DNA from: Minisyncoccota bacterium | GTDB taxonomy: Bacteria > Patescibacteriota > Minisyncoccia > Minisyncoccales > Minisyncoccaceae | Direction of reading: 5' to 3' | DNA length: 64,000 nucleotides | NCBI GenBank assembly: GCA_041663305.1 | Contig: JBAYMT010000003.1 | Coordinates: 17,949 to 81,948, forward strand | In this document: one piece after another, positions 1-64,000 of the stretch | Layout of the letters: every line of letters starts with the position of its first letter | How positions within the stretch are numbered: position 1 is the first letter of the stretch | The notes under the pieces: model-generated | Database searches by the model: none | What the model was told of the DNA's origin: nothing | What the model saw: the letters and a program-made list of their open reading frames with translations, nothing else | Made by a program: the position numbers and the translations under genes

Positions 1-1052
1 CAGAAATAAAAGCAAACGAAACGACTAATTGGAAAACATATACAAATACTAAATACAATTATCAAATCAGTTATCCTGAAAATGTTTATACCATTGAAAA
101 TATTACTTTTGATCCAGAAAAAGGAATGACGGACGACAATGTCACGCTGTATGACATTGCATCAGTTCAAAAAACTAAAGAATGTGAATGCGGTGAATAC
201 ACGGCAATTTATATAAATGCCTATTCTAATCCTCAGGGACTTTCCCTGCAAAACTATATAAAAGAAAATGTTAGAAATTGGACATCTGACTATTCTAATC
301 TTTTTATCAATGAAAAAATAAGCTTAAATGGTATTCCTGAAATAGAAATTAATACGGGAAGAGAACAATATTATATTTTAGAAAAAAATAATGTTATATT
401 TTCGATTGGAGGATATTTTGATATGAATATTATTAATACCTTTAAGTTTATAGACAACCAAAAGGAAACAATCAAACTAGACAGAAATGATTTATTACAA
501 AAAATGTTTTCGACCTTAACATTTAAAAATGGAATAGCTCGCACAGAAGAAAACTATGATATACAATACGAAAATTCGTACGAAGATTTTTTTGTAAATA
601 AAAACGAAAAAAGTTTGTTACTTTCGTCAAGGGGGGAGGAATTTGAATTATATTTAGGATTATTTGATAAAGATGGTCGTCTTTTGACAAAACAATATGA
701 TTTCAATTCTAAAAACATCAGGACTATAAGCATATGGCCAAATGGTAGTGGAAGTATCTACTTATACAACTGCAAAGGGCTTAAACATATTTTATACGTC
801 AGCACCGGCTGCTCAACAGGAGGGTGCTGTAGCGACTACGCAGAGCTATTCAAAATAAGTAATGGAAATTTTGAAAAAACTCAAATAATTAACCACGATA
901 TAAAATCTCTTAGCGGAAAAACAGTAATTATGCATCCCACCGAAAATAAAATCGTAATAAAAACAGTTCCCGACACATCTATAAATGGCAATTGCCCCGA
1001 AAGCGATTACAAAGAACTAAAATGGAATGACGAAAGTTGTAAGTTTGAATAA
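1..1052 (+). CDS. hypothetical secreted protein, 5'-partial (continues upstream of window)
   Basis: Frame 3 is open from base 3 into the listed ORF 126..1052. The upstream in-frame peptide EIKANETTNWKTYTNTKYNYQISYPENVY looks coding, so the true start is probably outside the window. Cys-rich C-terminus (CSTGGCCSDY, CPESDY). No family recognised. Confidence 0.55.
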   Translation, partial: EIKANETTNWKTYTNTKYNYQISYPENVYTIENITFDPEKGMTDDNVTLYDIASVQKTKECECGEYTAIYINAYSNPQGLSLQNYIKENVRNWTSDYSNLFINEKISLNGIPEIEINTGREQYYILEKNNVIFSIGGYFDMNIINTFKFIDNQKETIKLDRNDLLQKMFSTLTFKNGIARTEENYDIQYENSYEDFFVNKNEKSLLLSSRGEEFELYLGLFDKDGRLLTKQYDFNSKNIRTISIWPNGSGSIYLYNCKGLKHILYVSTGCSTGGCCSDYAELFKISNGNFEKTQIINHDIKSLSGKTVIMHPTENKIVIKTVPDTSINGNCPESDYKELKWNDESCKFE

Positions 1053-1076
1053 ACAATTGTAAGGTAAAACAAAAAC

Positions 1077-1421
1077 ATGGACGATAAAAAAATAACTAAA
1101 ACTAGAAAAAAATCATTGGTATTTCTTTTATACGCTTTCGGAATTTTTTGGTCTGCCATAACCTTTTCATTTATTTTAAGCGCTATATTGATTCCAATAT
1201 TGCCAGCAAAAAAACTTTCTTTGTCAGTTTCCATATTTATTACTTTTCTCATTTCTTTCTTTTATTTTTATCGTGCCAACGCCTTAAATGAAAATAGGGA
1301 AAAGCCTATCCTAAAATCACTTATCTATACAGTCATATGTTTATTGGTAGTATTTTCAATCACATACATCTTTAAAAGCTTTTTTTCTCTGTATGAATAT
1401 CCATGGGACATAGGAGGATAG
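1077..1421 (+). CDS. small integral membrane protein
   Basis: Three hydrophobic helices (FGIFWSAITFSFILSAILIPIL, LSVSIFITFLISFFYFY, LIYTVICLLVVFSITYIF). Starts 25 nt after the upstream stop. Confidence 0.55.
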   Translation: MDDKKITKTRKKSLVFLLYAFGIFWSAITFSFILSAILIPILPAKKLSLSVSIFITFLISFFYFYRANALNENREKPILKSLIYTVICLLVVFSITYIFKSFFSLYEYPWDIGG

Positions 1422-1466
1422 CAATCGCAAAAAATAAATCTCCAAAATAAAAAAAGACCTAGTTAT

Positions 1467-1790
1467 CTAGGTGCGTTCAAACTCGAGAACGATTATTCCC
1501 AGCGATTTAACGTGGAACATATCTCTGAGTTCGTTAGTCATTTTCTCCTCGGAGCCAAAACTCTTCAATATCTCCTCAAAGCCTTCAGTCTCAAGCATAC
1601 TCTCGGGCGATCTGTACTCTCGAATAGCAGTAATCCTTACCCTACAGGTTCTTTGTCCATTTATGAACAAAAGTGTATGGCCGATTTTGTATTGCAATAC
1701 CAGACTCCCAGGCCGAACCCAGCGAGTTACCTCTCTCGAGTTTATGAAGTTAAAACTAGCTCGATTAACTCCCATTTTTTCGTCTTCCAT
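1467..1790 (-). CDS. small ASCH/PUA-like domain protein (tentative)
   Basis: GGAG lies 9 nt upstream of the minus-strand ATG. An ACCTAG-N4-CTAGGT hairpin plus T-run sits at the stop. Layout resembles YqfB-type ASCH domains (ends ...GIIVLEFE). Pattern-level only. Confidence 0.4.
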   Translation of the reverse strand: MEDEKMGVNRASFNFINSREVTRWVRPGSLVLQYKIGHTLLFINGQRTCRVRITAIREYRSPESMLETEGFEEILKSFGSEEKMTNELRDMFHVKSLGIIVLEFERT

Positions 1791-1868
1791 TTTAAAGATC
1801 TCCTAAAGAACTACAAACCCATAAAAACACATTTTTCCAAAATTGTAAATCCCAAATAAAAAGGAGCA

Positions 1869-2663
1869 TCATTCGATGCTTTTTTGATTTATTGACACGA
1901 CTATCTTCGCAGCCAAGAGGCCTGCAAGAGTTTTTAAATCAACCTGCTCATTCCCAGTAAAACTGCCCGCACGAAAAGCAAAAATCATTCCCAACAAAAT
2001 GTCTCTATATTCAACAGGACTGGCTATAACCGCCTCAATATTGCCTGCAATGGCATCTTTAATTTGCTCATCCGTCAAGTTAAACTCGGGAGAAGTCATT
2101 ACAAGATCTCCTCCCGCCAAAAGCAATCTCACAAGCAGACCGTCCAATTTTAAATAATCAACAATTTGACCGATAGTTTCGTTTATACTGTTTTTCACCT
2201 CGTCTGTCATTGCTTCCAGGGTAAGTTCATATATTGCCGTCCCATCTTGTCTCCTTTTTGCTTCAATGGCACGACAAATTTTACACAAAAGAACAAGATA
2301 ATTAAAGCCTATGTCCTTGTCACTACATTTGCTGTGTATAAAGGCAACCCCTCTTCCTTCAGCGTCTTCCTTAAAACCGCTTCCGTCTTGAGACGTCAAG
2401 AGCCCAAAGGGAGTTCTGCAATGCTCAGGATAATCCTCTCTGAAAATGTTAAGAAGCTGCAGCCCATTCATCCCTGGTGACATATCGTAATCAGAAATGA
2501 TTACGTCATACGTTTGTTCCTTTATTTTTTCCAATGCTTCTTCGCCACTACTCGCAACATCAACTATGATTCCCTCAAGCAGCCTGCGCAGAAACATTTC
2601 TACAATAAACCGTAATGGCTCGTCATCGTCAATATAGAGCACCTTCAATATCACTAAAATCAC
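1869..2663 (-). CDS. response regulator receiver domain protein with uncharacterised C-terminal domain
   Basis: N-terminus VLYIDDDEPLRFIVEMFL...YDVIISDYDMSPGMNGLQLL is a CheY-like receiver (acidic pocket DD, phospho-acceptor D). No DNA-binding output domain recognised. The start may be an internal TTG/GTG. Confidence 0.8.
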   Translation of the reverse strand: MILVILKVLYIDDDEPLRFIVEMFLRRLLEGIIVDVASSGEEALEKIKEQTYDVIISDYDMSPGMNGLQLLNIFREDYPEHCRTPFGLLTSQDGSGFKEDAEGRGVAFIHSKCSDKDIGFNYLVLLCKICRAIEAKRRQDGTAIYELTLEAMTDEVKNSINETIGQIVDYLKLDGLLVRLLLAGGDLVMTSPEFNLTDEQIKDAIAGNIEAVIASPVEYRDILLGMIFAFRAGSFTGNEQVDLKTLAGLLAAKIVVSINQKSIE

Positions 2664-2694
2664 CTTCTTCAGAAAAAAGCCGTCCTCAAAATAA

Positions 2695-2880
2695 TTAAGA
2701 AACGGTTAATATTTCAGCCACTTCTGGCCGTACTTTACGCAGGACTTCGGCTATTCGCGAAAGAAAGTCTTCACTCCTGTCCTGATTTCTCACCATTAAC
2801 TCAATGTCCCTATTGGAAAACAGGGGACTGACTGCAAATCGGCCAATTGAGGCAACAATTTTCTCGGTCTTTTGATCCAT
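2695..2880 (-). CDS. hypothetical small protein
   Basis: GGAGG lies 7 nt upstream of the second ATG (2880); the listed start 2886 is too close to that SD. Co-directional with, and 31 nt upstream of, the response regulator. Confidence 0.45.
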   Translation of the reverse strand: MDQKTEKIVASIGRFAVSPLFSNRDIELMVRNQDRSEDFLSRIAEVLRKVRPEVAEILTVS

Positions 2881-3051
2881 TTTCATACCTCCAAGGTACT
2901 AGCTTAAATATAAAATTAAAGCGAAATATTGTCAATAAAACTATCAAGAACTAAGCACTAAAATTCCTATTTTATAAAATTATTGACATTTTACCCCAAA
3001 AATTATAGCCTTACTTTGTAGATTCGTTGAGTCTATAGGAGAGTAGAGAAA

Positions 3052-3114
3052 ATGAATGATATTATTGTTGCTGCTCTAGGAGCGGTCATAGTCGGAGTTC
3101 TTTTTGTATTATGA
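3052..3114 (+). CDS. possible 20-aa hydrophobic micropeptide (MNDIIVAALGAVIVGVLFVL)
   Basis: ATG preceded by AGGAGAGTAGAGAAA. Single hydrophobic helix. Sits just upstream of membrane protein 3181..3702. Below normal ORF-calling length. Confidence 0.2.
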   Translation: MNDIIVAALGAVIVGVLFVL

Positions 3115-3180
3115 GAAAGACATGTCTCCAAGAAAACAAAGGGGTATATAAACTATCACGAAAATATAAAAACGTTTCTC

Positions 3181-3702
3181 TTGGATATGATTATTGCTTC
3201 CATTGTTTTCGTAATATCCGCAGCAATTCTTCCATTTCAAACAATCATTCCCGTCATTATTGCAATAGCCATTGCATTTAAAATAGACCAAAAAAAACTT
3301 TGGTTGGCCGACCAATACCACTTAATAGTCATAGGAGTGGTTGTGACTATTGTTGTTTCAGTCATCTTTTGGGGCATATTTTTAAAAGTTCCTTATACAA
3401 AAGAAGAGAACATTTCAACAATCTCAATATTGTCACTGAAGGTTTTGCCCAATAGCAACGGAGTCATTAATTATGTCTATTTCTATCCAAGCGACAAAAA
3501 AGGAGGAGCAGAAGCTGAAATAATTAAAGACAACGCCACAATCCTTGAAAAATCCAACCGCTCAGAAATAATAACATACCAAGAATATTCTATCAGAAAT
3601 TTCCCTTGGTATTTAAAAGTACTATTCCTGAAAGATGGCTGGAAAAATCTTGAGAATAAGCAGATAGAGATATACACAAATCAATCACTATCTAGCATAT
3701 AA
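3181..3702 (+). CDS. membrane-anchored hypothetical protein
   Basis: Two N-terminal TM helices (IIASIVFVISAAILPF..IIPVIIAIAIAF; LIVIGVVVTIVVSVIFWGIFL) followed by a soluble tail. The listed start is TTG; ATG at 3187 is an alternative. Confidence 0.55.
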   Translation: MDMIIASIVFVISAAILPFQTIIPVIIAIAIAFKIDQKKLWLADQYHLIVIGVVVTIVVSVIFWGIFLKVPYTKEENISTISILSLKVLPNSNGVINYVYFYPSDKKGGAEAEIIKDNATILEKSNRSEIITYQEYSIRNFPWYLKVLFLKDGWKNLENKQIEIYTNQSLSSI

Positions 3703-3751
3703 GCACCTTTGGTGCATTTTTTTTATAAATAAGATACAATAGAAACAAAAA

Positions 3752-4582
3752 ATGAAAATAACATCAAAAAAACTAGTAGCCACTTTTTTGTGTCTAGTCA
3801 TTGCCATTGCTTTAATATGCTATTTTGGCCAAACACCGCCAACAAACAGCGATTGGCCTCTTGGCTATTCAGTCACCGCTTCTTCGCAAATAAACAAAAA
3901 TCAACTAACTGTAAAAAACATCAGGAATTTCAGATACGACCAAGAGGGGAATGTAATAAAAGCCGAATACTACGACCAAGTGTACAACCTAGATGAATTA
4001 ACCAAGGTTTGGTATATTTATGAGCCATTTGGAAACAATGCCGCTCACAATCTTTTAAGCTTTGAGTTTAGGAATAATATTTTTTTAACAGTAAGCATAG
4101 AAGCTCGAACGAGCAAAAGCCAAGAGTACGACGGCTACGTCGGACTCCTCCGATCATACCCCCTTATATATGTAGTGGCAGACGAAAGAGATACTTTATT
4201 CCTGCGCACCAACGTTCGCAAAAACCAAGTCGTTCTTTTTCCAACCAAAGCATCGCCCGAAGCTGGAAGAAAGCTTTTAATAGAATTGTTTAACGAAGTG
4301 AACAGACTAAATCAAAATCCAAAATGGTACAACTCACTCACCGATAATTGCACAACCCTTATTGCTCGCCACATAAACAGCATTTATATGGGTGCCGTTC
4401 CCAGCTTTTCATGGAAAATGTACAATACGCATTCCGATGAAATCCCTTATGATAAAGGCTGGATAGACACAAACCTATCGCTTAAAGAAGCTGAACAGTA
4501 TTTCAACATTTCACAAAAAGGGCAATCAATAACCGACATCGAAAACTACTCTAAAATAGTAAGAGAAAATCTAACAAATTAA
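3752..4582 (+). CDS. DUF4105 / Lnb N-terminal periplasmic domain-like protein
   Basis: N-terminal signal anchor. AAHNLLSFEF..., SIEARTSKSQEYDGYVGL..., and YNSLTDNCTTLIARHIN match the pattern I recall for DUF4105 (H..L.F, SvEar, Y..l.dNCtt). Confidence 0.55.
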   Translation: MKITSKKLVATFLCLVIAIALICYFGQTPPTNSDWPLGYSVTASSQINKNQLTVKNIRNFRYDQEGNVIKAEYYDQVYNLDELTKVWYIYEPFGNNAAHNLLSFEFRNNIFLTVSIEARTSKSQEYDGYVGLLRSYPLIYVVADERDTLFLRTNVRKNQVVLFPTKASPEAGRKLLIELFNEVNRLNQNPKWYNSLTDNCTTLIARHINSIYMGAVPSFSWKMYNTHSDEIPYDKGWIDTNLSLKEAEQYFNISQKGQSITDIENYSKIVRENLTN

Positions 4583-4631
4583 AACGAGACTAATCCTCGT
4601 TTTTTATTGCAAGACCAAACACAGAACACTC

Positions 4632-4660
4632 TTTACATTTATCAATATTTATGCTATAGC
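4632..4660 (+). promoter_or_regulatory. sigma70-like promoter TTTACA-N17-TATAGC
   Basis: Hexamers read directly. The -10 ends 6 nt before ATG 4667. Confidence 0.4.
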
Positions 4661-4666
4661 ATTGGC

Positions 4667-4837
4667 ATGTCTAATATAACAAAGATATCAATAGAAAGTA
4701 CCGCCACAATAAAGTGTGATTTTTCTGTTGCGACAAGGCAATTGATATTTTTGGAAAAAGACTTCACTAAAAGAGAGATTAAGTTAAATTCACATCCTCT
4801 TATCTGGGTCAAAGCCCCACAATTTACTTCTTTTTAA
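4667..4837 (+). CDS. hypothetical 56-aa protein, possibly leaderless
   Basis: TTTACA-N17-TATAGC promoter-like element at 4632-4660 ends 6 nt before the ATG. ATAGGAT-N5-ATCCTAT hairpin follows directly after the stop. No homology recognised. Confidence 0.3.
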   Translation: MSNITKISIESTATIKCDFSVATRQLIFLEKDFTKREIKLNSHPLIWVKAPQFTSF

Positions 4838-5080
4838 TAGGATACTTATCCTATTATTAGCTATCATTTTTACAAAAAATTGGTTTTTTGTTTGTAAAAA
4901 TAATCATTTTGAGCTATAAGATGTCTGTTTGGAATAAACTTATTTTAATGGAACGCACATTAATAAATACTTTTTTGGAGATGGTAATTTGATTACTTGA
5001 AGCAATTAAATTCCCGTCTCCAAAGAGTTAAAAACTCTGGAAAAAGCTCTTAAAAGAGCTAGACGTGGAAAGGAGGAAAA

Positions 5081-6031
5081 ATGGAAGAAAGTTTCAAAAA
5101 CGAAATCGAGAAAATCGTTGGAAGAATTGAACAGATTGTCGAAACCCATATCTCTATCATATATATGGGTAGCGACCTGGTTGCAAAATTGACAAAACCA
5201 GTCAATCTGGGTTTCGTAAATTTTGAACCAATCGAAAAAAGGCGGGAATCCGCAAAAAAGTCCGTCGAGATCGACGAGGCATACTGCCCGAGCTTAAACT
5301 CAAAGGTCGTCGAAATCGACGGAGAGCCATTCGTCATAATGAGACGATTTGATTCGTCCGCAGGTCTCGACACTTTCTACGAACAAGAGAAAGTGACGAT
5401 AGAACATGCAAAGCAGATTGGTCACTTATTTGCGGTGGCACACAAAAAGGCTCGGACAAACGAGGAAATTTCCCAAATCGGCTACAACAGCATAGCTGGA
5501 AACTGGGAAGAATTGTTTGTGGTGACAAGAGATGTGGCCAACGCAATCGGTGTAACAATCTCCGAAAGGAATTACAATGACCTCGTCACCAAAATCAGGG
5601 AATTCATCGCTGAAAATGAAGCCTTCCTGAAATCAAGGCGAGACGAAGGGTTCATCCGCCAGACACATGGCGACGGACATGCAGGCAATATGTTTGTCGA
5701 AAATGGAGAAGTAAAGATTTTCGACGGAATTGGATTTAAGGACGAATTCAGTTTCGCCGACGTAATTGCAGATGTCGCATTTGCAATTATGGATGCGCTT
5801 GCGCGAGATAGTCCCGACATCGCAGTAGAGATAACCAACGCCTACATCGATGAATCTCAAGACTTTGCCGGCATAGAAAAGCTCTTTTACTTCTACATTT
5901 GCTACCGCGCAAGTGTGAGGGGTGAAGTCACCACACTGATTGCAAATGGCATGGAGGGAGAAGAAAGAGAAAAGCTTCTTCAAACCGCCAGAAAATATTT
6001 CGATCTGGCAATAGAATATTTGCCAGAGTAG
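5081..6031 (+). CDS. aminoglycoside-phosphotransferase-like kinase-fold protein (N-terminal half of the 'bifunctional APH/ATP-binding protein' family)
   Basis: VETHISIIYMGSDLVAKLTKPVNLGFVNFEPIEKRR and HGDGHAGNMF...IFDGIGF...ADVIADVAFAIMDAL match the ETHIS...KKPV...FLDFST and HGDLHLGN...FDCIEF...DLAFLxMDL signatures. AGGAGG SD. Confidence 0.8.
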   Translation: MEESFKNEIEKIVGRIEQIVETHISIIYMGSDLVAKLTKPVNLGFVNFEPIEKRRESAKKSVEIDEAYCPSLNSKVVEIDGEPFVIMRRFDSSAGLDTFYEQEKVTIEHAKQIGHLFAVAHKKARTNEEISQIGYNSIAGNWEELFVVTRDVANAIGVTISERNYNDLVTKIREFIAENEAFLKSRRDEGFIRQTHGDGHAGNMFVENGEVKIFDGIGFKDEFSFADVIADVAFAIMDALARDSPDIAVEITNAYIDESQDFAGIEKLFYFYICYRASVRGEVTTLIANGMEGEEREKLLQTARKYFDLAIEYLPE

Positions 6032-6039
6032 GAAACAAA

Positions 6040-6798
6040 ATGAGCAGTAGAATATTTATTGTCTGCGGCTATGTAGCTTCAGGAAAAACTACGGTCGCAA
6101 ATGAACTCGCCCGGACAATGGGCGTTAGGGTCATCCGTACCGATGACCTCCGAAAAGAGCTTTTTCCAAGAGAATTAAGCTATGATCAAATTGATCTTGG
6201 AAGAACGGAAGAATCTGCTGGAAAAATAATCTCCTGGATAGAAGAAAACGATTCAGGAGGAATTGATTTCCAGCAAGTCCTCAACCCCTTAGGTTCTTTT
6301 CAAAATGAGGCATATGGCGAAATTATTCGCAAGTATGCCTTACGAATAAAAGAACAAAAACAAAGAGTCTACAACGAAGCCTTTGCTAGGCTAAGCAAGA
6401 TTCTTAAAGAGGATAAGGATATCATTTTCGATGCAACCTTTTCAAGCAGAAGCATGAGAGAAAGAGCATATCGGGTTGCCACCGAAAATGGCTTGGAAAA
6501 TATCTACATCGTTCAGATAACCTGCGATGAAGATATTGTGAAGTCCCGACTTGCAAATAGGAGGTCGGGAAATCAAGCAACGACATCGAACGCCAAACAG
6601 CTCGAAATTTTCAGGGTTGTAAAAAAAGAATTTGACGAAAGCCATATTCAAAAAGACAACCCAGAAGGATTAAGTATCATGCGAATCGTGTATGATACCG
6701 GAATCCAAAAGATCGAACAGTTTGGAAAAGTTGATGGAACAACAAGAGGGATTGGGATGGTATTAACTAATCTTTCTGAAAAGTATGGACAGAAATGA
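6040..6798 (+). CDS. P-loop AAA_33-type kinase/ATPase
   Basis: Walker A CGYVASGKTT. Follows the kinase-fold gene by 8 nt. The two are a single fused protein in many bacteria. Confidence 0.8.
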   Translation: MSSRIFIVCGYVASGKTTVANELARTMGVRVIRTDDLRKELFPRELSYDQIDLGRTEESAGKIISWIEENDSGGIDFQQVLNPLGSFQNEAYGEIIRKYALRIKEQKQRVYNEAFARLSKILKEDKDIIFDATFSSRSMRERAYRVATENGLENIYIVQITCDEDIVKSRLANRRSGNQATTSNAKQLEIFRVVKKEFDESHIQKDNPEGLSIMRIVYDTGIQKIEQFGKVDGTTRGIGMVLTNLSEKYGQK

Positions 6799-7736
6799 TA
6801 CACATTATAGCGCATAACGATGTTGATGGAATTGTATGCCACTCTATCGCAGAGATATATGCGAAGACAAAACAGATAAAGACAAGACACTATTTTGTCG
6901 ATTATCAAAGTATCATTTCTGTTTTCAATGAATTGCTAAAGGTGATAAGTCCAGAAGATAAGGTTATAATCGCCGACATCGGATACGAAGAATATCTGAT
7001 CAGTTCTTTTCTAGTCCGATACAAAAGAATAGCAGAAAGAACATTTTGGTACGACCATCACAAATGGAAAGAAGAAGCCATAAAAAGGATATCAGCTATC
7101 TCAAAAGAGATTATCATAAACGAGAATCTTTGCGCATCAGAAATTATCCAAAACAGGCTGCTTCCCGAAAACGAGATTGCAAAGCAACTCGCTTACATTG
7201 CAAGAGCTCATGATTTCTATGGCAAAGGATTTGAAACAGAAGTCTTTGAGCAAGCCTGCAAAATCCAAGATGTCATATCATCGGGATTTCAAAAGGAGCG
7301 GATTGCAGAACAATTTTCAGGTGGTATTTTGTGGAGCGAAGAATTTGAAACCGCCCACAGAAAATTTCAGGAGGTTATCAGACCAAAAGAAATTAAAAAA
7401 ATGGAACAAACTGTTACGAAATATTCGGTAATAATAACCAATGACACCATTGCAAACATTATAGCCGTATTCGTTTCAGATGTTCTTTCCTCAAAAGACA
7501 TAAGAGCATATCTGATGGAAGGAAAGGAACGCGATATTTTAATTGCAGTTTGGCCAAATGGCAGAATTGCATATGAAATTCGCAATGAAAATTTCCGCCA
7601 AATAATTGAAAAAATCAACAGTAATTTCAATGGCGGAGGAAGGGGACTTGCAGGAGGTGCAACCTATCCCCAAAAAATTAACAGAAAAAACTTCAGAAGT
7701 TGCTTTAAAAAAATAATCGAAGTAATTTCGAAGTAA
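6795..7736 (+). CDS. DHH/DHHA1 family phosphoesterase
   Basis: IIAHNDVDGIVCHSIAE (DHH motif I/II), WYDHHKW (DHH), C-terminal GGGRGLAGGA (DHHA1 GGGH-like). ATGA overlap with the upstream gene. Confidence 0.8.
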   Translation: MIHIIAHNDVDGIVCHSIAEIYAKTKQIKTRHYFVDYQSIISVFNELLKVISPEDKVIIADIGYEEYLISSFLVRYKRIAERTFWYDHHKWKEEAIKRISAISKEIIINENLCASEIIQNRLLPENEIAKQLAYIARAHDFYGKGFETEVFEQACKIQDVISSGFQKERIAEQFSGGILWSEEFETAHRKFQEVIRPKEIKKMEQTVTKYSVIITNDTIANIIAVFVSDVLSSKDIRAYLMEGKERDILIAVWPNGRIAYEIRNENFRQIIEKINSNFNGGGRGLAGGATYPQKINRKNFRSCFKKIIEVISK

Positions 7737-7822
7737 GACATGAGGCATATTGTTAAGCCTCTTTTTTTATTGACAGAATGAGCAGGATATTATAAATTTT
7801 ACTAACCCGAGGAGGGATTATT

Positions 7823-8383
7823 GTGTCCAAGTTCTTTAAAACTATAGCTGCTTGTATGCTGATAATGGCAGCAATATTAACGCTTGTTGCTATTGACTTC
7901 GGAATAATGTTCCTTGCAGGAACACTTCTCATGAGTATTTTTATCTTTGTTGTGGTAGAAAGCAAAAACTATCATAAAAAAGATTCGCTAGCCATTCCAA
8001 TAATACTTGCCTTCATAACGATTTTTGTCTTTATGATTCTACTGGGAAGCTTTCTATTTACTGCAGAGGGTATGACAATGCTCATGGGGCTTTCTTTTGG
8101 ATCCTTATTTCCCTTAGCAGTAATAAAAGGATTTTACAGCAATCCAAAAACTCAAGAATGTTCCACTTTTTCGTTTCCCCAGACTGAAAAGAATGAACAA
8201 CCCGGAAAAGGGTATATCATTCAAGGCTCTAATGTTATTATAACCGATCCCCAAGTCAGAGATTATTTTGAAATTTTCGATCGTTACGTTGGAAGCTACT
8301 ACGCAACCCACACCCCCGATCAAGTTCGGTTAAAATCTAACATTGATATATTGTATCCTGTTGAAAATGGCGAAAACCCATAA
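7823..8383 (+). CDS. membrane protein, hypothetical
   Basis: GAGGAGGG SD 7 nt before the GTG start. Four hydrophobic helices, then a soluble C-terminal tail. Confidence 0.55.
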   Translation: MSKFFKTIAACMLIMAAILTLVAIDFGIMFLAGTLLMSIFIFVVVESKNYHKKDSLAIPIILAFITIFVFMILLGSFLFTAEGMTMLMGLSFGSLFPLAVIKGFYSNPKTQECSTFSFPQTEKNEQPGKGYIIQGSNVIITDPQVRDYFEIFDRYVGSYYATHTPDQVRLKSNIDILYPVENGENP

Positions 8384-8568
8384 TTCATCAAGGATAATAA
8401 AGAGGTTGATGTTTTGCTTAAAATGCAATTTCATTACCTCGTTTTTTTATACAAAATTTATTAATTTAGCTTTATCTTGCCTTATACCTCTAAAAATCAT
8501 ACGCTTTATTGGCGCTTTTTTGTTTTAAAGAGCATAATACACTAAAGATAATAATTCAAAAAAAATAT

Positions 8569-9459
8569 ATGAACAAAAAAATATTAATATTTGGAGTCAT
8601 CATTATTTTAGTTTTTGTTGGTTCTCTAGTATATTTTAATGATTTTAACAAAAAACAAAATCAGCCACCCGTTGCGCAAGTAACATATATTTGTAACGAC
8701 AACAAAACGATAAATGCAACTTATTACAAGGGCGAAACCAAAACCGTAAAACCAGGAGAACAACCAATTCAAACCGGCAGTGTAAATATAGTTTTAAGCG
8801 ATGGTCGTGCTTTAAACTTATTACAAACTATTTCCGCAGACGGATCACGCTACGCTAATAGCGATGAAACTTTTGTTTTTTGGGGGAAAGGAAACGGCGC
8901 CCTTGTACTAGAAAATAATATTGAAAAAAACTACATAGGGTGCGTGATAGAAGCTAAAGATCCAGGAGAACTGCCCAATATTTACCATGATGGTACGGTT
9001 GGTTTTTCAATCCGCTATCCAAGTGGATATTCAGTCAATCCCGATTATCAATACCAAGCCCTTGGTCCAAACAAGGAAATACACGGAACAAAATTTACGG
9101 TTTCTCCAAATATTACAAACGGTACCAACTTATCAAATGACACGGGAATTTCTATCGAGATCATTCCAAATGCTCAAAACTGCAATGCCGGGCTTTTCCT
9201 TCTTGATAATTCAAATGTTAAAACAATAACCGACAATAACACTGAATATTCCTTTGCCTCATCTAGTGATGCTGCCGCCGGCAATAGATATGAAGAAAGT
9301 GTTTGGGCGTTTTCAAACACCAATTCGTGTATTGCTATCCGCTACTTCATTCATTATGGAGCTATTGAAAATTACCCTCAAGACACAATTCAAGAATTTA
9401 ATAAAACATTACTAATCAATCAATTTGATAAGATACGTCAAACACTTATTGTTCAATAA
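8569..9459 (+). CDS. membrane-anchored protein with MliC-like (lysozyme-inhibitor) domain plus C-terminal orphan domain
   Basis: Start moved to MNKKILIFGVIIILVFVG (signal anchor). VTYICNDNKTINATYYKG...VNIVLSDGRALNLLQTISADGSRYANSDETFVFWGKGNGALVLEN fits the MliC pattern (Y.C....v.......L.q..SASGarY......fW.KG.ea.l). Confidence 0.65.
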   Translation: MNKKILIFGVIIILVFVGSLVYFNDFNKKQNQPPVAQVTYICNDNKTINATYYKGETKTVKPGEQPIQTGSVNIVLSDGRALNLLQTISADGSRYANSDETFVFWGKGNGALVLENNIEKNYIGCVIEAKDPGELPNIYHDGTVGFSIRYPSGYSVNPDYQYQALGPNKEIHGTKFTVSPNITNGTNLSNDTGISIEIIPNAQNCNAGLFLLDNSNVKTITDNNTEYSFASSSDAAAGNRYEESVWAFSNTNSCIAIRYFIHYGAIENYPQDTIQEFNKTLLINQFDKIRQTLIVQ

Positions 9460-9503
9460 ATAATATTTTACTAAAATAATACTCTACTTTTTTTATCATT
9501 TTC

Positions 9504-9598
9504 TTGTCATTGCGCACCCCCTCTGTCATTGCGAGCTCCGCCTCAGGCGAACGAAGGCTGTGTCCTCCGTAGCCTTATAGCAAAGGAGGAAGCAATCT
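9504..9598 (+). repeat. nested-hairpin intergenic repeat, locus A (TGTCATTGCG... / ACCCCCTCTGTCATTGCGAG ... GGAAGCAATCT)
   Basis: 5' frame CTGTCATTGCGAG and 3' frame GAAGCAATCT (ATTGC/GCAAT can pair) enclose two hairpin modules: CGCC-TCA-GGCG and TCCTCC...GGAGGA. Ends 8 nt before the promoter of 9656. Confidence 0.85.
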
Positions 9599-9606
9599 AT
9601 TTTATC

Positions 9607-9635
9607 TTTACAAAATTAGGAAAATAAACTATAAA
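9607..9635 (+). promoter_or_regulatory. sigma70-like promoter TTTACA-N17-TATAAA
   Basis: Immediately 3' of repeat locus A and 20 nt upstream of ATG 9656 (AGAGGA SD between). Confidence 0.5.
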
Positions 9636-9655
9636 TCAAACCAGAGGAAACCAAA

Positions 9656-9853
9656 ATGGAAACATGTATTAGATGCGGAGGGGAAGCTAAATCGTTTTTC
9701 AGATCAGGCACAGTCGGAAATCAGGTCTGGTTCAGGTGTCAAAAATGCGAAACAGAATGGCAGGATCATTGCCACACCTGCGGAAGCCTAATGGAAATTC
9801 ACTGTTCCCTAGACGACGCATTTGCCACCTGCGTAGTATGTGGTGGTCAATAA
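9656..9853 (+). CDS. small double zinc-ribbon protein (65 aa)
   Basis: CIRCGG...CQKC...CHTCG...CVVCGG gives four CxxC pairs. Has its own TTTACA-N17-TATAAA promoter, AGAGGA SD and hairpin terminator. Confidence 0.6.
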   Translation: METCIRCGGEAKSFFRSGTVGNQVWFRCQKCETEWQDHCHTCGSLMEIHCSLDDAFATCVVCGGQ

Positions 9854-9854
9854 A

Positions 9855-9878
9855 AAGCAGTAACCTGCTTATTTTTTT
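9855..9878 (+). terminator. intrinsic terminator
   Basis: AAGCAG-TAAC-CTGCTT followed by T7. Confidence 0.75.
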
Positions 9879-9887
9879 ATCTTTTAT

Positions 9888-10135
9888 TGTCATTGCGCAG
9901 CCTCTGTCATTGCGAGTTCCGCCTTAGGCGGACGAAGACTGTGTCCTCCGTAGCCTTGGCGAAGGAGGACTGTGTCCACCGAAGCTTTCTTGTTCACCGT
10001 AGTCTTGACGAAGGAGAAAGCGTAGGTGGAAGCAATCTATTTACCTCGCCTGTCATTCCCGATTTAGTCGGGAATCTACAAAAATGCCTTAAGCCTGCAA
10101 AGCAGACTATTTATCTCGCCTCAGGCGGACAAAGT
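9888..10135 (+). repeat. nested-hairpin intergenic repeat, locus B (several units)
   Basis: TTGTCATTGCGC + CTGTCATTGCGAG - TCCGCC-TTA-GGCGGA - TCCTCC..GGAGGA - TCCACC..[nested insert]..GGTGGA - AGCAATCT (to 10038). Then variant unit TGTCATTCCCGA-TTTA-TCGGGAATCT (10051-10077), then a further hairpin module. Confidence 0.85.
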
Positions 10136-10139
10136 ACCA

Positions 10140-10244
10140 ATTACTAGTTACTAATTCCTAATTACTAAAATTAAACAATTACTAGTTACAAATTACTGAT
10201 TACTAATGTTTTACCAATTACTAATTCCTAATCACTAACTCACA
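10140..10244 (+). repeat. phased heptamer array, 12 x (A/G)TTACTA-like, in 3 blocks of 4
   Basis: Block 1, 10140-10167: ATTACTA GTTACTA ATTCCTA ATTACTA. 10-nt spacer. Block 2, 10178-10205: ATTACTA GTTACAA ATTACTG ATTACTA. 11-nt spacer. Block 3, 10217-10244: ATTACTA ATTCCTA ATCACTA ACTCACA. Abuts TTGACA at 10245. Confidence 0.85.
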
Positions 10245-10321
10245 TTGACAAAACCACCCAAATATCCCATTGTATAAAAGTCTAAAAAGACACTAGTACA
10301 TTACAAAAAAGGAGGAAAAGA

Positions 10322-10852
10322 ATGCCGATTTGCTATATTCATGGTATTAACTACACCACCGAAGATATTCTGGAAAAAATGCGGGAAGAAATCATAACCG
10401 CAATAATTTCCATTCCCGAGCTTGGTCTCAACGAAGACATGGTTTCCGTCTTCTTCCCAGCAGACCAACGCTACATCATGAACGAAGGAGTTTCCATTAC
10501 TATTATGGGACTCTACGATAAGCCCGAGCGCACCGAAGAGGTACGAAACATTTTGGCCAGAAATGTTGGAAAGACCATTGAAACCTGGCTCCCCGGAATT
10601 CAAATCGAATGTCTTATTTTTCCATTCATCCCTGCTCAAGGCTTCTGGTGTTCTCAAGATGAGCTCCGCTGCACACATTGCCGACACGAAATCGCCTGGA
10701 CCATGTCCACTACGGTAATACTCCCCACCGAATGTAATGGAGAAATTGAAGTCATCGGGTATCCTTGCCAAACCTGTGGCACACTCCACGAAAAGGACGG
10801 AAAGCCTATTATGAAAGATGGAAAACCTGTCACACTGAAAGACGTAATATAA
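10322..10852 (+). CDS. Pro-1 tautomerase-like N-domain fused to zinc-ribbon C-domain (hypothetical)
   Basis: AAGGAGG SD 7 nt upstream and a CAGAATC-AAA-GATTCTG+T7 terminator after the stop. MPICYIHGINYTTEDILEKMREEIITAI...MVSVFF resembles the 4-OT beta-alpha-beta unit. C-terminus has CTHC...CQTCG. Confidence 0.65.
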   Translation: MPICYIHGINYTTEDILEKMREEIITAIISIPELGLNEDMVSVFFPADQRYIMNEGVSITIMGLYDKPERTEEVRNILARNVGKTIETWLPGIQIECLIFPFIPAQGFWCSQDELRCTHCRHEIAWTMSTTVILPTECNGEIEVIGYPCQTCGTLHEKDGKPIMKDGKPVTLKDVI

Positions 10853-10877
10853 CAGAATCAAAGATTCTGCTTTTTTT
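10853..10877 (+). terminator. intrinsic terminator
   Basis: CAGAATC-AAA-GATTCTG followed by T7. Confidence 0.8.
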
Positions 10878-10929
10878 ATTAAAGCCCACAACACTTCCAA
10901 TTTTTCCCAAAAAAATAAAGGCAATCGCC

Positions 10930-11370
10930 TTATGAAATTTTCTTTTTTAAATACGGCCAGAACGTTTTCGCCGTATGCGGATCACTTTCGATCGTGATGT
11001 CAATGAGATAAATTATTGCCTCAAGCGAAGCCGCCTCCAGGATTTCATTCGGAATACCCGAAAGCGCCTTGACCGGTTTTCCATCATTCATGTAAAGCCG
11101 AATCACCATGTCGGCTTCGTCCACCGAAATCGGAGACTCTGCTTTTCTTTTTAGCTTTATAAAGCTTGTGATCTCACTGATGTCTCCAAGAAGCTCCTGG
11201 GCAAAAGCCGAGACAAACGCCTTAGATATGTTCAGCCTCATCACTACGTCAATCGCAGTCGTCAGGCCATCATTGCCACTTTCCAAAACCTTAACAACTG
11301 TTTCCTCATCCGACGCTCCAACAACCTTGTTTAGGTTTTCAATAAGTCTTTTTAATTTTTCACTATCCAT
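10930..11370 (-). CDS. hypothetical protein
   Basis: Clean 146-aa ORF, helical-looking, GGAG-type SD region. No motif recognised. Confidence 0.5.
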   Translation of the reverse strand: MDSEKLKRLIENLNKVVGASDEETVVKVLESGNDGLTTAIDVVMRLNISKAFVSAFAQELLGDISEITSFIKLKRKAESPISVDEADMVIRLYMNDGKPVKALSGIPNEILEAASLEAIIYLIDITIESDPHTAKTFWPYLKKKIS

Positions 11371-11564
11371 TCTAAAACTCCTTGGCCAAAGCCACTACCA
11401 ATTCAATACCCTAAACCAGCACTTATGTCAAATTCGCAAGACATCCATTACTACACAACAAGCTTTTGTAAAAAAACGACCCACCATTTAAGGCGAGTCA
11501 TAGTTTGTACAATTATTAATATAGTTATAGTATTAAAGTATATTTCAATATACTTTTTGTTTTT

Positions 11565-12311
11565 ATGCAACCTAAAATATCATTTAAAGTAGATAAAGAA
11601 AAAGATTTTTTATCATATAAGGCATTTTTAAATGATGCCGAATATAACAAACTGATCTTAGATTGGGCTTTTTTTAATAAACACCCTAACTTGAAAAACT
11701 CCATTAAAGAAAGTGACGGTCATTTTATCGGAAACGACAATTCTATTAAAAAATTTATCAACGAATATTATTCAAACAACCTGAATAGCATAAAGAGCAA
11801 TATGAAGGAATATGAAAGAATATGGAATACAAAAAAAGATGAATACTTCAAGCTAGTTTCCGAACTATTTAGTAATGATTATTGGCCAAAGGGGGAATAC
11901 GTTGCATATTCTACAATATGGGGACTATTCCCAAGATTCTTAGAAGAAAAGTCATTCCAAATTCCAGCAATTTACGAAAAAAAAGACTACATTCAAGTAA
12001 TTATTGCCCACGAAATGTTACATTTCATATTCTATAACTACTTTTTGAAAAACTACCCAAAATACAATATGGAAGGTGATGATTTTTTTATATGGCACAT
12101 CTCCGAAATCTTCAATTCAATAATACAAAATTCCAAATCCTGGCTTAATGAGTTTAAAACAGAAGCCCAAACATATCCCGAGCACGATAAAATTATCGAA
12201 AATTTAGAAAAAAAGTATAAAAATAGCTCAAACTTCGAAACCAAGGAACTAATTGAAGATATCCTAAGTGAAGTAAAGAAAAATCCAAACTTGTACTCCT
12301 TTGAAAATTAA
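11565..12311 (+). CDS. hypothetical protein with HExxH motif (putative zinc-metallopeptidase-like)
   Basis: IIAHEMLHFIF is the only recognisable motif. Lies immediately upstream of the HEPN-motif trio. Confidence 0.5.
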   Translation: MQPKISFKVDKEKDFLSYKAFLNDAEYNKLILDWAFFNKHPNLKNSIKESDGHFIGNDNSIKKFINEYYSNNLNSIKSNMKEYERIWNTKKDEYFKLVSELFSNDYWPKGEYVAYSTIWGLFPRFLEEKSFQIPAIYEKKDYIQVIIAHEMLHFIFYNYFLKNYPKYNMEGDDFFIWHISEIFNSIIQNSKSWLNEFKTEAQTYPEHDKIIENLEKKYKNSSNFETKELIEDILSEVKKNPNLYSFEN

Positions 12312-12479
12312 CTCATTTGCATTCCAAAACCAAAAGTAGTATAACAAAGGCAACGAGACGCCAGACGCCCCAATTATTTAAACGAATAGGGAACATGTGC
12401 TCACATCCCTCAAATTCCAGTATTCTAATTATCAATACTTAATTTTTAAGCATCTCTTTTGAGATGCTTTTTCAAAAAA

Positions 12480-13079
12480 ATGGAAAAAGAAGATCTTCTA
12501 AGCCAAATTGATCGGATATTATCAAATTTCAATCGAGAAGGAATCTCCGAGGCAGTCGAACTATTAAGAATATATGCCGGCGAAAAAAGCTCGTTTTATA
12601 AAGGAATCGCAGAACTAAAACCAGAATTATACTGGCATGAACCAACGGTAGAAACTGCAAAAGGGTTTTTAATCGGATTTAAAAACTTCTTAACAAGTGG
12701 ACTCAATCAAGGAATTTCAATAGAAAGAAAAGTTCAGATTGACACAGTTTCAGACTTACTAGAACAAGCTAATATATTACTTATTTCAAAAGAAATTCAT
12801 CCAGCAGCACCCACTATGATTATGGGCGCAGCTTTAGAAGAATTCTTAAGAAATTGGACTGAAGAAGTCATGATTTCTGTAGAAAAAAAAGGAATTGACT
12901 CTTACGCAAAAGCATTACGAGAAAATGAGCTAATAGATAAACAAGACTATAAAGATATAACCTCATGGGCTGGTTTAAGAAATAGTGCAGCTCACGGAAT
13001 ATGGAACGAGGTGGAGGATAAAAAAAGAATAGGTATTATGTTAGAAGGAATTAATTTATTTATGAGAAAATATATATAG
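12480..13079 (+). CDS. HEPN-like domain protein (Rx4H)
   Basis: Start moved to MEKEDLL, because the listed start lies inside a 9-bp hairpin (AAGCATCTC/GAGATGCTT). C-terminal half GAALEEFLRNW...ITSWAGLRNSAAHG carries the HEPN Rx4-6H signature. Confidence 0.6.
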   Translation: MEKEDLLSQIDRILSNFNREGISEAVELLRIYAGEKSSFYKGIAELKPELYWHEPTVETAKGFLIGFKNFLTSGLNQGISIERKVQIDTVSDLLEQANILLISKEIHPAAPTMIMGAALEEFLRNWTEEVMISVEKKGIDSYAKALRENELIDKQDYKDITSWAGLRNSAAHGIWNEVEDKKRIGIMLEGINLFMRKYI

Positions 13080-13107
13080 ACTTAGAAAGTTAAAACTAAA
13101 ATAAAAA

Positions 13108-13896
13108 ATGGATAACAAAAACATAGACAATATAAACTGGAAAGATAAATCGATATTTATATTAGGATTTCTCGCTATTTTTGTTGCATTAGCACCTTTT
13201 AAAGATGATCTATCTAACATTAAAGTATTAAGCAATCCAGACTTAACTTTATGGAATTTATTGCTAGTATTTATTGTTATTTTGGTAGTCTCAATTTACT
13301 TATACGCATTAAATTATATCAAATACATCTTAGGAAAGTATCAAAATAGTATAATATTTAAAATAATTACAGCTTTAGCAGAATTCTGTTATCTGCTCGC
13401 TTTACTGCTTCCAATTATTATAGTTTTATGGATACTAATGACAAAATTACCATATAGTCCAATTAGTAGCAACAATTGGTCTATTATATTGTCGATAATA
13501 AGCATACTTACAACAATTTTTGCGACTTATAAAATTTTTAAAGTAAAAAAGGAAGCGCTACTAGAACTAGTAGAAGGAAAAAGGATAGTGTATTTAGATA
13601 ATGCATTAAATTTATACTCTAATGGATTTTACGCCGAAACAATCATAGAAATTGGAAAGGTTCTTGAAATATATTTAAAGAAAAAATTACTAGAAAAAGG
13701 ATTAACCTCTAACTATATGTCATTAGGAAAACTTATAAGATTTTCTAACGATGAAAATATAATAAATAGAAAATATTCATCCAGGATTGCAGACATTGTT
13801 GGAATGAGAAATAGCGCAGTTCACTCTCAAAAAACAATAAGTAAAAAAGATGCCGACCTTGCAATCGAGACAATAAAAGAAATATTACTCTCCTAA
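13108..13896 (+). CDS. multi-pass membrane protein with C-terminal HEPN-like domain (Rx4H)
   Basis: Four hydrophobic helices in residues ~15-135. C-terminal ETIIEIGKVLEIYLKKKL...IADIVGMRNSAVHS. Confidence 0.6.
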   Translation: MDNKNIDNINWKDKSIFILGFLAIFVALAPFKDDLSNIKVLSNPDLTLWNLLLVFIVILVVSIYLYALNYIKYILGKYQNSIIFKIITALAEFCYLLALLLPIIIVLWILMTKLPYSPISSNNWSIILSIISILTTIFATYKIFKVKKEALLELVEGKRIVYLDNALNLYSNGFYAETIIEIGKVLEIYLKKKLLEKGLTSNYMSLGKLIRFSNDENIINRKYSSRIADIVGMRNSAVHSQKTISKKDADLAIETIKEILLS

Positions 13897-13993
13897 GTCA
13901 AATTTAGTAAATTACATTAAATACAAAAATTTTTAAAGAAAATGTTTGCCCAAATTGCAAAACACCTATCAATTAACCCCTAAAACATAAAAA

Positions 13994-14602
13994 ATGAACA
14001 CAGATTACGAAATAGACGAATTGGACAGGTTTATCGATATTGTCCGCTCTTTCTACGAAAAGGATGGATTTAATGCTCTTTATATTAAGCTGTTTTCATT
14101 GCGCGATTACTTTCGATATTCCGTCTCAGAAATTCGCACTCAAGAAGAAAATCTAGAACTAATGAAAAATGGTGAACATAACAATTTTGCAACAAACGAA
14201 GAATATCAGGAATCAGAAATGCGAATTTTTTCATGTGCAATAAGTTCCTATGGACACATGAGAACCTGTCTCCATTTCGTAAGAATGATATGTAAAGAAA
14301 AAGACGACCCACAGTTACTAGCAATAAGAGAAAAATATAAAAAATGGGCCGAAAATTTAGTTGACAAGAGGGATCGAATTCAAGCTCATCCCCATGAAGA
14401 ATGGGCAATAGCAGGCGAAGTATCTGGGAGAAATAGCAACGGAGAAGTATACTTTAATACAAGAGATTTTACTAAGTCTAGCAAGAGTAGGAAAATAACA
14501 CTCACTCCTAGAAAAGATTTAGAAATTTTAAGAAGTTATTTAAAAGAAATTTCCATATATTTTATTAACGTACTATCTCAAAACCACCAGGTTAAGAGTT
14601 AG
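13994..14602 (+). CDS. HEPN-like (AbiU2-like?) protein
   Basis: VDKRDRIQAHPHEE carries Rx5H in a helical context near the C-terminal third. Weaker than the two preceding genes. Confidence 0.45.
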   Translation: MNTDYEIDELDRFIDIVRSFYEKDGFNALYIKLFSLRDYFRYSVSEIRTQEENLELMKNGEHNNFATNEEYQESEMRIFSCAISSYGHMRTCLHFVRMICKEKDDPQLLAIREKYKKWAENLVDKRDRIQAHPHEEWAIAGEVSGRNSNGEVYFNTRDFTKSSKSRKITLTPRKDLEILRSYLKEISIYFINVLSQNHQVKS

Positions 14603-14768
14603 TCAATTATCAGAGCACTCCCATCCCAAAATGGGAGTTTTTTATATATAAAATCAAGTCCCTTTACACTTTTTTACAATTTTAGGCTATTACAAAAACA
14701 CATTTCAAGTTGAGATGTTAATTTTTTACTGGACAATATTTAAATATATTATATAGTATAAAAGCACT

Positions 14769-15122
14769 ATGAAAGGATTATGCGTTATTATTAAGGGTGT
14801 AATAAGCCCCGAAGACTGCCCAGAGCATCCAGCATATGTTCATGTCATAGCTCCGTCAGTAAAAGAAGCAAAAGACTGTATTCGTAATTTTTTTGAAGAG
14901 TTTCGTGCCAGTGTAGGAGAGGAGATTCTGCTAAAGATAAAATATATCCCAACGGAAGTTCTCGTCCACACACTAGACAAAAGCGAAATAATCGCATACG
15001 ATCTCGGAACCCTAAAAGATGACGGAACGTATGAGTGTTCTGGATTCGCTAGTATGCCAGACTATTTGTCTGATGCGTACCTTAGAATGAGTCTTGAAGA
15101 GTGCTTTGAACAAAAGGGTTGA
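14769..15122 (+). CDS. hypothetical protein
   Basis: 117-aa ORF downstream of a conserved promoter-like box. No motif recognised. Confidence 0.5.
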   Translation: MKGLCVIIKGVISPEDCPEHPAYVHVIAPSVKEAKDCIRNFFEEFRASVGEEILLKIKYIPTEVLVHTLDKSEIIAYDLGTLKDDGTYECSGFASMPDYLSDAYLRMSLEECFEQKG

Positions 15123-15250
15123 TATCTTATCTTAAAGATAATTTAATCGCCCTATTTTTTTTACAAACTCTCGCAATTTGACAAATGACAAATTCTCTAA
15201 TATAAAATTAGTAATATTGGCGTGGTTAATAACCGCACCTATTTTTTTAT

Positions 15251-16207
15251 ATGCAATCTAATTTCTGGAAAAAACTAAAAAAACCAATCATCGTTTCAGC
15301 TCCAATGTCAGGAGTCACAGACGATGCATTTAGACTTATGTTTCTAAAATATGGGAGACCAGATGTTTTTTGGACAGAGTTTGTTTCTGTTGAGGGACTA
15401 TTTTCTAAAGGACGAGACAACTGTCTTAAAATACTAAAATTTTCTCCCGAAGAACATCCAATAGTTGCTCAAATTTTTGGCTCAGACCCCTTATACTTCA
15501 AAAAAACAGCCGAGGAAATAGAAAGACTTGGTTTTGATGGCATAGATATCAACATGGGATGTCCCGATAAGACAATAGAGCAGAGAGGGGCAGGCGCAGC
15601 ATTAATAAAAAACGTTGAACTAGCAAAACAAATAATTAGAGCAACAAAAGAAGGGGCAAAGAAAATTCCTGTCTCAGTAAAAACTCGTCTTGGATATCAT
15701 GAAAATCAAATTGAAAAATGGATTGTACCACTCCTACAAGAAAACATTGCCACACTAACAATACATCTTCGCACCAGAAAAGAAATGTATAAAGCTCCTG
15801 CGCAGTGGGAATCAGCAAAAGAAATTGTAAGGTTAAGAGATTTATATTCTCCAGAAACATTGATTATTGGAAATGGAGATGTAAAATCACTTCTGCAAGC
15901 GCATGAATTAGCCAAAGATAATAGGCTTGACGGAATTATGATTGGACGAGCTAGTTTAGGAAATCCTTGGCTTTTTTCGGACAGATTACCTCGGGCTTCA
16001 GAAAAAATAAAAGCTATTATTGAACATACAGAATTTTTTAATGATCCTAAAAGATTTAATGCCATGAAAAAACATTACCACGCATACGCAAAAGGATTCA
16101 ATGGAGCTAAAGAACTAAGAGATAGACTAATGGAAACTAAAAATTATTCTGAAGTTAAAAAAATAACAGAAGAATTTCTCTCCCGCCCAAGCATTAGGGA
16201 AGAATAG
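15251..16207 (+). CDS. dus: tRNA-dihydrouridine synthase
   Basis: SAPMSGVTDDAFRLM, GFDGIDINMGCP (catalytic Cys), TIHLRTR, GNGDV. Typical Dus TIM-barrel signatures. Confidence 0.9.
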   Translation: MQSNFWKKLKKPIIVSAPMSGVTDDAFRLMFLKYGRPDVFWTEFVSVEGLFSKGRDNCLKILKFSPEEHPIVAQIFGSDPLYFKKTAEEIERLGFDGIDINMGCPDKTIEQRGAGAALIKNVELAKQIIRATKEGAKKIPVSVKTRLGYHENQIEKWIVPLLQENIATLTIHLRTRKEMYKAPAQWESAKEIVRLRDLYSPETLIIGNGDVKSLLQAHELAKDNRLDGIMIGRASLGNPWLFSDRLPRASEKIKAIIEHTEFFNDPKRFNAMKKHYHAYAKGFNGAKELRDRLMETKNYSEVKKITEEFLSRPSIREE

Positions 16208-16350
16208 TGCCATTTCCAAAAACAAAATTTCTACATCACAAAAAAAGAAAAAAGCCCTTTTGGGCTATTACAAAATATTACTGGTGGAGTATTTTTTATT
16301 AGAATAGAACATGATATACTATACAAAATAACCAAACTAAAACTAATATC

Positions 16351-17496
16351 ATGTTAATAGGACGAATAGCCATATATGTACTAATTATTATTTTCACGGT
16401 AGCGCTCGAGCAAGAAACTGGATGCGATTTTTCTTTTTTCGGTTCAAAGGGTGACTGCGCAACAGCGTTTAATTTAGCCACGATATCTCTAATAACATTA
16501 TTTATCGCTTTGTTTGATTTGATAATTTCACTATTAGCTTTTCTTGTAAGGTATAATAAGAAAGATCCTGGATTTAAAGAATTCTTTTCCAAAACACTTA
16601 AATTTTGCAAAAAGTTTAAAAATATTCTGATAAGCATTTTTATTCTCATTATTCTACTTCTTTTTATTGGACTAACAAAGCTTGGATATATAGAAAATTA
16701 TCTAAACATTACTTCACTATATCCAGATACCGCACTGATAGAAAATGTTGAGAAAAAAAATTTAAATAAAATAAGGCAATTAATTAAAGATGGATTTAAT
16801 ATAAACGCAGCCAATGAGGATAAAGAAACAGCATTAATGTTTGCAGCCGACAGTAAAGAAGTAGAAATAGTAAAAGAATTAATCAAGGCCGGAGCCAATG
16901 TTAATGCAAGGGATGCTTATAACAATACACCACTTGTCTTCGCAATTAGATATACTAAGGGAGACGAGGGTTTAGAAACAGTAAAAGAATTAATTAAGGC
17001 TGGCGCTGACGTAAATGCAAAAGCTACCAATCAAGGACTCCCCATACTAGCTATTGCCTATAACCCCAAAATAGTAAAAGAATTAATTAAGGCTGGCGCT
17101 GACGTAAATGCGACATCTGATGATGGATATACAATACTGATGAACTACATATACGGAGAGAATAGCTTAGAAAATACACAAGAACTAATCAAAGCCGGAG
17201 CCAATGTTAATGCACAAAACAATGACACGGCCTTAATGTTTGCGATCAGACGCGGATGTACAGAAATTGCACAAGAACTAATCAAAGCCGGAGCTAATGT
17301 TAATGCACAAAACAATGACCTAGAAACGGCACTAATGCTAGCTTCTCGTGGAAATATTGACATCGTAAAAGAACTTATTAAAAATAATGCAGATGTAAAT
17401 ATTAAAAATGATCAAAATCATACAGCCCTAGACTATGCTGCTAATTTCAAACAGATAGAAATAACCAAAATCCTAAAAGAAGCTGGGGCAAAATAA
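16351..17496 (+). CDS. membrane-anchored ankyrin-repeat protein
   Basis: N-terminal TM helices, then about 8 ankyrin repeats (ETALMFAA....VEIVKELIKAGANVNA). Two pairs of near-identical DNA repeats: 16981-17018 vs 17074-17111, and 17179-17226 vs 17272-17319. Confidence 0.85.
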   Translation: MLIGRIAIYVLIIIFTVALEQETGCDFSFFGSKGDCATAFNLATISLITLFIALFDLIISLLAFLVRYNKKDPGFKEFFSKTLKFCKKFKNILISIFILIILLLFIGLTKLGYIENYLNITSLYPDTALIENVEKKNLNKIRQLIKDGFNINAANEDKETALMFAADSKEVEIVKELIKAGANVNARDAYNNTPLVFAIRYTKGDEGLETVKELIKAGADVNAKATNQGLPILAIAYNPKIVKELIKAGADVNATSDDGYTILMNYIYGENSLENTQELIKAGANVNAQNNDTALMFAIRRGCTEIAQELIKAGANVNAQNNDLETALMLASRGNIDIVKELIKNNADVNIKNDQNHTALDYAANFKQIEITKILKEAGAK

Positions 17497-17689
17497 TAAA
17501 AATTAGTACATCCCTGAACACAATAGGTAATAATTTTAAAAACTAGGTTAGAATAATCCCCATTACTGACACACTCTCCAGTTTCCCTTACGCCCCCTCC
17601 TAACACAGGGGGGGTTTTATATGCAGAAATCCTCGCCCCCTACACATTTTCTCAATTTTAGGCTATCATAAAACCACAATTCAATAAGC

Positions 17690-17914
17690 CTAAACCTTAG
17701 TTTTTCTAAGGCATGGCAACAAACCAACCGCGGATAAAGTGCTCTTCATCAGACACCGTGGTTGGTCATATCCTCGAAAGGGGGTATGGGTAGCGAAAGC
17801 TATCACTGGTGGGGAGCTTTTTGTTTCCCACAAATAACAAATATAAACCAACCACAAATATGAAACTCTAACTTTTTATTTTACTGCCTCGCTTTGCGAG
17901 TCTTTTCGTTTTGC
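17690..17914 (+). ncRNA. candidate structured 5' leader / riboswitch-like RNA upstream of 17946 gene (class not recognised)
   Basis: Promoter-like TACACA-N17-TATCAT (17642-17670). 10-bp helix CCAACCGCGG/CCGTGGTTGG (17724-33 / 17756-65). Two consecutive GAAA-tetraloop hairpins (17769-17786, 17789-17804). Intrinsic terminator CTCGC-TTT-GCGAG + T-rich run (17888-17914), 30 nt before the ATG. Confidence 0.3.
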
Positions 17915-17945
17915 TAAAGCAAATTAACAAACTAAATACAGACTA

Positions 17946-18989
17946 ATGGAAAAATACATTTGTGCTAATTGCGGATTTCAAGGCAGACCTACAAAGATAG
18001 GCAGAGTAAAAATAATCAAAGAATTACTTTTTTGGTTATCGCTTAGAGTTATTAACGTTTTTTATTTTTTATGGGAAACATGCCCAAAATACAACGCTTG
18101 CCCAAAATGCAAACAGGGAAGTATGACAGCAATCCTTTATATGGATTTTCCTTCGTACTATTCCATATATGCCAGAGCTTACACGCTAGCATTTATTACA
18201 TTGCAAAAAACAAGCTTGCAGGACATAAAAAGCCAAAAACACATTTTAAAAGAAATAGCAACTATTTTCCAATTTATCGGATACCCCATAAATTTGGTAC
18301 TTCACGAAATTGAATCGTTTGATCAATTAATCAATCAACTAATCTTGTTATCAAACAGTAGCGACTTTGAAATCGCCTCTCTTTGCATAGAAATATTAAA
18401 CAAACTTGATATCAAAGAAACAAAACAAAAAGAAAAAATTGATATCGTTATCGCCAATTACATTGAAAGTATAAAAGAGCTTTCCAAACAAAAAGAAAAA
18501 GCCGTTCAAAACGCTTTTGGAGAAAAAGGATTAGCTAATTTGTGTATTGATACTCCCATAATTCGGCAAGCGCTTTTTAAAACATCCTTGGCAGACCCCT
18601 CGCTTTATATATTGGTAAATTCAGATATCTTTAACGACTACGAACTGCGACAAATATTTCAAAGTCTTGTGCTTGCAAATAGGGAAGGGTTTATAAAACT
18701 TATAAAACATTACAACTACAATCCACCCTTTGAACTTAAAAGATACGTTTCGTTTTTGATAATATGCTCGCTATATTATGGCTCTATAAATTACTCTATT
18801 ATAAAGGAATTATTAAATACGCTAGAAAAAATTGGCATATCAAAAACCGACACCGAAGAATTAAGAAACTCTTTCAAAAGACTCTGCAACTCGCAAGACG
18901 GAAAATACAAAAAAATAATTAAAAAATTCATCAAAAACAATTTACACTGCAACAGCGAAGAGTTCCTAAAACGTAAACCCAAAACCTAA
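17946..18989 (+). CDS. hypothetical protein with N-terminal split zinc ribbon flanking a hydrophobic segment (LITAF-like arrangement)
   Basis: CANCG...[LLFWLSLRVINVFYFLW]...CPKYNACPKC, followed by a long helical domain. Strong 12-bp GC hairpin terminator after the stop. Confidence 0.6.
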   Translation: MEKYICANCGFQGRPTKIGRVKIIKELLFWLSLRVINVFYFLWETCPKYNACPKCKQGSMTAILYMDFPSYYSIYARAYTLAFITLQKTSLQDIKSQKHILKEIATIFQFIGYPINLVLHEIESFDQLINQLILLSNSSDFEIASLCIEILNKLDIKETKQKEKIDIVIANYIESIKELSKQKEKAVQNAFGEKGLANLCIDTPIIRQALFKTSLADPSLYILVNSDIFNDYELRQIFQSLVLANREGFIKLIKHYNYNPPFELKRYVSFLIICSLYYGSINYSIIKELLNTLEKIGISKTDTEELRNSFKRLCNSQDGKYKKIIKKFIKNNLHCNSEEFLKRKPKT

Positions 18990-18995
18990 AACATC

Positions 18996-19033
18996 GAGGC
19001 CCGGCCTTGACCGAGGCCGGGCCTCGTCTTTTA
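18996..19033 (+). terminator. intrinsic terminator (12-bp GC-rich stem)
   Basis: GAGGCCCGGCCT-TGACCG-AGGCCGGGCCTC followed by GTCTTTTATT. Confidence 0.9.
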
Positions 19034-19062
19034 TTGACAAACATATCCTTTTTTTGTAGTAT
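19034..19062 (+). promoter_or_regulatory. sigma70-like promoter TTGACA-N17-TAGTAT
   Basis: Directly follows the terminator T-run (TTTTATTGACA arrangement seen repeatedly in this window). Confidence 0.55.
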
Positions 19063-19082
19063 CCCAACAAAAGGGGATTAAG

Positions 19083-19286
19083 ATGAAACGTGAGGAGAGG
19101 TGCAGATGCACCGAAGAAGGGTGTGGCGGTATTCTTGATACCATTAGCACCACGCAAATAAGTTTTGCCGGTCTAGTACGGCTTGTATGTTTCTGCCCAA
19201 AATGCGGGTGTATGCATTACGGCACCGGTTATAAACTCCGTCTCAGAGGAGAAAAAAAGGTCTTTCGAACATGGAGGGTAGAATGA
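19083..19286 (+). CDS. small Cys-rich zinc-ribbon protein (67 aa)
   Basis: CRCTEEGCGG...CFCPKCGCMHYG. Own TTGACA-N17-TAGTAT promoter (19034-19062) and CCGCAT/ATGCGG+T7 terminator. Confidence 0.55.
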   Translation: MKREERCRCTEEGCGGILDTISTTQISFAGLVRLVCFCPKCGCMHYGTGYKLRLRGEKKVFRTWRVE

Positions 19287-19287
19287 T

Positions 19288-19320
19288 CCGCATAAAACAC
19301 TATTTTAATGCGGTTTTTTT
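19288..19320 (+). terminator. intrinsic terminator
   Basis: CCGCAT-N14-ATGCGG followed by T7. Confidence 0.7.
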
Positions 19321-19321
19321 A

Positions 19322-19351
19322 TTGACAAAAAATATAGTTTGGCTCAATAAT
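19322..19351 (+). promoter_or_regulatory. sigma70-like promoter TTGACA-N18-AATAAT
   Basis: Follows the terminator T-run. The -10 ends 5 nt before ATG 19357. Confidence 0.4.
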
Positions 19352-19356
19352 TAGTT

Positions 19357-19509
19357 ATGTCACTTTGTCCAGTATGCGGAGGAGAGCCTTGTAGTTGCCC
19401 AGCCGAAGAAAATAAAACACTTTTTCAGCGACTAGGACTAGATACTATTGGCCCCCCAAAGTTATTACGACCAATTACGTATTTACCTCCTAAAGACCCT
19501 TTTACATAA
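19357..19509 (+). CDS. small zinc-ribbon-like protein (50 aa, MSLCPVCGGEPCSCPAEE...), possibly leaderless
   Basis: Not in the ORF track (<60 aa). TTGACA at 19322 and an AATAAT -10 that ends 5 nt before the ATG. CxxC...CxC motif. Confidence 0.4.
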   Translation: MSLCPVCGGEPCSCPAEENKTLFQRLGLDTIGPPKLLRPITYLPPKDPFT

Positions 19510-19560
19510 ATACAGGGTTTCTTTTTTTAAAGACTTCATCTTTAATTTTACCAAAAACAT

Positions 19561-20148
19561 ATGGAACAACTAAATATAACCTACACCCAAGCTCAAGATT
19601 TGGTAAATAAATATATCACCGAGCCAATTACCAAAATGCATCTTCGGGAGTCCGAAGTTTTTATGCGCGCACTTGCCAAAAAATTTAACGAAGATGAAGA
19701 ACAATGGGGAATAATAGGACTACTTCACGATATAGACTGGGATATAACAAAAAGTAATCCAGCACATCATTGCCTTGAAGCGCAAAATATACTCAAAGAA
19801 GCGGGCGCTAGCGATTTTTTAATTGAAACAATTGTTTCCCATGTGTATGGGCTAGACAAAATTACCGAAATAAAAAACAAACAACGCTCAACAAGAATTC
19901 AATATTGTCTTGCTGCTGCCGAAACACTAACAGGATTGATAGTGTCGTCGGCATTAGTGCAGCCCGACAAAAGGCTTAGCAGTGTAAGCTTGGAATCACT
20001 CAAGAAAAAATTTAAAAACAAAGCTTTTGCCGCAAAATGCAACCGCAACATCATAATGGAATGCGAAAAAGCCGGTATACCACTAGATGAATTTTTACAA
20101 ATAGGCCTAACATCCCTGCAAAGCATTTCAAGCGAACTAGGTTTATAA
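19561..20148 (+). CDS. HD-domain phosphohydrolase
   Basis: IIGLLHDIDW (HD dyad), with downstream H..E and SHV conserved positions. Confidence 0.8.
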   Translation: MEQLNITYTQAQDLVNKYITEPITKMHLRESEVFMRALAKKFNEDEEQWGIIGLLHDIDWDITKSNPAHHCLEAQNILKEAGASDFLIETIVSHVYGLDKITEIKNKQRSTRIQYCLAAAETLTGLIVSSALVQPDKRLSSVSLESLKKKFKNKAFAAKCNRNIIMECEKAGIPLDEFLQIGLTSLQSISSELGL

Positions 20149-20155
20149 TCCCACA

Positions 20156-20184
20156 TTGACTTTTTCCGATATCAAGACAATACT
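20156..20184 (+). promoter_or_regulatory. sigma70-like promoter TTGACT-N17-AATACT
   Basis: Upstream of small ORF 20203. Confidence 0.4.
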
Positions 20185-20202
20185 AGCCTTAGAGGAAAAA
20201 GT

Positions 20203-20361
20203 ATGAATTTTATTGAAGTGTCCCAAGGAACGCTAACCGCAGAGCAACTCGCAAAACTACACTTCGCACTAGGGAATACCACCCAACAAACAATAAAGCC
20301 GATTGTAGTTCTTTCTCAAGAACAATTAGCGCAATTGAAAGCAAATAGCGAGAGCGACTAG
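20203..20361 (+). CDS. hypothetical 52-aa protein
   Basis: Not in the ORF track. TTGACT-N17-AATACT promoter (20156-20184), AGAGGA SD, CCCAC/GTGGG+T6 terminator. Confidence 0.4.
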   Translation: MNFIEVSQGTLTAEQLAKLHFALGNTTQQTIKPIVVLSQEQLAQLKANSESD

Positions 20362-20426
20362 AACGCCAACAAATCCCACCAACATCGTGGGCTTTTTTAT
20401 TTCCTTTCCGTTATTGCAGTTGTTTG

Positions 20427-20649
20427 CCTGTCATTGCGAACAACGTCATTGCGAGGAATGACTGCGTCCACCGTCTTTGTCCTTCGTAGCTCAGAGAGCG
20501 AAGAAGGAAGCCTTGGCGAAGAAGGACTGCGACCTCCGTAGCCTTGGCGAAGGAGGAAGCAACCTCACTCTTCACCCCTTGTCATTGCGATCCGCCTTTG
20601 GCGGAGAAGCAATCTATAAAGATGCCTTCAAGCTTTCTTGAGAAAGCCT
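20427..20649 (+). repeat. nested-hairpin intergenic repeat, locus C
   Basis: CCTGTCATTGCGA..GTCATTGCGAG...multiple CGAAG/GGAGG hairpins...GGAAGCAACCT. Then simple unit TTGTCATTGCGA-TCCGCC-TTT-GGCGGA-GAAGCAATCT (20579-20615). Then hairpin AGCTTTC-TTGA-GAAAGC. Confidence 0.85.
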
Positions 20650-20652
20650 CAA

Positions 20653-20687
20653 TGTACTAATTACTGATTACCAATTACGAATTACTA
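20653..20687 (+). repeat. phased heptamer array (5 units)
   Basis: TGTACTA ATTACTG ATTACCA ATTACGA ATTACTA. 8 nt before TTGACA at 20696. Confidence 0.8.
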
Positions 20688-20695
20688 AAATATTA

Positions 20696-20724
20696 TTGAC
20701 ATCAATCCAATAATGGATTATATA
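20696..20724 (+). promoter_or_regulatory. sigma70-like promoter TTGACA-N17-TATATA
   Basis: 8 nt after the heptamer array. The -10 ends 7 nt before GTG 20732. Confidence 0.5.
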
Positions 20725-20731
20725 AATTATT

Positions 20732-20869
20732 GTGCAAAGCGAACAAGTAGGGACCTGTACGCTCGAGAGAACAATAATCAACGGCGAAACATGGTACAAA
20801 TGCAAATGCAATAAAGTTCCATGGAAGGATCATTGCCCCAACTGTGGACGTATGGCGCCAAAAACATAA
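20732..20869 (+). CDS. small zinc-ribbon protein (45 aa, GTG start; ...CTLERTIINGETWYKCKCNKVPWKDHCPNCG...), possibly leaderless
   Basis: Not in the ORF track. TTGACA-N17-TATATA (20696-20724) ends 7 nt before the GTG. AAGTAC-GAGA-GTACTT+T7 terminator after the stop. Confidence 0.4.
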   Translation: MQSEQVGTCTLERTIINGETWYKCKCNKVPWKDHCPNCGRMAPKT

Positions 20870-20954
20870 GTACGAGAGTACTTTTTTTCTTACTCCAATA
20901 ATTTTATTGACAAACAAGCTCTGCCATACTACAAGAAAGATAGAGGAAGTCACG

Positions 20955-21344
20955 ATGTACATTTTTACAACACTGTACCTATGGGTATTTAAAAAACGGC
21001 TTTTTGAAGAAAGTTTTGGAATCGCCTTTCCTAAAACAGAAGCGGAAAGAAACAAAATCGCTCCAGAAATCAAAAAGGCACTTACCCAAATTTGCGGAGA
21101 AATGGAATCGGCCAAAACCGAATTGGAAAAGCATGGGCTATCAACCTTTTCCAATCCCAACCCTGTTACTGCGACATGGTGCATCGCAGCAACAAAACAA
21201 AAGACGGAAAAAGAAGAATTATACGCAAAACTTTCGCGTCTTGCGCGTTGGGCAGGGTATTCGCCTTTGTTTTTCGAAAAAATCGAAAACACGGCAAAAG
21301 AAATCGGAAAGGACGGTGGCCTAACTTTTTCCACCGGAACATAG
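20955..21344 (+). CDS. hypothetical protein (129 aa)
   Basis: Start moved to the ATG preceded by AGAGGAAG; the listed start 20844 lies in the previous gene and terminator. Hairpin+T8 terminator after the stop. Confidence 0.5.
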   Translation: MYIFTTLYLWVFKKRLFEESFGIAFPKTEAERNKIAPEIKKALTQICGEMESAKTELEKHGLSTFSNPNPVTATWCIAATKQKTEKEELYAKLSRLARWAGYSPLFFEKIENTAKEIGKDGGLTFSTGT

Positions 21345-21373
21345 ACCAAATGGTCTTTTTTTTATTACTTCTA

Positions 21374-21402
21374 TTGACACACCAGATAAAAAATTGTATT
21401 TT
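21374..21402 (+). promoter_or_regulatory. sigma70-like promoter TTGACA-N17-TATTTT
   Basis: Upstream of 21422 (AGAGG SD). Confidence 0.5.
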
Positions 21403-21421
21403 AAAATCAGAGGTATGAAAA

Positions 21422-21703
21422 ATGCCAAACATTGAAGTATATGGAAAGGAAAAAAAAGACCAGCAAGAAGTAATCAATGCAATTTATGCGATTTTTCTTC
21501 ACAATTTTCCCGAAAAGTTTGATGATGTCGTCATAACTTTTGTTAATTCAGGGGTGTATGATCTTTTTGGGAGTAAAAAGCCATTCGTTCGGGTATATCA
21601 CACAAATTTGGAAGAAGCAAAGCAGATAGCAAAGGTTTTATCTGCATATATGGATGCCGAAGTTATGCTGCTGACCGCATTTTTCGAAAACAGCAAAGCA
21701 TGA
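21422..21703 (+). CDS. small Pro-1 tautomerase-like protein (tentative)
   Basis: MPNIEVYGKEKKDQQEVINAIYAIF...VVITFV resembles the 4-OT beta-alpha-beta unit. TTGACA-N17-TATTTT promoter, AGAGG SD, GAACC-A5-GGTTC+T7 terminator. Confidence 0.5.
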   Translation: MPNIEVYGKEKKDQQEVINAIYAIFLHNFPEKFDDVVITFVNSGVYDLFGSKKPFVRVYHTNLEEAKQIAKVLSAYMDAEVMLLTAFFENSKA

Positions 21704-21723
21704 ACCAAAAAGGTTCTTTTTTT
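21702..21723 (+). terminator. intrinsic terminator
   Basis: GAACC-AAAAA-GGTTC followed by T7. Confidence 0.75.
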
Positions 21724-21770
21724 AATTTAAAACTCTTTTCTATTTTCTATTTTTTTGGTAAAATTACCTT

Positions 21771-23210
21771 ATGAATAAAAAGTCTTTTACTCTAATTGAA
21801 CTTTTGATTGTAATTGCCATTATTGGTATTCTTGCCGGTATTCTTATTGTCTCAATGATAAGCGCTACTAATAATGCTAATGACGCTAGAAGAAAAGCCG
21901 ACATCAGCCAGATAGTAAGTTCACTATTAGCATACAACGCCTCAAATGGCAGTTATCCTTCTTCTAGTACCTGCGACATTGGAAGTAATTGCTCCGCTCA
22001 AGTTAATACAGCCTTAGGGGATTCGGTTAATGCTACAGATCCAATTGCTGGAAATTATTATACATATTGGTCCGATGGTAATGTTTTTATCATAAATGGC
22101 GTATTGTCTGACTCATCCGATTATAGTTATGTTTCTTCAGTTGGATATCTTACCGATCCAACTGTTCCTACATGCGGAACAGCCAGCAAAACATACTACG
22201 CCACATCATCTACATACGGATCAAATACTTACTGCGTTAATGGAACAGAAACATCCACTCCTGATTTTCCGGGAATAGGCGAAACAAAAACTTGGGTCTG
22301 CAATGGAAATGGAATTGATGTTAATTGCAGTGCCAGTAGGGTAGCCAGCGCCTGCACAGCTAGTAATTCTTGCACCGAAACAACAAGTGGCACATACACA
22401 GTAAATAAATACTCAACCGTTGGATCAACCACATGGGTAGTTCCTACAGGCATAACTCAAGTTGAATATTTGGTTATTGCTGGAGGTGGCGGTGGTGGAG
22501 GATCGGCACAAAGCAATGGTGTGACTGGAGCTGGAGGCGGAGCCGGAGGCTATAGGACAGGTACACTGGGCGTATCGGGAACTATAAACATAGCCATTGG
22601 AAACGGTGGAGCTGGTGGAGCAGGATACTCAGATGGAAATGGTGTTAATAATAGCGGATCAAACGGACAAGATTCTTCATTTAGTTCAATCACCTCTGCT
22701 GGAGGTGGCGGTGGTGCTGGCGGAGCAGCTGGATCTACGGCTGGATTATCAGGTGGTTCTGGTGGTGGTGGTGCTGGTTATGGTAATTATGCAGGTGGAG
22801 CGGGAAACACTCCAAGCACCAGCCCAAGCCAAGGATACAATGGAGGAAACGGAATTGGTGATGCATCATACGCTGGAGGTGGCGGTGGTGGAGCAGGTGG
22901 AGCAGGAGGTACAGGATCAACAAGTACCGGACAACCAGCTGGCGCAGGAGGCATTGGAATTACAACTAGCTTTTCGGGAGTATCCACAACCTATGCCGGA
23001 GGTGGCGGAGGAGGTGGAAGCTCATCCTTATCACGATGTACCGCTGGACCAGGAGGAAGTGGCGTAGGGGGAAACGGAGGATACATAAGCGCAGGCGCTA
23101 ATGGAGTTGCAAATACTGGCAGTGGTGGCGGAGGAGGAGGCGCAACTGGATATTATGCTGGAGGAAATGGAGGATCAGGAATTGTAATCGTAAGATTTAC
23201 TACACCCTAA
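21771..23210 (+). CDS. type IV pilin-like (prepilin N-terminal methylation motif) protein fused to glycine-rich C-terminal domain
   Basis: KSFTLIELLIVIAIIGILAGI is a class III signal. The C-terminal 250 aa are GGxGG-rich, bracketed by VEYLVIAGGGGGGGS and GGNGGSGIVIVRF. Confidence 0.8.
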   Translation: MNKKSFTLIELLIVIAIIGILAGILIVSMISATNNANDARRKADISQIVSSLLAYNASNGSYPSSSTCDIGSNCSAQVNTALGDSVNATDPIAGNYYTYWSDGNVFIINGVLSDSSDYSYVSSVGYLTDPTVPTCGTASKTYYATSSTYGSNTYCVNGTETSTPDFPGIGETKTWVCNGNGIDVNCSASRVASACTASNSCTETTSGTYTVNKYSTVGSTTWVVPTGITQVEYLVIAGGGGGGGSAQSNGVTGAGGGAGGYRTGTLGVSGTINIAIGNGGAGGAGYSDGNGVNNSGSNGQDSSFSSITSAGGGGGAGGAAGSTAGLSGGSGGGGAGYGNYAGGAGNTPSTSPSQGYNGGNGIGDASYAGGGGGGAGGAGGTGSTSTGQPAGAGGIGITTSFSGVSTTYAGGGGGGGSSSLSRCTAGPGGSGVGGNGGYISAGANGVANTGSGGGGGGATGYYAGGNGGSGIVIVRFTTP

Positions 23211-23217
23211 CAAATTT

Positions 23218-23240
23218 AAAAGCGCGAAAGCGCTTTTTTA
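23218..23240 (+). terminator. intrinsic terminator
   Basis: AAAAGCGC-GAAA-GCGCTTTT followed by a T-run. Confidence 0.8.
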
Positions 23241-23311
23241 GTTTTTGATTTATTGCGTAATATTTAAAAATTTAGTATAAATAATCCAAGACAAATATTA
23301 AGAATAAAAAG

Positions 23312-24274
23312 ATGGATAAAAACCTTAGCAAGACACAAGAGCTAGAACTCTTGTCCTCACTTGAATCCCGAGCAGAATCACCACTAAAGTTTGGATACAT
23401 TGGAGACGGTTATGACAAATGGGTCAAGATTGCCCAAAAAAGCAGGGAAAATCATGATCTTGAATTTGAGGAAGACTTGCTTAAAAAAGATTCTCTCCCT
23501 TTTATATTTAGAGAAATAAATGAAAAAACAGAAACAGTAAATATAATAGATTTTGGATGCGGAGACGGAATTCCTATGTTTCCCATTTTTGAATACTTAA
23601 TTGGAACAGGAATAAAAGACATAAACTACATACCCGTAGATATCAGTTGGGCAATGCTTGAAGGAGCTACAAAAAACATAAAAGAAAAATTTGATTCTAT
23701 CAACATAACTCCCATTCTCTTTGATTTTGAAAAAGGAGAAATAATAGAAAAGATATTGCAGATATCAAGAAACGAAACTACTCATAATTATTTTTTCCTA
23801 CTAGGGAACACCATCGGAAATTTTGACAACACCGAAAAGGTTTTATCAAACCTAAAAATGTCTATGTTTTCTGATGATTACTTAGTAATTGGAAATCAGA
23901 TATCAAACCTCATAAACACATCCAAAATAATCAAATATTATCAAGAAAAAGAAAAATTTGAATTTTTTATCCGCATACTGCAAAACTACGGAATGAAATG
24001 CAATCCAGAAGAATATACGATTAGATGGAATGAAAAGAAAAAACAAATAGAAGGATTTTTGGTATTAAGCGAAGACAAAAAAGTGACTATCGCTGAAAGA
24101 ACACTAAATTTTGAAAAAGGAGAAGAAATACTTTTATTCATAAGCAAGAAATATATCGAAGAGAGCATAGTAGAAATGCTTAACAAAGCAGGCTTTAGGA
24201 TTGACTTATTTACAACAAACAAAAAGAAGGATAACTGCATTATTTCCGTATCTCCAACAAGATACAGATCATAG
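23312..24274 (+). CDS. EgtD-like (histidine-specific methyltransferase family) SAM-dependent methyltransferase
   Basis: IIDFGCGDG (motif I), YIPVDIS, FFLLGNTIGNF, and DYLVIGN match the EgtD-type family layout. Confidence 0.7.
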   Translation: MDKNLSKTQELELLSSLESRAESPLKFGYIGDGYDKWVKIAQKSRENHDLEFEEDLLKKDSLPFIFREINEKTETVNIIDFGCGDGIPMFPIFEYLIGTGIKDINYIPVDISWAMLEGATKNIKEKFDSINITPILFDFEKGEIIEKILQISRNETTHNYFFLLGNTIGNFDNTEKVLSNLKMSMFSDDYLVIGNQISNLINTSKIIKYYQEKEKFEFFIRILQNYGMKCNPEEYTIRWNEKKKQIEGFLVLSEDKKVTIAERTLNFEKGEEILLFISKKYIEESIVEMLNKAGFRIDLFTTNKKKDNCIISVSPTRYRS

Positions 24275-24350
24275 ACTTACAACTGCTCTTGCAATTTTTT
24301 AATAAACATGGTACTAATTAAACAAGAGGCATAGAAATGCCCAAATATTA

Positions 24351-24379
24351 AAAACAAAACACCCGTTCGGGTGTTTTTC
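24351..24379. terminator. bidirectional intrinsic terminator between convergent genes
   Basis: ACACCC-GTTC-GGGTGT, flanked by an A-run upstream and a T-run downstream. Confidence 0.75.
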
Positions 24380-25253
24380 AGTTATTAGCCACTAGGTTAT
24401 TTGTTATCAGTTTCAATCTTTCGTATTTCTTTTTCCAGCACTCCTCATCATTTTTTTTAAGCCCACAGACTGCATCATTTAAAAGTATATAAGTATACCA
24501 CCGCAAACTTCTTTGCTTAAAATCAACACTATTCAAAAAATATCCATACAAGACTTTATCTACAAAATCTTCTCCATATTCCCAAAGATAAGCAAAATCA
24601 CTGGCAGGATCATCAATTTCAAATCTGCCAAAACTTATAACTCCCGAAATAGCATTATTGTCCTCGCTAAATATCAGGTGATCGCTATCGATTTTTTTGT
24701 GACAAAGCGCATACTTAAAAACTTCCTTGCAATTTTTACTACAATGTTCGATTAAACTATTCAAAAAAGCTGCTTCGTCTTTACTAATCTTTTTTAAAAT
24801 TAAATTGACTTCTTTTTTTGTTGCCTCTAATATTTCTTTTTCACTCGTTGCTTGAATAATTCCGCATCTCCTGCAAGTAGGTAAAGGAAAAGAGTGTAAT
24901 TCATTCAGAAAAATAGAAACTTGATTTGCAATCATATCTTTTTGCTCCAAAGACAATTTTTCAAAAACATCATTCGTCAAGCATTTTCCAGGAAGATAGT
25001 CATATCCAGCAAACGAACAATCGATTGGAACATATTTGAAATTTGGAATGGGCAAAGTTATAGACAACTCTAATTGAGGAAAAATATTTAATTCGGTTTT
25101 TAATTTACTTTTTTCGTTTATGCTTTTAGGAAAAATAAAAACGCATTTTTTATCCAAAAAAACTAAGTCTTTTTCTTGTCCACGCAATACTTCAATTTTC
25201 CCAGTCAATTCTGGAAAATGCTTTCTAATCGTATTTTTGTATTCGGTATCCAT
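24378..25253 (-). CDS. APH-family phosphotransferase-like protein (degenerate catalytic loop)
   Basis: Start moved to MDTEYKN, because the listed N-terminal 50 aa translate the intergenic repeat. LCHKKIDSDHLIF...ISGVISFGRFEIDDPASDFAYLW resembles HGDxxxxN...IDFG...DPxxD, but the loop is altered. Confidence 0.65.
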   Translation of the reverse strand: MDTEYKNTIRKHFPELTGKIEVLRGQEKDLVFLDKKCVFIFPKSINEKSKLKTELNIFPQLELSITLPIPNFKYVPIDCSFAGYDYLPGKCLTNDVFEKLSLEQKDMIANQVSIFLNELHSFPLPTCRRCGIIQATSEKEILEATKKEVNLILKKISKDEAAFLNSLIEHCSKNCKEVFKYALCHKKIDSDHLIFSEDNNAISGVISFGRFEIDDPASDFAYLWEYGEDFVDKVLYGYFLNSVDFKQRSLRWYTYILLNDAVCGLKKNDEECWKKKYERLKLITNNLVANN

Positions 25254-25300
25254 AAGCAATATTTTATCCCATTTACACCGATTAAACAACAAACCACCCC

Positions 25301-25386
25301 CTCTGTCATTGCGAGGATTCGCCAATAGGCGAAAACGAAGCAATCTATTTATTTGCTTCTCCGCCAAAGGCGGATCGCAACGACAA
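25301..25386. repeat. nested-hairpin repeat, locus D: one forward unit plus one inverted unit
   Basis: Forward unit CTCTGTCATTGCGAGG-ATTCGCC-AAT-AGGCGAA-AACGAAGCAATCT (25301-25346). It is followed by TTGCTTCTCCGCCAAAGGCGGATCGCAACGACAA (25353-25386), the reverse complement of the locus C simple unit. Lies between divergent genes. Confidence 0.85.
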
Positions 25387-25476
25387 ATACTTGCATTTCT
25401 CAATTCACAGTAAATTGATTGATACTTTACTACCAGCTATGATATAATTTAAGCAATAACAAATAATAAAAAATAT

Positions 25477-27621
25477 ATGAAAAATTCATCAAAAATCATA
25501 TATCTTTTCCTTTTTAGTCTGATTGTTTTTCCTCAAGTATCATTCGGAGCCGAATGCGACCTTCAAAAGCTTTCACCAATAAACTATAGGGAAAGAAGCG
25601 AAACAGTAAGAAATGTCCAAACATGTCTTAAAAGCTTAGGCTACAATATTAGCCAAGCTACCGGATATTACGGCCAAGAAACTATGAAAGCCATAAAATC
25701 GTATTACGAAATATGGTATGGAAAATGGAATGGTTTTAGGCTTGGAAATCAAGGAATAGAAAAATTACGAAATTTTCTGACAGCAAAATCAGGGGGAGAT
25801 TTTTCTTATCGTAAATTTGCATCAAATGGCGAATTTCTTGAATACATAAAAAATGCGTCATCGTATTCGGGCTATGAAGAGGGAAGACTAATAGCTCCAA
25901 CAGCACCTACTGCATCGCCAACAAACGACGCTGGAACTGCCCAAGAAAAAACAGCTGAACGATATTCGTCTACTAATACCCAGGTTCTAAGCATTGACGA
26001 ACCAGACATTGCAAAAACAAACGGCTCTACAATATTTTACGAACATTCTAAGCCTACAACTACCAATACCTCTTGCCCAGACGGAGCAAAATGTATTGTA
26101 ATGCCTATCTATGGAAAACAAATAAGCATTATCAAAGCTCTGCCCGCTGAAAGCATTTCAAAAGAAAGCACCATCAGTCTTGACCAATATTATTACAATT
26201 CGGGAAATTTATTATTGAGTGGTAATGTGCTAACAGTTTTAGAGGGTAAAAAAATAAAAGGATTTGATGTAAGCGACACAAAAAATCCTAAGGAAAAATG
26301 GACTATCGAACTTGAAGATAATACCTCTGTCAGTGATGCGCGATTAAAAGATGGAAAAATTTACCTTGTTACAAAATCATACTCTCTAAACTCTTGCCCC
26401 GTTCCTCTATTAAAAACAGGAAATACCTCAATATCAGTAAATTGCTCTGATATATATTATCCAAACAAGGAAGGAACAGCCAATACCAACTATACTGTTT
26501 TTGCTATCAATCCGGAAAACGGAGAAATAACAAACAAAATGTCTATGTTGGGATCGTCAAGTTCAGTTATTTATATGTCCGAAAATAATCTATATATCAC
26601 ATATAATTATTTCGAAGACAAGGTTAAATACTATCTAAGTTTCTATAAGGAAAAATGCACCGATATAATTCCTAGTTCGCTAATCGAAAGAATAGAAAAA
26701 ATATCTTCGTATGATATTAGCAACTATTCAAAATTAACAGAATTCAACAGTGAAAAAGCAAAGTACTTAAACAGCTTAAGCAAAGACGAAAACCTTAGGA
26801 TAACCAACGAACTCAACAACAGATTAAAGGAATATTCCGAAGTCCATTATAGAGAACTTGAAAAAACAGCCATTGCCAAAATCAGTCTATCCAATCTTTC
26901 TATAATAAGCACCGGAAATATTCCCGGCAGACTTTTAAATCAATTCTCTTTAGATGAATACAATGGAAACCTAAGAGTTGCCACAACCATTGAACAGAAT
27001 TTTGAGTTAGGAACAACATCAAAAAACGATGTATATGTCTTGAATCCAAATCTTAATGCTGTTGGCAGCATCAAAGACCTGGGAAAAACAGAAAGGATAT
27101 ATTCGGTAAGGTTTATCGGAAATCTCGGCTATCTGGTCACCTTCAGGCAGATAGATCCTTTCTATGTTCTTGATCTATCTAATCCTTCAAATCCTCAGCA
27201 AAAAGGAGAGTTAAAAATTCCAGGATACTCTTCATATCTCCACCCGATAGACGACAACACCATACTGGGAGTTGGTGAAGAAAACAACAAAGTCAAGCTA
27301 TCGCTTTTTGATGTTAAAAATCCTTCAAACCCTGTGGAAATTAGCAAATACTCGCTCGATGAATATTGGACAGAAGTAAACTCTAATCACCACGCATTTT
27401 TAATCGATAAGAATTATAGTATATTTTTTATTCCAGCTTCAAATGGAGGATATATCTTCTCGTACAAAAATAACAGTTTTACTCTTGTAAAAACCGTTGC
27501 CGGATACAGCGTAAAAAGAGCAATATATATCAACGATAATCTATATATATTGGGCGACAGCAAAATCACAGTATTAAGCGAAAAAACCTGGCAACAGGTA
27601 AGCGAACTGGAATTGAAGTAA
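25477..27621 (+). CDS. secreted peptidoglycan-binding + beta-propeller domain protein
   Basis: Signal peptide. VRNVQTCLKSLGYNISQATGYYGQETMKAIKSYY resembles PG_binding_1. C-terminal RFIGNLGYLVTFRQIDPFYVLDLSNPSNPQQKGELKIPGYSSYLHP matches the Beta_propel family signature. Confidence 0.8.
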   Translation: MKNSSKIIYLFLFSLIVFPQVSFGAECDLQKLSPINYRERSETVRNVQTCLKSLGYNISQATGYYGQETMKAIKSYYEIWYGKWNGFRLGNQGIEKLRNFLTAKSGGDFSYRKFASNGEFLEYIKNASSYSGYEEGRLIAPTAPTASPTNDAGTAQEKTAERYSSTNTQVLSIDEPDIAKTNGSTIFYEHSKPTTTNTSCPDGAKCIVMPIYGKQISIIKALPAESISKESTISLDQYYYNSGNLLLSGNVLTVLEGKKIKGFDVSDTKNPKEKWTIELEDNTSVSDARLKDGKIYLVTKSYSLNSCPVPLLKTGNTSISVNCSDIYYPNKEGTANTNYTVFAINPENGEITNKMSMLGSSSSVIYMSENNLYITYNYFEDKVKYYLSFYKEKCTDIIPSSLIERIEKISSYDISNYSKLTEFNSEKAKYLNSLSKDENLRITNELNNRLKEYSEVHYRELEKTAIAKISLSNLSIISTGNIPGRLLNQFSLDEYNGNLRVATTIEQNFELGTTSKNDVYVLNPNLNAVGSIKDLGKTERIYSVRFIGNLGYLVTFRQIDPFYVLDLSNPSNPQQKGELKIPGYSSYLHPIDDNTILGVGEENNKVKLSLFDVKNPSNPVEISKYSLDEYWTEVNSNHHAFLIDKNYSIFFIPASNGGYIFSYKNNSFTLVKTVAGYSVKRAIYINDNLYILGDSKITVLSEKTWQQVSELELK

Positions 27622-27627
27622 GGTTCC

Positions 27628-27656
27628 AAAAAACAGCCCCAAAAGAGCTGTTTTTT
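27628..27656 (+). terminator. intrinsic terminator
   Basis: AAAAAACAGC-N9-GCTGTTTTTT. Confidence 0.75.
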
Positions 27657-27793
27657 GATTTTTAAATTGACCGATTAACATATAAATGCTACTGTTATTT
27701 CAAGATAGTTACTTTATCAAAAATTAGTCGAACTTTTCAAGGAACTAGGCTTTAGGGTAAAACCTTAAAAAATAAAAAATTAAACTCAAAAGA

Positions 27794-27991
27794 ATGGAGG
27801 GAACAATCAAAAACCTTACAGACAAAGGATTCGGATTCATCACAGTTGATGGAGAAGAAAAAGACTTATTCTTTCACAGCAATGAACTACAAGGTGTAAG
27901 CTACGAAGAATTAAAAGTCGGAGACAGAGTATCCTTTGAAAAAGGTGAATCTCAAAAAGGACCAAACGCAGTTAATGTTACTCGCGTTTAA
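27794..27991 (+). CDS. cold-shock domain protein
   Basis: GTIKNLTDKGFGFI (RNP1) and DLFFH (RNP2). 65 aa. Long 5' UTR and strong terminator. Confidence 0.9.
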   Translation: MEGTIKNLTDKGFGFITVDGEEKDLFFHSNELQGVSYEELKVGDRVSFEKGESQKGPNAVNVTRV

Positions 27992-27993
27992 AC

Positions 27994-28022
27994 AAAAAAC
28001 AGGCTCTTGCCTGTTTTTTTGT
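27994..28022 (+). terminator. intrinsic terminator after csp
   Basis: CAGGC-TCTT-GCCTG flanked by A-run and T-run. Confidence 0.8.
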
Positions 28023-28049
28023 TCAGAAAAAAAGGATATAATCACAAGC

Positions 28050-29138
28050 ATGAAACGCATAATCGGACACCTAGATATGGACTCGTTTTTTGCATCATTG
28101 GAAGAACGGGCAACTCCACGCTTTAAGGGTAAACCCGTTGTTGTTGGTTCGGATCCGAAAGAAGGCAAGGGAAGAGGAGTTGTTTCAACAGCAAACTACA
28201 AAGCCCGAAAATACGGAATACATTCCGCTCTTCCCATATCAAAAGCTTGGCAACTGTCACAGCAGGCAAAAGAAAGAGGAGAAGACGAAGTGATTTTTTT
28301 ACCCTCTAATTTTGAATTATACGAACGAAGTTCTAAAAATATTTTAGACATAATAAAAAAATATTCCGAAAACGTAGAACAGGGAAGTATTGATGAATTT
28401 TACTTCGACTTGTCGCAATGCAAGACATACAAAACGGCTTCGGAAGTATGCCAAAAAATGAAAGACGAGATAAAAGAAAAGGAAAAAATCACCTGCTCGG
28501 TTGGAATAGCAAAAAACAAACTCATAGCAAAAATAGCCGCCGGAATAAATAAGCCAGATGGTTTTTTGGTTGTGCAAGAAAAAGACACCAATAGTTTCTT
28601 ACTACCGCTAAAAATTAGAAAAATACCGGGTATCGGGGGAAAAACTGCAGAAATATTGGGCAAACTCGGCATATCAACGATAGGAGAACTGCAAAAATAT
28701 TCACAAGAAGATCTTAAAACTATTCTTCATAGCAAAACAGGCGCAGACATATATTTGAAAATAAGAGGCATTGATGATTCTCCAATAGTGCAGAATAGAG
28801 AAGTAAAATCAATCAGCGGACAAATAACTTTTGAAGAAAATATATCCGACATAACAGTCATAACCGAAAAGTATCTCAAGCACTGCGAAGACATATTTAA
28901 CCGTTTTAAAAACAGTGATTTTGCAACATTTAAAACACTAGCATCAACAGTCAGGTTTTCTGATTTTGAAACTATTTCATCGGCAAAAACAATCAAAGAT
29001 GGATTAGGAAAAAGCGACCTCAAAAAAATGCGTCAAGAAGCATTAAAATTATTGCTCCCTTTTTTGGACAAACGAAAAAATCCAAAAATGAAAACGATAA
29101 GATTGATCGGGATAAGGCTAGAAAAATTTTCAAAATAA
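28050..29138 (+). CDS. dinB: DNA polymerase IV (Y-family)
   Basis: Start moved to MKRIIGHLDMDSFFASLEE, because the listed start overlaps the csp gene and its terminator. SIDEFYFD, and IPGIGGKTAEIL for the HhH. Confidence 0.9.
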   Translation: MKRIIGHLDMDSFFASLEERATPRFKGKPVVVGSDPKEGKGRGVVSTANYKARKYGIHSALPISKAWQLSQQAKERGEDEVIFLPSNFELYERSSKNILDIIKKYSENVEQGSIDEFYFDLSQCKTYKTASEVCQKMKDEIKEKEKITCSVGIAKNKLIAKIAAGINKPDGFLVVQEKDTNSFLLPLKIRKIPGIGGKTAEILGKLGISTIGELQKYSQEDLKTILHSKTGADIYLKIRGIDDSPIVQNREVKSISGQITFEENISDITVITEKYLKHCEDIFNRFKNSDFATFKTLASTVRFSDFETISSAKTIKDGLGKSDLKKMRQEALKLLLPFLDKRKNPKMKTIRLIGIRLEKFSK

Positions 29139-29214
29139 ATCTTTACGAAAAATAAATATTATGCAATGATATTTTTTGCCATAAGGCAGTAGCTCTTTTA
29201 CAGATGGTAAAATC

Positions 29215-29589
29215 ATGATTAAGAAATATATTAAAGAAAATCAGGTATTGCTGTCCACAGCGCTTCTGCTTACTGCCATAGATATACTTTCTACTATACT
29301 AGGGCTCGGGTTCGAAGGTGGATATGAAAATTTTGAAATTGCAAAAATATTTTTACAATACGGCTTTTTTAGCTTTATTGCATATATGATCGTTTCGCGG
29401 ATATTACTATTCTTATTCATAATATATACGGAACAAATACTTCTGTTTTTATTGAAAAAAGCAGCGTCTCAAAAAGAATTTTTTGCTTTTATTAAATATA
29501 TTTTTTCAGGTCTTCTTTTGGCTATCAACGCCATCTGGCTGATAATCGCTATGAACAATATCAACCAATTAATGATTATTTTTTCTTAA
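29215..29589 (+). CDS. small multi-pass membrane protein
   Basis: Four hydrophobic helices. No motif recognised. Confidence 0.5.
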   Translation: MIKKYIKENQVLLSTALLLTAIDILSTILGLGFEGGYENFEIAKIFLQYGFFSFIAYMIVSRILLFLFIIYTEQILLFLLKKAASQKEFFAFIKYIFSGLLLAINAIWLIIAMNNINQLMIIFS

Positions 29590-29706
29590 ACATAACAAAC
29601 TGAAAAACGGTTTGTTTTTTTAATTTAAAAATAATTTGAAAATGTTTTACAAACGATTATTTAATCGTTATAATAAAGCTAAAATATAATCCAAAAAAAT
29701 ATTAAA

Positions 29707-30672
29707 ATGAAAAACAACTCTACTAAAATAGAGATTGCCAAACACCTTCAATCAGTTGAAAACGAAAAGATTGTTGCGTCAGCGAGCAAGGAAATAAAAA
29801 CAAAAAAATTTGAAGAGAACCGATTTATATATCACATGGTTTTACCTTTTATGTGGCTATTGGTTGGCTATGTAAAAACAAAAAAAGCGCTTTACAATTT
29901 TTTTGGACTGGGAAAGCCAAAAATCAACACCATGTTTTTTGACGGATTGGGAAAATCGTCACGCAAAGTAAAAGAATACGCCACTACATGGAAGGCGTTA
30001 GACATTGTGTACAACCATCCTTTTTCACACAAAAAAACCATTGGCAATATGATAGACGAATTTTATTGGAATGGCCTTAATTGCCAGGGATTAAGAAACC
30101 GCAGAAAACTCATAAAAGACGAGTTAAGAAAAGCAATCCTTAAAATAGCAAAAACAAAAAAAGAAATACAGATCATTTCTCTTGCCTGCGGGTCTGCTGA
30201 AGTTATGATTGAGCTGATAGCCGAAATGAAAGAAAAAGGAATAATCGTCAAAGCATTATTGATAGATATCGATGAAAAGGCTCTTAGTAGGGCAACATCT
30301 ATTGCCGAAGATTTAAGAGTTAAGAATCAGATCAAAGCAGAAAGAAACAATATTTACGAAATAAAAAACATATCAAAAAAATTCAATCCCGACATAATAG
30401 AAATGATGGGCTTTCTAGATTATCTAAAATACAACGATGCAATCAAGATCGCAAGAATAATCAACGAATCTATGTCTGAAAACTGCTATTTTATAACTTG
30501 CAACATCTCGTCAAACATAGAAAAAGATTTTCTCACACACGTTATTGATTGGCCAATGGTATATAGAACTCCAAAGGAATTGTTGGCCATAGGAGTAAAA
30601 GCCGGATTTAGCGAGAACAGAGTAATATACGAACCCTTAAGAATACACGGCATACTAGTGTCAAAAAAATAG
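29707..30672 (+). CDS. class I SAM-dependent methyltransferase
   Basis: IISLACGSAEVMIELI (motif I), followed by the acidic loop LLIDIDEKAL. Confidence 0.7.
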   Translation: MKNNSTKIEIAKHLQSVENEKIVASASKEIKTKKFEENRFIYHMVLPFMWLLVGYVKTKKALYNFFGLGKPKINTMFFDGLGKSSRKVKEYATTWKALDIVYNHPFSHKKTIGNMIDEFYWNGLNCQGLRNRRKLIKDELRKAILKIAKTKKEIQIISLACGSAEVMIELIAEMKEKGIIVKALLIDIDEKALSRATSIAEDLRVKNQIKAERNNIYEIKNISKKFNPDIIEMMGFLDYLKYNDAIKIARIINESMSENCYFITCNISSNIEKDFLTHVIDWPMVYRTPKELLAIGVKAGFSENRVIYEPLRIHGILVSKK

Positions 30673-30684
30673 TTCCACAACATT

Positions 30685-32904
30685 ATGGATTTTTACGCCA
30701 TATCAGCTCTTATAAATGCAGTTACCAGTTTAACGCTCGGTTGTTTTGTCTTTTTTAAGAATAAGAAAAACACTACCAACGTCACTTTTGTCCTCATGAG
30801 CCTTTCTGTATTTTTCTGGTCTGTCTTTTATTTTCTCTGGCAGATTTCCGACATTTACACTGTGGCGCTAAAATACACAAGATTATTATCGATTGGATCA
30901 ACTTTTATTCCATTGTTCTACTTGCGCTGGGTATTATCATTCCTAGAAATAAACGACAAAAAATCAAACTATGTCCTTCTATTTGGATATTCCATTACGA
31001 TAATCTTCTCGATATTCTCATTTTCTCCCATATTTGTTCGCGATGTCGAACCAACCTTGTTTTTTAAATATTGGCCAAAAGCCGGCTTCCTATATACCAC
31101 ATATCTCATCGCGTCTTATATCGGGTTGTTTGGCTACGGTATACTGCAGTTATTCCAAAAATACTACAAGACAAAAGGGCTCAAGCACTACCAAATACAA
31201 TACATCCTCATAGGAACTATTTTCGGATTTTTGGGTGGAATAACCAATTTTTTCCTATGGTACGATATTCTCATACCTCCAATTGGAAATGTTATCATTT
31301 CTCTCTATGTATTTATCTTGTTTTACGCAATGATAAAATTCCGCCTTATGGATGTGAGGATTATGGCTCGAAAGGTTTTTATTTATGTGATAATTTCTGC
31401 TTTTGCGTATAGCTTTTTTTACTTTCTGATCTGGTTTTACAACAGCTTCTTCGGAGGCGTCTTTACTATCGGGTCATACGCTTTTGGATTATTGGTGGCG
31501 CCATTTTTTGTACTGGCATTTTACAATGCAAACAAGATTACAAGAAATATTGCCGATAAATATCTCTTTTCGTCTTTATATAATTTCCAAGAAACAATCA
31601 ACAAATTAACCGAAGAACTGACAAACCATATTGACCTGAATATTATTACCAGCCTCATAGTCACAACCATTAAAGACACCTTTAAGATTGATGAAGCAAA
31701 TATCTATTTAGTAAACAACAAGACCTTGCCCTTAAGTTACAAGCTTACCAACAGCGCAGGAGCAAGCAAAACCAAAACCATAACCATAAAGAACAATCAC
31801 CTTATCGATTATCTGTCAAAAAACCAAAAAATATTGGTGAGCGACGAACTTTCATTTTTTATTGAAGAAGAAGAAAATATTGAGAACGAAAAAAAATATA
31901 AGGAACTCCTAGAATATATGCAAAGCATTAAAGCTTCGCTTCTCTTGCCTCTGATCGCCAATAAAAAAATGATTGGGATCATAACGCTTAGTTCAAAAAA
32001 ATCAAAAGACCCTTACACAAAGGAAGACCTTGACCTCCTTTCTATTCTTTCACGCCAAGCAAGCATTGCCACAGAAAATGCCAGACAATACAAACAGATC
32101 AAGATTTTTGGAAAAACTTTAGAGCAAAAAGTTTACGACCAGACAAAAGACATAAGGCGAAAAAACCAATATCTTGAAGAATTGCTTGCAATGAAATCCG
32201 ACTTTTTAAGAGTTGTGAGTCATCAGCTCAATACGCCTTTATCGATTATAAGAGGATATTTTTCTATGATGAAAGAAGGGGATTACCAGCCAAAAAAAGC
32301 CTTGCCCATTATCGAAGCTGGCTTGTACAGGATAATCAACACTGTTGCCGACTTTTGCGACGCCTACAAACTAGAAGGAGAAAAAATGGAAACAACTCCA
32401 AACAGAGCAGATATTGAAACGATTGTTAAAAGCGTAATCAAAGAAAAAATAGGATATGTAAAAGAAAAAGGATTAAAACTGAAAGTTATTCCTCCAAAAT
32501 CAAATTTGCCAGATGTTTGGTGTGACCAAGAAAAAATTTCTCGGGCAATAGCCAGTATTATTGAAAATGCAATCTCCTACACAAAAAAAGGACTGATAGA
32601 AATATCTTTCAAAACCGTTCAAGATATGCTTGAAATAGCAGTAAAAGATGAGGGGTGTGGAATAACAAGAGAAGATAAGGAAAAAGTATTTCAAAAATTT
32701 TCACGAGGAACAAAAGCTCCATCAATTCACCCCGATGGATCAGGGCTTGGTTTGTATATCGCCAAAAAAATTGCCGAAGGAAATGGAGGCGACATAACCT
32801 ATGAAAGTAAGGGCGAAAACAAAGGAACCACTTTTAGATTGACCGTGCCTATATACAAGAATCAAGACAAAAAAAAGAAAAAATATATTCACAAAAAATC
32901 TTAG
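30685..32904 (+). CDS. sensor histidine kinase (7TM N-domain, GAF-like, HisKA, HATPase_c)
   Basis: About 8 N-terminal TM helices. H-box SHQLNTPLSII, N-box IENAISYT, G-boxes DEGCGI and GSGLGLYI. Confidence 0.85.
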   Translation: MDFYAISALINAVTSLTLGCFVFFKNKKNTTNVTFVLMSLSVFFWSVFYFLWQISDIYTVALKYTRLLSIGSTFIPLFYLRWVLSFLEINDKKSNYVLLFGYSITIIFSIFSFSPIFVRDVEPTLFFKYWPKAGFLYTTYLIASYIGLFGYGILQLFQKYYKTKGLKHYQIQYILIGTIFGFLGGITNFFLWYDILIPPIGNVIISLYVFILFYAMIKFRLMDVRIMARKVFIYVIISAFAYSFFYFLIWFYNSFFGGVFTIGSYAFGLLVAPFFVLAFYNANKITRNIADKYLFSSLYNFQETINKLTEELTNHIDLNIITSLIVTTIKDTFKIDEANIYLVNNKTLPLSYKLTNSAGASKTKTITIKNNHLIDYLSKNQKILVSDELSFFIEEEENIENEKKYKELLEYMQSIKASLLLPLIANKKMIGIITLSSKKSKDPYTKEDLDLLSILSRQASIATENARQYKQIKIFGKTLEQKVYDQTKDIRRKNQYLEELLAMKSDFLRVVSHQLNTPLSIIRGYFSMMKEGDYQPKKALPIIEAGLYRIINTVADFCDAYKLEGEKMETTPNRADIETIVKSVIKEKIGYVKEKGLKLKVIPPKSNLPDVWCDQEKISRAIASIIENAISYTKKGLIEISFKTVQDMLEIAVKDEGCGITREDKEKVFQKFSRGTKAPSIHPDGSGLGLYIAKKIAEGNGGDITYESKGENKGTTFRLTVPIYKNQDKKKKKYIHKKS

Positions 32905-33070
32905 GCACCACTTTATGAAAGCGGTGCTTTTCTTATTTGACATAGAAAACTATTTGTTATAGCTTAAAAATAGAATTTTAAAAAAATCATCCAAGGAGGA
33001 AGCCTGATTACTCGTTAATAGTCAGACTCCCTCTTTGGAAAACATTTCTTGGGGGATTGGAGGCCTAATT

Positions 33071-33520
33071 ATGACTGAGGCAAAAAGTACCGAGCAAACA
33101 GAAAATGAAACTATTGGTATGGACGAAGAAACGTTCCTCTCCATACTGGAACAGTGGAACGAATTGACTGCCGAACTTAGGTTCGGTTATGACATGAAAT
33201 ATGAAAGTTTTCTTTCTATTCTGAAAGCTTGGGATATCAACGCAATAGAACTATTTAACTTTATCACAGAGAACGGCATCGAAGTAAAAGTTCTCAAAAA
33301 GATGATGTTATGCAACCGAAAATCACCACTATTCATGGAAGAAGTGATAATTCATGGATTAGAAGAAATGGTGAGATGTCACTACCGGCAAGGAAAAACA
33401 CCCAAAGGTTTCAGGGTAAAGAATGGCAATGATCCCTTTTATATATATTGTAAAAATAAAGGGAAAATAACTCTCCCCATAATCCCAAGACCAAATCTTT
33501 TAGAAGACGGCACCGTATGA
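33071..33520 (+). CDS. hypothetical protein
   Basis: Start moved to the ATG with GGAGG 7 nt upstream (MTEAKSTEQ). No motif recognised. Confidence 0.5.
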   Translation: MTEAKSTEQTENETIGMDEETFLSILEQWNELTAELRFGYDMKYESFLSILKAWDINAIELFNFITENGIEVKVLKKMMLCNRKSPLFMEEVIIHGLEEMVRCHYRQGKTPKGFRVKNGNDPFYIYCKNKGKITLPIIPRPNLLEDGTV

Positions 33521-33554
33521 TGCTCTCTTTTTTTGTAAAAATTTCTTTTATACC

Positions 33555-33627
33555 ATTGTCATTACAAGACATAGTCCACCTGTTTGTCATTGCGAGGAAA
33601 TGAACGAAGTGAATAACGAAGCAATCT
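33555..33627 (+). repeat. nested-hairpin repeat, locus E (short)
   Basis: ATTGTCATTACAAG ... TTTGTCATTGCGAGGAAATGAACGAAGTGAATAACGAAGCAATCT. Confidence 0.75.
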
Positions 33628-33685
33628 AAAGTGATAAATATTTACATTTTGTAATTCACAATTTTGTAGTATAATCATATTAAAA

Positions 33686-34255
33686 ATGTATTTATTTTTT
33701 GACACAGAAACAACCGGCTTGCCAAAAAACTGGAAAGCTCCCATCACCGATCTAGACAACTGGCCACGGATGGTTCAAATAGCTTGGATAATGTATGACA
33801 ATTCTGGTAATGAAATAATTGCCGAAAACTATATAATAAAACCAGAAGGCTTTACCATACCCATTGAAACATCCCGAATTCACGGAATAACTACCCAAAT
33901 AGCCGAAGAGGAAGGAGAATTTCTTGAAACTGTTTTAACGCAGCTAAAAGCATTGATGGACGAATCAAGAATATTGATAGCCCATAATATAAGCTTCGAT
34001 GAAAAAATAATCGGAGCAGAATTTTTGCGAAAAAACATATACAATCCAATAGAAGAAAAACAAAAAATATGCACTATGCATAGCACCGCCGATTTTTGCG
34101 CTATAAAAAGCAGGTACGGCTACAAATGGCCAAAACTATCCGAACTCCATTACAAGCTCTTTGATACTGACTTTGAAGATGCCCACGATGCCCAAACAGA
34201 CATAAGGATCACGGCGAAATGCTTTTGGGAGCTTAAAAAAAGAAATTTAATATGA
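33686..34255 (+). CDS. DEDDh 3'-5' exonuclease (DnaQ/epsilon-like)
   Basis: FFDTETTGL (Exo I), IAHNISFDEKII (Exo II), HDAQTD (Exo III, DEDDh). Confidence 0.85.
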   Translation: MYLFFDTETTGLPKNWKAPITDLDNWPRMVQIAWIMYDNSGNEIIAENYIIKPEGFTIPIETSRIHGITTQIAEEEGEFLETVLTQLKALMDESRILIAHNISFDEKIIGAEFLRKNIYNPIEEKQKICTMHSTADFCAIKSRYGYKWPKLSELHYKLFDTDFEDAHDAQTDIRITAKCFWELKKRNLI

Positions 34256-35631
34256 CAAAAAAAGAAATAGAAAAAATATTTAAAAGGCAAAAAGAATATT
34301 TTTCTTCAGGAAAAACAAAAGAAATTGATTTTCGCATTGAAAAACTGGAACGGCTTAAAACATCGCTTTTGCAAAATGAAGAGCTTATATACGATTCCCT
34401 AGAAAAAGACCTTAAAAAATCTCCCACCGAAAGCTACAATACCGAACTGGGAGCAATTATCGAAGAAATAAATTTTGCTATCAAAAATATTAGAAACTGG
34501 ACAAAAAAAAGCAAAACTCCTACACCCTTTATCTTGATGCCCAGCAAAAGCTACACCATTGCCGAACCATATGGAGTGTGTCTGATTGTGGGAGCTTGGA
34601 ATTATCCTTTCGCTCTCACTATTATGCCCTTGATAGGAGCTATTGCTGCGGGAAACTGCGCAATCATAAAACCATCGGAGATATCTGCATACAGCTCACA
34701 CGCACTGTCAAAAATAATAAAAGAAACATTTGAGGAAAGTTACATAACAGTAGTAGAGGGCGATGCAAAAACCGCAACCGAATTGCTGGAAGAAAACTTT
34801 GATTACATATTTTTTACCGGAGGAATTGCGGTTGGAAAAATAGTGGCCGAAACCGCCGCCAAAAAACTTATTCCATATACCTTGGAATTAGGAGGCAAAA
34901 GCCCCTGCATCGTAGAAGATGATGCAGATTTAGACATAGCGGCCAAGCGGATTGTTTGGGGAAAGTTTTTGAACGCAGGACAAACATGTATTGCCCCCGA
35001 TTACATCTTGGCAAATAAAAAAATAAAACCCCAGCTCAATTTTGCTCTCAAAAAAACCATTAAAAAGTTTTACACTGAAAACCCGAAAGAAAGCGCCGAC
35101 TATCCAAGGATAATAAACAGGAAACATTTTGAAAGGCTAAAAAATCTTATTTGTGGCAACATAATCCTAGGAGGAGAAACCGATAAAAATGATCTATATA
35201 TCAGTCCCACTATTATTGATAGTGTAAAATGGGAAGACGAAATAATGAAAGAGGAAATATTCGGCCCCATACTCCCGATAATAGAATACGACTCGCTTAA
35301 AAACGCTGTAAAAATAATAAATGAAAAGGAAAAGCCTTTATCGCTGTATATTTTTTCAAGCAATAAACAGAAGCAAGAGTTTATAATCAGCAACACATCT
35401 TCGGGAAGCGTTTGCGTGAATGCAACGATCCTCCAAACAGTAAATCCACATCTCCCATTTGGCGGAGTGGGGAATAGCGGAATAGGGAATTATCATGGCA
35501 AATATTCGTTTGATACTTTCTCGCACAAAAAAGCTGTTATGAAAAAGAACTCTTGGCCAGAATTAGATATCTCGTACCCACCCTACAAGAACAAACTCAA
35601 AATCTTAAAAAGAATTTGGGGCAAAAAGTAA
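34252..35631 (+). CDS. aldehyde dehydrogenase (class 3-like)
   Basis: ELGGKSPCIV (catalytic Glu/Cys region), FLNAGQTCIAPDY, EEIFGPILPI, FGGVGNSGIGNYHG. ATGA overlap with the exonuclease gene. Confidence 0.9.
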   Translation: MTKKEIEKIFKRQKEYFSSGKTKEIDFRIEKLERLKTSLLQNEELIYDSLEKDLKKSPTESYNTELGAIIEEINFAIKNIRNWTKKSKTPTPFILMPSKSYTIAEPYGVCLIVGAWNYPFALTIMPLIGAIAAGNCAIIKPSEISAYSSHALSKIIKETFEESYITVVEGDAKTATELLEENFDYIFFTGGIAVGKIVAETAAKKLIPYTLELGGKSPCIVEDDADLDIAAKRIVWGKFLNAGQTCIAPDYILANKKIKPQLNFALKKTIKKFYTENPKESADYPRIINRKHFERLKNLICGNIILGGETDKNDLYISPTIIDSVKWEDEIMKEEIFGPILPIIEYDSLKNAVKIINEKEKPLSLYIFSSNKQKQEFIISNTSSGSVCVNATILQTVNPHLPFGGVGNSGIGNYHGKYSFDTFSHKKAVMKKNSWPELDISYPPYKNKLKILKRIWGKK

Positions 35632-35694
35632 AACCGCGCAATGCGGTTTTTTATTATTAAAACATTAAATATATTATAAAATATTTTACCACAC

Positions 35695-35722
35695 TTGACA
35701 AGTATTCGAAAAAGGGTATAAT
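35695..35722 (+). promoter_or_regulatory. near-consensus promoter TTGACA-N16-TATAAT
   Basis: Both hexamers are consensus. The -10 ends 6 nt before ATG 35729. Confidence 0.65.
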
Positions 35723-35728
35723 AAAGGC

Positions 35729-35955
35729 ATGAATCAATTTAGATTCGTATACGAGGAGGGACTCAATGCAAAAGAAATTTTGCTTTTAATTCCCTCAAAG
35801 AGGGTGCAGGAACACGTTGTCCCTGGCATTAATACCGCCAGAGGAAGAAATGATTCTCGTTGGAGTCCAAGCACATAATAAGCCAGAACCTTTTTTATTA
35901 GGTCAGAGCTCTTTTCTTTCTTAAAAACTTAGCGTAGCTAAGTCTTTTGTTTTTA
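35729..35955 (+). other. short independent transcription unit: candidate sRNA and/or leaderless 49-aa ORF (35729..35878)
   Basis: Near-consensus promoter TTGACA-N16-TATAAT (35695-35722) and a 7-bp hairpin terminator (35927-35955). Interior has a GCAAAA-GAAA-TTTTGC tetraloop hairpin and mutually exclusive GAGGGA/TCCCTC vs CCCTC/GAGGG pairings. Confidence 0.35.
35927..35955 (+). terminator. intrinsic terminator
   Basis: ACTTAGC-GTA-GCTAAGT followed by CTTTTGTTTTT. Confidence 0.8.
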
Positions 35956-35984
35956 TTGACAAAAATATTCATCTCTCATATCAT
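35956..35984 (+). promoter_or_regulatory. sigma70-like promoter TTGACA-N17-TATCAT
   Basis: Directly follows the terminator T-run. Upstream of small ORF 36020. Confidence 0.5.
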
Positions 35985-36019
35985 CTCTTTAGCAACTTAA
36001 ATTTGCTAGGTAGGAATTA

Positions 36020-36139
36020 ATGACAAAAATCGCACCAGCAACCAGGCAAAAACGTATTCAGACGAGACGACTAAAAGAATTATCAAGACTTCGTGGATGG
36101 ATCGATGTACGACTCAAAAAAACACAAGGTGTACAATGA
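36020..36139 (+). CDS. hypothetical basic 39-aa protein (MTKIAPATRQKRIQTRRLKELSRLRGWIDVRLKKTQGVQ)
   Basis: TTGACA-N17-TATCAT promoter (35956-35984) and AGGTAGGA SD. The stop overlaps (ATGA) the ATG of a second ORF, which runs through a terminator-like hairpin into repeat locus F. Confidence 0.3.
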   Translation: MTKIAPATRQKRIQTRRLKELSRLRGWIDVRLKKTQGVQ

Positions 36140-36310
36140 ATCTAGCGTCGCTGCGTGCGCAATCAGATCGCGACGCAAAAATCTGCCGAGCAGATTTGAA
36201 TCGACTACGACAATATATTGAAAAAAATAGAAAAGCCCATTGGGGTTCTTTTTTTTATTTTAGATATTTTTTGATTATTCAAAAAAGTGATATAATCAGA
36301 ACAAACTCCA

Positions 36311-36561
36311 CCTGTCATTCCCGCCTGTCCGTCGTAACCCTCGCCGTCGCGTAGCCGCTATGGCGGAGCACGGTTGGTGAAGACGGAATAAATCAAAAAT
36401 AAGCGTAGTCGGGAATCTTATAAAATGTTCAAGTTTACGAAGTAAACTACCAGGCCCGAATTACTAATTATTTATTCCTCGAAGCCTTGGCGTAGGCCGG
36501 AAGCTCGAAGAGCGAAGAAGGACCGTGTCCACCGAAGCCTTGGCGTAGGTGGAAGCAATCT
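36311..36561 (+). repeat. nested-hairpin repeat, locus F (composite)
   Basis: CCTGTCATTCCCG...[insert]...GTCGGGAATCT (36311-36418), AGTTTAC-GAA-GTAAACT hairpin, a short ATTACTA block, then ...TCCACCGAAGCCTTGGCGTAGGTGGAAGCAATCT (to 36561). Confidence 0.85.
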
Positions 36562-36565
36562 TTGA

Positions 36566-36620
36566 GCTTGCGAAGCAAGCCACATTGTACTAGTTACTAA
36601 ATACGAGTTACTAATCACTA
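36566..36620 (+). repeat. GCTTGC-GAA-GCAAGC hairpin followed by phased heptamer array (5 units)
   Basis: TGTACTA GTTACTA AATACGA GTTACTA ATCACTA (36586-36620), ending 8 nt before the galT ATG. Confidence 0.8.
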
Positions 36621-36628
36621 TAACCATA

Positions 36629-37597
36629 ATGAAAAATAAAAAATCAGAAACCGAGTTAAGAAATAATCTGCTTTCTGGAGACTGGGTAATCATAGCCCCC
36701 GCAAGATCAAACGTTCCCAAAGGAAGCGAGGACTGTCCTTTTTGCACTTTAAAAGATCAAGAAAAACCAGTGCTTATATACAACAACGGAAAAATAGTAA
36801 ACGATACCAAGAAATGGACAACAGTCGTGATACCAAACAAGTATCCGGTTTTTACTCCACTGGCAAACGAACATTCGAGTGAAACTGAAAGCCGCTTCAA
36901 AATAAAAACTCCGGGGCACCACGAATTGGTAATCACATCAGACCACAATAAGAATATTTCCGAACTTCCTGTTAAAAAAATAAAAGAAATGTTTGATTGC
37001 TACAAGTCCAGAATAATCACTCTCAAAAAAGATAGATTTGTAAAATATATTTCCATCTTCCAGAATTGCGGAGAAAAAGCCGGAGCAAGTCAAAAACATC
37101 CACATTCACAAATAATAACAATTCCTTTTGTTGATAAAGAATTGGAAATGATTGTTAAGAATTCAAAAAAATACTTCAACAAGAATAAAAAATGCATCCA
37201 TTGCGAAATCATTAAGCAGGAAATAAAAAACAAGAAAAGATTGATCTTAGAAAATGATTCGTTCGTGGCATATGTGCCATACGCGCCAAAATTTACTTTC
37301 CAAATAATAATAGCTCCAAAAAAACACCGCGGCTTATTTGAAGAGATAGCCGAAAAAGAAAAATTAGACCTAGCCGAAATACTAAAAAAATCATTAATAA
37401 GATATAAGAAAAAACTTAACGATTCGGCCTACAATTTTTTCTTATACAATGCGCCGAGCGATAATAAGGATTACAGCTTTTTCCATTGGTATGTATCATT
37501 AGCTCCAAGGATCGGATACTTAGGAGGTTTTGAGGTGGGAGCCAATATGGAAATAATAACAAGATATCCCGAAGATCAAGCAAAAATATTAAGATAA
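36629..37597 (+). CDS. galT: galactose-1-phosphate uridylyltransferase family (HIT-like) protein
   Basis: CPFC zinc site, IPNKYPVF, HELVI, and the active-site SQKHPHSQI (HxHxQ). Confidence 0.85.
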   Translation: MKNKKSETELRNNLLSGDWVIIAPARSNVPKGSEDCPFCTLKDQEKPVLIYNNGKIVNDTKKWTTVVIPNKYPVFTPLANEHSSETESRFKIKTPGHHELVITSDHNKNISELPVKKIKEMFDCYKSRIITLKKDRFVKYISIFQNCGEKAGASQKHPHSQIITIPFVDKELEMIVKNSKKYFNKNKKCIHCEIIKQEIKNKKRLILENDSFVAYVPYAPKFTFQIIIAPKKHRGLFEEIAEKEKLDLAEILKKSLIRYKKKLNDSAYNFFLYNAPSDNKDYSFFHWYVSLAPRIGYLGGFEVGANMEIITRYPEDQAKILR

Positions 37598-37601
37598 AAC
37601 T

Positions 37602-38348
37602 ATGAAAAACAAACTAATTATAGCCAACTGGAAATGCAACCCAACTAAGGCAAAAGAAGGCGAAAAAATCCTCAACGACATTAAGAAAAACCTTAATACC
37701 AAAAACAAGGTAGTAATCTGTCCGCCAGTCATCTTTTTAAGCCAATATTTTGACCTTTTCAGCTCCTTTTTCAGCTTTGGCGTTCAAGACCTTCATTATA
37801 AGGAAAAAGGGCCCTACACGGGCGAAATTTCGCCAAAAATGGCACAAGATGTCGGCTGTAAATACGCTATAATAGGCCATTCGGAACGCAGGACAATACT
37901 CAAGGAAACCGACCAGGAAATAAACCTTAAATTACAACAAATAATTACCACAACAAAAATTACCCCGATATTGTGCATAGGAGAAAGCGGGGAAGAGAGA
38001 AAGGCAAAAAAGACCAATCTTATAATCAAGAAACAACTTGATCTTTCACTAAGAAATATACCCAAAGATAAGGCAGAAAAAATAGTTATAGCATACGAAC
38101 CTATTTGGGCAATCGGCACAGGAGTAGTGGCAACAGAAGAAGAAATAAGCGAAGCAAAAGACAATATTGTAAAAATATTGTGCGACATTTATGGCAACAA
38201 AACCGCCTCCCAAATAAAAATCATCTATGGGGGAAGCGTAGACGCAAACAATATCGCTTCCATACTGAATACTGGTATGGATGGAGTGCTTGTGGGAGGC
38301 GCCTCGCTAAAGCCTAAAGATTTTTCAATGATTGCAAATTGTAAATAA
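37602..38348 (+). CDS. tpiA: triose-phosphate isomerase
   Basis: ANWKCN, IIGHSERR, AYEPIWAIGTG, YGGSV. Confidence 0.95.
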   Translation: MKNKLIIANWKCNPTKAKEGEKILNDIKKNLNTKNKVVICPPVIFLSQYFDLFSSFFSFGVQDLHYKEKGPYTGEISPKMAQDVGCKYAIIGHSERRTILKETDQEINLKLQQIITTTKITPILCIGESGEERKAKKTNLIIKKQLDLSLRNIPKDKAEKIVIAYEPIWAIGTGVVATEEEISEAKDNIVKILCDIYGNKTASQIKIIYGGSVDANNIASILNTGMDGVLVGGASLKPKDFSMIANCK

Positions 38349-38543
38349 TATTTAAATATTATTTAAATATTTTAAAAATAAAAAGAACCCCGATCAAGGG
38401 TCTTTTTATTTGATATTTTTATTTTTTAGCAGAGCCAAAAATAATTTTATATATTGATTTTATCTTTGACTCAAAAAAAACGAGCCAAGAAGAAATATAT
38501 CAAAAAGAAAATTTTTCGTCAAGACTATTTCAAAAATAATTTA

Positions 38544-38711
38544 CCTGTCATTAATATCCGCAAGTGAAGCAATCTTAATTACAAGGATTAATAATTCGTA
38601 ATTCGTAACTAGTACTAGGTAGTTTTCTTCCAGAAAACTTTTAAAATACAGAGAGCTTACTGAAAGTAAGCTTCCAAACACTAATTGCCAGCTACTGATT
38701 ACTAATTACTA
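38544..38711 (+). repeat. nested-hairpin/heptamer repeat, locus G (degenerate), abutting the recombinase gene 3' end
   Basis: CCTGTCATTAATATCCGCAAGTGAAGCAATCT (38544-38575). Heptamers ATTCGTA ATTCGTA ACTAGTA CTAGGTA (38594-38621). Hairpins AGTTTTC/GAAAACT and AGCTTAC-TGAA-GTAAGCT. Heptamers AACACTA ATTGCCA GCTACTG ATTACTA ATTACTA (38677-38711). Confidence 0.75.
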
Positions 38712-38719
38712 AGATTGTA

Positions 38720-39676
38720 CTAATCTTTAAGATCTTTGCCACTATGGAACTGCCTATGGATATCTCTCAGCTTCTTATTAGTGACATGGGTATATATCTG
38801 AGTAGTGGCTATATTCCTGTGTCCCAAAAACTCTTGAATAATTCTAAGATCAACTCCTTGATTCAAAAGATCTGTAGCCATACTATGGCGCAATGTGTGC
38901 GGAGTCGTAAAATACGGTATATTTGCCAACGTTGCATACCTCTTGACCAATCGCTCAACCGAACGAGGCGTCAAACGGGCGTCTGAACCTTTTCTTCTTC
39001 GGTAGTTGATAAACAATGCCTTTTCTTCGTCATCGCGAGTTTTGAGATATTTTTTGAGCCAGACCAAAGCACGCTCGGAAAAGTAAACTGTCCTGGGATG
39101 ATTTCCTTTGCCAATAACACCGATCTCCAAATCCTTTTTATTTTCTATATTCTTGAATTGCTCACGATTCAAAGCAGTCAGTTCAGCAATACGCAAGCCC
39201 GTTGAAAATAATATTTCTAATATGGATCGATCTCGAAGTCCGTCAGCATTATTTATATCAGGAGCAAGCAATAATTTTTCTATCTGGTCCAGCGTCAAGA
39301 ACTTTACAGTTTTTTCTTTTGCATCCTTGGGAAGTTGTATCTTGTCGGCCGGCAAAGATATTATATCTTTAGCGGCAAAAAAAGATAAAAGCGACCTCAA
39401 GGCAATCAGATAATAATTCTGCGTAAGTTTGGATAATATTTTACCAGTTTGGCGATCTTTGAATCTGGCCAAATACAAACGATAATTCCAAATATCTTCA
39501 GGAGTCAATTCATGAGGTTTTAAACTTTCGCTGTGAGTATTTAAAAGCCAGTCGGTAAATTTTTTAAGATACCGGCCATAGTTCTCCTGAGTCTTAGAGG
39601 ATAGACCTCTCTCGATTTCACAATAATCAAGAAAGTCGGGAATATGCTTGATTATGGGCTTGGGGGAGTTCTCCAT
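38720..39676 (-). CDS. tyrosine recombinase, XerC/XerD family
   Basis: SAM-like N-domain. Catalytic region GLRIAEL, HTLRHSMATDLL, LGHRNIATTQIYTHV (R..HxxR..H..Y). Confidence 0.9.
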   Translation of the reverse strand: MENSPKPIIKHIPDFLDYCEIERGLSSKTQENYGRYLKKFTDWLLNTHSESLKPHELTPEDIWNYRLYLARFKDRQTGKILSKLTQNYYLIALRSLLSFFAAKDIISLPADKIQLPKDAKEKTVKFLTLDQIEKLLLAPDINNADGLRDRSILEILFSTGLRIAELTALNREQFKNIENKKDLEIGVIGKGNHPRTVYFSERALVWLKKYLKTRDDEEKALFINYRRRKGSDARLTPRSVERLVKRYATLANIPYFTTPHTLRHSMATDLLNQGVDLRIIQEFLGHRNIATTQIYTHVTNKKLRDIHRQFHSGKDLKD

Positions 39677-40191
39677 AGGTTTTATTGGTATTATAAGGTT
39701 TTTGGCATATATTACGTCGCTTAACCTACATTGTACGACATTTAAGATATGCTTATGTGTGGGCCTTTCAGCCCCTCCCTTATATATTTATATGTGTCTT
39801 TTTATTTATCTCTTCTAATACCATTTTATTATTTTTATTCCCCTAAGTCAAACAAATATTCTTCTCTAAAAATATTTTTATAGTTTTTATAGATTATTAA
39901 TAATTTTATTTCTCAGAAATTAAAAAATTTCCAAAACCAGTTGAACACTTATACCACTATTTTTTTCCCAAGCCATTTTGTGACCTCAAATTTTATCATT
40001 AAATAGCTAGTTGATTTTTTACAAATTCTCAGTCCCCCAAGCCTCTCAATTTTTAGACCTTCGGCAAGATCATATCTTTTTCAAAAAGAAATATAAACCT
40101 CCACCATTCACCTATCCAATAAAAAACCAACATCAGCAATTTCTATTTTATTCAAACTTGACATATCGAGATTTTATTGTAAGCTTTATTT

Positions 40192-40566
40192 ATGTCATGT
40201 CATGACATTAAAAACAAGGCGATACTCTTTGCTTTGTTATATGCAATGTTTATGGTTATCACGACCATATTCGGAATAGCCGCAATTACCAATAAAACCC
40301 TTCTGGGTGGAATATATATCCTTGTCGGGGTTGCAGCCTTTGGGTGCGGAGTCATAATGTTTCTCCATGCATTCAAGGAAACGTTAAACAGTCGCTATGC
40401 CCTTTGCGCTCTCGTAGTGGCGATTGTATGGTTAGCTATCGCGCAAGTAATCACGCCAGAAAGTATTGTAACGTACACTATTGTAGCAAGCTTGCGAGTT
40501 GCCGGCATATCAATTGCCATCTTTCTGTTCAGTAAGCACGTTGCGATAGTTTTATCCCCATCATAA
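40192..40566 (+). CDS. small four-helix membrane protein
   Basis: Four hydrophobic helices. No motif recognised. Confidence 0.5.
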   Translation: MSCHDIKNKAILFALLYAMFMVITTIFGIAAITNKTLLGGIYILVGVAAFGCGVIMFLHAFKETLNSRYALCALVVAIVWLAIAQVITPESIVTYTIVASLRVAGISIAIFLFSKHVAIVLSPS

Positions 40567-40843
40567 TCTCGTTTTTTAGCGAGTTTTTTGTTTTTATGTC
40601 TTTCCCCTTTAGCAAAAATAAGACACACCAAAAAGGTGTGCATTATTTATTTGAATTTTTACACGGAAGTTATATTATAAAACACAGCATATTATGGAAC
40701 TATCTACTTATTTACTAAATAATAGCGGGACGAATTGTGCTAAGTGCTCCCACGCTCAAAGTGGCACCCTTTGCGATTTAATCTGCGCAAAGCCTGTATC
40801 AGATGATAAGCCCCAACAAACGAACTCCCCAAAAAGGAGCTTT

Positions 40844-43054
40844 TTATTTAAATTTGTAATATTTCATTGATAACGAATTACAAACAACACTAATTGAAGA
40901 CAAAGCCATAGCCGCTGCCGCAATAGCAGGATTTAATAACCAACCCGTAATATTATATAAAGCGCCAGCGGCAATCAATACTCCAAAAAGATTATAAAAG
41001 AATGCCCAGAACAAATTTTGCTTTATTTTAAAAACAGAATACTTTCCCAAATTAAATAGCATCGGCAAATGATCAAGCCTATTTCTCATCAAAACCACTT
41101 CGCCAGCCTCAATGGAGATATCTGACCCCGACGCCATAACAATTCCTACGTCAGACTGCATCAATGCCGGGGCATCATTAATGCCGTCTCCAATCATTGC
41201 AACAGTGTTCCCTTCTTGTTGTATTTTTTTTATGATTTCCGATTTTTTATGAGGCAATACTTCACTATAAACAAAATCAACTTTTGTTTCTCCTCCTATA
41301 GCTTCGGCGGCCCGCTTATTATCGCCAGTAATCATTGCTACTTTTATTTTAAGTTTCTTCAATAAAGAGACTACTTCCCTAGCTTCATCGCGCACAGCAT
41401 CTTTTACACTAACGCAACCCAAAGCAATTTTTTCACTGGCCAAAAACATTATTGTTGCCCCTTCGCTTTCAAAACGTTTCATATCATCCGCAAATGTCTC
41501 CACGCTAATATTATTTTCACTCATCAATGAGTATGATCCTAATAGATATTTCTTTCCATTTATCTCTCCTTCTATTCCCTTGCCAAATATCGCTTTAAAG
41601 TTTTCTACCTTCAGTTTTTTTAATTCAAGATTATTCATTTTCTTGACTATCGGAATCGCCAAAGAATGCTCCGATACGCCTTCAAGAGATCCTATTATTT
41701 GGATAAAATCATTTTTATCAATTTTTGAAGAAAAATCTATTAGTTCGGGCTGTCCTTTTGTTAAAGTTCCTGTTTTATCAAAAACAACATAATTAACACG
41801 ACTGGCAAGTTCAAGTGCCCGCCCATTTTTTATAAGTATTCCTTTTTTTGCTCCAAGGCCTATTCCCATTATAACAGCTGTAGGAGTTGCCAATCCTAAT
41901 GTGCAAGGACAGGCTACGATCAAAACAGAAACAAATACAGTCAGAATAAAAAATATATCCTTCCCTGCAGTAAACCAGAATAAAGAAGCAGCTAATGCAA
42001 TTACAATAATCGAAGGAACAAAATAGTAAGCAACCCTGTCTGCCAGAAGCTGAATCGGAGCTTTAGATGATGACGCTTCTTCCATAACTTTTACTATCTT
42101 TGCAAGCATTGAATCTTCGCCCAAATAAAGAGCCTTGATTTTTAAACTTCCCGTCAAGTTCATAGTCCCTCCGATAACACTACTATCAATTTTTTTATCA
42201 ATCGGGATGCTTTCTCCAGTAATAACCTTTTCGTCAATTGCCGACACACCCTCAATAACTATTCCATCCACCGGTATTGTTTCCCCGGGAAACACAAGAA
42301 TAATATCTCCTGCTTTTATATCATCAATCAGAACTTTTTTTTGGATTCCATTATCAAGCACAGTAGCTTCGCGAGGTCGCAGTTCCATAATGCTTTTTAT
42401 GGCATTATTTGTTTTTTCCTTTGCCGAATATTCCAAATACTTCCCAAGTGATATGAATATCAAAATCATTATCGCGCTTTCAAAATACAGTTGTCCATCA
42501 AAACCAGACGGATAAAACCATATAAGAAATGCTATTGCAAGACTATAAAAATAAGCCGCAAAAGTTCCTATTTCTATCAGCGAATCCATATTTGGACTCC
42601 TGCTAATGATTTTTTTAAAACCAGATACATAAATATTATAATTTATAAATATAACAACCGTTGCAATTATAAATTGGACCAACGCTACTGCTTTCATAGG
42701 GATGTCTATTATCGGCAAAGAAAACAATCTTGAAACGGAATAAATAATCACCGGCAAGCCCAATAAAAAAGAAATCCAGAAATTATTTCTTAATTTTTTA
42801 AGTTCTTCTTTTTTTTCGATTTCCATTTCTGCAGTGGAATTGTTATTTATTCGTTTTGCGCTGTACCCAAGCTTTTCTATTTTCTCTATTATGTCGCCGA
42901 TATCAACACTACTTTCGTTATATTCCAAAAACAATACACCGTTTGTAAAATTTACTTGCGCCTTCAAAACTCCAGGAACAGTGCCAATGTTTTTTTCAAT
43001 ATTAGAACTGCAAGAGGTGCAGCTCATTCCTTCTATCTTAAAAAATGCTTTCAT
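40844..43054 (-). CDS. copA: copper-translocating P1B-type ATPase
   Basis: N-terminal HMA GMSCTSCSSNIEK, TGE, CPC (ACPCTLGLATP), DKTGTLT, GDGINDAP. Confidence 0.95.
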   Translation of the reverse strand: MKAFFKIEGMSCTSCSSNIEKNIGTVPGVLKAQVNFTNGVLFLEYNESSVDIGDIIEKIEKLGYSAKRINNNSTAEMEIEKKEELKKLRNNFWISFLLGLPVIIYSVSRLFSLPIIDIPMKAVALVQFIIATVVIFINYNIYVSGFKKIISRSPNMDSLIEIGTFAAYFYSLAIAFLIWFYPSGFDGQLYFESAIMILIFISLGKYLEYSAKEKTNNAIKSIMELRPREATVLDNGIQKKVLIDDIKAGDIILVFPGETIPVDGIVIEGVSAIDEKVITGESIPIDKKIDSSVIGGTMNLTGSLKIKALYLGEDSMLAKIVKVMEEASSSKAPIQLLADRVAYYFVPSIIVIALAASLFWFTAGKDIFFILTVFVSVLIVACPCTLGLATPTAVIMGIGLGAKKGILIKNGRALELASRVNYVVFDKTGTLTKGQPELIDFSSKIDKNDFIQIIGSLEGVSEHSLAIPIVKKMNNLELKKLKVENFKAIFGKGIEGEINGKKYLLGSYSLMSENNISVETFADDMKRFESEGATIMFLASEKIALGCVSVKDAVRDEAREVVSLLKKLKIKVAMITGDNKRAAEAIGGETKVDFVYSEVLPHKKSEIIKKIQQEGNTVAMIGDGINDAPALMQSDVGIVMASGSDISIEAGEVVLMRNRLDHLPMLFNLGKYSVFKIKQNLFWAFFYNLFGVLIAAGALYNITGWLLNPAIAAAAMALSSISVVCNSLSMKYYKFK

Positions 43055-43059
43055 ATCTT

Positions 43060-43797
43060 TTAGATTTCAGTTGCTTTATATGTTTTAAAAATATCCAATC
43101 CAAGTATTTGAGCTCGACTGATGACGCTTGGATCAAACTTTATCTTAAATTTATTAGAAGAATAAAATTCAACACTCTCAACTCCTCCCAGCTTTTCCAA
43201 ATCTCCAGTTACTAAAAATGCATGACCAGAACAAGGAAGATCAACAGAAATATCAAATGCTTCAATTGTATTATCAAAACCTGTTTGCTTTCCATTGGAC
43301 AATTCATCGCCTGATGTGTTTTTTGGCAAGTCTTTTTTTTGTTCATTAGAAGTCTTAGAAAAAACTTCATCAGGTGAAACATCATACCGTGTTTCCAGAT
43401 TTTGAATAGCTGTATTAATCGGTTTAATTCCTCCAACAATTGGCATTACATAATTAAAAAATAGGATATTTACTATTATGGTAGTTGAAAAAAGAATGAT
43501 CAAATAATTCCTTTTTGCAACAATTCCTTCCCACGATAAACTGTTAATCCTTCTTAGATAAAAGATTGCCGATATCAAAGCAAATAACAGAGATAAACCG
43601 ATCAACATTGGCATAAAATATGGCAACAATAAGAATTGTCTTAATACTTGCGTTGCAAAGGTAGCTCCGATAATAGAAAATACAACAAAAAGAATACAAA
43701 AAGAATGAGGAATTATTGCATACAATAATCCGCTCCAAAATCCATTTACATTTTTAGTTTTAACGCTGCAGCAATCTTTATTCTTTACATTTTCCAT
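43060..43797 (-). CDS. membrane protein with Cys/His motifs and C-terminal HMA-like (ferredoxin-fold) domain, putative metal handling
   Basis: N-terminal CCSV, IPHSFC in TM1, four TM helices. C-terminal FDISVDLPCSGHAFLVTGDLEKLGGVESVEF resembles an HMA domain with CSGH replacing CxxC. Sits between csoR and copA with 1- to 5-nt gaps. Confidence 0.5.
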   Translation of the reverse strand: MENVKNKDCCSVKTKNVNGFWSGLLYAIIPHSFCILFVVFSIIGATFATQVLRQFLLLPYFMPMLIGLSLLFALISAIFYLRRINSLSWEGIVAKRNYLIILFSTTIIVNILFFNYVMPIVGGIKPINTAIQNLETRYDVSPDEVFSKTSNEQKKDLPKNTSGDELSNGKQTGFDNTIEAFDISVDLPCSGHAFLVTGDLEKLGGVESVEFYSSNKFKIKFDPSVISRAQILGLDIFKTYKATEI

Positions 43798-43798
43798 A

Positions 43799-44068
43799 TT
43801 ATTTAGATAGTTTAGTCACTTTTAAAATTTCGGCAATCATCTCATTTTTTTTCTTTTCGTCATTTGAAGACATAGCGCTCTTAAAACAAGAACCGAGATG
43901 ATTCTCCATTATCATTTGATTGGCCGACTTTAATAACCCTATTACTGCTAAGTTCTGTTGCATAATATCAATACAGTATTCTCCGTCTTCCGTCATCTTA
44001 ATTATTTTTTCCAAAGAACTTCTAGCTTTTTTAAAATTTATCAATGATTTTTCATTTTTATTATCCAT
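43799..44068 (-). CDS. csoR: CsoR/RcnR-family metal-sensing repressor
   Basis: ARSSLEKIIKMTEDGEYCIDIMQQNLAVIGLLKSANQMIMENHLGSCF gives the C...H...C ligand pattern of the CsoR (DUF156) family. Confidence 0.8.
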   Translation of the reverse strand: MDNKNEKSLINFKKARSSLEKIIKMTEDGEYCIDIMQQNLAVIGLLKSANQMIMENHLGSCFKSAMSSNDEKKKNEMIAEILKVTKLSK

Positions 44069-44211
44069 ATATTTTAAAATTTAATGTTTTGTTATGAGCA
44101 GATATACCCCCACCATAGGTATAGGTACATAATACTGCTCTATCTTTAAGCTGTCAAGCAAATTTAAAAAGACTTGCCTTTCGGTAAGTCTGATATATTA
44201 AAAATTTTAAG

Positions 44212-45747
44212 CTATAGTGGCATAGTGCCATGCTTTTTAAGAGGCGCTCCTTCTCTTTTCATAGCCAATACCTCCAAACATTGTATTATTATTTTTCTGG
44301 TGTCTTTAGGGTCTATTATCATATCAACTTGCCCAAGCTTTGCCGCCTCAAAGGGGTCTAAGAATCTTTCCTTCATTTCTTCAATTTTTTCTTTTTCAGC
44401 TTTTGCTGGATTACTGCTTTCAGAAATTTCCTTTTTATATATTATTTTAACCGCTTGCTCAGCGCCCATAACGGCAATCTGGGCCATCGGCCAAGCTATA
44501 ACATTATCATACCCCAATCCCCTTGAAGCCAAGGCAATATAGGCTCCTCCAAAAGCTTTTCGCAAAATAATACTTATCTTAGGCACTGTCGCCTCGCTAT
44601 AGGCATACAATATCTTTGCCCCATGTCTTATTATCCCTTGGTGTTCCTGATTTGTTCCTGGCAGATATCCGGGAGTATCAACCAAATTTACCAGCGGGAT
44701 ATTAAAGGCATCGCAAAATCTTACAAATCTTGCAATCTTGTCCGAGGCATCAATATCCAAGACTCCAGCCATATACTTTACCTGATTAGCAACTACACCA
44801 ACAGTATTTCCGTTTATCTTTGCAAATCCAACAATAACGTTCAATGCAAAAGCTTTATGCACTTCAAAAAACGAATCATTGTCAAAAACCTTCCCTATCA
44901 CAAGTTTCATATCATATCCTTTTTCATTTTCTTCCGGTATCAATTCTAAAATATCATCAAGATACTCGTCCTCACCCTCGACTTCAATAAAATATTCTTC
45001 ACTATTATTCTGTGGAAGATAATCAAGAAAATTTTTAACGTCCTCGAAACATTCTTTTTCTGTTCTAGAAATAAAATGCGCGCATCCGCTTTTGGCCGTG
45101 TGTATATTTGCCCCACCAAGATCATCAAAACTCACATCTTCCCCCGTCACGCTTTTTATTATATCAGGACCAGTTATATACATCTGCGAAATCCCTTCAA
45201 CCATAAAAATAAAATCTGAAAGACCGGGCGCATAGCAAGCGCCACCGGCTGAAGGACCGACCATTATGCTTATTTGCGGAATGATTCCCGAAGATTTCAC
45301 CATTGCTCTAAAGATTTCAGCATACCCGTCTAAGCTGGTAACACCTTCTTGTATCCTTGCTCCTCCTGAATCTATTATTGAAATAACAGGACATCCTATC
45401 TTCTGGGCAAGCTCAATAATCTTTACTACTTTTTTCCCGTGCATTTCCCCTAAAGTTCCGCCACTGCGTGAAAAATCCTGGCTATACAAACAGACTTGGC
45501 GTCCATTTATCTTTGCAAAACCGCTAATAACACAATCTCCGGAATATCTTTTTTTATCCAAGCCAAAATCATTGAATCGCGTTTCAACAAAAGGATCAAG
45601 CTCTACAAAAGAATTTTTATCTACCAATAATTCTATTCTTTCTCTGGCATCAAGCTTTCCTTTTTCATGCTGTTTTCGGACAAATTCTTCGTTTATTTTT
45701 TCCAAGCTTTTCAGATTTAATTTTTTGATTTGTTTTTCAAATTTCAT
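44212..45747 (-). CDS. acyl-CoA carboxylase carboxyltransferase subunit (PccB / 12S type)
   Basis: GKLDARERIELL, FGLDKKRYSGDCVISG, GGTLGEMHG, IIDSGGARIQEG. Full fused beta-alpha CT domain. Confidence 0.9.
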   Translation of the reverse strand: MKFEKQIKKLNLKSLEKINEEFVRKQHEKGKLDARERIELLVDKNSFVELDPFVETRFNDFGLDKKRYSGDCVISGFAKINGRQVCLYSQDFSRSGGTLGEMHGKKVVKIIELAQKIGCPVISIIDSGGARIQEGVTSLDGYAEIFRAMVKSSGIIPQISIMVGPSAGGACYAPGLSDFIFMVEGISQMYITGPDIIKSVTGEDVSFDDLGGANIHTAKSGCAHFISRTEKECFEDVKNFLDYLPQNNSEEYFIEVEGEDEYLDDILELIPEENEKGYDMKLVIGKVFDNDSFFEVHKAFALNVIVGFAKINGNTVGVVANQVKYMAGVLDIDASDKIARFVRFCDAFNIPLVNLVDTPGYLPGTNQEHQGIIRHGAKILYAYSEATVPKISIILRKAFGGAYIALASRGLGYDNVIAWPMAQIAVMGAEQAVKIIYKKEISESSNPAKAEKEKIEEMKERFLDPFEAAKLGQVDMIIDPKDTRKIIIQCLEVLAMKREGAPLKKHGTMPL

Positions 45748-45753
45748 ATAAAA

Positions 45754-46287
45754 TTAAATTGTTATTTCATTAAAATAATATCTCATATTTTCAATAACTT
45801 TCTCAACAATTTTATCATTATCCACTGCAACTCCTAATTCATTTGAAACAGAAGTCGCTATTCTGGATAATTCATCGGGGAAATAGTCTATGTTCGTATC
45901 AATGCCTATCCCAATAACAGAATTTATATCATTTCCCTTAATTACGTTCTCGGTAAGTATTCCGCAAAACTTTTTCCCATTTACAAAAACATCATTCGGC
46001 AATTTTATCATCGGCTCCAAGTCAAACTCCTCTTTAATTGCGCTCGCAACAGCAAAAGCTGAAAGTAAGGTCAATATTTGCAGATCTTTGATATTTGCAG
46101 GAGGCAGAATAACTGAAAAATATAATCCCCCTTCCGGAGAAAACCAATCTTTCCCTCTGGTGCCATGTCCAGACCCCTGTTTCTTTGCAACAACCACCGT
46201 CCATGGTTCGCAACCTTGTTCAATCATTTTCCTCGCCTCCAAATTGGTAGAAGGAAGCTCTTCAAATTCAATTACTCCTTTTTTCAT
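45754..46287 (-). CDS. birA: biotin--protein ligase, catalytic core only
   Basis: KKQGSGHGTRGKDWFSPEGGLYFSV fits the GRGRxGRxWxSxxGxLYxS motif. No HTH or C-terminal domain. Confidence 0.8.
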   Translation of the reverse strand: MKKGVIEFEELPSTNLEARKMIEQGCEPWTVVVAKKQGSGHGTRGKDWFSPEGGLYFSVILPPANIKDLQILTLLSAFAVASAIKEEFDLEPMIKLPNDVFVNGKKFCGILTENVIKGNDINSVIGIGIDTNIDYFPDELSRIATSVSNELGVAVDNDKIVEKVIENMRYYFNEITI

Positions 46288-46290
46288 AAC

Positions 46291-46680
46291 CTATTCAAAA
46301 ATAACTAATATTTCGCCTTCCCTTACTGTTTTGTTGGGCCTTATCAAAACTTTCTTTATTTTTCCATCTGTTTCAGAAAATATTTCATTTTCCATTTTCA
46401 TCGCAAGCAGGGTTAAAATTTTTTGCCCCGCTTTTATGTTGTCTCCATCCTTCACATATACCTCAGAAACCTCGCCTGCAATCGCAGCCTTCAGTTCTTT
46501 TTTTAACTGTACTTTTTGCTGCTTCGCAAACTCACTGACATTTTTATTCTTCCCTGTTTCCTTTTTTACCTTATCAAAATCGAAAGACCTTTCTCCAACC
46601 TTTACTGATACTTTATCACTCCCCTTTTCAAAAATTCTGATATTATATATTTTTCCTTTTATCTTTATATCAAAATCCAT
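46291..46680 (-). CDS. accB: biotin carboxyl carrier protein
   Basis: Biotinyl domain with LLAMKMENEI (AMKM biotinylation motif). Confidence 0.85.
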   Translation of the reverse strand: MDFDIKIKGKIYNIRIFEKGSDKVSVKVGERSFDFDKVKKETGKNKNVSEFAKQQKVQLKKELKAAIAGEVSEVYVKDGDNIKAGQKILTLLAMKMENEIFSETDGKIKKVLIRPNKTVREGEILVIFE

Positions 46681-46686
46681 AATAGT

Positions 46687-48210
46687 TTAAATTCCAAATT
46701 TTAAGTAATCTTTCCAAGCCGACTTTCTTCCATTCTTTTTAAAATCTCCCTTCTTTATGTTTTTATAAATATGAAAAACCAAATTAGCCAATTCTTCCTC
46801 CTCTACTGATGATTGGTATGTTTCTGTTTTTATAAGAGGGCGGCAAGCCAATTGATTTAATATTCCAGTTTTTTCAATAAAGTTCGTATAAAAATCTCCT
46901 TTTATAAAATCCATATTCTCCAAGACTAAATCAAAAAACGGAATAGTGGTTGAAACCCCCTCAATAATAGTTTCATCAAGTGATCTTTTAAGCTTGTTGA
47001 TAGCTTCTTCCCGAGTCTTCCCCCAAACAATTACTTTGGCCAATAATGAGTCAAAGAACGGGTAAATATTCTGGCCTTCGTGCAAAAAACTATGCACAAA
47101 TACTCCTTGTCCTTGAGCGGGAATATATTTCCGTATTATTCCAGGAGCAGGTTGGAAATTTTTGAAAGGGTCTTCAGAATTAACCCTTACCTCTATTGCC
47201 CATCCGTTTAAAACAATATCCTTTTGTTTCAAAATCAGTTTTTCTCCCTGGGCAATGCGTATCTGCTGCTCAACAATATCTATTCCTGTAATTGCTTCTG
47301 TAATCGGATGCTCAACTTGTATTCGGGGATTAACTTCCATAAAATAAAAATTTTTTTCACTATCAACCAAAAACTCAACTGTTGCAGCTCCATGATATTT
47401 TACCTCTTTGCATATCTTGGTAGCCCAATTGCCCATTCTTTCCCTTATATTCTCACTTATAAAAGACGATGGAGCTTCCTCAATCAGCTTCTGAAATCTT
47501 CGCTGAATGGTGCAATCCCTTTCACCCAAATAAACAGCATTTTCACCGTCCGATAAAATTTGGAATTCGATATGTCTTGCCTCTGGCAAATACTTTTCTA
47601 AAAAGAAATCGACATCAGAAAAACCCATAGACATTTGCTTCTGTATGCTCAAGGTTGCCGCAAATAATTCGCCGCTTGTAGCCTGCCCGTCAATAACTCT
47701 TATTCCCATACCTCCTCCTCCTCTTTGGGCTTTTAATATGAATGGGGGTTTTATTTTTTTAGCAGCCTCTAAAAGTTCTTTTTTTGTCTTTATAGTAGAA
47801 TCGCTGGCAGGCAATGTGGGAATGCCTATTTTTTTTGCAATTTTTTTTGCCTCAATCTTATCCTCAAACTTTCTTAAAACATTGCTATTCGGACCAATAA
47901 AAATTATTTTACTCTTCTCGCATTCAAGTGCAAACTTAGAATTCTCTGCCAAAAAACCGTACCCAGGATGTATTGCATCAACTTTCTTCTCTTTTGCAAC
48001 TTCAATAATCCGCTTGATATCCAAATACCCCTGAGACCCATCTCTTTCTAAAAAACAATATTCGTCAGCTAGTCTTGTTTCAAGGAAATTATCTTCCATT
48101 CCTCTTTTAGGACACAAAGCAACCGTTTTAATTCCCATCTCCTTGCACGTCCTTATAATTCGCAAAGCTATCTCTCCTCTATTTGCAATTAATATTTTAC
48201 TTATCTTCAT
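46687..48210 (-). CDS. accC: biotin carboxylase
   Basis: KILIANRGEIALRIIRT, HPGYGFLAEN, GGGGMGIRV, EVNPRIQVEHPITE. Confidence 0.95.
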   Translation of the reverse strand: MKISKILIANRGEIALRIIRTCKEMGIKTVALCPKRGMEDNFLETRLADEYCFLERDGSQGYLDIKRIIEVAKEKKVDAIHPGYGFLAENSKFALECEKSKIIFIGPNSNVLRKFEDKIEAKKIAKKIGIPTLPASDSTIKTKKELLEAAKKIKPPFILKAQRGGGGMGIRVIDGQATSGELFAATLSIQKQMSMGFSDVDFFLEKYLPEARHIEFQILSDGENAVYLGERDCTIQRRFQKLIEEAPSSFISENIRERMGNWATKICKEVKYHGAATVEFLVDSEKNFYFMEVNPRIQVEHPITEAITGIDIVEQQIRIAQGEKLILKQKDIVLNGWAIEVRVNSEDPFKNFQPAPGIIRKYIPAQGQGVFVHSFLHEGQNIYPFFDSLLAKVIVWGKTREEAINKLKRSLDETIIEGVSTTIPFFDLVLENMDFIKGDFYTNFIEKTGILNQLACRPLIKTETYQSSVEEEELANLVFHIYKNIKKGDFKKNGRKSAWKDYLKFGI

Positions 48211-48859
48211 AAGACAGTTGTTTTATCGAGTCCATTAATTTATCTGTAATAACTATGCAAATTTCTTTATATTCATCACTCTCTGTATCCAAGCTTCTAG
48301 CCTTCTCAAAATAATCCTTAAAATCTAGCGCCTTTCCAATAGTAAATGTAATATTTCTTCTAATCTTCATTTTCCCTTTTGGAGGAAACAGTTCATAAGC
48401 TCCACTTATTCTAGCTGGGACTATTGGCACTCCTGTCTGTAAAAAAAGTTTCGCAACTCCCCACTTTCCCTTTTGGATTGCTCCATCCAAGCTTCGTTTG
48501 CCCTCTGGATAAATAATAAGAGAATATCCGTTCAGTAAATGTTCTTTTGCCAAATTTACAGCATTTCTTTTTGAATCTTCACTATTTCGATTAAGCCTTA
48601 TCACCCCGCCAAAAAGATACACAGCATCTCTTAAAAAGGCTAAAATGCCTCTTCCTTTATCTACTTGTCCTACGAACACAAATTTCCTTGGAAGACAAAC
48701 ATAAGCAGAAATCACTATGTCCAAATAGCTTTGGTGATTAGAAGCTAATATGAAGTTGGTTTCTGGAAGATTTTTCTTGCCCTCTATTTTTTTTATCAAT
48801 AGAATATTTACAATTGGAGCCAAAAAAATCTTGCAAAAATATGATGTAAATCTGTTCAT
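48197..48859 (-). CDS. plsC: 1-acyl-sn-glycerol-3-phosphate acyltransferase
   Basis: NHQSYLD (HX4D), IYPEGKRS. 14-nt overlap with accC. Confidence 0.85.
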   Translation of the reverse strand: MNRFTSYFCKIFLAPIVNILLIKKIEGKKNLPETNFILASNHQSYLDIVISAYVCLPRKFVFVGQVDKGRGILAFLRDAVYLFGGVIRLNRNSEDSKRNAVNLAKEHLLNGYSLIIYPEGKRSLDGAIQKGKWGVAKLFLQTGVPIVPARISGAYELFPPKGKMKIRRNITFTIGKALDFKDYFEKARSLDTESDEYKEICIVITDKLMDSIKQLSYEDK

Positions 48860-48864
48860 AATAA

Positions 48865-49806
48865 TTACTTCAAAAAATTATTCCCAGATTTCAATAATTC
48901 TTCTGCCCCAGAAATTATTTCCTCTATAACCTCGCTGCAGGTCTTGACCTCGCTTATTCCTCCCGCATCAATACCCGAAAGAATAGGTATAAGATCTATA
49001 TTTGCTGTTCCTTTATTCCCAGCAAATCTTTCCGAATTTATTTCTTCTGGGAAGGGATTTTTCTCTTCCATCTTTTTTAAATTTTCAGTAAGCTTATTTC
49101 TAATTGCCCTTATGGGGTGTCCAGTAAATCTTCCGATTACGGTTACGTCTTCATCTGTTGCGTCGATAATCGCTTTTTTATAGTTATCATGTATTGGACA
49201 TTCTTTAGTTGCCATAAATCTTGTCCCGATTTGCACCCCCTCCGCTCCCAGTAAAAAAGCTGCAGCAAAAGTTCGGGCATCATATATTCCTCCGGCAGCA
49301 ATAACGGGAATATCTTTTATAACGTTTGAAGCTTGTGGAACTAAGCAAAAAGTAGTGTTTTCGCCAATGTGCCCGCCCGACTCCAAACCTTCCACCACGA
49401 CTGCATCCATACCGCTCTGTTCCATTTTCTTAGCCAATCTTACGGTTGGCACTACTGGAATCACTTTTATGCCCGACTGCTTAAAATATGAAGCAACCGG
49501 CAATGGGTTTCCTCCTCCAGTAAAAACTACTGGCACTTTTTCGGCAATTATCGCTTTAACAAGCTCGGCAACATTAGGATTTTGCATCAAAAGGTTTACT
49601 CCAAAAGGTTTGTCAGTCAATTGTTTTGTTTTCTTGATTTCTTCAAGTAACCACGAAGGTGATGCAAAACCAGATCCTATTACTCCCAACCCTCCAGCGT
49701 TCGAAACAGCTGCAGTAAGCGAAGAATCAGAAACCCCAGCCATGCCTCCTTGAATTATCGGATATTTTATATTTAAAAGTTTTACGAGTCTATTATTTTC
49801 AAACAT
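48865..49806 (-). CDS. fabK: FabK-type (NMO/FMN) enoyl reductase
   Basis: YPIIQGGMAGVSD, KPFGVNL, ESGGHIG, IPVIAAGGI, GTRF. Collinear with streptococcal FabK as I recall it. Confidence 0.8.
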   Translation of the reverse strand: MFENNRLVKLLNIKYPIIQGGMAGVSDSSLTAAVSNAGGLGVIGSGFASPSWLLEEIKKTKQLTDKPFGVNLLMQNPNVAELVKAIIAEKVPVVFTGGGNPLPVASYFKQSGIKVIPVVPTVRLAKKMEQSGMDAVVVEGLESGGHIGENTTFCLVPQASNVIKDIPVIAAGGIYDARTFAAAFLLGAEGVQIGTRFMATKECPIHDNYKKAIIDATDEDVTVIGRFTGHPIRAIRNKLTENLKKMEEKNPFPEEINSERFAGNKGTANIDLIPILSGIDAGGISEVKTCSEVIEEIISGAEELLKSGNNFLK

Positions 49807-49810
49807 AGTT

Positions 49811-51328
49811 TTAAGTATTTTGGACTAAAGGCTCTTTGGCCAAAATTTGATTTGCCTGCTCGACCAATTCATTGATTAATTTTTTTACGCTCACGATTTC
49901 TTTTATCCTAAAAGCATTACTTCCAGCAAACACCAGACCATTTTCCATATCTCCCATTCTGGCATTTTCCAAAGCTTTCAAAATGCAATAGCTCTTATTA
50001 CAAACCGGTCCTATACACCCTTCGCACTCACTAGGATTAACCTTAGGAGCACTGCCGCTTAAAAGCTTTTCCACAAACCTATTTTTAATTGCACGTCCCG
50101 GTAATCCAACAGGCGATTTTATTATAACCAAATCTTTTTCGCTTGCAGTCAAATAAGCTTCTTTAAATTTTTTATCCGCATCGCACTCATCAGTAGCCAC
50201 AAAACGAGTAGCCATCTGAACACCTTTTGCTCCCGCGCGCAACATTTCAACTATATCTTTTCCGTCAAATATTCCACCAGCAGCAATAACAGGAATTTTT
50301 ATTGCGCCGACAGTCTCTTTGATTATATCTATTGTTTTTCTAAAAGGATGCCCCTCTGGAAATCCTAAATGTCCCCCCGCGTCACATCCTTCAATAACAA
50401 CTGCGCTAGCTCCAGCGTCTTCAGCTTTCTTTGCCACCTTGGCCGAAGATGCGATTATGAAAACCGGAACATTATATTTTTTTGCCATTTCAAAAATATC
50501 ATTTCTAAATCCTGCTCCTTGAATTACCAAATCTATTCCTTCCTCCATTGCGGCTTGGAGTAAATTTTGAAACTGCCCCACAACACCCATTATATTTATT
50601 CCGATCATTCCATCTTTTCCTGCAATCTCTCTTGCTTTCCTTATCTCGCTTTTAACCTCCTGTATGTCTTTCATTCCCGAAACCGCAATAATTCCTATCC
50701 CTCCCTCTTTTGCAACATTCCCTGCCAATTTATGTAGCGAAACTCTAACCGCCATTCCTCCCTGAATTATCGGGAATTTCGAAAAAACCTTTCCTATTTT
50801 CAAAGAAGGCAAATGATTCATCTTAACTGCGCTTTCTTCATTTTTTCCAGAGTCTCTTTCTTTTATTTCCTTTGCCTTTCCTTCCAATTCTTTCTTATCA
50901 ATTATCGCAACGCTAAACCTTACCTCACACTTCTTACTATTGTTGCAATACGCCTCGCCGATGAAATTCGCGATCTTTCCGCCATATATTCCCAGCATCC
51001 TAACCCGATACTCAATTCTGCTTCCAGGCAGTATTATTTCGTAGAAGAAAGCGCTTCTCACTTGGTATGCAAGAAGGTGGCTCTGCTTACCCTGTTCACC
51101 CAGCTTCTCGCGAAGCAATATAGTTCCAGTTTGGGCTATTCCCTCTACCACCAAAACTCCCGGCATCAAAGAAAAATCAACAAAATGACTCTTGAAATAA
51201 TCGTCATTTTCAGAAGTTTGTTTATACGCAACAATATAATTTTCTTCTAGTTTTTCCACGCAATCAACCCAAAGGAAAGAATCACCATACGGTATTAATT
51301 TTTTAACCTGTTCTTTTGTGTAAAGCAT
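49811..51328 (-). CDS. fusion: FabZ-like hotdog dehydratase + NMO/FabK-like reductase with C-terminal Cys cluster
   Basis: N-terminus LIPYGDSFLWVDCV...DDYFKSHFVDFSLMPGVLVVEGIAQTG (FabZ His/Glu motif). Then FPIIQGGMAVRVS...DAGGHLG...IPVIAAGGI...ATRF. Tail is CEGCIGPVCNKSYC. Confidence 0.8.
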   Translation of the reverse strand: MLYTKEQVKKLIPYGDSFLWVDCVEKLEENYIVAYKQTSENDDYFKSHFVDFSLMPGVLVVEGIAQTGTILLREKLGEQGKQSHLLAYQVRSAFFYEIILPGSRIEYRVRMLGIYGGKIANFIGEAYCNNSKKCEVRFSVAIIDKKELEGKAKEIKERDSGKNEESAVKMNHLPSLKIGKVFSKFPIIQGGMAVRVSLHKLAGNVAKEGGIGIIAVSGMKDIQEVKSEIRKAREIAGKDGMIGINIMGVVGQFQNLLQAAMEEGIDLVIQGAGFRNDIFEMAKKYNVPVFIIASSAKVAKKAEDAGASAVVIEGCDAGGHLGFPEGHPFRKTIDIIKETVGAIKIPVIAAGGIFDGKDIVEMLRAGAKGVQMATRFVATDECDADKKFKEAYLTASEKDLVIIKSPVGLPGRAIKNRFVEKLLSGSAPKVNPSECEGCIGPVCNKSYCILKALENARMGDMENGLVFAGSNAFRIKEIVSVKKLINELVEQANQILAKEPLVQNT

Positions 51329-51336
51329 AATGATAA

Positions 51337-52074
51337 CTATATAGATAAGCCCCCATCAACATTTATTACCGAACCAGTAATGAAGCTTGATTCATCCGAA
51401 ATTAAAAACGCAACAGTGTTTGCAACTTCCTCCGGTTTTCCGAATCTTCCCAGTGAAGTCAGCCTTTTAACAGCTATTTTCATTTCCTCTGGAATCGCTT
51501 CCGCCATTTTAGTTTCAATAAACCCTGGAGCAATAGCGTTTACTCTCACCCCCAACTTGCCCACCTCTTTCGACAAAGACTTAGTAAGCCCTATTATTCC
51601 CGCTTTGCTGGCCGCATAATTTGTTTGACCAAAATTACCCCTCTGTCCAACAATCGATGAAATGCTTACAATGCTTCCTTTATTCAAAACTATTAAAGGC
51701 AATAAAGCTTTTGTAACATTGAACACTCCTGTCAAATTTATATCAATAACGCGCTGCCATTCTTCGCTAGTCATTTTGGCTAAAGTTCTGTCTTGGGTAA
51801 TTCCAGCATTATTTACCAAAGAATCCAATTTTCCAATTTTTTCTTCAATCTGTTTTGCCATATTTTCTACCTGGTCATATTTGGAAACATCGGCAACAAA
51901 CACCTCTGCCTTTCCACCAGCGTTTTTTATTTCTTCTGCCAGCGCATCCAAATTTTCTTTTTGTCTATCTATATCATTAAGAACCACTTGCGCCCCTAAG
52001 GAAGACAATTTTAATGCTATTACCTTGCCTATTCCCTGAGATGCTCCTGTTATTAGGACTGTTTTGTTTTTCAT
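51337..52074 (-). CDS. fabG: 3-oxoacyl reductase (SDR)
   Basis: TGASQGIGK, NNAG, and the S...YAASK catalytic triad. 245 aa. Confidence 0.9.
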   Translation of the reverse strand: MKNKTVLITGASQGIGKVIALKLSSLGAQVVLNDIDRQKENLDALAEEIKNAGGKAEVFVADVSKYDQVENMAKQIEEKIGKLDSLVNNAGITQDRTLAKMTSEEWQRVIDINLTGVFNVTKALLPLIVLNKGSIVSISSIVGQRGNFGQTNYAASKAGIIGLTKSLSKEVGKLGVRVNAIAPGFIETKMAEAIPEEMKIAVKRLTSLGRFGKPEEVANTVAFLISDESSFITGSVINVDGGLSI

Positions 52075-52085
52075 TTTTTTATTTT

Positions 52086-53111
52086 TTATAATACTAAATC
52101 AACATTCCTTTGCACTTCCGAAATAGTTCTTCCTACTGTTGGAATATTCGAAATGTTAATACTTGCTAATTGTTTTGGAATATTCTTAACCATTCCCGTC
52201 GCATTAAAAACAGCATCAAGACTGCTTGCATTCCTACTTCCAAAGACTAAACTCCTGAATATTGGAAATTTATCAATTCTTTGCGGATGCATCGCTTCTC
52301 CAAGCGTAAAAACATTATTTATTTCTTTTATTATTTCGCCCAAGCATTCCTCGCCATGTAAATATTTTAAAGCCTGGTAATTTTGTTTTTCAAACAGTTT
52401 TAAAAGATTTTCAACTGAAGACGCTTTCCCGTATTTCAATTCCGCCAAGTTCAAAATGATATCATTATTCTTCAATTCCTTCGAAAGCTTTGCTTTTCCA
52501 ATGCTTTCAAACTCACCTGCAGACAGATCAAATGGAACCATTTTATGCTTCAAACAAACATCCAGCAATCCAGACTTCTGGGCCATTGCTTCTATTGGCA
52601 TGTCGTCAAAAGACTGGGTTGCAATTTTTATATTTTTTACTCCTTTTTCTTCCAAATAAGATAGTACGGCATCCAAAAATTCAAGAGAGGTGTTTTCTCT
52701 CATATAATTATGAACGGGTGCAACCAATGTTGGCAATACTAAAACCTTTGTATCTTTTTTTAATTGTAAACAAGAAAGATCAGCTATTTTTTCAATCGCA
52801 TCCAGCAGATTATAATTTACCTTCCATATTGCAACAGCGTCATAACTGCCATCTGTCTCAAGATTCAGACTATCACCCACCTTTCGGTTTTCCATAGATT
52901 TATACGCATACCTGTTCCCATGTTCGTCTTCAATCACTAAAGCATAATAAGGAACCTTTGGGTGTAAAAGGCTTGGAATTGAAACTTTTGAGCTGGCAAT
53001 AACCTTTGCTTCTTTTGCCCTGATAACTTCAAGCTCAGAAAAACAAAAGGGACAAATAGAAACAGGATGTTGCCATTTCTTTTTGCATTTTGAACATTGA
53101 TAAAAAACCAT
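52086..53111 (-). CDS. fusion: DUF35-like Zn-ribbon/OB-fold domain + DUF362-like domain
   Basis: N-terminus YQCSKCKKKWQHPVSICPFC plus an OB-like segment (AKVIASSKVSIP...YYALVIEDEHGNRY). C-terminus KVLVLPTLVAPVHNYMRENTSLEFLDAVLSYLEEKGVKNIKIA resembles DUF362. Confidence 0.6.
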   Translation of the reverse strand: MVFYQCSKCKKKWQHPVSICPFCFSELEVIRAKEAKVIASSKVSIPSLLHPKVPYYALVIEDEHGNRYAYKSMENRKVGDSLNLETDGSYDAVAIWKVNYNLLDAIEKIADLSCLQLKKDTKVLVLPTLVAPVHNYMRENTSLEFLDAVLSYLEEKGVKNIKIATQSFDDMPIEAMAQKSGLLDVCLKHKMVPFDLSAGEFESIGKAKLSKELKNNDIILNLAELKYGKASSVENLLKLFEKQNYQALKYLHGEECLGEIIKEINNVFTLGEAMHPQRIDKFPIFRSLVFGSRNASSLDAVFNATGMVKNIPKQLASINISNIPTVGRTISEVQRNVDLVL

Positions 53112-53121
53112 AAGAATAAAA

Positions 53122-54243
53122 TTAAATTTTTTTAAAAATATGAACTGTCACACTTCCTCCAGCTCCTCCAATATTATGGGTAAGTCCGATGTTATGTTTT
53201 TTGACCTGCCTATCTCCACAGTCTCCTCTAAGTTGATGGACTATCTCGTAAATCTGAGCCAAGCCTGTTACCGAAATGGGATGCCCCTTAGCCTTAAGTC
53301 CTCCCGATACATTGATCGGCATCTCACCATCCAGGTTTATTTTTCCCGATCTTATCAATTCGGCCCCCTTTCCTTCTTCTGCAAAGCCAAGATCTTCATA
53401 AGAAATTAATTCAACCGAAGTAAAAGCATCATGTATTTCGGCAACATCAATATCTTTTGGAGTTATTCCTGCGTTCTCAAAAGCTTCTTTTGCCGCCATT
53501 TGAGTAGCTTTAAAATGGGTCATATCGTCTCTTCCAAAAGTAAGGATATAGTCTGTTGCAAAACCAGAACCTATTACCTCAATATCGCTTTTTTCACTTG
53601 AGAGAATAACTGCAGCCCCTCCATTAACCGATAGCGAACAATCCATTAATCTTAAGGGAGAAGATACTTCTGGAGAATTTTTTATTTTTTCAAGCTCAAG
53701 AGGCTTCTTATAAAAATAAGCCTTGGGATTCAAAGCTGCATTTTGATGGTTCTTGTGTGCGATAAGAGAAAGATCATCCATCGTTGCTCCATATTTTTTC
53801 ATATACGCCTGCCACACAAGCGCATTTTGGGTTGGAAAAAGCATTCCTTCGGTTTGCTCATAAACCCTTTCAGCAGCCGAAAGTATCCAATCGGTAGCCA
53901 CCTCGCTCCTATTATCGGCAAATTTCTCAGCCGCTAAAACCATAACGTTTTTAAACCCTTGCATTTTAAGGGCTGTCCAAAAAGCTGCGCCGCCTCCGCC
54001 GCATACAGATACCAGTTCTATAATCGGAACATTTGTTTTAAAAATGTCTGATAAAAATGATACTTTGTGTGTTTGATGCTCCCCTCCGGCAGCACTTGAA
54101 ATACTTGTGAAAACTATTGCGTCAATATCCGACATGGACATTTTTGCATCCTGCAATGCTTCAATTGCAGCACTATAAGCAAAATCCCACCAACTGCGGG
54201 TAGAATAGTCAAATTTCGTCATTCCAACTCCTTTTATATACAT
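53122..54243 (-). CDS. thiolase-fold protein, archaeal/SCP-x type
   Basis: VSVCGGGGAAF (nucleophile Cys), EIHDAFT, GHPISVTG, NIGGAGGS. About 370 aa and lacks the second catalytic Cys region of biosynthetic thiolase II. Confidence 0.8.
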   Translation of the reverse strand: MYIKGVGMTKFDYSTRSWWDFAYSAAIEALQDAKMSMSDIDAIVFTSISSAAGGEHQTHKVSFLSDIFKTNVPIIELVSVCGGGGAAFWTALKMQGFKNVMVLAAEKFADNRSEVATDWILSAAERVYEQTEGMLFPTQNALVWQAYMKKYGATMDDLSLIAHKNHQNAALNPKAYFYKKPLELEKIKNSPEVSSPLRLMDCSLSVNGGAAVILSSEKSDIEVIGSGFATDYILTFGRDDMTHFKATQMAAKEAFENAGITPKDIDVAEIHDAFTSVELISYEDLGFAEEGKGAELIRSGKINLDGEMPINVSGGLKAKGHPISVTGLAQIYEIVHQLRGDCGDRQVKKHNIGLTHNIGGAGGSVTVHIFKKI

Positions 54244-54350
54244 ATCAAAAAAATAAAAATGATAATTTTATGTAATAATATTAACTTTATTTCCCCTAAT
54301 CCCAAAACAAATTATCCCCACTAACCTTCGTTAGGTAAAACATTTACTTT

Positions 54351-55967
54351 TTAATCTAACCCATCGGTATTGCCTATTTTTTTGAATTCCTCGTCAGTAA
54401 GAGTAAAAATTTCCTTGACCAAACTATTATCTTGAGGTCCGACAAAATATCCGCATGAATAGCTTATTTCTTCCAAATCACCCAATGTTTGTCCTCCTCC
54501 CCCAAGACATCCTTTTGGGCAAGCCATTACCTCTAAATAATCATATGCTCCTATGTCTTTTTTTAGATCATTAACGATTTTTTTAGCCCTGCCCAGTCCA
54601 TACACTATTCCCACCCTGATCTTTCTTCCATTTGATATGATTTCCGTTTCCAATCCATTTTCTATTCCGCTTATTTTTTTAAATTCTATTCCCCCCGCCT
54701 CGCTGCCCATTGTCTTTTCGTAAAAAAGCTTTATCCCCATTCGCACAATATCCTCATTGCTGTTGTATGGATTAATACTTTTGATAAATACATTTTTAAA
54801 ATCCTGTTCATTTACCTTTTCTATATCCAAATCTTTAAGCAAGGTATACATCTCACTCAAGGTAAGAGAAAAATCTACCGACTTGTATTTGCCCCAAAAA
54901 GAACTTTTTCCTAATATTTCAAATTTTTTTGAAGTGCACGGGGCTATAGAAATAACATAAATATTTTCCCCTTTCATTCCTTTTTTTAACAAATAGTTCT
55001 TTATGCTTGCTCCGCAAATTATGTGAGGAGACTTGTTTTTACTAAGGCAATCATTCAATTCTGGATGATAAGTTTTTATATACCTCACCCAAGCTGGACA
55101 ATGCGATGTAAATAAACATTTTTTCTCATTATTTGCGGCCCTAGAAATAAATGCAGAAGATTCTTTTTCTACAATTACGTCTACCGCATAAGAAGTATCA
55201 AAGACCATATCGGCTCCTAATAATTTTAATGCGCGCGAAAAAGAGCTTATATCCCACCTATCGCCAAGCTCTTTACACAGCGACATTATCATTCCCGATG
55301 AAAATTGAAAAACCACATGATTATTTTTTTTACCCAAAATGTTTTTCACTTCAGCAATAGAACTTACTTCTTCAAATGCACCGCTCGGACAATGAGAAAG
55401 GCATTGTCCGCAAAAAACGCACTCTTTTCCCTTACAAGTTGTTATTTTAGAAAACCCATCAATCCTTTCTTTTTGTAAAAACCCAACCCCTTGATTATTG
55501 CAAACTTGAACGCAATTATTACAGTTGATACACTTGCTAGAGTCAAAGCTTATTGCCGGACCAAATTGCATTTTTGTTGAAAAAGTGCTTTTCTTTTTCT
55601 TGAGGTCAAAATCGCATTTTTTAGCGATATCAAGTATTTTACAATGATTTTTCCTGCGACAACTGATACAATTCTGGCAATGCTTAGAAAAAATCAGCTC
55701 AAAGTTTGTGTTTCTGGTTTTTTTAATCTCTTCATTTTCTGTTTCAATCTCCATTCCTTCCTCTATTTTTGTGTTGCAAGCAGTATGCAGCCCTTTTCTT
55801 CCTTTGATTGAAACTAGACATAATCGACAGCTTGATTCCGGTTTTATATCTTTGCAATAGCACAATCCGATTATGTCGATCCGGTTCCTATTCGCAACAT
55901 TCATTATTGATTCGTTTTTCTCGCCCTGCAAGACATGCCCGTTTATTTTTATTGTTAATTTATCCAT
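54351..55967 (-). CDS. [FeFe]-hydrogenase-like protein (2Fe-2S + 4Fe-4S N-domains, H-cluster domain with variant L1 motif)
   Basis: SCRLCLV (2Fe-2S), CINCNNCVQVC and CVFCGQCLSHCP (4Fe-4S). H-cluster signatures FTSHCPAW (canonical TSCCP), APCTSKKFE (MPCxxKxxE), EVMACPKGCLGGGGQ. Confidence 0.75.
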   Translation of the reverse strand: MDKLTIKINGHVLQGEKNESIMNVANRNRIDIIGLCYCKDIKPESSCRLCLVSIKGRKGLHTACNTKIEEGMEIETENEEIKKTRNTNFELIFSKHCQNCISCRRKNHCKILDIAKKCDFDLKKKKSTFSTKMQFGPAISFDSSKCINCNNCVQVCNNQGVGFLQKERIDGFSKITTCKGKECVFCGQCLSHCPSGAFEEVSSIAEVKNILGKKNNHVVFQFSSGMIMSLCKELGDRWDISSFSRALKLLGADMVFDTSYAVDVIVEKESSAFISRAANNEKKCLFTSHCPAWVRYIKTYHPELNDCLSKNKSPHIICGASIKNYLLKKGMKGENIYVISIAPCTSKKFEILGKSSFWGKYKSVDFSLTLSEMYTLLKDLDIEKVNEQDFKNVFIKSINPYNSNEDIVRMGIKLFYEKTMGSEAGGIEFKKISGIENGLETEIISNGRKIRVGIVYGLGRAKKIVNDLKKDIGAYDYLEVMACPKGCLGGGGQTLGDLEEISYSCGYFVGPQDNSLVKEIFTLTDEEFKKIGNTDGLD

Positions 55968-56940
55968 TTTTCATTATTTTTTTTAAAAAACTGTTTAGTG
56001 AATTTGCTGCGCCCTTGCCGAAATAGCAAAAACTAGAATTCTCCAAACTAAATAATATCCCGTTTATTTTTTCCCGATCAAACTCTTTTTTCCTTGCCAT
56101 TTCGTAAATTTCAAAAAATCCTTCCCTGCAGGGAGTGCATTTATCGCAGTTTCCTTTATGAAAAAACTCTGCCATTTCTTGAACCAGCTCAAAATTATCT
56201 ACTCTTTCCTGATCAAAAATTTCAATTACTCCAAGCCCAGAAAAATTAATGCTTAATTCTTTGGGAAAATAAAAACTCCCGAATTTTCCTCCTATACGGA
56301 CAAAAAATTTAAAATCAGGATAGTTGCCGGTTTTTCTTAAAACATCTTCAATGGTCAGATCGCACGGTAATTCATACACTCCTTTTTTTGTGGCATTGCC
56401 AATAACAGAAAAAAATCTTTTATTTTTGTATTCACCTTTCAATATTTTGCTTATGCAATAAAAAGTTTCAACATTATTTATCAATGTTGGCATTCCATAC
56501 AATCCGTCTTTCGTTAAAAAAGGTGGCTTTGATCTTGGAAATGCGCCCCCTCCTTCAATTACTTCGCAAATAACAGTTTCTTCTCCTCCTATGTACCCCA
56601 CGTCTGGCTTTTTAAATATTTCGATTTTGTCCTTATCGATTATCTTAGATAGCCTTTCTTTATATTTTTCAAAGTAATCGGATCTCAGATAAAAATATGC
56701 CTTTTCTGCATTTAAAAAATCGACTGCCGACTTTATTCCGAAGACAACATCATCCAAATAATTGTCCATTATGTATCCGTCTTTAGATGATTCGATTTCG
56801 CCATCTGCCCCGTTGCATATTACATATTTTCTGCCATTTTGCTTGCTTGCAATATCCCATTTTAGCCAGGCTTCAAAATTGCCTCCACCCCTGCCTCTCA
56901 ATCCCGACTCTCTTATTTTTTCTATTATATCTTTTTCCAT
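55960..56940 (-). CDS. NuoF/HydB-like flavoprotein subunit (short form)
   Basis: GLRGRGGGNFEAWLKW (cf. GLRGRGGAGFPTGxKW) and CDKCTPCREG (N3 4Fe-4S motif). 8-nt overlap with the hydrogenase-like gene. Confidence 0.7.
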   Translation of the reverse strand: MEKDIIEKIRESGLRGRGGGNFEAWLKWDIASKQNGRKYVICNGADGEIESSKDGYIMDNYLDDVVFGIKSAVDFLNAEKAYFYLRSDYFEKYKERLSKIIDKDKIEIFKKPDVGYIGGEETVICEVIEGGGAFPRSKPPFLTKDGLYGMPTLINNVETFYCISKILKGEYKNKRFFSVIGNATKKGVYELPCDLTIEDVLRKTGNYPDFKFFVRIGGKFGSFYFPKELSINFSGLGVIEIFDQERVDNFELVQEMAEFFHKGNCDKCTPCREGFFEIYEMARKKEFDREKINGILFSLENSSFCYFGKGAANSLNSFLKKIMKNG

Positions 56941-57029
56941 GATTTTTCGATTATATCAATTTAAGAAATAGATTGATATGATTTATTCCCCAATTAAAAA
57001 CCTGCCATTCGGCAGGTAGTTCTTTGTAT

Positions 57030-57725
57030 TTATATTCCGTGTCTTCGTTCGCGATTTCCGTAATCAGTAATTGTTTTTTCAAAACTTTCGGCACCATAGT
57101 CAGGAAAATATTCATTGGTGAAGGTTAGTTGTGAATATGCTGTATCCCACATCATAAAACCAGCCGAATTATGAGGATCACTTTCACACCCCGTCCTAAT
57201 CACAAGATCAACACTAGGCAATTCTGCCGTCCATAAGTTCTTTTTTATATTTTCGGGAGTTACCTCAAGATTCTGATCTTTTAGCTTTTTTATGCAATCG
57301 ATCATTTCATCGTTTCCATTATACGCCATCATAAAAACAAGGCAGTGCCCTTTATAATCCTTAGTTTTTTCTGCCAATTTTTTAATGACTTCCTTCAGCG
57401 AATCAGGAAAAACCTCTTCCCATCGGCCCAAAATCATCACTCGTACAGAATTTTCATGGACTTTTGGTTCATTTATCAAACGCTTGAAATATTCCTCAAA
57501 AATATTGAACAAACAAGCCACCTCATCTTCGGATCTCTTTGTGATATTATCAAAAGAAGCTCCCCAGAAAGTGAGGAATTTTATGTCTAATTCAAGCGCT
57601 TTTGATAGTAACTCTTCAAACTTCTTAGCTCCATTCTGATGACCCATAAAAGGAGGCAAACCTCTTTTTTTAGCCCATCTTCTATTCCCGTCGGGAATAA
57701 TAGCAATATGATTAGGAATATTCAT
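57030..57725 (-). CDS. uppS: undecaprenyl-diphosphate synthase (cis-prenyltransferase)
   Basis: HIAIIPDGNRRWAKKRGL, LTFWGASFDN, DLVIRTG, ERRHG. Confidence 0.9.
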   Translation of the reverse strand: MNIPNHIAIIPDGNRRWAKKRGLPPFMGHQNGAKKFEELLSKALELDIKFLTFWGASFDNITKRSEDEVACLFNIFEEYFKRLINEPKVHENSVRVMILGRWEEVFPDSLKEVIKKLAEKTKDYKGHCLVFMMAYNGNDEMIDCIKKLKDQNLEVTPENIKKNLWTAELPSVDLVIRTGCESDPHNSAGFMMWDTAYSQLTFTNEYFPDYGAESFEKTITDYGNRERRHGI

Positions 57726-57949
57726 TATGTTTACGGTTTATTTTGGTCAATTATCTTGATAGCTTGTCCTGCGTCCTCTTTAGCCATAATGTATCCCAGC
57801 GAAAAAGACAGTAAAGAAACAAGAATTACCGCTATAACAAGGATAATTTGAGGCTCGTTAGCTTTGACAAAATCACCTATTTTTGCTAACATTTTAAATA
57901 CTTAATTAGTAATGGCTGATATACATTATTTAATCAGCAAAACGAGAAA

Positions 57950-58222
57950 ATGTCAAAAACAAAAGCCGCAGGTACAAGCCGATTGGGCAGAGATTCTCAG
58001 CCTAAATATCTTGGTGTCAAGCTTTTTGGAGGACAAGTTGCTAAGAATGGCAGCATTATTGTCCGCCAAAGAGGTAGCAAATTCACTCCCGGAATCAATA
58101 CTAAAAAAGGAAAGGATGACACCATTTATGCCGTAAAAGAAGGAAAAGTATCTTTTTCTACAAAAAGAAAAATGAACTTTGACGGAAAAACAAGATTTAT
58201 AAAAGAAGTATCTGTTCAATAA
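57950..58222 (+). CDS. rpmA: 50S ribosomal protein L27
   Basis: [25 protein letters not shown]...[13 protein letters not shown]...GKDDTIYA. Confidence 0.95.
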
Positions 58223-58260
58223 AAAAATAAAAAAGACCGGACTTTCCGGTTTTTTTGTTA

Positions 58261-59880
58261 CTATTTTTTAAAACAGCTTTTTATAAACTCCACAAATAAC
58301 GGATGTGGAGACAATGGCCTAGACCTTAACTCTGGATGGAACTGGACTCCCACAAAAAAAGGATGATCTTTTATCTCTATTATCTCAACCAAATCCTTCT
58401 CCAAATTTTTTCCAGCAACAACCAAGCCCTTCTCTTCTAATTGCTTTCTATATTTATTGTTTAGCTCGTAGCGATGACGATGACGCTCAGAAATGTCGTC
58501 CCTATTGTAGGCCTTCCTGCTTATGGTTCCTAGGATCAATCTGCAATCCCATGCCCCCAGTCTCATTGTTGCCCCATAATCTTTTTTCTTTAGCAAACTT
58601 TTCTGTTCCTCCATTATATCTATTACCGGTTCGCTTGTTTTCGGATCAAACTCTCTTGAAGTGGCTCCTGTAATTCCACAAACACTCCTAGCAAACTCTA
58701 TTGTTGCAAGTTGCATCCCTAAACACAATCCAAAAAAAGGTATCCTGTTTTCTCTGCAAAAATTGATGGCTTTTATTTTCCCCTCAATACCTCTTACTCC
58801 GAATCCCCCCGGAACAATAATTCCATCATAATTTTTCAAACTATCCAATTTTGTTTTATCGGTTTCCAATTTTTGAGCAGAAAGCCATTCTATCACCGGC
58901 TCTCGGTCACAAGCCCAACAGGCATGCTTGACAGACTCGATTACAGATAAATAAGAATCTGTGAGAGAAAATTCTCCCGATTCAAAATACTTCCCCACAA
59001 TTCCTACTTTTACTGGTGGTTTTTCTTTCTTTATTGTAAGCACCAGATTTTCCCAATCTGAAAAATCTTTCTTCCTTGCCTTTAGCCTTAATTTCTTTAA
59101 AATTCTATCCCCTAAGCCCTCCTTTTCAAAATTCAACGGAATTTCATATATAGAGTCTACATCAGGAGCAGATATTACATCTCTTGAGTCCAAATTGCAA
59201 AAAATAGATATTTTTTTCTTTCTTGGTTCATCAAGGGGAACGGAAGCCCGCCCTAAAATAAAATCTGCCTGAATACCAGCTTCATTCAAAAGCCTTGCCG
59301 AGGTTTGCGTTGGCTTAGTTTTCATTTCCCCTATGGTTTTAATGGTAGGCAAATATGTCACCAAGACAAACAATGTATTCCGTGGATTTTGCAGCTTCAT
59401 CATTCTTGCTGCTTCAAGAAATAGTAAATTCTGATACTCTCCCACTGTTCCTCCTATTTCTATCAATACAAAATCACTTTTTGTGTTTTTTGCAACCCTT
59501 CTTATCCTTGATATCACTTCATTGGGAATGTCCGGAACAACCTCAACACATTTCCCCTGAAATTCTAAATTCCTTTCTTTCTGAATCACGGAAAGATATA
59601 CCTTCCCGGTAGTCATATAATTATCACTTCCAATATCTTGATTTAAAAATCTTTCGTAATTGCCTATATCCTGATCACATTCAGTTCCATCGTCTGTCAC
59701 AAAGACTTCCCCATGTTCAACAGGATTCATGGTGCCTGCATCCACATTTATGTAAGGATCTATCTTTACAGCGGTAACTTTAAATCCTTTACTTTCTAAT
59801 ATTTTTGCAATAGAAGCAGTTGCTGCGCCCTTGCCGACGCTCGACATGACTCCTCCCGCAACAAAGATATAATTTGCCAT
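58261..59880 (-). CDS. pyrG: CTP synthase
   Basis: YIFVAGGVMSSVGKG, DPYINVDAGTM, and a GATase domain with GLCLGMQ and HRHRYE. Confidence 0.95.
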   Translation of the reverse strand: MANYIFVAGGVMSSVGKGAATASIAKILESKGFKVTAVKIDPYINVDAGTMNPVEHGEVFVTDDGTECDQDIGNYERFLNQDIGSDNYMTTGKVYLSVIQKERNLEFQGKCVEVVPDIPNEVISRIRRVAKNTKSDFVLIEIGGTVGEYQNLLFLEAARMMKLQNPRNTLFVLVTYLPTIKTIGEMKTKPTQTSARLLNEAGIQADFILGRASVPLDEPRKKKISIFCNLDSRDVISAPDVDSIYEIPLNFEKEGLGDRILKKLRLKARKKDFSDWENLVLTIKKEKPPVKVGIVGKYFESGEFSLTDSYLSVIESVKHACWACDREPVIEWLSAQKLETDKTKLDSLKNYDGIIVPGGFGVRGIEGKIKAINFCRENRIPFFGLCLGMQLATIEFARSVCGITGATSREFDPKTSEPVIDIMEEQKSLLKKKDYGATMRLGAWDCRLILGTISRKAYNRDDISERHRHRYELNNKYRKQLEEKGLVVAGKNLEKDLVEIIEIKDHPFFVGVQFHPELRSRPLSPHPLFVEFIKSCFKK

Positions 59881-59916
59881 ATTTTTATATAAAAAAAAGA
59901 AGAGACAAAATCTCTC

Positions 59917-60360
59917 CTATTGTTCGCAGACAACAACTTTTACTTCAGTCTCAAAGCCGTGGTCCAACTTAATTTTTACATTATAGTCGCCTTTTTGTTT
60001 GATGTGGTCCTCAAAATCAATATGATTTTTTTCGATATTAAACCCCATTTCCTTTAATCTTTCAGCAATCTTTATTTTAGTGATAGATTCAAACAATTGC
60101 CCTTCCTCGCCTACCCTCACCGGTATCTTTACCTCCATTCCTCTCATCTTTTCGGCAATAGTCTTGTTTTCAGCAGTTTCTTTTTCTAATCGTATTTTAT
60201 CTATTTTTGCTTTTTCTTCTAAAGAAGCCAGAGTTTCTTTTGTTGCTAAAACAGCTAGTTTTTTTGGCAATAGGAAATTTCTTGCGTATCCGCTTGGAAC
60301 CTCTTTCACCTCATTCATCTTCCCTATTTTATCAACATTTTTCAATAAGATAACCTTCAT
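59917..60360 (-). CDS. rplI: 50S ribosomal protein L9
   Basis: MKVILLKNVDKIGKMNEVKEVPSGYARNFLLPKKLA. Confidence 0.95.
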   Translation of the reverse strand: MKVILLKNVDKIGKMNEVKEVPSGYARNFLLPKKLAVLATKETLASLEEKAKIDKIRLEKETAENKTIAEKMRGMEVKIPVRVGEEGQLFESITKIKIAERLKEMGFNIEKNHIDFEDHIKQKGDYNVKIKLDHGFETEVKVVVCEQ

Positions 60361-60364
60361 TTTT

Positions 60365-61564
60365 TTATTTTATTATCTTTTTTATCTCTTCAAAAGCCTT
60401 ATCCAATTGCGGGTCTTTATTCTTCTCGTAATCGCTTTCGGTAATTTTTACTTCTATATCCGGCTTAATTCCAGTATCTTGTATTCGGACGCCACTAGGA
60501 GTAAACCATTTTGCAACAGTAACCTTCAAACTCGACCCTCCCGGAAAATCAACTACCTTTTGGACTGTTCCTTTTCCATAAGAAGTTTGTCCTATTATTT
60601 TAATTCCTCTCCCGTCTCTCAATGCCCCTGCCATAATTTCCGACGCCGAAGCGCTTCCTTCATTCACTAGAATAACCATCGGAATATTCTCTAATCCCCC
60701 ATAGCCGGAAGAAACCGTCGATTTTTTATTCTGGAACTTATCCTGCTCTATATATATAACAGCATCTTTCTTTAAAAACCAGCTCACAACTTCCTGCGTC
60801 TGATTAACCAATCCTCCCGGATTATTTCGAAGATCAAGTATGACTCCATCAACCTCTGATAATTTAGGTATCTCTTTTTTGAAGTCTGCATATAATCCTT
60901 CAGAAAAATGATAAATACTCAAAACAGCTATTTTTTTGCCTTTTTCTTCTTTTATTTCCACATCTATCGTGGGAACCTTTATTATATCTCTTACTATTTC
61001 TATATTCTTTATTGCCGCTCCCCTAGAAATTGTAAGTTCTACTTTCGTTCCCTTTTCTCCTTTTATCTTTCTAATCACATCATCTATTGGCATATCAGCA
61101 ATAGATTCCTTATCTACTTGCAAAATTATATCCCCAGAAAGTATTCCTGCCCGTTCGGCCGGTGTTCCTTTTATGGGGGCTATAACCTTCAGCTTTCCTT
61201 CTTTTGATCCTACCTGCACCCCAATTCCGCTAAAAGAACCAGCAATATCGTCTTTAAAAGCTATTGCCTCCTTCGGATCAAAAAACACGGTATAAGGGTC
61301 ATCTAGCGACTTAACAGCACCGGCAATCACACCATAAGTAACCTTTTCCGAATTTATTTTATCCGAATCAACAAAGCTGTTATTCAACTCTTTTATTACA
61401 TTGCCAAGCAGTAAAAGATCTACACCTGCTAAACTCTCCTGAGCCGAATCATATTTCTTTTGCCATATATACTGATTAAAATAAAACCCGCTTAAAAAGG
61501 ATACGATAACAATTATTAAAACTGTAATAGCCAATGCATAATTAGCCCGATTCGAAATATTCAT
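60365..61564 (-). CDS. S41 family C-terminal processing peptidase
   Basis: N-terminal anchor. PDZ (GIGVQV...PAERAGILSGDIIL), DLRNNPGG, GSASASEI (Ser), SYGKGTVQ (Lys). Confidence 0.9.
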   Translation of the reverse strand: MNISNRANYALAITVLIIVIVSFLSGFYFNQYIWQKKYDSAQESLAGVDLLLLGNVIKELNNSFVDSDKINSEKVTYGVIAGAVKSLDDPYTVFFDPKEAIAFKDDIAGSFSGIGVQVGSKEGKLKVIAPIKGTPAERAGILSGDIILQVDKESIADMPIDDVIRKIKGEKGTKVELTISRGAAIKNIEIVRDIIKVPTIDVEIKEEKGKKIAVLSIYHFSEGLYADFKKEIPKLSEVDGVILDLRNNPGGLVNQTQEVVSWFLKKDAVIYIEQDKFQNKKSTVSSGYGGLENIPMVILVNEGSASASEIMAGALRDGRGIKIIGQTSYGKGTVQKVVDFPGGSSLKVTVAKWFTPSGVRIQDTGIKPDIEVKITESDYEKNKDPQLDKAFEEIKKIIK

Positions 61565-61628
61565 GTTTTGTTTATTTTATTTACCCTCATTATACAGAAT
61601 AAGCTTGGGAATTGCAAAGAAAGCAATT

Positions 61629-62903
61629 TTATCCCAAAAAAAGCTCTCCCTCCAAATAATTCCACTTAAATCCTACTATTTTTACCCTTCTAAAGCTCCC
61701 TATTTCAACCATATCTTTCAATACGATTGTCCTTCCCGAATTGGTACGGCACAAAAAAACATCACCCCTCTTTTCAACAACTAAAACTTCAAAATCTTTG
61801 CCAACATACTCTTTGTTTTTTTCTTCGTTCATTTTGTGGAATAAATCCGTAATAATCCTTGATCTGTCTTTTTTTATCCTATCTGGCAAATCCTTAAGTT
61901 TTTCATCAGGAGTATTAGGACGGCTCGAAAACTTGAATATATGTATTATATCTGGACGGATTTTTTTCAGCATATCAACTGTTGCCAAAAACATCTCTTC
62001 GGTTTCTAGGGGGTGTCCAACTATGATATCGGTAGAAAGAATAGTATCATCAAACTTATTTCTAAATTTTTTCGCTATTTCTTCAAAATCTTCCCTTTCA
62101 TATCCTCGTCGCATTTTCAGCAATAGTTCATTGCTTCCCGATTGCACAGGTACGTGCAAAAATTTATAAAAAACATCGTTCTCCATTTCACTTAGGATTT
62201 CGTCGATTACCCTTTTTGTCCAATCAGGATTCATCATTCCTAATTTTACTTTAAATCTGCCTGGCAATGATTTTATATCACTAAGCAATAGCGGCAATTC
62301 TTGTTTTCCTTTATCAAAACCATAAATAGCCAAATCCTGAGAAGTTAATTGTATCTCCTTGAAACCGTTATTCAAAAAATGACATATCTGCAATAAAATA
62401 TTCTTTTTATCAAAAGATACTAGTTTTCGTCTCGCAAGCCTAGTTACGCAATAGCTACAACAACCCAAGCACCCTTCAGAAATCGCAATAATGGCCGAAG
62501 TAGAATTCAATGGCTTCTCATTTCTTATAAAGACAGATTTATCAAGATCGGTACCCTCCAACATTTCTATCTTATTTCCTTCAAGGACCAATTCCACAAC
62601 CTCATTTATCTTATCAATATTTGTAGGACTGAGCATACCATTTGAAACATTTCGACATTCATCTTTCATCGTTTCTGGAAGGCATCCGCCCAAAATCACT
62701 ATTTTCCCTGATTCTTTCAATTCGCCCGCCTCCTTCAATATCTTGTTTGCTGTAGTATCAACAACTCCACAAGTATTTAAAACAACAAAATCAGCCAAAT
62801 CAATATCATTTACTTTTTCATATTTTTCGCTCAAAAAAATATCAATGAGTGAACTGTCGGCAAAATTAAGCTTACATCCAAATGTCTTGATAAAGTATTT
62901 CAT
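61629..62903 (-). CDS. MiaB/MtaB-like radical-SAM tRNA methylthiotransferase
   Basis: UPF0004 N-domain (FGCKLN...NTCGV), radical SAM CLGCCSYC (CxxxCxxC), TRAM-like C-terminus. Confidence 0.85.
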   Translation of the reverse strand: MKYFIKTFGCKLNFADSSLIDIFLSEKYEKVNDIDLADFVVLNTCGVVDTTANKILKEAGELKESGKIVILGGCLPETMKDECRNVSNGMLSPTNIDKINEVVELVLEGNKIEMLEGTDLDKSVFIRNEKPLNSTSAIIAISEGCLGCCSYCVTRLARRKLVSFDKKNILLQICHFLNNGFKEIQLTSQDLAIYGFDKGKQELPLLLSDIKSLPGRFKVKLGMMNPDWTKRVIDEILSEMENDVFYKFLHVPVQSGSNELLLKMRRGYEREDFEEIAKKFRNKFDDTILSTDIIVGHPLETEEMFLATVDMLKKIRPDIIHIFKFSSRPNTPDEKLKDLPDRIKKDRSRIITDLFHKMNEEKNKEYVGKDFEVLVVEKRGDVFLCRTNSGRTIVLKDMVEIGSFRRVKIVGFKWNYLEGELFLG

Positions 62904-62951
62904 TGTTTATTTTTACCAAAAATAAAACTGTTTGGCAAATAAAAAAAGCGC

Positions 62952-63179
62952 TTATGTTTTTTCGCGCTCTGGAGCTGGTTTCTCAAACCCGTAATCAGGA
63001 CACACAAGAATGGTACAGGCATCATCCCCGTATTCCAAGAATGCATTGCACTTTGAACAGCGATATTTCTCACTCAAATCCCCGAGCAAGGCATAATAAC
63101 CATACGTGTCCTCAAATCCAGGATCTCCTGGTTTTAAATCCTTTTCAATTACTATGATTTCCATCCTAAAAATCTCCAC
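62952..63179 (-). CDS. small hypothetical protein with CxxC...C motif
   Basis: CSKCNAFLEYGDDACTILVCPDYG. The start may be the second Met (63164). Confidence 0.45.
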   Translation of the reverse strand: MEIFRMEIIVIEKDLKPGDPGFEDTYGYYALLGDLSEKYRCSKCNAFLEYGDDACTILVCPDYGFEKPAPEREKT

Positions 63180-63223
63180 TAAGAATATACCATTTTACTC
63201 ACAAAAAACAATTTTTTTAAATT

Positions 63224-63568
63224 TTATCTAAGAATGATTAATCCCAGAAGATAAGAAGCAATATTGGCAACAATAGACAAAACAATCGCATTCTTGAAAC
63301 TTACTTTCAGCCCCTTCACATAAATAAATGCCTCAATTAACACAACCAAAAACTCGCCAATCAAAATATAATTATGAGAAGAAAAAAAAAGAGGAAAAAT
63401 AAACCACAAATAAGGAATTGAAAACAAACTTGCAAAGCTCCCCCAGTATAGTATTTCTTTTGTTCGTATTTTTTCTTTTGATAGAATTTTTACCAAAAAA
63501 AATATAATCGGCAGCTCAACGGCCAGCGTAAGCAAAAGTGAAAGAAAAAAGAAAAATCCGTAAGTCAT
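63224..63568 (-). CDS. small multi-pass membrane protein
   Basis: Four hydrophobic helices. Follows the upstream gene by 1 nt. Confidence 0.5.
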   Translation of the reverse strand: MTYGFFFFLSLLLTLAVELPIIFFLVKILSKEKIRTKEILYWGSFASLFSIPYLWFIFPLFFSSHNYILIGEFLVVLIEAFIYVKGLKVSFKNAIVLSIVANIASYLLGLIILR

Positions 63569-63569
63569 A

Positions 63570-64000
63570 TTAACATTCTTTATTAAAAATTTTCAAAAAA
63601 TTACACTTTAAAAAGTTACCAACTTGAATTAAAAAATCTTTAAAAGTTAATCTGCTTGGGTCGTCTGTATACACAAAACTTTGTTGGCTTGCCGGCGTAC
63701 CAACTGGAACATTGATTTCAAGACTACAAACATCGTTATAGGGATATCCCGTCCAACGATCCAATAATCTGTCAGTTACATCCGTCGTGTATTTTTTATC
63801 ACAAATATTAAAATTTTCCTTCTTTAAACATTCCTTAAACCCCTCACTTTCTTCGTCAAGAAGATAATATCTATCATATGCTGCAGAGTTATAGGCTTTA
63901 CGACAATCTAATTTATTAAAAAAATCATTTTCAATAAATTCCTGATCACCAATCCTTCCTTTTAAATCGCAATATTTTAAATCAATTCTATATGCCCAAA
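63570..64000 (-). CDS. hypothetical Cys-containing protein, 5'-partial (continues beyond window end)
   Basis: I translated the minus-strand frame by hand from base 64000 down to the stop at 63570 and found no stop codon (WAYRIDLKYCDLKGRIGDQEFIENDFFNKLDCRKAYNSAAYDRYYLLDEESEGFKECLKKENFNICDKKYTTDV...). The listed 64-aa ORF is only its tail. Confidence 0.55.
   Translation of the reverse strand, partial: WAYRIDLKYCDLKGRIGDQEFIENDFFNKLDCRKAYNSAAYDRYYLLDEESEGFKECLKKENFNICDKKYTTDVTDRLLDRWTGYPYNDVCSLEINVPVGTPASQQSFVYTDDPSRLTFKDFLIQVGNFLKCNFLKIFNKEC

Follow-up and report, generated by a model that had tools for sequence, protein, structure and literature searches.

The repeats at seven intergenic sites in a 64-kb stretch of a Candidatus Paceibacterota (CPR) genome, the whole of which is called the window here, are REP-like repeats of a kind known from many bacteria, stacked in one another, and are not a new class. 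These loci are probably selfish REP-type DNA, gathered into mosaic clusters that resemble NIMEs and BIMEs and are mobilized in trans. Three kinds of unit appear to build them: a TGTC-tagged frame, an inserted hairpin of ~30 nt, and a tail composed of a hairpin and heptamers. The loci are numbered 1 (9504-9598), 2 (9887-10244), 3 (20427-20688), 4 (25301-25386), 5 (33555-33627), 6 (36311-36620), and 7 (38544-38715). All seven had been listed in a preliminary description of this DNA, and all are present.

The repeats are far above chance. In the window, GTCATTGCGA with no more than one mismatch has 13 matches against 2.6 expected, the frame head YTGTCATTSCSR has 17 against 3.3, and TCCGCCTNAGGCGGA has five against 0.04. 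The inner hairpin core CCGWAGCCTTGGCGWAGG, with up to three mismatches, occurs six times where 0.04 matches are expected, always on the + strand, and GAAGCAATCT alone is a weak signal (13 versus 6.4 expected). The GC content of the loci is 38-56% (32% for locus 7), compared with 36% for the window. Repeats can be collapsed or misjoined in metagenome assemblies, but it is extremely improbable that these are assembly or chimera artefacts. An independent Logan assembly (SRR6484787) agrees with the ENA assembly ERZ27247350, with 0 mismatches for loci 1-2 and 1 mismatch for loci 5-7, such that, over 6 and 11 kb that include five of the loci, assemblies from two different pipelines differ by 0-1 mismatches. 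The same units are also found in isolate genomes.

The frame consists of an unpaired (C/T)GTC tag, a stem opening with ATT, and a short tail. Two types occur in the window, where one had been noted earlier: (c)TGTC-ATTGCGAG…GAAGCAAT-CT and a sister, dRS3-like type with ATTCCCG/CGGGAAT, cTGTC-ATTCCCGA…TCGGGAAT-CT. All frame heads in the window read (C/T)TGTCATT and the tails are CTA or CTT, whereas foreign copies read CGTC or TGTC at the tag and end in CCA(G) or CTC(C/G). The ATTGCGAG-type stem has five Watson-Crick pairs starting with AT (ATTGC/GCAAT), followed by G.A mismatches. Because this ATTGC/GCAAT helix is invariant, it speaks neither for nor against pairing; the inner helix of the frame carries compensatory changes. 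Several 5' half-frames stand alone (at 9504, 9887, 20428, and 33556). The interiors of the window frames are mostly 15-110 nt long and are built of one to four other hairpins. This filling with hairpins is a special feature of the loci, seen in 7 of 7 cases here versus 1 of 249 elsewhere.

The inserted hairpin is a unit separate from the frame, and is as cosmopolitan as the frame. Its ~30 nt follow the pattern C(Y)TGTCC-NCC-G(T/A)A-GCC-TT-GGC-G(A/T)A-GGN-GGA, in which the middle forms a G.A / N.N / A.G internal loop; within the hairpin, this loop is the one place where GTAG or GAAG is found. The outer stem covaries (pair -4/+21 is C-G 51 times and T-A 46 times), 93.4% of the cells in the hairpin alignment are paired, and the observed covariation was reached in none of 500 shuffles. 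In the stems, G.T exceeds A.C by about 2:1 (23 versus 11), and the purine-rich G.A design gives a good hairpin on one strand only. Resemblances to the K-turn, SRP domain IV, and loop E were considered and dropped, as no computed result stood behind them. The tail unit, a small hairpin followed by a TTACTAA-like heptamer array, is clade-specific. In the module numbering of the preliminary description, the frame is i, the inserted hairpins are ii, the tail hairpin is iii, and the heptamers are iv.

Loci 1 and 2 share most of their parts. Each is preceded by the same solo 5' half-frame, TTGTCATTGCGCA, at 9504-9516 (+) and 9887-9899 (+), respectively. In locus 1, the full frame cTGTC-ATTGCGAG ... 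GGAAGCAAT-CT (9523-9598, +) encloses hairpin A (TCCGCC-TCA-GGCGAA, 9537-9551) and one inner hairpin B (9557-9594). This frame, a copy outside the seed, matches covariance model (CM) R1 with 29.7 bits (E 1.3e-5). The full frame of locus 2 (9904-10038, +; CM 47.5 and 39.5 bits) contains four hairpins: A at 9918-9932, B1 at 9938-9973, and the host hairpin B2 at 9974-10030, with the 30-nt unit B3 in its loop (about 9989-10018). Further along lies a dRS3-like TGTC-tagged REP, CCTGTC-ATTCCCGA-TTTAG-TCGGGAAT-CT (10049-10077, +), with an 8-bp stem and a 5-nt loop. The next part (10095-10129, +) holds a small hairpin like module iii, CTGC-AAA-GCAG (10095-10105), and a further copy of hairpin A (10115-10129). 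The locus closes with an array of ~15 heptamers, (A/G)TTACTA and variants (10135-10244, +; TRF period 7, 14.9 copies).

The remaining loci vary in their content. Locus 3 opens (20427-20565, +) with a 5' half-frame at 20428-20439 and a frame at 20445-20565 that has GAAGCAACCT as its 3' half and contains a nested hairpin (20474-20512) and another hairpin (20526-20561; CM 25.8 and 42.9 bits). It continues with a simple frame holding hairpin A as its only content, TTGTCATTGCGA-TCCGCCTTTGGCGGA-GAAGCAATCT (20579-20615, +), and with module iii, GCTTTC-TTGA-GAAAGC, plus module iv, CAATGTACTA and a heptamer array (20627-20688, +). Locus 4 is a tail-to-tail inverted dimer, and thus not everything lies on one strand: its left half is a frame with the single inner hairpin GATTCGCC-AATA-GGCGAAAAC (25303-25346, +), and its right half is the reverse frame TTGTCGTTGCGA-TCCGCCTTTGGCGGA-GAAGCAAAT (25351-25386, -). 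Locus 5 (33556-33627, +) has a degenerate 5' half, TTGTCATTACAAG, and then a frame without a clear interior hairpin (33584-33627).

Locus 6 begins with a dRS3-like frame, cTGTC-ATTCCCGCC ... GTAGTCGGGAAT-CT (36312-36419, +), with an interior of ~80 nt and a weak CM match at 36322-36391. There follow the module iii hairpin GTTTAC-GAA-GTAAAC (36433-36447) with a short heptamer-like tract (together 36433-36479, +), and two inner hairpins (36469-36504 and 36522-36557; CM 27.4 and 45.7 bits) adjoining the 3' half-frame GGAAGCAATCT, which is without a 5' partner (36469-36561, +). The last part is the module iii hairpin GCTTGC-GAA-GCAAGC plus module iv, CACATTGTACTA and heptamers (36566-36620, +), and this repeat tract ends 8 nt 5' of an ATG at 36629. 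Locus 7 consists of a degenerate frame, CCTGTCATTAATATCCGCAAGTGAAGCAATCT (38544-38575, +), and of a second part (38592-38715, +) with TAATTCG heptamers (38592-38608), an extra hairpin (38622-38638), the module iii hairpin GCTTAC-TGAAA-GTAAGC (38655-38671), and module iv heptamers (38674-38715).

The same module order had been proposed for every locus. The full i-ii-iii-iv series stands in four of the seven (9887-10244, 20427-20688, 36311-36620, and 38544-38715), and the other three (9504-9598, 25301-25386, and 33555-33627) are frames only. The proposed nesting of hairpin in hairpin is borne out by GTCCACCGAAGC...GCGTAGGTGGA, which is intact at 36526-36552 and carries a 30-nt unit in its loop at 9974-10030. 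TRF likewise recovers the heptamer arrays (10135-10238, 20655-20688, 36588-36614, and 38693-38712). Some listed open reading frames are, as suspected, mere translations of the repeats (e.g., 9887-10147 and 9529-9627).

The units are extra DNA that is lacking at the same sites in related genomes. Six related Paceibacteria stretches (L123, L126, L251, L252, L493, and L494), which amount to ~116 kb, contain neither the frame nor the inner hairpin. The orthologous spacers of the relatives keep their terminator and promoter landmarks and are either empty or hold tail modules only; therefore, the loci arose by recent insertion and accretion. The locus 5 insert (33556-33627) is missing from the orthologous spacer of the relatives, four relatives lack all of the 36311-36620 block, and the frame at 38544-38575 is absent at that site in L123, L126, L251, and L252. 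Modules iii and iv stand alone at the locus 7 site in L252 and L251, and the locus 6 hairpin GTTTAC-GAA-GTAAAC (36433-36447) has an identical sequence at the TIM-downstream site of L252. The TIM-downstream site presents a graded series, from no module to iii and iv, then added heptamers, and then an added frame.

A stepwise series is also visible within the window, from a frame with hairpin A (20579-20615 and 25303-25346) to one with hairpin B added (9523-9598) and one with a further nested 61 nt (9904-10038), locus 2 being locus 1 plus this 61-nt nested unit. Together, these comparisons show that the units accumulated stepwise, with new ones landing inside or beside older ones. The expansion is recent and belongs to one lineage of ultra-small Paceibacteria (CPR), the sister lineages being empty. 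The idea of a mobile or recombinogenic structured repeat that grows hairpin into hairpin is thus upheld by presence and absence relative to syntenic relatives and by the series within the window. The 176-aa protein that flanks loci 1 and 2 has almost no homologues, and the 9.6-15 kb region has almost none elsewhere. A small accessory Zn-ribbon gene lies between these two loci, which form direct repeats of ~90% identity. The suggestion that the two small Zn-ribbon ORFs beside loci 1-3 travel with the repeats was rejected, because at no other locus do the elements have homologues of these ORFs nearby.

Both the frame and the hairpin are widespread in other genomes. The frame pattern occurs at at least 120 loci in genome contigs, and among the matches listed are Bradyrhizobium, Nostoc, Pedobacter, Chloroflexota, Patescibacteria, Omnitrophota, Planctomycetota, and Helicobacter. 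For the hairpin core, the matches listed include metagenome contigs with a GC content of 31-73%. Both were also matched in IMG/VR viral contigs, and identical 10- to 18-mers of the frame and inserted hairpin recur across many phyla and in viral contigs. Foreign frames often form inverted doublets 20-60 nt apart, and the vicinity of the frame and the 30-nt hairpin is enriched in tandem arrays of period 7. Literature searches with the literal frame sequence returned only chance primer matches and those with the hairpin core no paper, and Rfam reported only tRNA in eight foreign loci.

The preliminary description placed this architecture outside any described family, but the frame fits the CGTC/TGTC-tagged REP superfamily (Di Nocera, De Gregorio and Rocco 2013, BMC Genomics 14:522, PMC3733652), a membership that rests on the family's text description. 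The superfamily includes Neisseria dRS3 and Rickettsia RPE-4 and RPE-6. The survey text defines its members by an unpaired 5' tag CGTC (variants TGTC and CCTC), an 8-9 bp stem with A-T as the first two pairs, a loop of 4-5 nt that is atypical in a few families, and a 3-nt tail that is mostly CCA; head-to-head dimers predominate, clusters are rare, and there is no dedicated transposase (PMC3733652). Set against this description, the window units are alike in their unpaired 5' TGTC tag, their stem starting with AT, and their short 3' tail. They also share an intergenic location, no associated transposase (here, in the window), an uneven presence among close relatives, and a spread over distant phyla. 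The unit at 10049-10077 (ATTCCCGA/TCGGGAAT), with its 8-bp stem and 5-nt loop TTTAG, is canonical by the same text. Unlike the repeats so described, most window frames hold 15-110 nt of hairpins instead of a 4-5 nt loop, the tail is CT(A/T) and not CCA, and the ATTGCGAG/GAAGCAAT stem relies on G.A mismatches. Head-to-head dimers are lacking in the window, which has one tail-to-tail dimer (25303-25386) and otherwise co-oriented, clustered units. The host also differs, being a CPR bacterium, a group that is not named in the consulted portions of the survey (PMC3733652).

Composite arrays of such repeats have also been described. The dRS3 element is ATTCCC-N8-GGGAAT, and its NIME arrays consist of dRS3 units flanking RS elements (PMC1797815). 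The window holds a near match, ATTCCC-N9-GGGAAT, at 10055-10075 and a split copy at 36317-36416, whereas most units are of the ATTGCGAG type. As in NIMEs, ATTCCC...GGGAAT-type palindromes alternate with other repeat families, unit number differs between the arrays of related genomes, and GC-rich palindromes lie in AT-richer spacers. Palindromes that are interleaved with other repeats and vary between relatives, the hallmark of a NIME/BIME mosaic, are found in the window loci. Unlike in NIMEs, other repeats also sit inside the palindrome loop, the unit sequences differ, the tails are heptamer arrays, and no dRS3-targeting phage or recombinase was seen here.

REPIN/RAYT systems resemble the window units in that their short hairpin repeats act like a population inside one genome, and the inverted doublets of foreign frames add to the likeness; however, the window has no RAYT, no GTAG tag at the 5' end, and one doublet only. 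Those systems are mostly vertically inherited, according to the RAREFAN preprint, whereas the window units share identical 10- to 18-mers across phyla. E. coli BIMEs, made of REP/PU units and linker motifs, likewise join palindromic units to conserved extra motifs in a recurring order, but BIME units alternate in orientation and are GTAG-tagged and RAYT-linked, whereas the window units are co-oriented and TGTC-tagged, with no RAYT found.

Cyanobacterial small dispersed repeats, which Elhai et al. reportedly described in 2008, are said to be 21-27 nt hairpins that were proposed to be mobile, are nested, and are associated with tandem heptamers (STRR). The likeness lies in the nesting and the heptamers, and Nostoc contigs are among the frame matches (L018 and L068); the host here is instead a non-photosynthetic CPR bacterium, and the heptamer sequence differs. 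TAACTGA intergenic heptamer direct repeats have a patchy, cross-phylum distribution and no known mechanism (MacGregor 2015, PMC4679880). The window arrays are similarly tandem intergenic heptamers (TTACTAA/TTACTGA), at one locus immediately 5' of a start codon, but the heptamer is another one, and the arrays are attached to hairpin modules and do not lie mainly before start codons.

Searches for mobilizing machinery were negative. Neither a Y1/HUH nor an IS transposase emerged from Pfam analysis of all larger ORFs in the 64-kb window, and the window plus a 9-kb extension within the 318-kb contig contains no RAYT. All-against-all ORF clustering of 240 and then 480 foreign loci revealed no recurrent neighbor protein across the ~480; the clusters near foreign elements are generic families and, in viral contigs, seemingly phage structural genes. 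We know of no mobilizing enzyme for the CGTC/TGTC REP branch. The units would be selfish elements that are not autonomous: an enzyme encoded elsewhere, possibly with an HUH/Y1-type, IS110/Piv-type, or other activity, would act in trans to copy them via a single-stranded hairpin. Unequal recombination between copies may add to the mosaics. For the host, the elements would be mostly neutral, given their position between terminators and promoter-like sites. A likely exception is 36311-36620, whose insertion separates a conserved -10 box from the start codon of a GalT-like gene; this block would either provide a new promoter or form a structured leader of ~320 nt in the transcript.

Other origins must be weighed against selfish REP-type DNA mobilized in trans. 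Modular intergenic repeats with presence/absence polymorphism are typical of MITEs, and decay from a conventional IS/MITE with terminal inverted repeats (TIRs) and target-site duplications (TSDs) was one of two outcomes that the preliminary description counted against its own proposal, the other being a lack both of further copies genome-wide and of conservation in relatives. The relatives indeed do not conserve the units, but fragments of such an element are very improbable: no TIRs bracket any composite locus, the only inverted repeats being the hairpins themselves, no TSDs occur at the three readable nested-insert junctions (9986-10019, L150, and L229), and the window has no DDE transposase. 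Alternatively, the mosaics might be a NIME-like recombination substrate that grows by recombination with incoming DNA, not by transposition, and that promotes the exchange of flanked accessory genes. The dRS3-like unit at 10049-10077 together with the published NIME model (PMC1797815), the accessory Zn-ribbon gene between the directly repeated loci 1 and 2, the 9.6-15 kb region nearly devoid of homologues, the XerC/D-like integrase gene adjoining locus 7, and the occurrence of both element types in viral contigs all speak for such a substrate. It is nevertheless an unlikely account, given that the integrase is syntenic in relatives without frames, that no IS110/Piv-like gene lies in the window, and that single-unit differences such as the 61-nt nested insert resemble insertions and not exchanges. 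Recombination of this kind is compatible with selfish REP-type DNA and does not exclude it.

A role as functional cis-acting RNA has also been considered, with hairpins transcribed alongside their neighbors as terminators, mRNA stabilizers, or 5'-UTR regulators, and with heptamers as protein-binding or translation-control sites of the kind proposed for TAACTGA repeats. All seven hairpins and 12 of 13 frame halves in the window lie on the + strand, which coincides with the orientation of the genes. This uniform orientation would also fit a role at the RNA level. Within the window, the GC skew has no turning point. GAA loops and G.A pairs on the purine-rich strand, the position of locus 6 between a conserved -10 box and an ATG, the proposal that heptamer arrays before start codons are post-transcriptional sites in Beggiatoaceae, Cyanobacteria, and Bacteroidetes (PMC4679880), and the argument of Di Nocera et al. 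that many REPs are transcribed (PMC3733652) point in the same direction. The locus 6 heptamers lie directly upstream of the start codon; two other arrays precede promoter-like hexamers read by eye, and one lies at a convergent gene end.

Despite these hints, the transcribed regulatory RNA module of the preliminary description finds little support, and cis-acting RNA function is distinctly unlikely. The elements are missing at orthologous positions in all relatives, and they lie downstream of intrinsic terminators wherever the flanks are readable. Loci 1, 2, 3, and 5 are upstream of promoter-like hexamers, which were read by eye and were not listed by a stricter promoter scan. Rfam gave no match at the gathering score in the loci and none at E<=1 in 9450-10320 or 20350-21800, and ViennaRNA folding energies of the loci are no better on the + strand than on the - strand. 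In other genomes and viral contigs, sense and antisense placements relative to genes are about equal (23:17, 13:11, 31:37, and 11:15).

Few non-coding features of bacterial genomes are as common as REP-type repeats. The present loci indicate that the range of the CGTC/TGTC branch, and of a second cosmopolitan hairpin with it, extends to CPR bacteria and phage-like contigs. They also indicate that this branch is capable of rapid expansion in a single lineage, with none in the sister lineages, and of forming nested composites, which are very rare elsewhere (1 of 249). The loci also mark variable, accessory regions of the genome, and because they yield spurious ORF calls, masking them is advisable in CPR annotation. 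More speculatively, there is some chance that the frame and the 30-nt G.A-loop hairpin represent one very broad class of tiny mobile elements without a known transposase, in which case the nesting of hairpins into loops would be the footprint of an enzyme that prefers single-stranded loops. The 10- to 18-mers shared from Patescibacteria to Proteobacteria and with viral contigs, the nearby period-7 arrays, and the lack of a known mobilizing machinery favor such a class. A small genome that has had a recent burst lends itself to a search for the missing enzyme, and to asking why heptamers accompany the hairpins. Should the broad-class reading be true, the recent burst, the empty sister lineages, and the very small gene repertoire would make this lineage a minimal system in which to find the enzyme by gene presence and absence.

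The seven repeat loci of the window (9504-9598, 9888-10244, 20427-20687, 25301-25386, 33555-33627, 36311-36620, and 38544-38711) are REP-type, CGTC/TGTC-tagged palindromes in mosaic arrays, seen after a lineage-specific expansion in a CPR genome. All seven loci claimed in the preliminary description were found, and the counts of their motifs in the window far exceed chance. The frame head, allowing at most one mismatch, gives 13 matches against 2.6 expected, and a wider head pattern (YTGTCATTSCSR) gives 17 against 3.3, while the inner hairpin core and the small hairpin TCCGCCTNAGGCGGA give six and five matches, respectively, with 0.04 expected for each. Heptamer arrays were also detected by TRF. 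An independent Logan assembly carries five of the loci identically or nearly so (0-1 mismatches), and thus they are not assembly artifacts. The window is AT-rich (35.8% GC), and the loci, at 32-56% GC, mostly lie above their surroundings. It corresponds to approximately positions 83,599-147,598 of ENA contig ERZ27247350 k141_2132110, and the names carried by homologs of its GalT-like and Dus proteins assign it to Candidatus Paceibacterota (CPR/Patescibacteria). As had been proposed, certain ORFs (for example, 9887-10147) are mere translations of the repeats.

Three kinds of unit can be told apart: frame, inner hairpin, and tail. The frame has one version with the form (C/T)TGTC-ATTGCGAG ... 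(G/C)GAAGCAAT-CT and a second, at 10049-10077 and 36312-36419, with the form cTGTC-ATTCCCG ... CGGGAAT-CT. The inner hairpin spans approximately 30 nt, as in ACTGT-GTCCTCC-GTA-GCC-TT-GGC-GAA-GGAGGAC. The tail has a small hairpin in one of four forms (GCTTTC-TTGA-GAAAGC, GTTTAC-GAA-GTAAAC, GCTTGC-GAA-GCAAGC, or GCTTAC-TGAAA-GTAAGC), followed 3' by CA(A/T)TGTACTA and then by (A/G)TTACTA heptamers. The preliminary description was of something real, but was over-regularized: its conserved order of frame, inserted hairpins, GCTT-type hairpin, and heptamers holds in four of the seven loci, and the other three hold frames only. Locus 25301-25386 is an inverted pair arranged tail-to-tail. Also, solo 5' half-frames (GTCATTGCGA...) occur 8-20 nt 5' of a complete frame at 9504, 9887, 20428, and 33556, as they do in other phyla (L049, L050, and L118, foreign frame loci), and their recurrence suggests partial or abortive copying.

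The units are inserted DNA that accumulates stepwise and within itself, in line with the earlier proposal of a mobile or recombinogenic element that places hairpins into hairpins. This nesting is genuine, given that the hairpin GTCCACCGAAGC-CTTG-GCGTAGGTGGA is uninterrupted at 36526-36552, whereas at 9974-10030 its loop holds a 30-nt unit. A growth series begins with frames carrying only small hairpin A (20579-20615 and 25303-25346), continues with one additional inner hairpin (9523-9598), and ends with the sequence of 9523-9598 plus 61 nt (9904-10038). All seven inner hairpins of the window lie inside or against a frame, as opposed to one of 249 foreign copies (L229). A second unit stands beside the hairpin in 18 of those 249 copies, and approximately 480 foreign loci yielded a single further long multi-hairpin frame.

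Six stretches from related Paceibacteria (approximately 116 kb together, most of them syntenic with the window) were compared, with GalT-like and Dus proteins that are 69-80% and 77-85% identical, respectively, to those of the window. These stretches contain no frames or inner hairpins and almost no heptamer arrays. Orthologous spacers retain their landmarks in the relatives, and the repeats of the window are additional DNA. In the spacer separating the 161-aa gene from RNase T, the repeat has the terminator on one side and a TTTACA-N17-TA(G/C)TA(T/C)AAT promoter on the other. In four relatives, the region leading into the GalT-like gene reads terminator, TATAAT, 6-13 nt, ATG; in the window, 310 nt of repeats come between this -10 box and the ATG. 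The site downstream of TIM is graded: two relatives (L123 and L126) have no repeat, a third (L252) has tail modules alone, a fourth (L251) has the tail with TAATTCG heptamers, and the window has a degenerate frame, an extra hairpin, and the tail. It follows that accretion builds the mosaics. The tail modules form a family of their own that is shared within the clade, whereas the frame and hairpin units reached the host lineage recently.

At 38349-39676, TIM converges with a XerC/D-like integrase, and gene orientation switches here for the rest of the window. Tail modules (hairpin and heptamers) lie directly against the stop codon of the integrase in three of five lineages compared (L251 3239-3687; L252 3947-4184). 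A conserved block, gactcaaaaaaaacgagccaagaa.aaatatatcaaaaag.aaat.tttcgtcaa, lies 5' of the tail modules in four lineages (the window, L123, L251, and L252), and L126 has a more divergent version.

Beyond the host, the frame pattern GTCATTGCGA-N10-40-GAAGCAATC occurs at no fewer than 120 loci in one-genome-per-species contigs. The matches listed include Bradyrhizobium, Nostoc, Pedobacter, Chryseobacterium, and Helicobacter rodentium, as well as Chloroflexota, Planctomycetota, Omnitrophota, and Patescibacteria, and inverted pairs are common among them. The inner hairpin core likewise occurs at 120 or more loci in metagenome contigs (31-73% GC among the matches listed), and each unit is present in 120 or more of the predicted viral contigs in IMG/VR. 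Neither unit is organism-specific. Some viral contigs carry three or four copies on one strand (L262, L274, and L310), and some copies lie within approximately 30 nt of recurrent ORFs that, by look, resemble putative phage structural genes. In four unrelated metagenome contigs (L153, L178, L226, and L238), the hairpin lies within a larger conserved context of approximately 150 nt (...ggggaccaggggcttgcccgtggggtccatt...) that matched no Rfam family, and in the opposite orientation there is a split hairpin with an insert of approximately 72 nt.

The preliminary description did not recognize a described family, a view that did not hold. The paper defining the CGTC superfamily (Di Nocera, De Gregorio and Rocco 2013; PMC3733652) describes an unpaired 5' CGTC (often TGTC) tag, a stem starting with AT, 4-5-nt loops, a 3-nt tail that is mostly CCA, a predominance of head-to-head dimers, no associated transposase, and occurrence in distant phyla, with Neisseria dRS3 and Rickettsia RPE-4 and RPE-6 as members. 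The window frames share this tag and AT-start stem and also have no associated transposase, and copy 10049-10077 agrees exactly in geometry, but most copies differ in loop length, tail, and dimer arrangement. Given this partial fit, the frames are filed as variant members according to the text definition. In Neisseria, dRS3 (ATTCCC-N8-GGGAAT) is the building block of intergenic mosaic elements whose arrays vary between strains, and is an integration target of filamentous phages (PMC1797815). The loci are filed as NIME/BIME-like mosaics. A literature search with the inner hairpin core matched no paper. Overall, REP-type tagged palindromes in mosaics are already known, and the variant in a CPR genome is new.

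The outer stem of the inner hairpin covaries among 123 foreign copies, with one pair found as C-G (51) or T-A (46) and another as G-C (59), T-A (23), or A-T (8). The center has the form G.A / N.N / A.G, and its middle pair need not be Watson-Crick (TA 60, AA 45, AT 12, TT 6). Across 70 sequences, 93.4% of cells are paired with 61 double-sided changes, and none of 500 shuffles, nor any slid register, attains this covariation. A covariance model built on 70 copies finds seven window copies, all on the + strand (E 1e-10 to 2e-4), five of which belonged to the seed and two of which (at 9557 and 20474) did not. The ATTGC/GCAAT helix of the frame is invariant because the search pattern contained it, and, of 57 sequences, 16 and 8 carry compensatory changes in the inner helix of the frame.

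The G.A pairs of the hairpin are possible only on the purine-rich strand. Nearest-neighbor energies, however, show no preference for that strand, and G.T outnumbers A.C in the stems by only 23 to 11. Arguing against an RNA function, the loci have no Rfam match, the repeats are not conserved at orthologous sites, and, by crude ORF calls in other genomes and viral contigs, the purine-rich strand runs sense to co-directional flanking ORFs roughly as often as antisense (23:17, 13:11, 31:37, and 11:15). Oriented accretion or the direction of replication could account for the uniform + orientation in the window; GC skew across the window has no turning point.

The inserted units are probably non-autonomous elements copied via a single-stranded hairpin form by a trans-acting enzyme. 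Its chemistry might be like that of REP/RAYT or IS200/IS605 systems, or like that of the dRS3-targeting IS110/Piv recombinases. No terminal inverted repeats surround the composite loci, the three readable junctions lack any visible target duplication, no transposase is among the window genes, and no neighbor gene is shared across the approximately 480 foreign loci. Recombination between copies probably adds to the mosaics. Loci 1 and 2 form a near-identical direct-repeat pair around a small accessory gene. Presence in viral contigs would offer the units a way to spread from one phylum to another. The host is probably little affected. Loci with readable flanks lie 3' of terminators, and four lie 5' of promoter-like hexamers that were identified by eye and were not called by a stricter promoter scan. 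Locus 36311-36620 is the exception, as it now parts a conserved -10 box from its start codon.

Several other features share the window. Small Zn-ribbon ORFs at 9656-9853 (+) and 20732-20869 (+), of 65 and 45 aa, are weakly paralogous, carry the motif W.(R/K)C.KC...W.DHC..CG, and each adjoin a repeat locus, with the former bracketed by loci 1 and 2; no homologs were seen near elements in the approximately 480 foreign loci. The accessory region at 9600-15400 contains mostly ORFs without a Pfam domain, one ORF with a faint HEPN match, and a 176-aa protein (10322-10852) with only two distant homologs among 5.8 billion proteins. A LOOT RNA (RF03000) lies at 17687-17804 (+), with a score of 77 bits where the gathering score is 46.4. 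Directly 5' of it, a 58-nt stretch (17627-17684) has a second copy (78% identity) at 14651-14708, preceding an unannotated 117-aa ORF, and an Rfam search of 14600-15200 gave no match. Direct-repeat families D1, D2, and D4 are due to ankyrin-repeat and pilin-like proteins (16351-17496 and 21771-23210), the former with seven repeats approximately 99 nt apart and the latter carrying a methylation motif at its N terminus as well as a glycine-rich domain.

Among short tandem repeats of the foreign frame and hairpin loci, period 7 is the most frequent, and such arrays are approximately threefold enriched within 200 nt of a unit (13 in 48.9 kb versus 51 in 601 kb elsewhere, and 8 in 56 kb versus 38 in 788 kb in a second set). 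The heptamer is different in each foreign contig, such as GGGGAAC in L202 and GAATCCC in L224. These arrays echo the cyanobacterial STRR heptamers, and we know of no mechanism for those or for TAACTGA repeats. The latter, found in Beggiatoaceae, Cyanobacteria, and Bacteroidetes (PMC4679880), are likewise echoed by the arrays near units. A small CPR genome might be a place where the mobilizing enzyme, and the reason for the heptamers, could be revealed.

Follow-up and report, generated by a model that had tools for sequence, protein, structure and literature searches.

In S. acidocaldarius, a CoA-based fatty-acid synthase that is independent of acyl carrier protein (ACP) consists of a ketothiolase/DUF35 pair, an SDR reductase, and a dehydratase, and it has been rebuilt in vitro. 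This archaeal synthase condenses acetyl-CoA without malonyl-CoA. DUF35 proteins scaffold thiolase-fold enzymes and an adjacent pathway enzyme, and the archaeal complex pairs DUF35 with thiolase and HMG-CoA synthase. CPR bacteria are generally host-dependent, and Minisyncoccus archaeiphilus, which has been cultured and has a closed genome, is a parasite of a methanogenic archaeon. Its describers listed only five proteins, namely AccC, FabK, FabG, an acyl-CoA synthetase, and a protein resembling FabA, regarded the fatty-acid pathway as incomplete, and called the role of these genes "unclear".

The DNA analyzed here, referred to as the window, is a 64-kb stretch of a 318,775-bp contig. An ORF check of the window recovered ten tightly packed minus-strand reading frames between 44212 and 54243, at exactly the coordinates given in the initial annotation, with successive intergenic distances of 10, 11, 8, 4, 5, -14 (an overlap), 6, 3, and 6 nt. 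With gaps of at most 11 nt, one operon brings together condensation and KR/DH/ER-type genes, a glycerolipid acyltransferase, and a carboxylase together with a biotin ligase of its own. The genes, in operon order, and the pair directly upstream are:

53122..54243, minus strand: gene 1, SCP2/archaeal-type thiolase, 373 aa, proposed condensing enzyme (Pfam, NCBIfam, and PDB matches; ortholog alignment)
52086..53111, minus strand: gene 2, fusion of DUF35 (residues 1 to ~100) and a DUF362/LarA-like domain (residues ~100 to 341), proposed adaptor (AF2, Foldseek, PF04015)
51337..52074, minus strand: gene 3, FabG-type SDR 3-ketoacyl reductase, 245 aa (TIGR01830)
49811..51328, minus strand: gene 4, fusion of a FabZ-type hot-dog dehydratase (residues ~6-146) and an NMO/FabK-like FMN reductase (residues ~178-498) (Pfam, NCBIfam)
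48865..49806, minus strand: gene 5, FabK-type enoyl reductase, 313 aa (TIGR03151, NMO)
48197..48859, minus strand: gene 6, PlsC-family glycerolipid acyltransferase, 220 aa (PF01553, TIGR00530, HX4D)
46687..48210, minus strand: gene 7, AccC-type biotin carboxylase, 507 aa (NF006367, three BC Pfam domains)
46291..46680, minus strand: gene 8, biotin carboxyl carrier protein (BCCP), 129 aa (PF00364, AMKM motif)
45754..46287, minus strand: gene 9, biotin-protein ligase, catalytic core, 177 aa (TIGR00121)
44212..45747, minus strand: gene 10, single-chain acyl-CoA carboxyltransferase of the PccB/12S/MmdA type, 511 aa (PF01039, TIGR01117)
55960-56940, minus strand: NuoF-like flavoprotein (Pfam)
54351-55967, minus strand: [FeFe]-hydrogenase-like protein (Pfam)

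The thiolase scored 163 bits for Thiolase_C_1, 344 bits for NF004720, and 290 bits for the archaeal model AcCoTHIOL_METTL, and its closest PDB matches were 7YVY, 6ESQ, 4YZO, SCP2-thiolase, and BbsB. The previously quoted motifs VSVCGGGGAAF, EIHDAFT, and GHPISVTG were all present in its translation. The catalytic set consists of the nucleophile Cys81, His271 (HDAF), and His321 (GHP), invariant in an alignment of 24 CPR orthologs; the enzyme has no second catalytic cysteine at the HDCF or the CxG position. In SCP2-type thiolases, the HDCF cysteine serves as the acid/base. HDAF also occurred in 36 of the 131 nearest representatives of the wider family and in 7YVY, deposited as an acetyl-CoA acetyltransferase, so loss of the HDCF cysteine is no proof of decarboxylative chemistry. 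Cys202, conserved in 103 of the 131 sequences, could act as an alternative base. Slow decarboxylation of malonyl-CoA has been reported for an SCP2-thiolase-like protein. Among the operon's proteins, conservation is highest for the thiolase, with a median identity of 77% compared to 44% for the adaptor. We know of no thiolase that uses malonyl-CoA.

The fusion of DUF35 and DUF362 in gene 2, already proposed in the initial annotation, was recovered by two routes. The DUF362 part scored 24.2 bits, barely above the Pfam threshold of 24, and PF04015 was matched in all 38 scanned gene 2 homologs. The DUF35 part had no Pfam match in gene 2 or the scanned homologs and resembled PDB DUF35 chains only weakly by sequence (E 0.02-0.07), but the AlphaFold model (AF2; pLDDT 92.4) confirmed the N-terminal domain as DUF35 by predicted fold: all 16 top Foldseek matches in the PDB were thiolase-partner DUF35 proteins, including BbsA, ChsH2-DUF35, Trf, MucB, 6ESQ_F, 3IRB, and PhlB. 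This domain is built as a C4 zinc ribbon with invariant C6, C9, C20, and C23, together with an OB fold. A separate model of the DUF362 domain (pLDDT 94.7) gave LarA-like top matches (probability 0.98-0.99), and the LarA catalytic residues are missing from this LarA-like fold. Contrary to the initial annotation, the thiolase-DUF35 pair is not an arrangement specific to archaea: the best fold matches of the DUF35 part are bacterial (BbsA, ChsH2, PhlB, and MucB), although the closest solved relatives of the thiolase include the archaeal M. thermolithotrophicus enzyme 6ESQ. The locus differs from the archaeal complex in that DUF35 is fused to DUF362 and has no HMG-CoA synthase partner.

Pfam and NCBIfam agreed with the remaining assignments, except that BirA proved to be a biotin ligase catalytic core and not the BirA repressor: beside a match to the BPL family, TIGR00121 (147 bits) covered profile positions 2-170 of 235, and both the HTH and the C-terminal domain were lacking. 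FabG scored 297.1 bits for TIGR01830 (cutoff 297.75). The equivalents of its S138, Y151, and K155 were invariant among orthologs, whereas the positions of E. coli FabG R129 and R172, which we take to be ACP-docking residues, held Q/K and F/L/V/Y, respectively, so that the arginines are not conserved. Position 171 was always R/K, which may compensate for the loss of R172. Gene 4 comprises a FabA-like domain (residues 18-123, 56 bits) and an NMO domain (residues 178-490, 199 bits); it also matched FabZ and FabK models and contains the FabZ-type His/Glu motif SHF...PGVLVVEGIAQ. This fusion was kept in more than 120 CPR clusters and was unfused in loci L034 and L037. FabK scored 356 bits for TIGR03151 and 239 bits for NMO. 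By sequence, FabG, FabZ, and FabK are ordinary type II fatty-acid synthesis (FAS II) proteins, whose characterized relatives use acyl-ACP. PlsC (PF01553, 80 bits; TIGR00530) carries the HX4D motif as NHQSYLD, together with YPEGKRS. Many relatives have two or three tandem paralogs of this gene; where a genome has just one PF01553 gene, no candidate was found that would carry out the initial acylation of glycerol-3-phosphate. The carboxylase is composed of a biotin carboxylase (NF006367, 559 bits; three BC Pfam domains), a BCCP (PF00364, Biotin_lipoyl, 61 bits) with the biotinylation motif AMKM in its translation, and a carboxyltransferase (PF01039, Carboxyl_trans, 567 bits; TIGR01117, 700 bits).

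The reported absence of ACP, FabD, FabH, and FabF in or beside the block held in a broader search. The six reading frames of the window contained no phmmer match to the ACP of either E. coli or B. subtilis. E. coli AcpP, FabD, FabH, FabF, and PlsX gave no matches in the window and 37 related loci (647,614 bp), and a FabG query found 37 in the same sequence. Other window ORFs of at least 100 aa contained no further fatty-acid-synthesis domains. The absence of ACP and ketosynthase (KAS) genes thus applies to 64 kb of the contig and, in relatives, to the operon with ±10 kb of surrounding sequence.

The 37 related loci, all from Paceibacteria, represent at least 32 species-level genomes, and the order of genes 1 to 10 was kept in every locus long enough to show it, which argues that the operon is not a chance assembly. 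Closed genomes carrying it include NZ_AP038758.1 and OZ246399.1; the closed chromosomes measure 1.54 Mb (M. archaeiphilus) and ~655 kb, 10 kb being about 1.5% of the smaller. In the first ~600 of 1305 genes of the M. archaeiphilus gene table, the same thiolase and gene 2 are neighbors. Insertions into the operon of relatives comprised a cyclopropane-fatty-acid (CFA) synthase (292 bits), BioY, one or two additional PF01553 acyltransferases, and a gene of the DUF359 family, presumably the archaeal dephospho-CoA kinase family; flanking genes encoded a CDP-alcohol phosphatidyltransferase and a CDP-diglyceride synthase. The thiolase-adaptor-SDR order forms a conserved core, and a distant homolog of the fusion outside CPR lies in the same trio. 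That trio adjoins acyl-CoA mutases and an enoyl-CoA hydratase, all CoA-thioester enzymes, with no carboxylase within 17 kb.

We consider that the block probably represents a self-contained, ACP-free fatty-acid synthase working on CoA thioesters, joined to a phospholipid acyltransferase. It would, on balance, combine an archaeal thiolase/DUF35 condensing module with bacterial FabG, FabZ, and FabK, a malonyl-CoA supply, and PlsC. Such a CoA-thioester cycle feeding PlsC had been suggested in the initial annotation, and it gains support from the Paceibacteria synteny, the inserted CFA synthase, acyltransferase, BioY, and DUF359 genes, the closed relative reported to have no complete pathway, the non-CPR trio, and the experimentally demonstrated archaeal synthase. 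The small parasitic bacterium that carries it belongs to a group (CPR/Paceibacteria) described as incapable of lipid synthesis, yet this operon resembles a complete pathway for fatty-acid synthesis and phospholipid acylation on CoA.

In the proposed scheme, biotin carboxylase, BCCP (biotinylated by the operon's own ligase), and carboxyltransferase would convert acetyl-CoA to malonyl-CoA. The thiolase, held by the zinc-ribbon/OB domain of the fusion as in other thiolase-DUF35 complexes, would join an acyl-CoA and a C2 unit to form 3-ketoacyl-CoA. We favor malonyl-CoA, with decarboxylation, as the C2 source because the carboxylase is always co-encoded and because the Cys-His-His site lacks the acid/base cysteine; alternatively, acetyl-CoA condensation might be driven by channeling, as in the archaeal synthase. 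The initial annotation passed over this conflict between a malonyl-CoA-independent archaeal route and an operon that always encodes a carboxylase. The LarA-like half could provide a platform for docking or ligand binding and hand the intermediate to FabG. Reduction by FabG would be followed by dehydration in the FabZ domain and reduction of the enoyl thioester by the fused NMO domain and/or FabK, and the PlsC-type enzyme or enzymes would transfer the finished acyl-CoA to glycerol-3-phosphate or lysophosphatidate.

The same enzymes might instead elongate or remodel scavenged acids of short, medium, or long chain length. After uptake and activation by an acyl-CoA synthetase, such acids would pass through a few cycles before PlsC esterifies them. 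A long-chain acyl-CoA synthetase is encoded by M. archaeiphilus, host dependence is general among CPR bacteria, and sequence fixes neither the primer nor the number of cycles. We nevertheless regard scavenging as rather unlikely: the carboxylase, biotin ligase, and condensing enzyme are always in the operon, which is therefore equipped to start from acetyl-CoA, and the one cultured carrier parasitizes a methanogenic archaeon. Archaeal membranes consist of isoprenoid ethers, so such a host supplies no fatty acids. This alternative is a variant of the CoA-based synthase, not its opposite.

It is less likely still that these genes are what is left of an ordinary ACP-dependent type II synthase, its ACP, AcpS, FabD, and ketosynthase lying elsewhere in the genome or being too divergent to recognize and the thiolase/DUF35 pair having another job. 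FabG, FabZ, and FabK do score as FAS II families, and the search covered the window and the surroundings of relatives' operons; however, in bacteria fabG normally sits in one cluster with the genes for ACP, FabD, and KAS, as at the E. coli locus, and the 37 loci contained none of these. The closed relative genome was reported without a complete pathway, with five fatty-acid-related genes listed, and the thiolase and fusion are the first two operon genes in every locus, the thiolase being the most conserved. Least probable, in our view, is that the pair makes acetoacetyl-CoA for isoprenoids, for a butyrate-type reductive sink, or in acyl-CoA degradation, outside any membrane fatty-acid pathway. 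The closest well-characterized thiolase, 6ESQ, acts in the mevalonate pathway, UppS is encoded near the operon, L037 contains an inserted polyprenyl synthase, and the non-CPR trio, among mutases and a hydratase, could be catabolic. Against this, HMG-CoA synthase was absent from the window and every related locus, DUF35 is fused to DUF362 in place of the HMG-CoA synthase pairing, and the carboxylase and FabK-type reductases point to a biosynthetic direction. That PlsC, the extra acyltransferases, and the CFA synthase lie within the operon links its product to the acyl chains of phospholipids.

Upstream of the operon, UppS was identified by Pfam in the window at a distance of 2.8 kb. The NuoF-like and [FeFe]-hydrogenase-like pair is possibly an operon associate and a candidate NAD(P)H supply; in M. 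archaeiphilus (L006) it likewise precedes the operon, in L013 it lies downstream, and most other related loci lack it.

ORF translation of the window recovered all ten minus-strand ORFs reported by the initial annotation, with coordinates agreeing exactly, and every motif quoted there was seen in the translations. The ORFs occupy 44212-54243, follow one another with gaps of 10, 11, 8, 4, 5, -14, 6, 3, and 6 nt, and gave the following profile matches.

Genes of the operon in order, all on the minus strand, with profile scores
Gene 1: thiolase; Thiolase_C_1 163 bits, NF004720 344 bits, archaeal equivalog AcCoTHIOL_METTL 290 bits, classical TIGR01930 only 67 bits
Gene 2: DUF35::DUF362 fusion, 341 aa; sole Pfam match DUF362, 24.2 bits against a cutoff of 24
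Gene 3: FabG; TIGR01830 297.1 bits against a cutoff of 297.75
Gene 4, 49811-51328: FabZ/FabA-like hot-dog domain fused to an NMO/FabK-like reductase; FabA 56 bits and NMO 199 bits
Gene 5: FabK-like protein; TIGR03151 356 bits
Gene 6: acyltransferase; PF01553 80 bits, HX4D present
Gene 7: biotin carboxylase (AccC); NF006367 559 bits
Gene 8: BCCP; AMKM motif
Gene 9, 45754-46287: biotin ligase core, 177 aa; TIGR00121 147 bits
Gene 10: single-chain PccB/MmdA-type carboxyltransferase; PF01039 567 bits

The N-terminal domain of gene 4 scored 74-77 bits with FabZ models, and TIGR03151 matches at 356 and 193 bits underlie the enoyl reductase assignment. In two related Paceibacteria loci (L034 and L037), FabZ stands without an NMO domain, and in the second of these a single FabK-type reductase is seen, so that the second reductase is apparently dispensable. 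Within the FabZ::NMO fusion, the NMO domain has a cluster of cysteines, SECEGCIGPVCNKSYC, that could provide ligands for a metal or Fe-S centre. Gene 6 carries both hallmarks of the PlsC/LPAAT family, NHQSYLD (HX4D) and the PEGTR-like YPEGKRS; for genomes with a single PF01553 gene, no glycerol-3-phosphate acyltransferase was identified. The set for a biotin-dependent acyl-CoA carboxylase is complete, comprising biotin carboxylase, BCCP with its MKM lysine, carboxyltransferase, and biotin ligase. The ligase measures 172-177 aa in relatives, and that of the window lacks both the HTH of BirA and the C-terminal domain covered by the 235-position TIGR00121 model.

The operon was found to be widespread and strongly conserved. 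Named sources of homologs of gene 2, the thiolase, and FabZ::NMO were Paceibacterota, Patescibacteria, or Minisyncoccales, and when one genome per GTDB species was scanned with a single pattern, the fusion gene was located in 32 genomes, all of them Patescibacteria. Gene order from thiolase to carboxyltransferase was kept in all 37 related loci, wherever the sequence reached far enough. Median identity to the window proteins was 77% for the thiolase, which is thus the most tightly constrained protein of the operon, 70% each for FabZ::NMO, FabK, and the carboxyltransferase, 68% for FabG, 67% for AccC, 55% for the ligase, 50% for the acyltransferase, 44% for the fusion, and 43% for BCCP. In a library of 1.84 billion representatives, the CPR thiolases formed an isolated group, the next representatives being 56%, 49%, and 44% identical and all others at most 41%. 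Among the relatives compared, the nearest was the cultured Minisyncoccus archaeiphilus PMX.108 (thiolase 83% and gene 2 51% identical to the window), which carries the operon on a closed 1.54-Mb chromosome (NZ_AP038758.1, L006). The operon is also present on a MAG chromosome of 655,401 bp (OZ246399.1, L007). Two JGI contigs from different samples, L001 (656,202 bp) and L002 (656,075 bp), have the same operon; the three assemblies are nearly identical in length, differ in operon coordinates, and probably correspond to a single closed genome of about 655 kb, of which the operon takes up about 1.5%. Its retention at this genome size, together with its wide conservation in Paceibacteria, challenges the view of these bacteria as lipid-dependent.

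The components that would make this a conventional type II system were not found. As the initial annotation had stated, the block and its surroundings have no ACP-like sequence and no FabD, FabH, or FabF. Our searches found no ACP-like sequence in the six frames of the window or in the 37 related loci. Using queries from the E. coli K-12 fab cluster, phmmer returned no matches at E < 0.01 for AcpP, FabD, FabH, FabF, or PlsX across 647,614 bp (window plus 37 loci), and 37 matches for FabG in the same search. Other ORFs of at least 100 aa in the window (64 kb of a 318,775-bp contig) showed no fatty-acid-synthesis domains. Two kinds of candidate for a hidden component were rejected: a 65-aa ORF after the carboxyltransferase (L001 18862-19059; also in L002 and L003) proved to be a Cys-rich 4Fe-4S ferredoxin-like protein rather than an ACP, and none of the genes inserted in divergent operons encodes a carrier or a ketosynthase. 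FabG retains its catalytic triad, and at the positions of two E. coli arginines that we take to be ACP-docking residues it has Q/K and F/L/V/Y, with neighbouring R/K conserved; these altered positions may point away from ACP, a sequence-level observation that is suggestive only.

The closed genome of M. archaeiphilus was described as having no complete fatty-acid pathway, with only AccC, FabK, FabG, a FabA-like protein, and a long-chain acyl-CoA synthetase, whose working, according to its describers, "remains unclear". In the gene table of this organism, the thiolase (MNSC_05910) and gene 2 (MNSC_05920) lie directly upstream of those genes, and the describers did not connect them with the fatty-acid genes. 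ACP, PPTase, and KAS terms were absent from the first approximately 600 genes of the table. In the literature searched, we found no description of the cluster as a synthase in CPR (Patescibacteria, the group that includes Paceibacteria), only the remark just quoted.

A Cys-His-His site without a base is the arrangement of decarboxylating ketosynthases. In the operon thiolase, C81, H271 (in HDAF), and H321 (in GHP) were invariant in 24 orthologs, and the second catalytic cysteine is missing: the HDAF loop has an invariant Ala273, and NIGGAGG has no CxG cysteine. The HDCF-loop cysteine is given as the acid/base of SCP2-type thiolases in the passage of PMC7682436 that cites Harijan et al. (2013). 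The nearest PDB entries are 7YVY, 6ESQ, and 4YZO. Since the carboxylase, BCCP, and ligase are invariant in the operon, a carboxy-acyl-CoA must have a consumer; the operon encodes no condensing enzyme other than the thiolase, and slow decarboxylation of malonyl-CoA has been reported for an SCP2-thiolase-like protein. The value of the HDAF loop as proof of decarboxylative condensation is reduced by its frequency in the wider family: about one in three of the nearest representatives has HDAF or HDGF, and HDAF is also present in 7YVY, deposited as "acetyl-CoA acetyltransferase", on whose chemistry nothing relevant was found in the literature. Judging from its wide conservation, Cys202 might act as an alternative base. 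Decarboxylative condensation is also disfavoured by a distant non-CPR trio of thiolase, DUF35::DUF362 fusion, and SDR, which has no carboxylase nearby. Within the overall model set out below, we regard condensation of malonyl-CoA by this route as about evenly balanced.

The DUF35 label given to gene 2 held by predicted structure and failed by Pfam, which gave no above-threshold match. Neither PF12172 nor PF01796 matched the window protein; zf-ChsH2 (PF12172) appeared in 7 of 38 homologs, at E values of at least 0.059, and sequence comparison with DUF35 chains in the PDB remained sub-threshold (6HTJ, E 0.02; 6ESQ_E, E 0.07). The AlphaFold model, built with 38 homologs, had a pLDDT of 92.4 and a pTM of 0.91, and its best 16 PDB fold matches by Foldseek were all DUF35 proteins aligned over residues 1 to approximately 100 (E 9e-5 to 3.5e-3), including BbsA, ChsH2-DUF35, Trf, MucB, 3IRB, PhlB, and the DUF35 protein of the archaeal thiolase/HMG-CoA synthase complex. 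The zinc-ribbon cysteines C6, C9, C20, and C23 are invariant. At the level of the predicted structure, we therefore regard as settled that the N-terminus is a DUF35 domain, with a C4 zinc ribbon and then an OB fold, encoded beside a thiolase-fold partner.

PF04015 (DUF362) was matched by all 38 homologs of gene 2 (best E 1.9e-14). Residues 101-341 modelled alone reached a pLDDT of 94.7, and the sole credible PDB neighbours were the LarA-like nickel-pincer enzymes 9Q3K and 9EID (probability 0.99 and 0.98; TMq 0.53 and 0.49, respectively). A LarA-like fold is consistent with the common Pfam clan of DUF362 and the LarA N-domain, CL0471 (PMC11770544). The invariant residues of this domain are N140, T141, Q166, S180, F201, N221, N235, D299, G327, and R328; there is no histidine among them. 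LarA uses conserved His and Lys residues to bind its nickel-pincer cofactor and to carry out hydride transfer, and in the absence of an invariant histidine such chemistry is not expected in gene 2. We treat the DUF362 half as a putative docking or ligand-binding module.

The closest functional precedent is the ACP-independent, CoA-based fatty-acid synthase of Sulfolobus acidocaldarius, which has been reconstituted from the ketothiolase Saci_1121, the DUF35 protein Saci_1120, the NADPH-dependent SDR reductase Saci_1104, and the MaoC dehydratase Saci_1085, four parts that form a DUF35-mediated complex, plus the MDR enoyl-CoA reductase Saci_1115 (bioRxiv 10.1101/2024.07.05.601840, 2024). That route condenses acetyl-CoA; malonyl-CoA was judged an unlikely substrate, and its use was disproved for one enzyme, the beta-oxidation ketothiolase Saci_1114 (10.1101/2024.07.05.601840). 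Like this system, the operon has an SCP2/archaeal-clade thiolase with an adjacent DUF35 partner (the genes are 10 nt apart), an SDR ketoreductase next, no ACP, and, as predicted here, CoA-thioester intermediates and a DUF35 scaffold. The differences are that its DUF35 is fused to the LarA-like DUF362, its dehydratase is of the FabA/FabZ type (PF07977) rather than MaoC, its enoyl reductases are FMN enzymes of the NMO/FabK type (PF03060) rather than MDR, it adds an acyl-CoA carboxylase with biotin ligase and PlsC to what in the archaeon is an acetyl-CoA-only route, and its carrier is a bacterium with ester lipids. The logic of the operon is the same as that of the archaeal synthase at condensation and first reduction, whereas the later steps are bacterial, of the FabZ/FabK type.

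The initial annotation had regarded a thiolase paired with DUF35 as an archaeal arrangement, which proved too narrow, for DUF35 also scaffolds the bacterial BbsAB, Ltp2-ChsH2, Sal-Shy, PhlABC, and MucABC. The benzoylsuccinyl-CoA thiolase BbsAB (7PXP) and the steroid aldolases Ltp2-ChsH2 and Sal-Shy (6OK1) gave the best DUF35 structural matches, with the PhlABC and MucABC acyltransferases (5M3K, 9VBT) also among them. ChsH2 and Shy resemble gene 2 in having DUF35 fused to a second domain, in their case the enzyme of the neighbouring reaction. The bacterial systems, however, serve catabolism or secondary metabolism, their fusion partners are MaoC hydratases, and none is linked to FabG/FabZ/FabK, ACC, or PlsC. 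The Methanothermococcus thermolithotrophicus complex (6ESQ/6ET9) has a thiolase homologous over its full length (194 bits) and a DUF35 partner of the same fold; it differs in serving the mevalonate pathway rather than standing in a fatty-acid context, in its HMG-CoA synthase, which the operon does not have, and in having HDCF (6ESQ) where the operon thiolase has HDAF. CoA-dependent, ACP-independent elongation also occurs in Euglena mitochondrial synthesis and in engineered reversed beta-oxidation, and the malonyl-CoA-dependent acetoacetyl-CoA synthase NphT7 shows that malonyl-CoA can drive condensation at the CoA level. Like the pathway proposed for the operon, they elongate CoA thioesters by a thiolase-fold condensation and then reduce, dehydrate, and reduce again. 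Their enzymes are of the beta-oxidation or KAS III type; we know of no such system with a DUF35 adaptor, FabG/FabZ/FabK of the FAS II type, or a linked PlsC.

We consider it fairly probable that the operon encodes an ACP-independent, CoA-based fatty-acid synthase with a built-in malonyl-CoA supply and phospholipid acyltransfer, conserved across Paceibacteria. FabG, FabZ, the FabK-type reductases, the biotin-dependent carboxylase, and PlsC match the same family models as their counterparts in Streptococcus-type FAS II, as would be expected of a canonical FAS II whose ACP and KAS genes lie elsewhere in the genome. Judged on the window and the 37 loci, such a system is quite improbable. The operon differs from Streptococcus-type FAS II in several respects: no ACP, FabD, FabH, FabF/B, or PlsX/PlsY was found in the window and the 37 loci, the thiolase/DUF35 pair stands in the place of the ketosynthase, the carboxyltransferase is of the single-chain PccB type and not AccA/AccD, and FabZ is fused to a second reductase. 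The operon is a hybrid of the archaeal synthase and FAS II.

The distant trio was found in L039 (8130-11483, GCA_029558265.1) and L040, loci of non-Paceibacteria origin. The L039 fusion is 26% identical to gene 2 and its thiolase, with CGGGG and HDGF motifs, 44% identical to that of the window; the neighbours include two MM_CoA_mutase/B12-binding sets, MeaB, CobA, and an enoyl-CoA hydratase. The occurrence of the trio among acyl-CoA enzymes in an unrelated bacterium suggests that the three-gene core is a portable CoA-thioester module, which in turn favours CoA as carrier and speaks for a function of the fusion between thiolase and SDR. With PlsC and the carboxylase in the same conserved operon, we regard a non-lipid role of the thiolase pair as very improbable. 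That the operon enzymes serve to elongate scavenged acids seems unlikely. In the standard description, CPR cannot make fatty acids and rely on lipids from their hosts; M. archaeiphilus, the only cultured member, is a parasite of a methanogenic archaeon. To our knowledge, archaeal membranes generally contain no fatty acids to take.

A working CoA-based synthase would explain the ester-lipid supply of cells living on archaeal hosts and, if confirmed, would give the archaeal synthase, itself shown only recently, its counterpart in bacteria, with a bearing on the "lipid divide" and the evolution of condensing enzymes; a compact ACP-free pathway might also be of use in engineering. Because a culture and closed genomes exist, the synthase hypothesis is directly testable. 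Tentatively, a more specific model is possible, though we hold it doubtful, in which the synthase would need no ACP at all, the base-less Cys-His-His thiolase would condense malonyl-CoA decarboxylatively, the DUF35::LarA-like adaptor would channel the product to FabG, and CPR on archaea would thereby build ester-lipid membranes. If this were true, a decarboxylating Cys-His-His thiolase of the SCP2/archaeal type would found a new condensing-enzyme class, the adaptor would be a previously undescribed channelling element, and the view that CPR cannot make lipids would be overturned.

Genes inserted in or flanking the operon in relatives point to a context of phospholipid acyl chains, biotin, and CoA.

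Inserted genes in related Paceibacteria loci
L021 3482-4699: cyclopropane-fatty-acyl-phospholipid (CFA) synthase
L023 5719-6936: CFA synthase
L028 12007-13224: CFA synthase
L004 9452-9958, minus strand: DUF359-family gene
L033 9372-9869: DUF359-family gene
L005, L023, L028, and L032: DUF359-family gene
L037 11026-11607: BioY biotin transporter, after gene 2
L037 13336-15574: aminotransferase and polyprenyl synthase, between FabG and the unfused FabZ
L034 and L035: OCD/mu-crystallin gene

The CFA synthase (405 aa; PF02353, 292 bits) lies between FabG and FabZ::NMO in three divergent operons and implies that unsaturated phospholipid acyl chains are made. The DUF359-family gene (PF04019, 94 bits) is antisense between the thiolase and fusion genes in six loci; we take this family to be the archaeal GTP-dependent dephospho-CoA kinase, in which case the operon would contain a step of CoA biosynthesis. 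Relatives also had second and third PF01553 acyltransferases inside or beside the operon, and L004 is flanked by genes for CDP-alcohol phosphatidyltransferase and CDP-diglyceride synthase.

Other features adjoining the operon or elsewhere in the window
54351-56940, minus strand: NuoF-like flavoprotein and [FeFe]-hydrogenase-like (HydA-like) pair, upstream of the operon
L006 (M. archaeiphilus) 5992-8755: the same pair, upstream
L013 (related locus) 19081-21022: the same pair, downstream
43799-44068, minus strand: CsoR-type repressor
43060-43797, minus strand: 245-aa membrane protein with no Pfam match
40844-43054, minus strand: CopA P-type ATPase
17687-17804, plus strand: full-length LOOT RNA (RF03000, 77 bits against a gathering score of 46.4)

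Three genomes have the NuoF-like/HydA-like pair beside the operon, and most loci have no such pair; it might be a supplier of reduced pyridine nucleotide. Its hydrogenase-like protein has the motif TSHCP, where the canonical H-cluster motif is TSCCP, and may thus be of a non-standard or sensory type. Directly downstream of the operon is a copper-handling cluster (40844-44157, minus strand), with a near-consensus promoter, TTGACA-17-TATTAT, in front of its genes at 44157-44129; this promoter marks the 3' limit of the fatty-acid operon. Apart from it, the promoter and terminator scan gave counts barely above those of shuffled sequences and was uninformative for operon boundaries. The LOOT RNA was the only match in Rfam and tRNA scans of the window; it lies on this Paceibacteria contig between an ankyrin-repeat protein gene (16351-17496, plus strand), possibly a host-interaction factor, and a 347-aa ORF (17946-18989), and we know of the motif only from metagenomes with no assigned organism. 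The window further encodes a protein resembling type IV pilins that has a glycine-rich domain (21771-23210, plus strand) and a tyrosine recombinase (38720-39676, minus strand).
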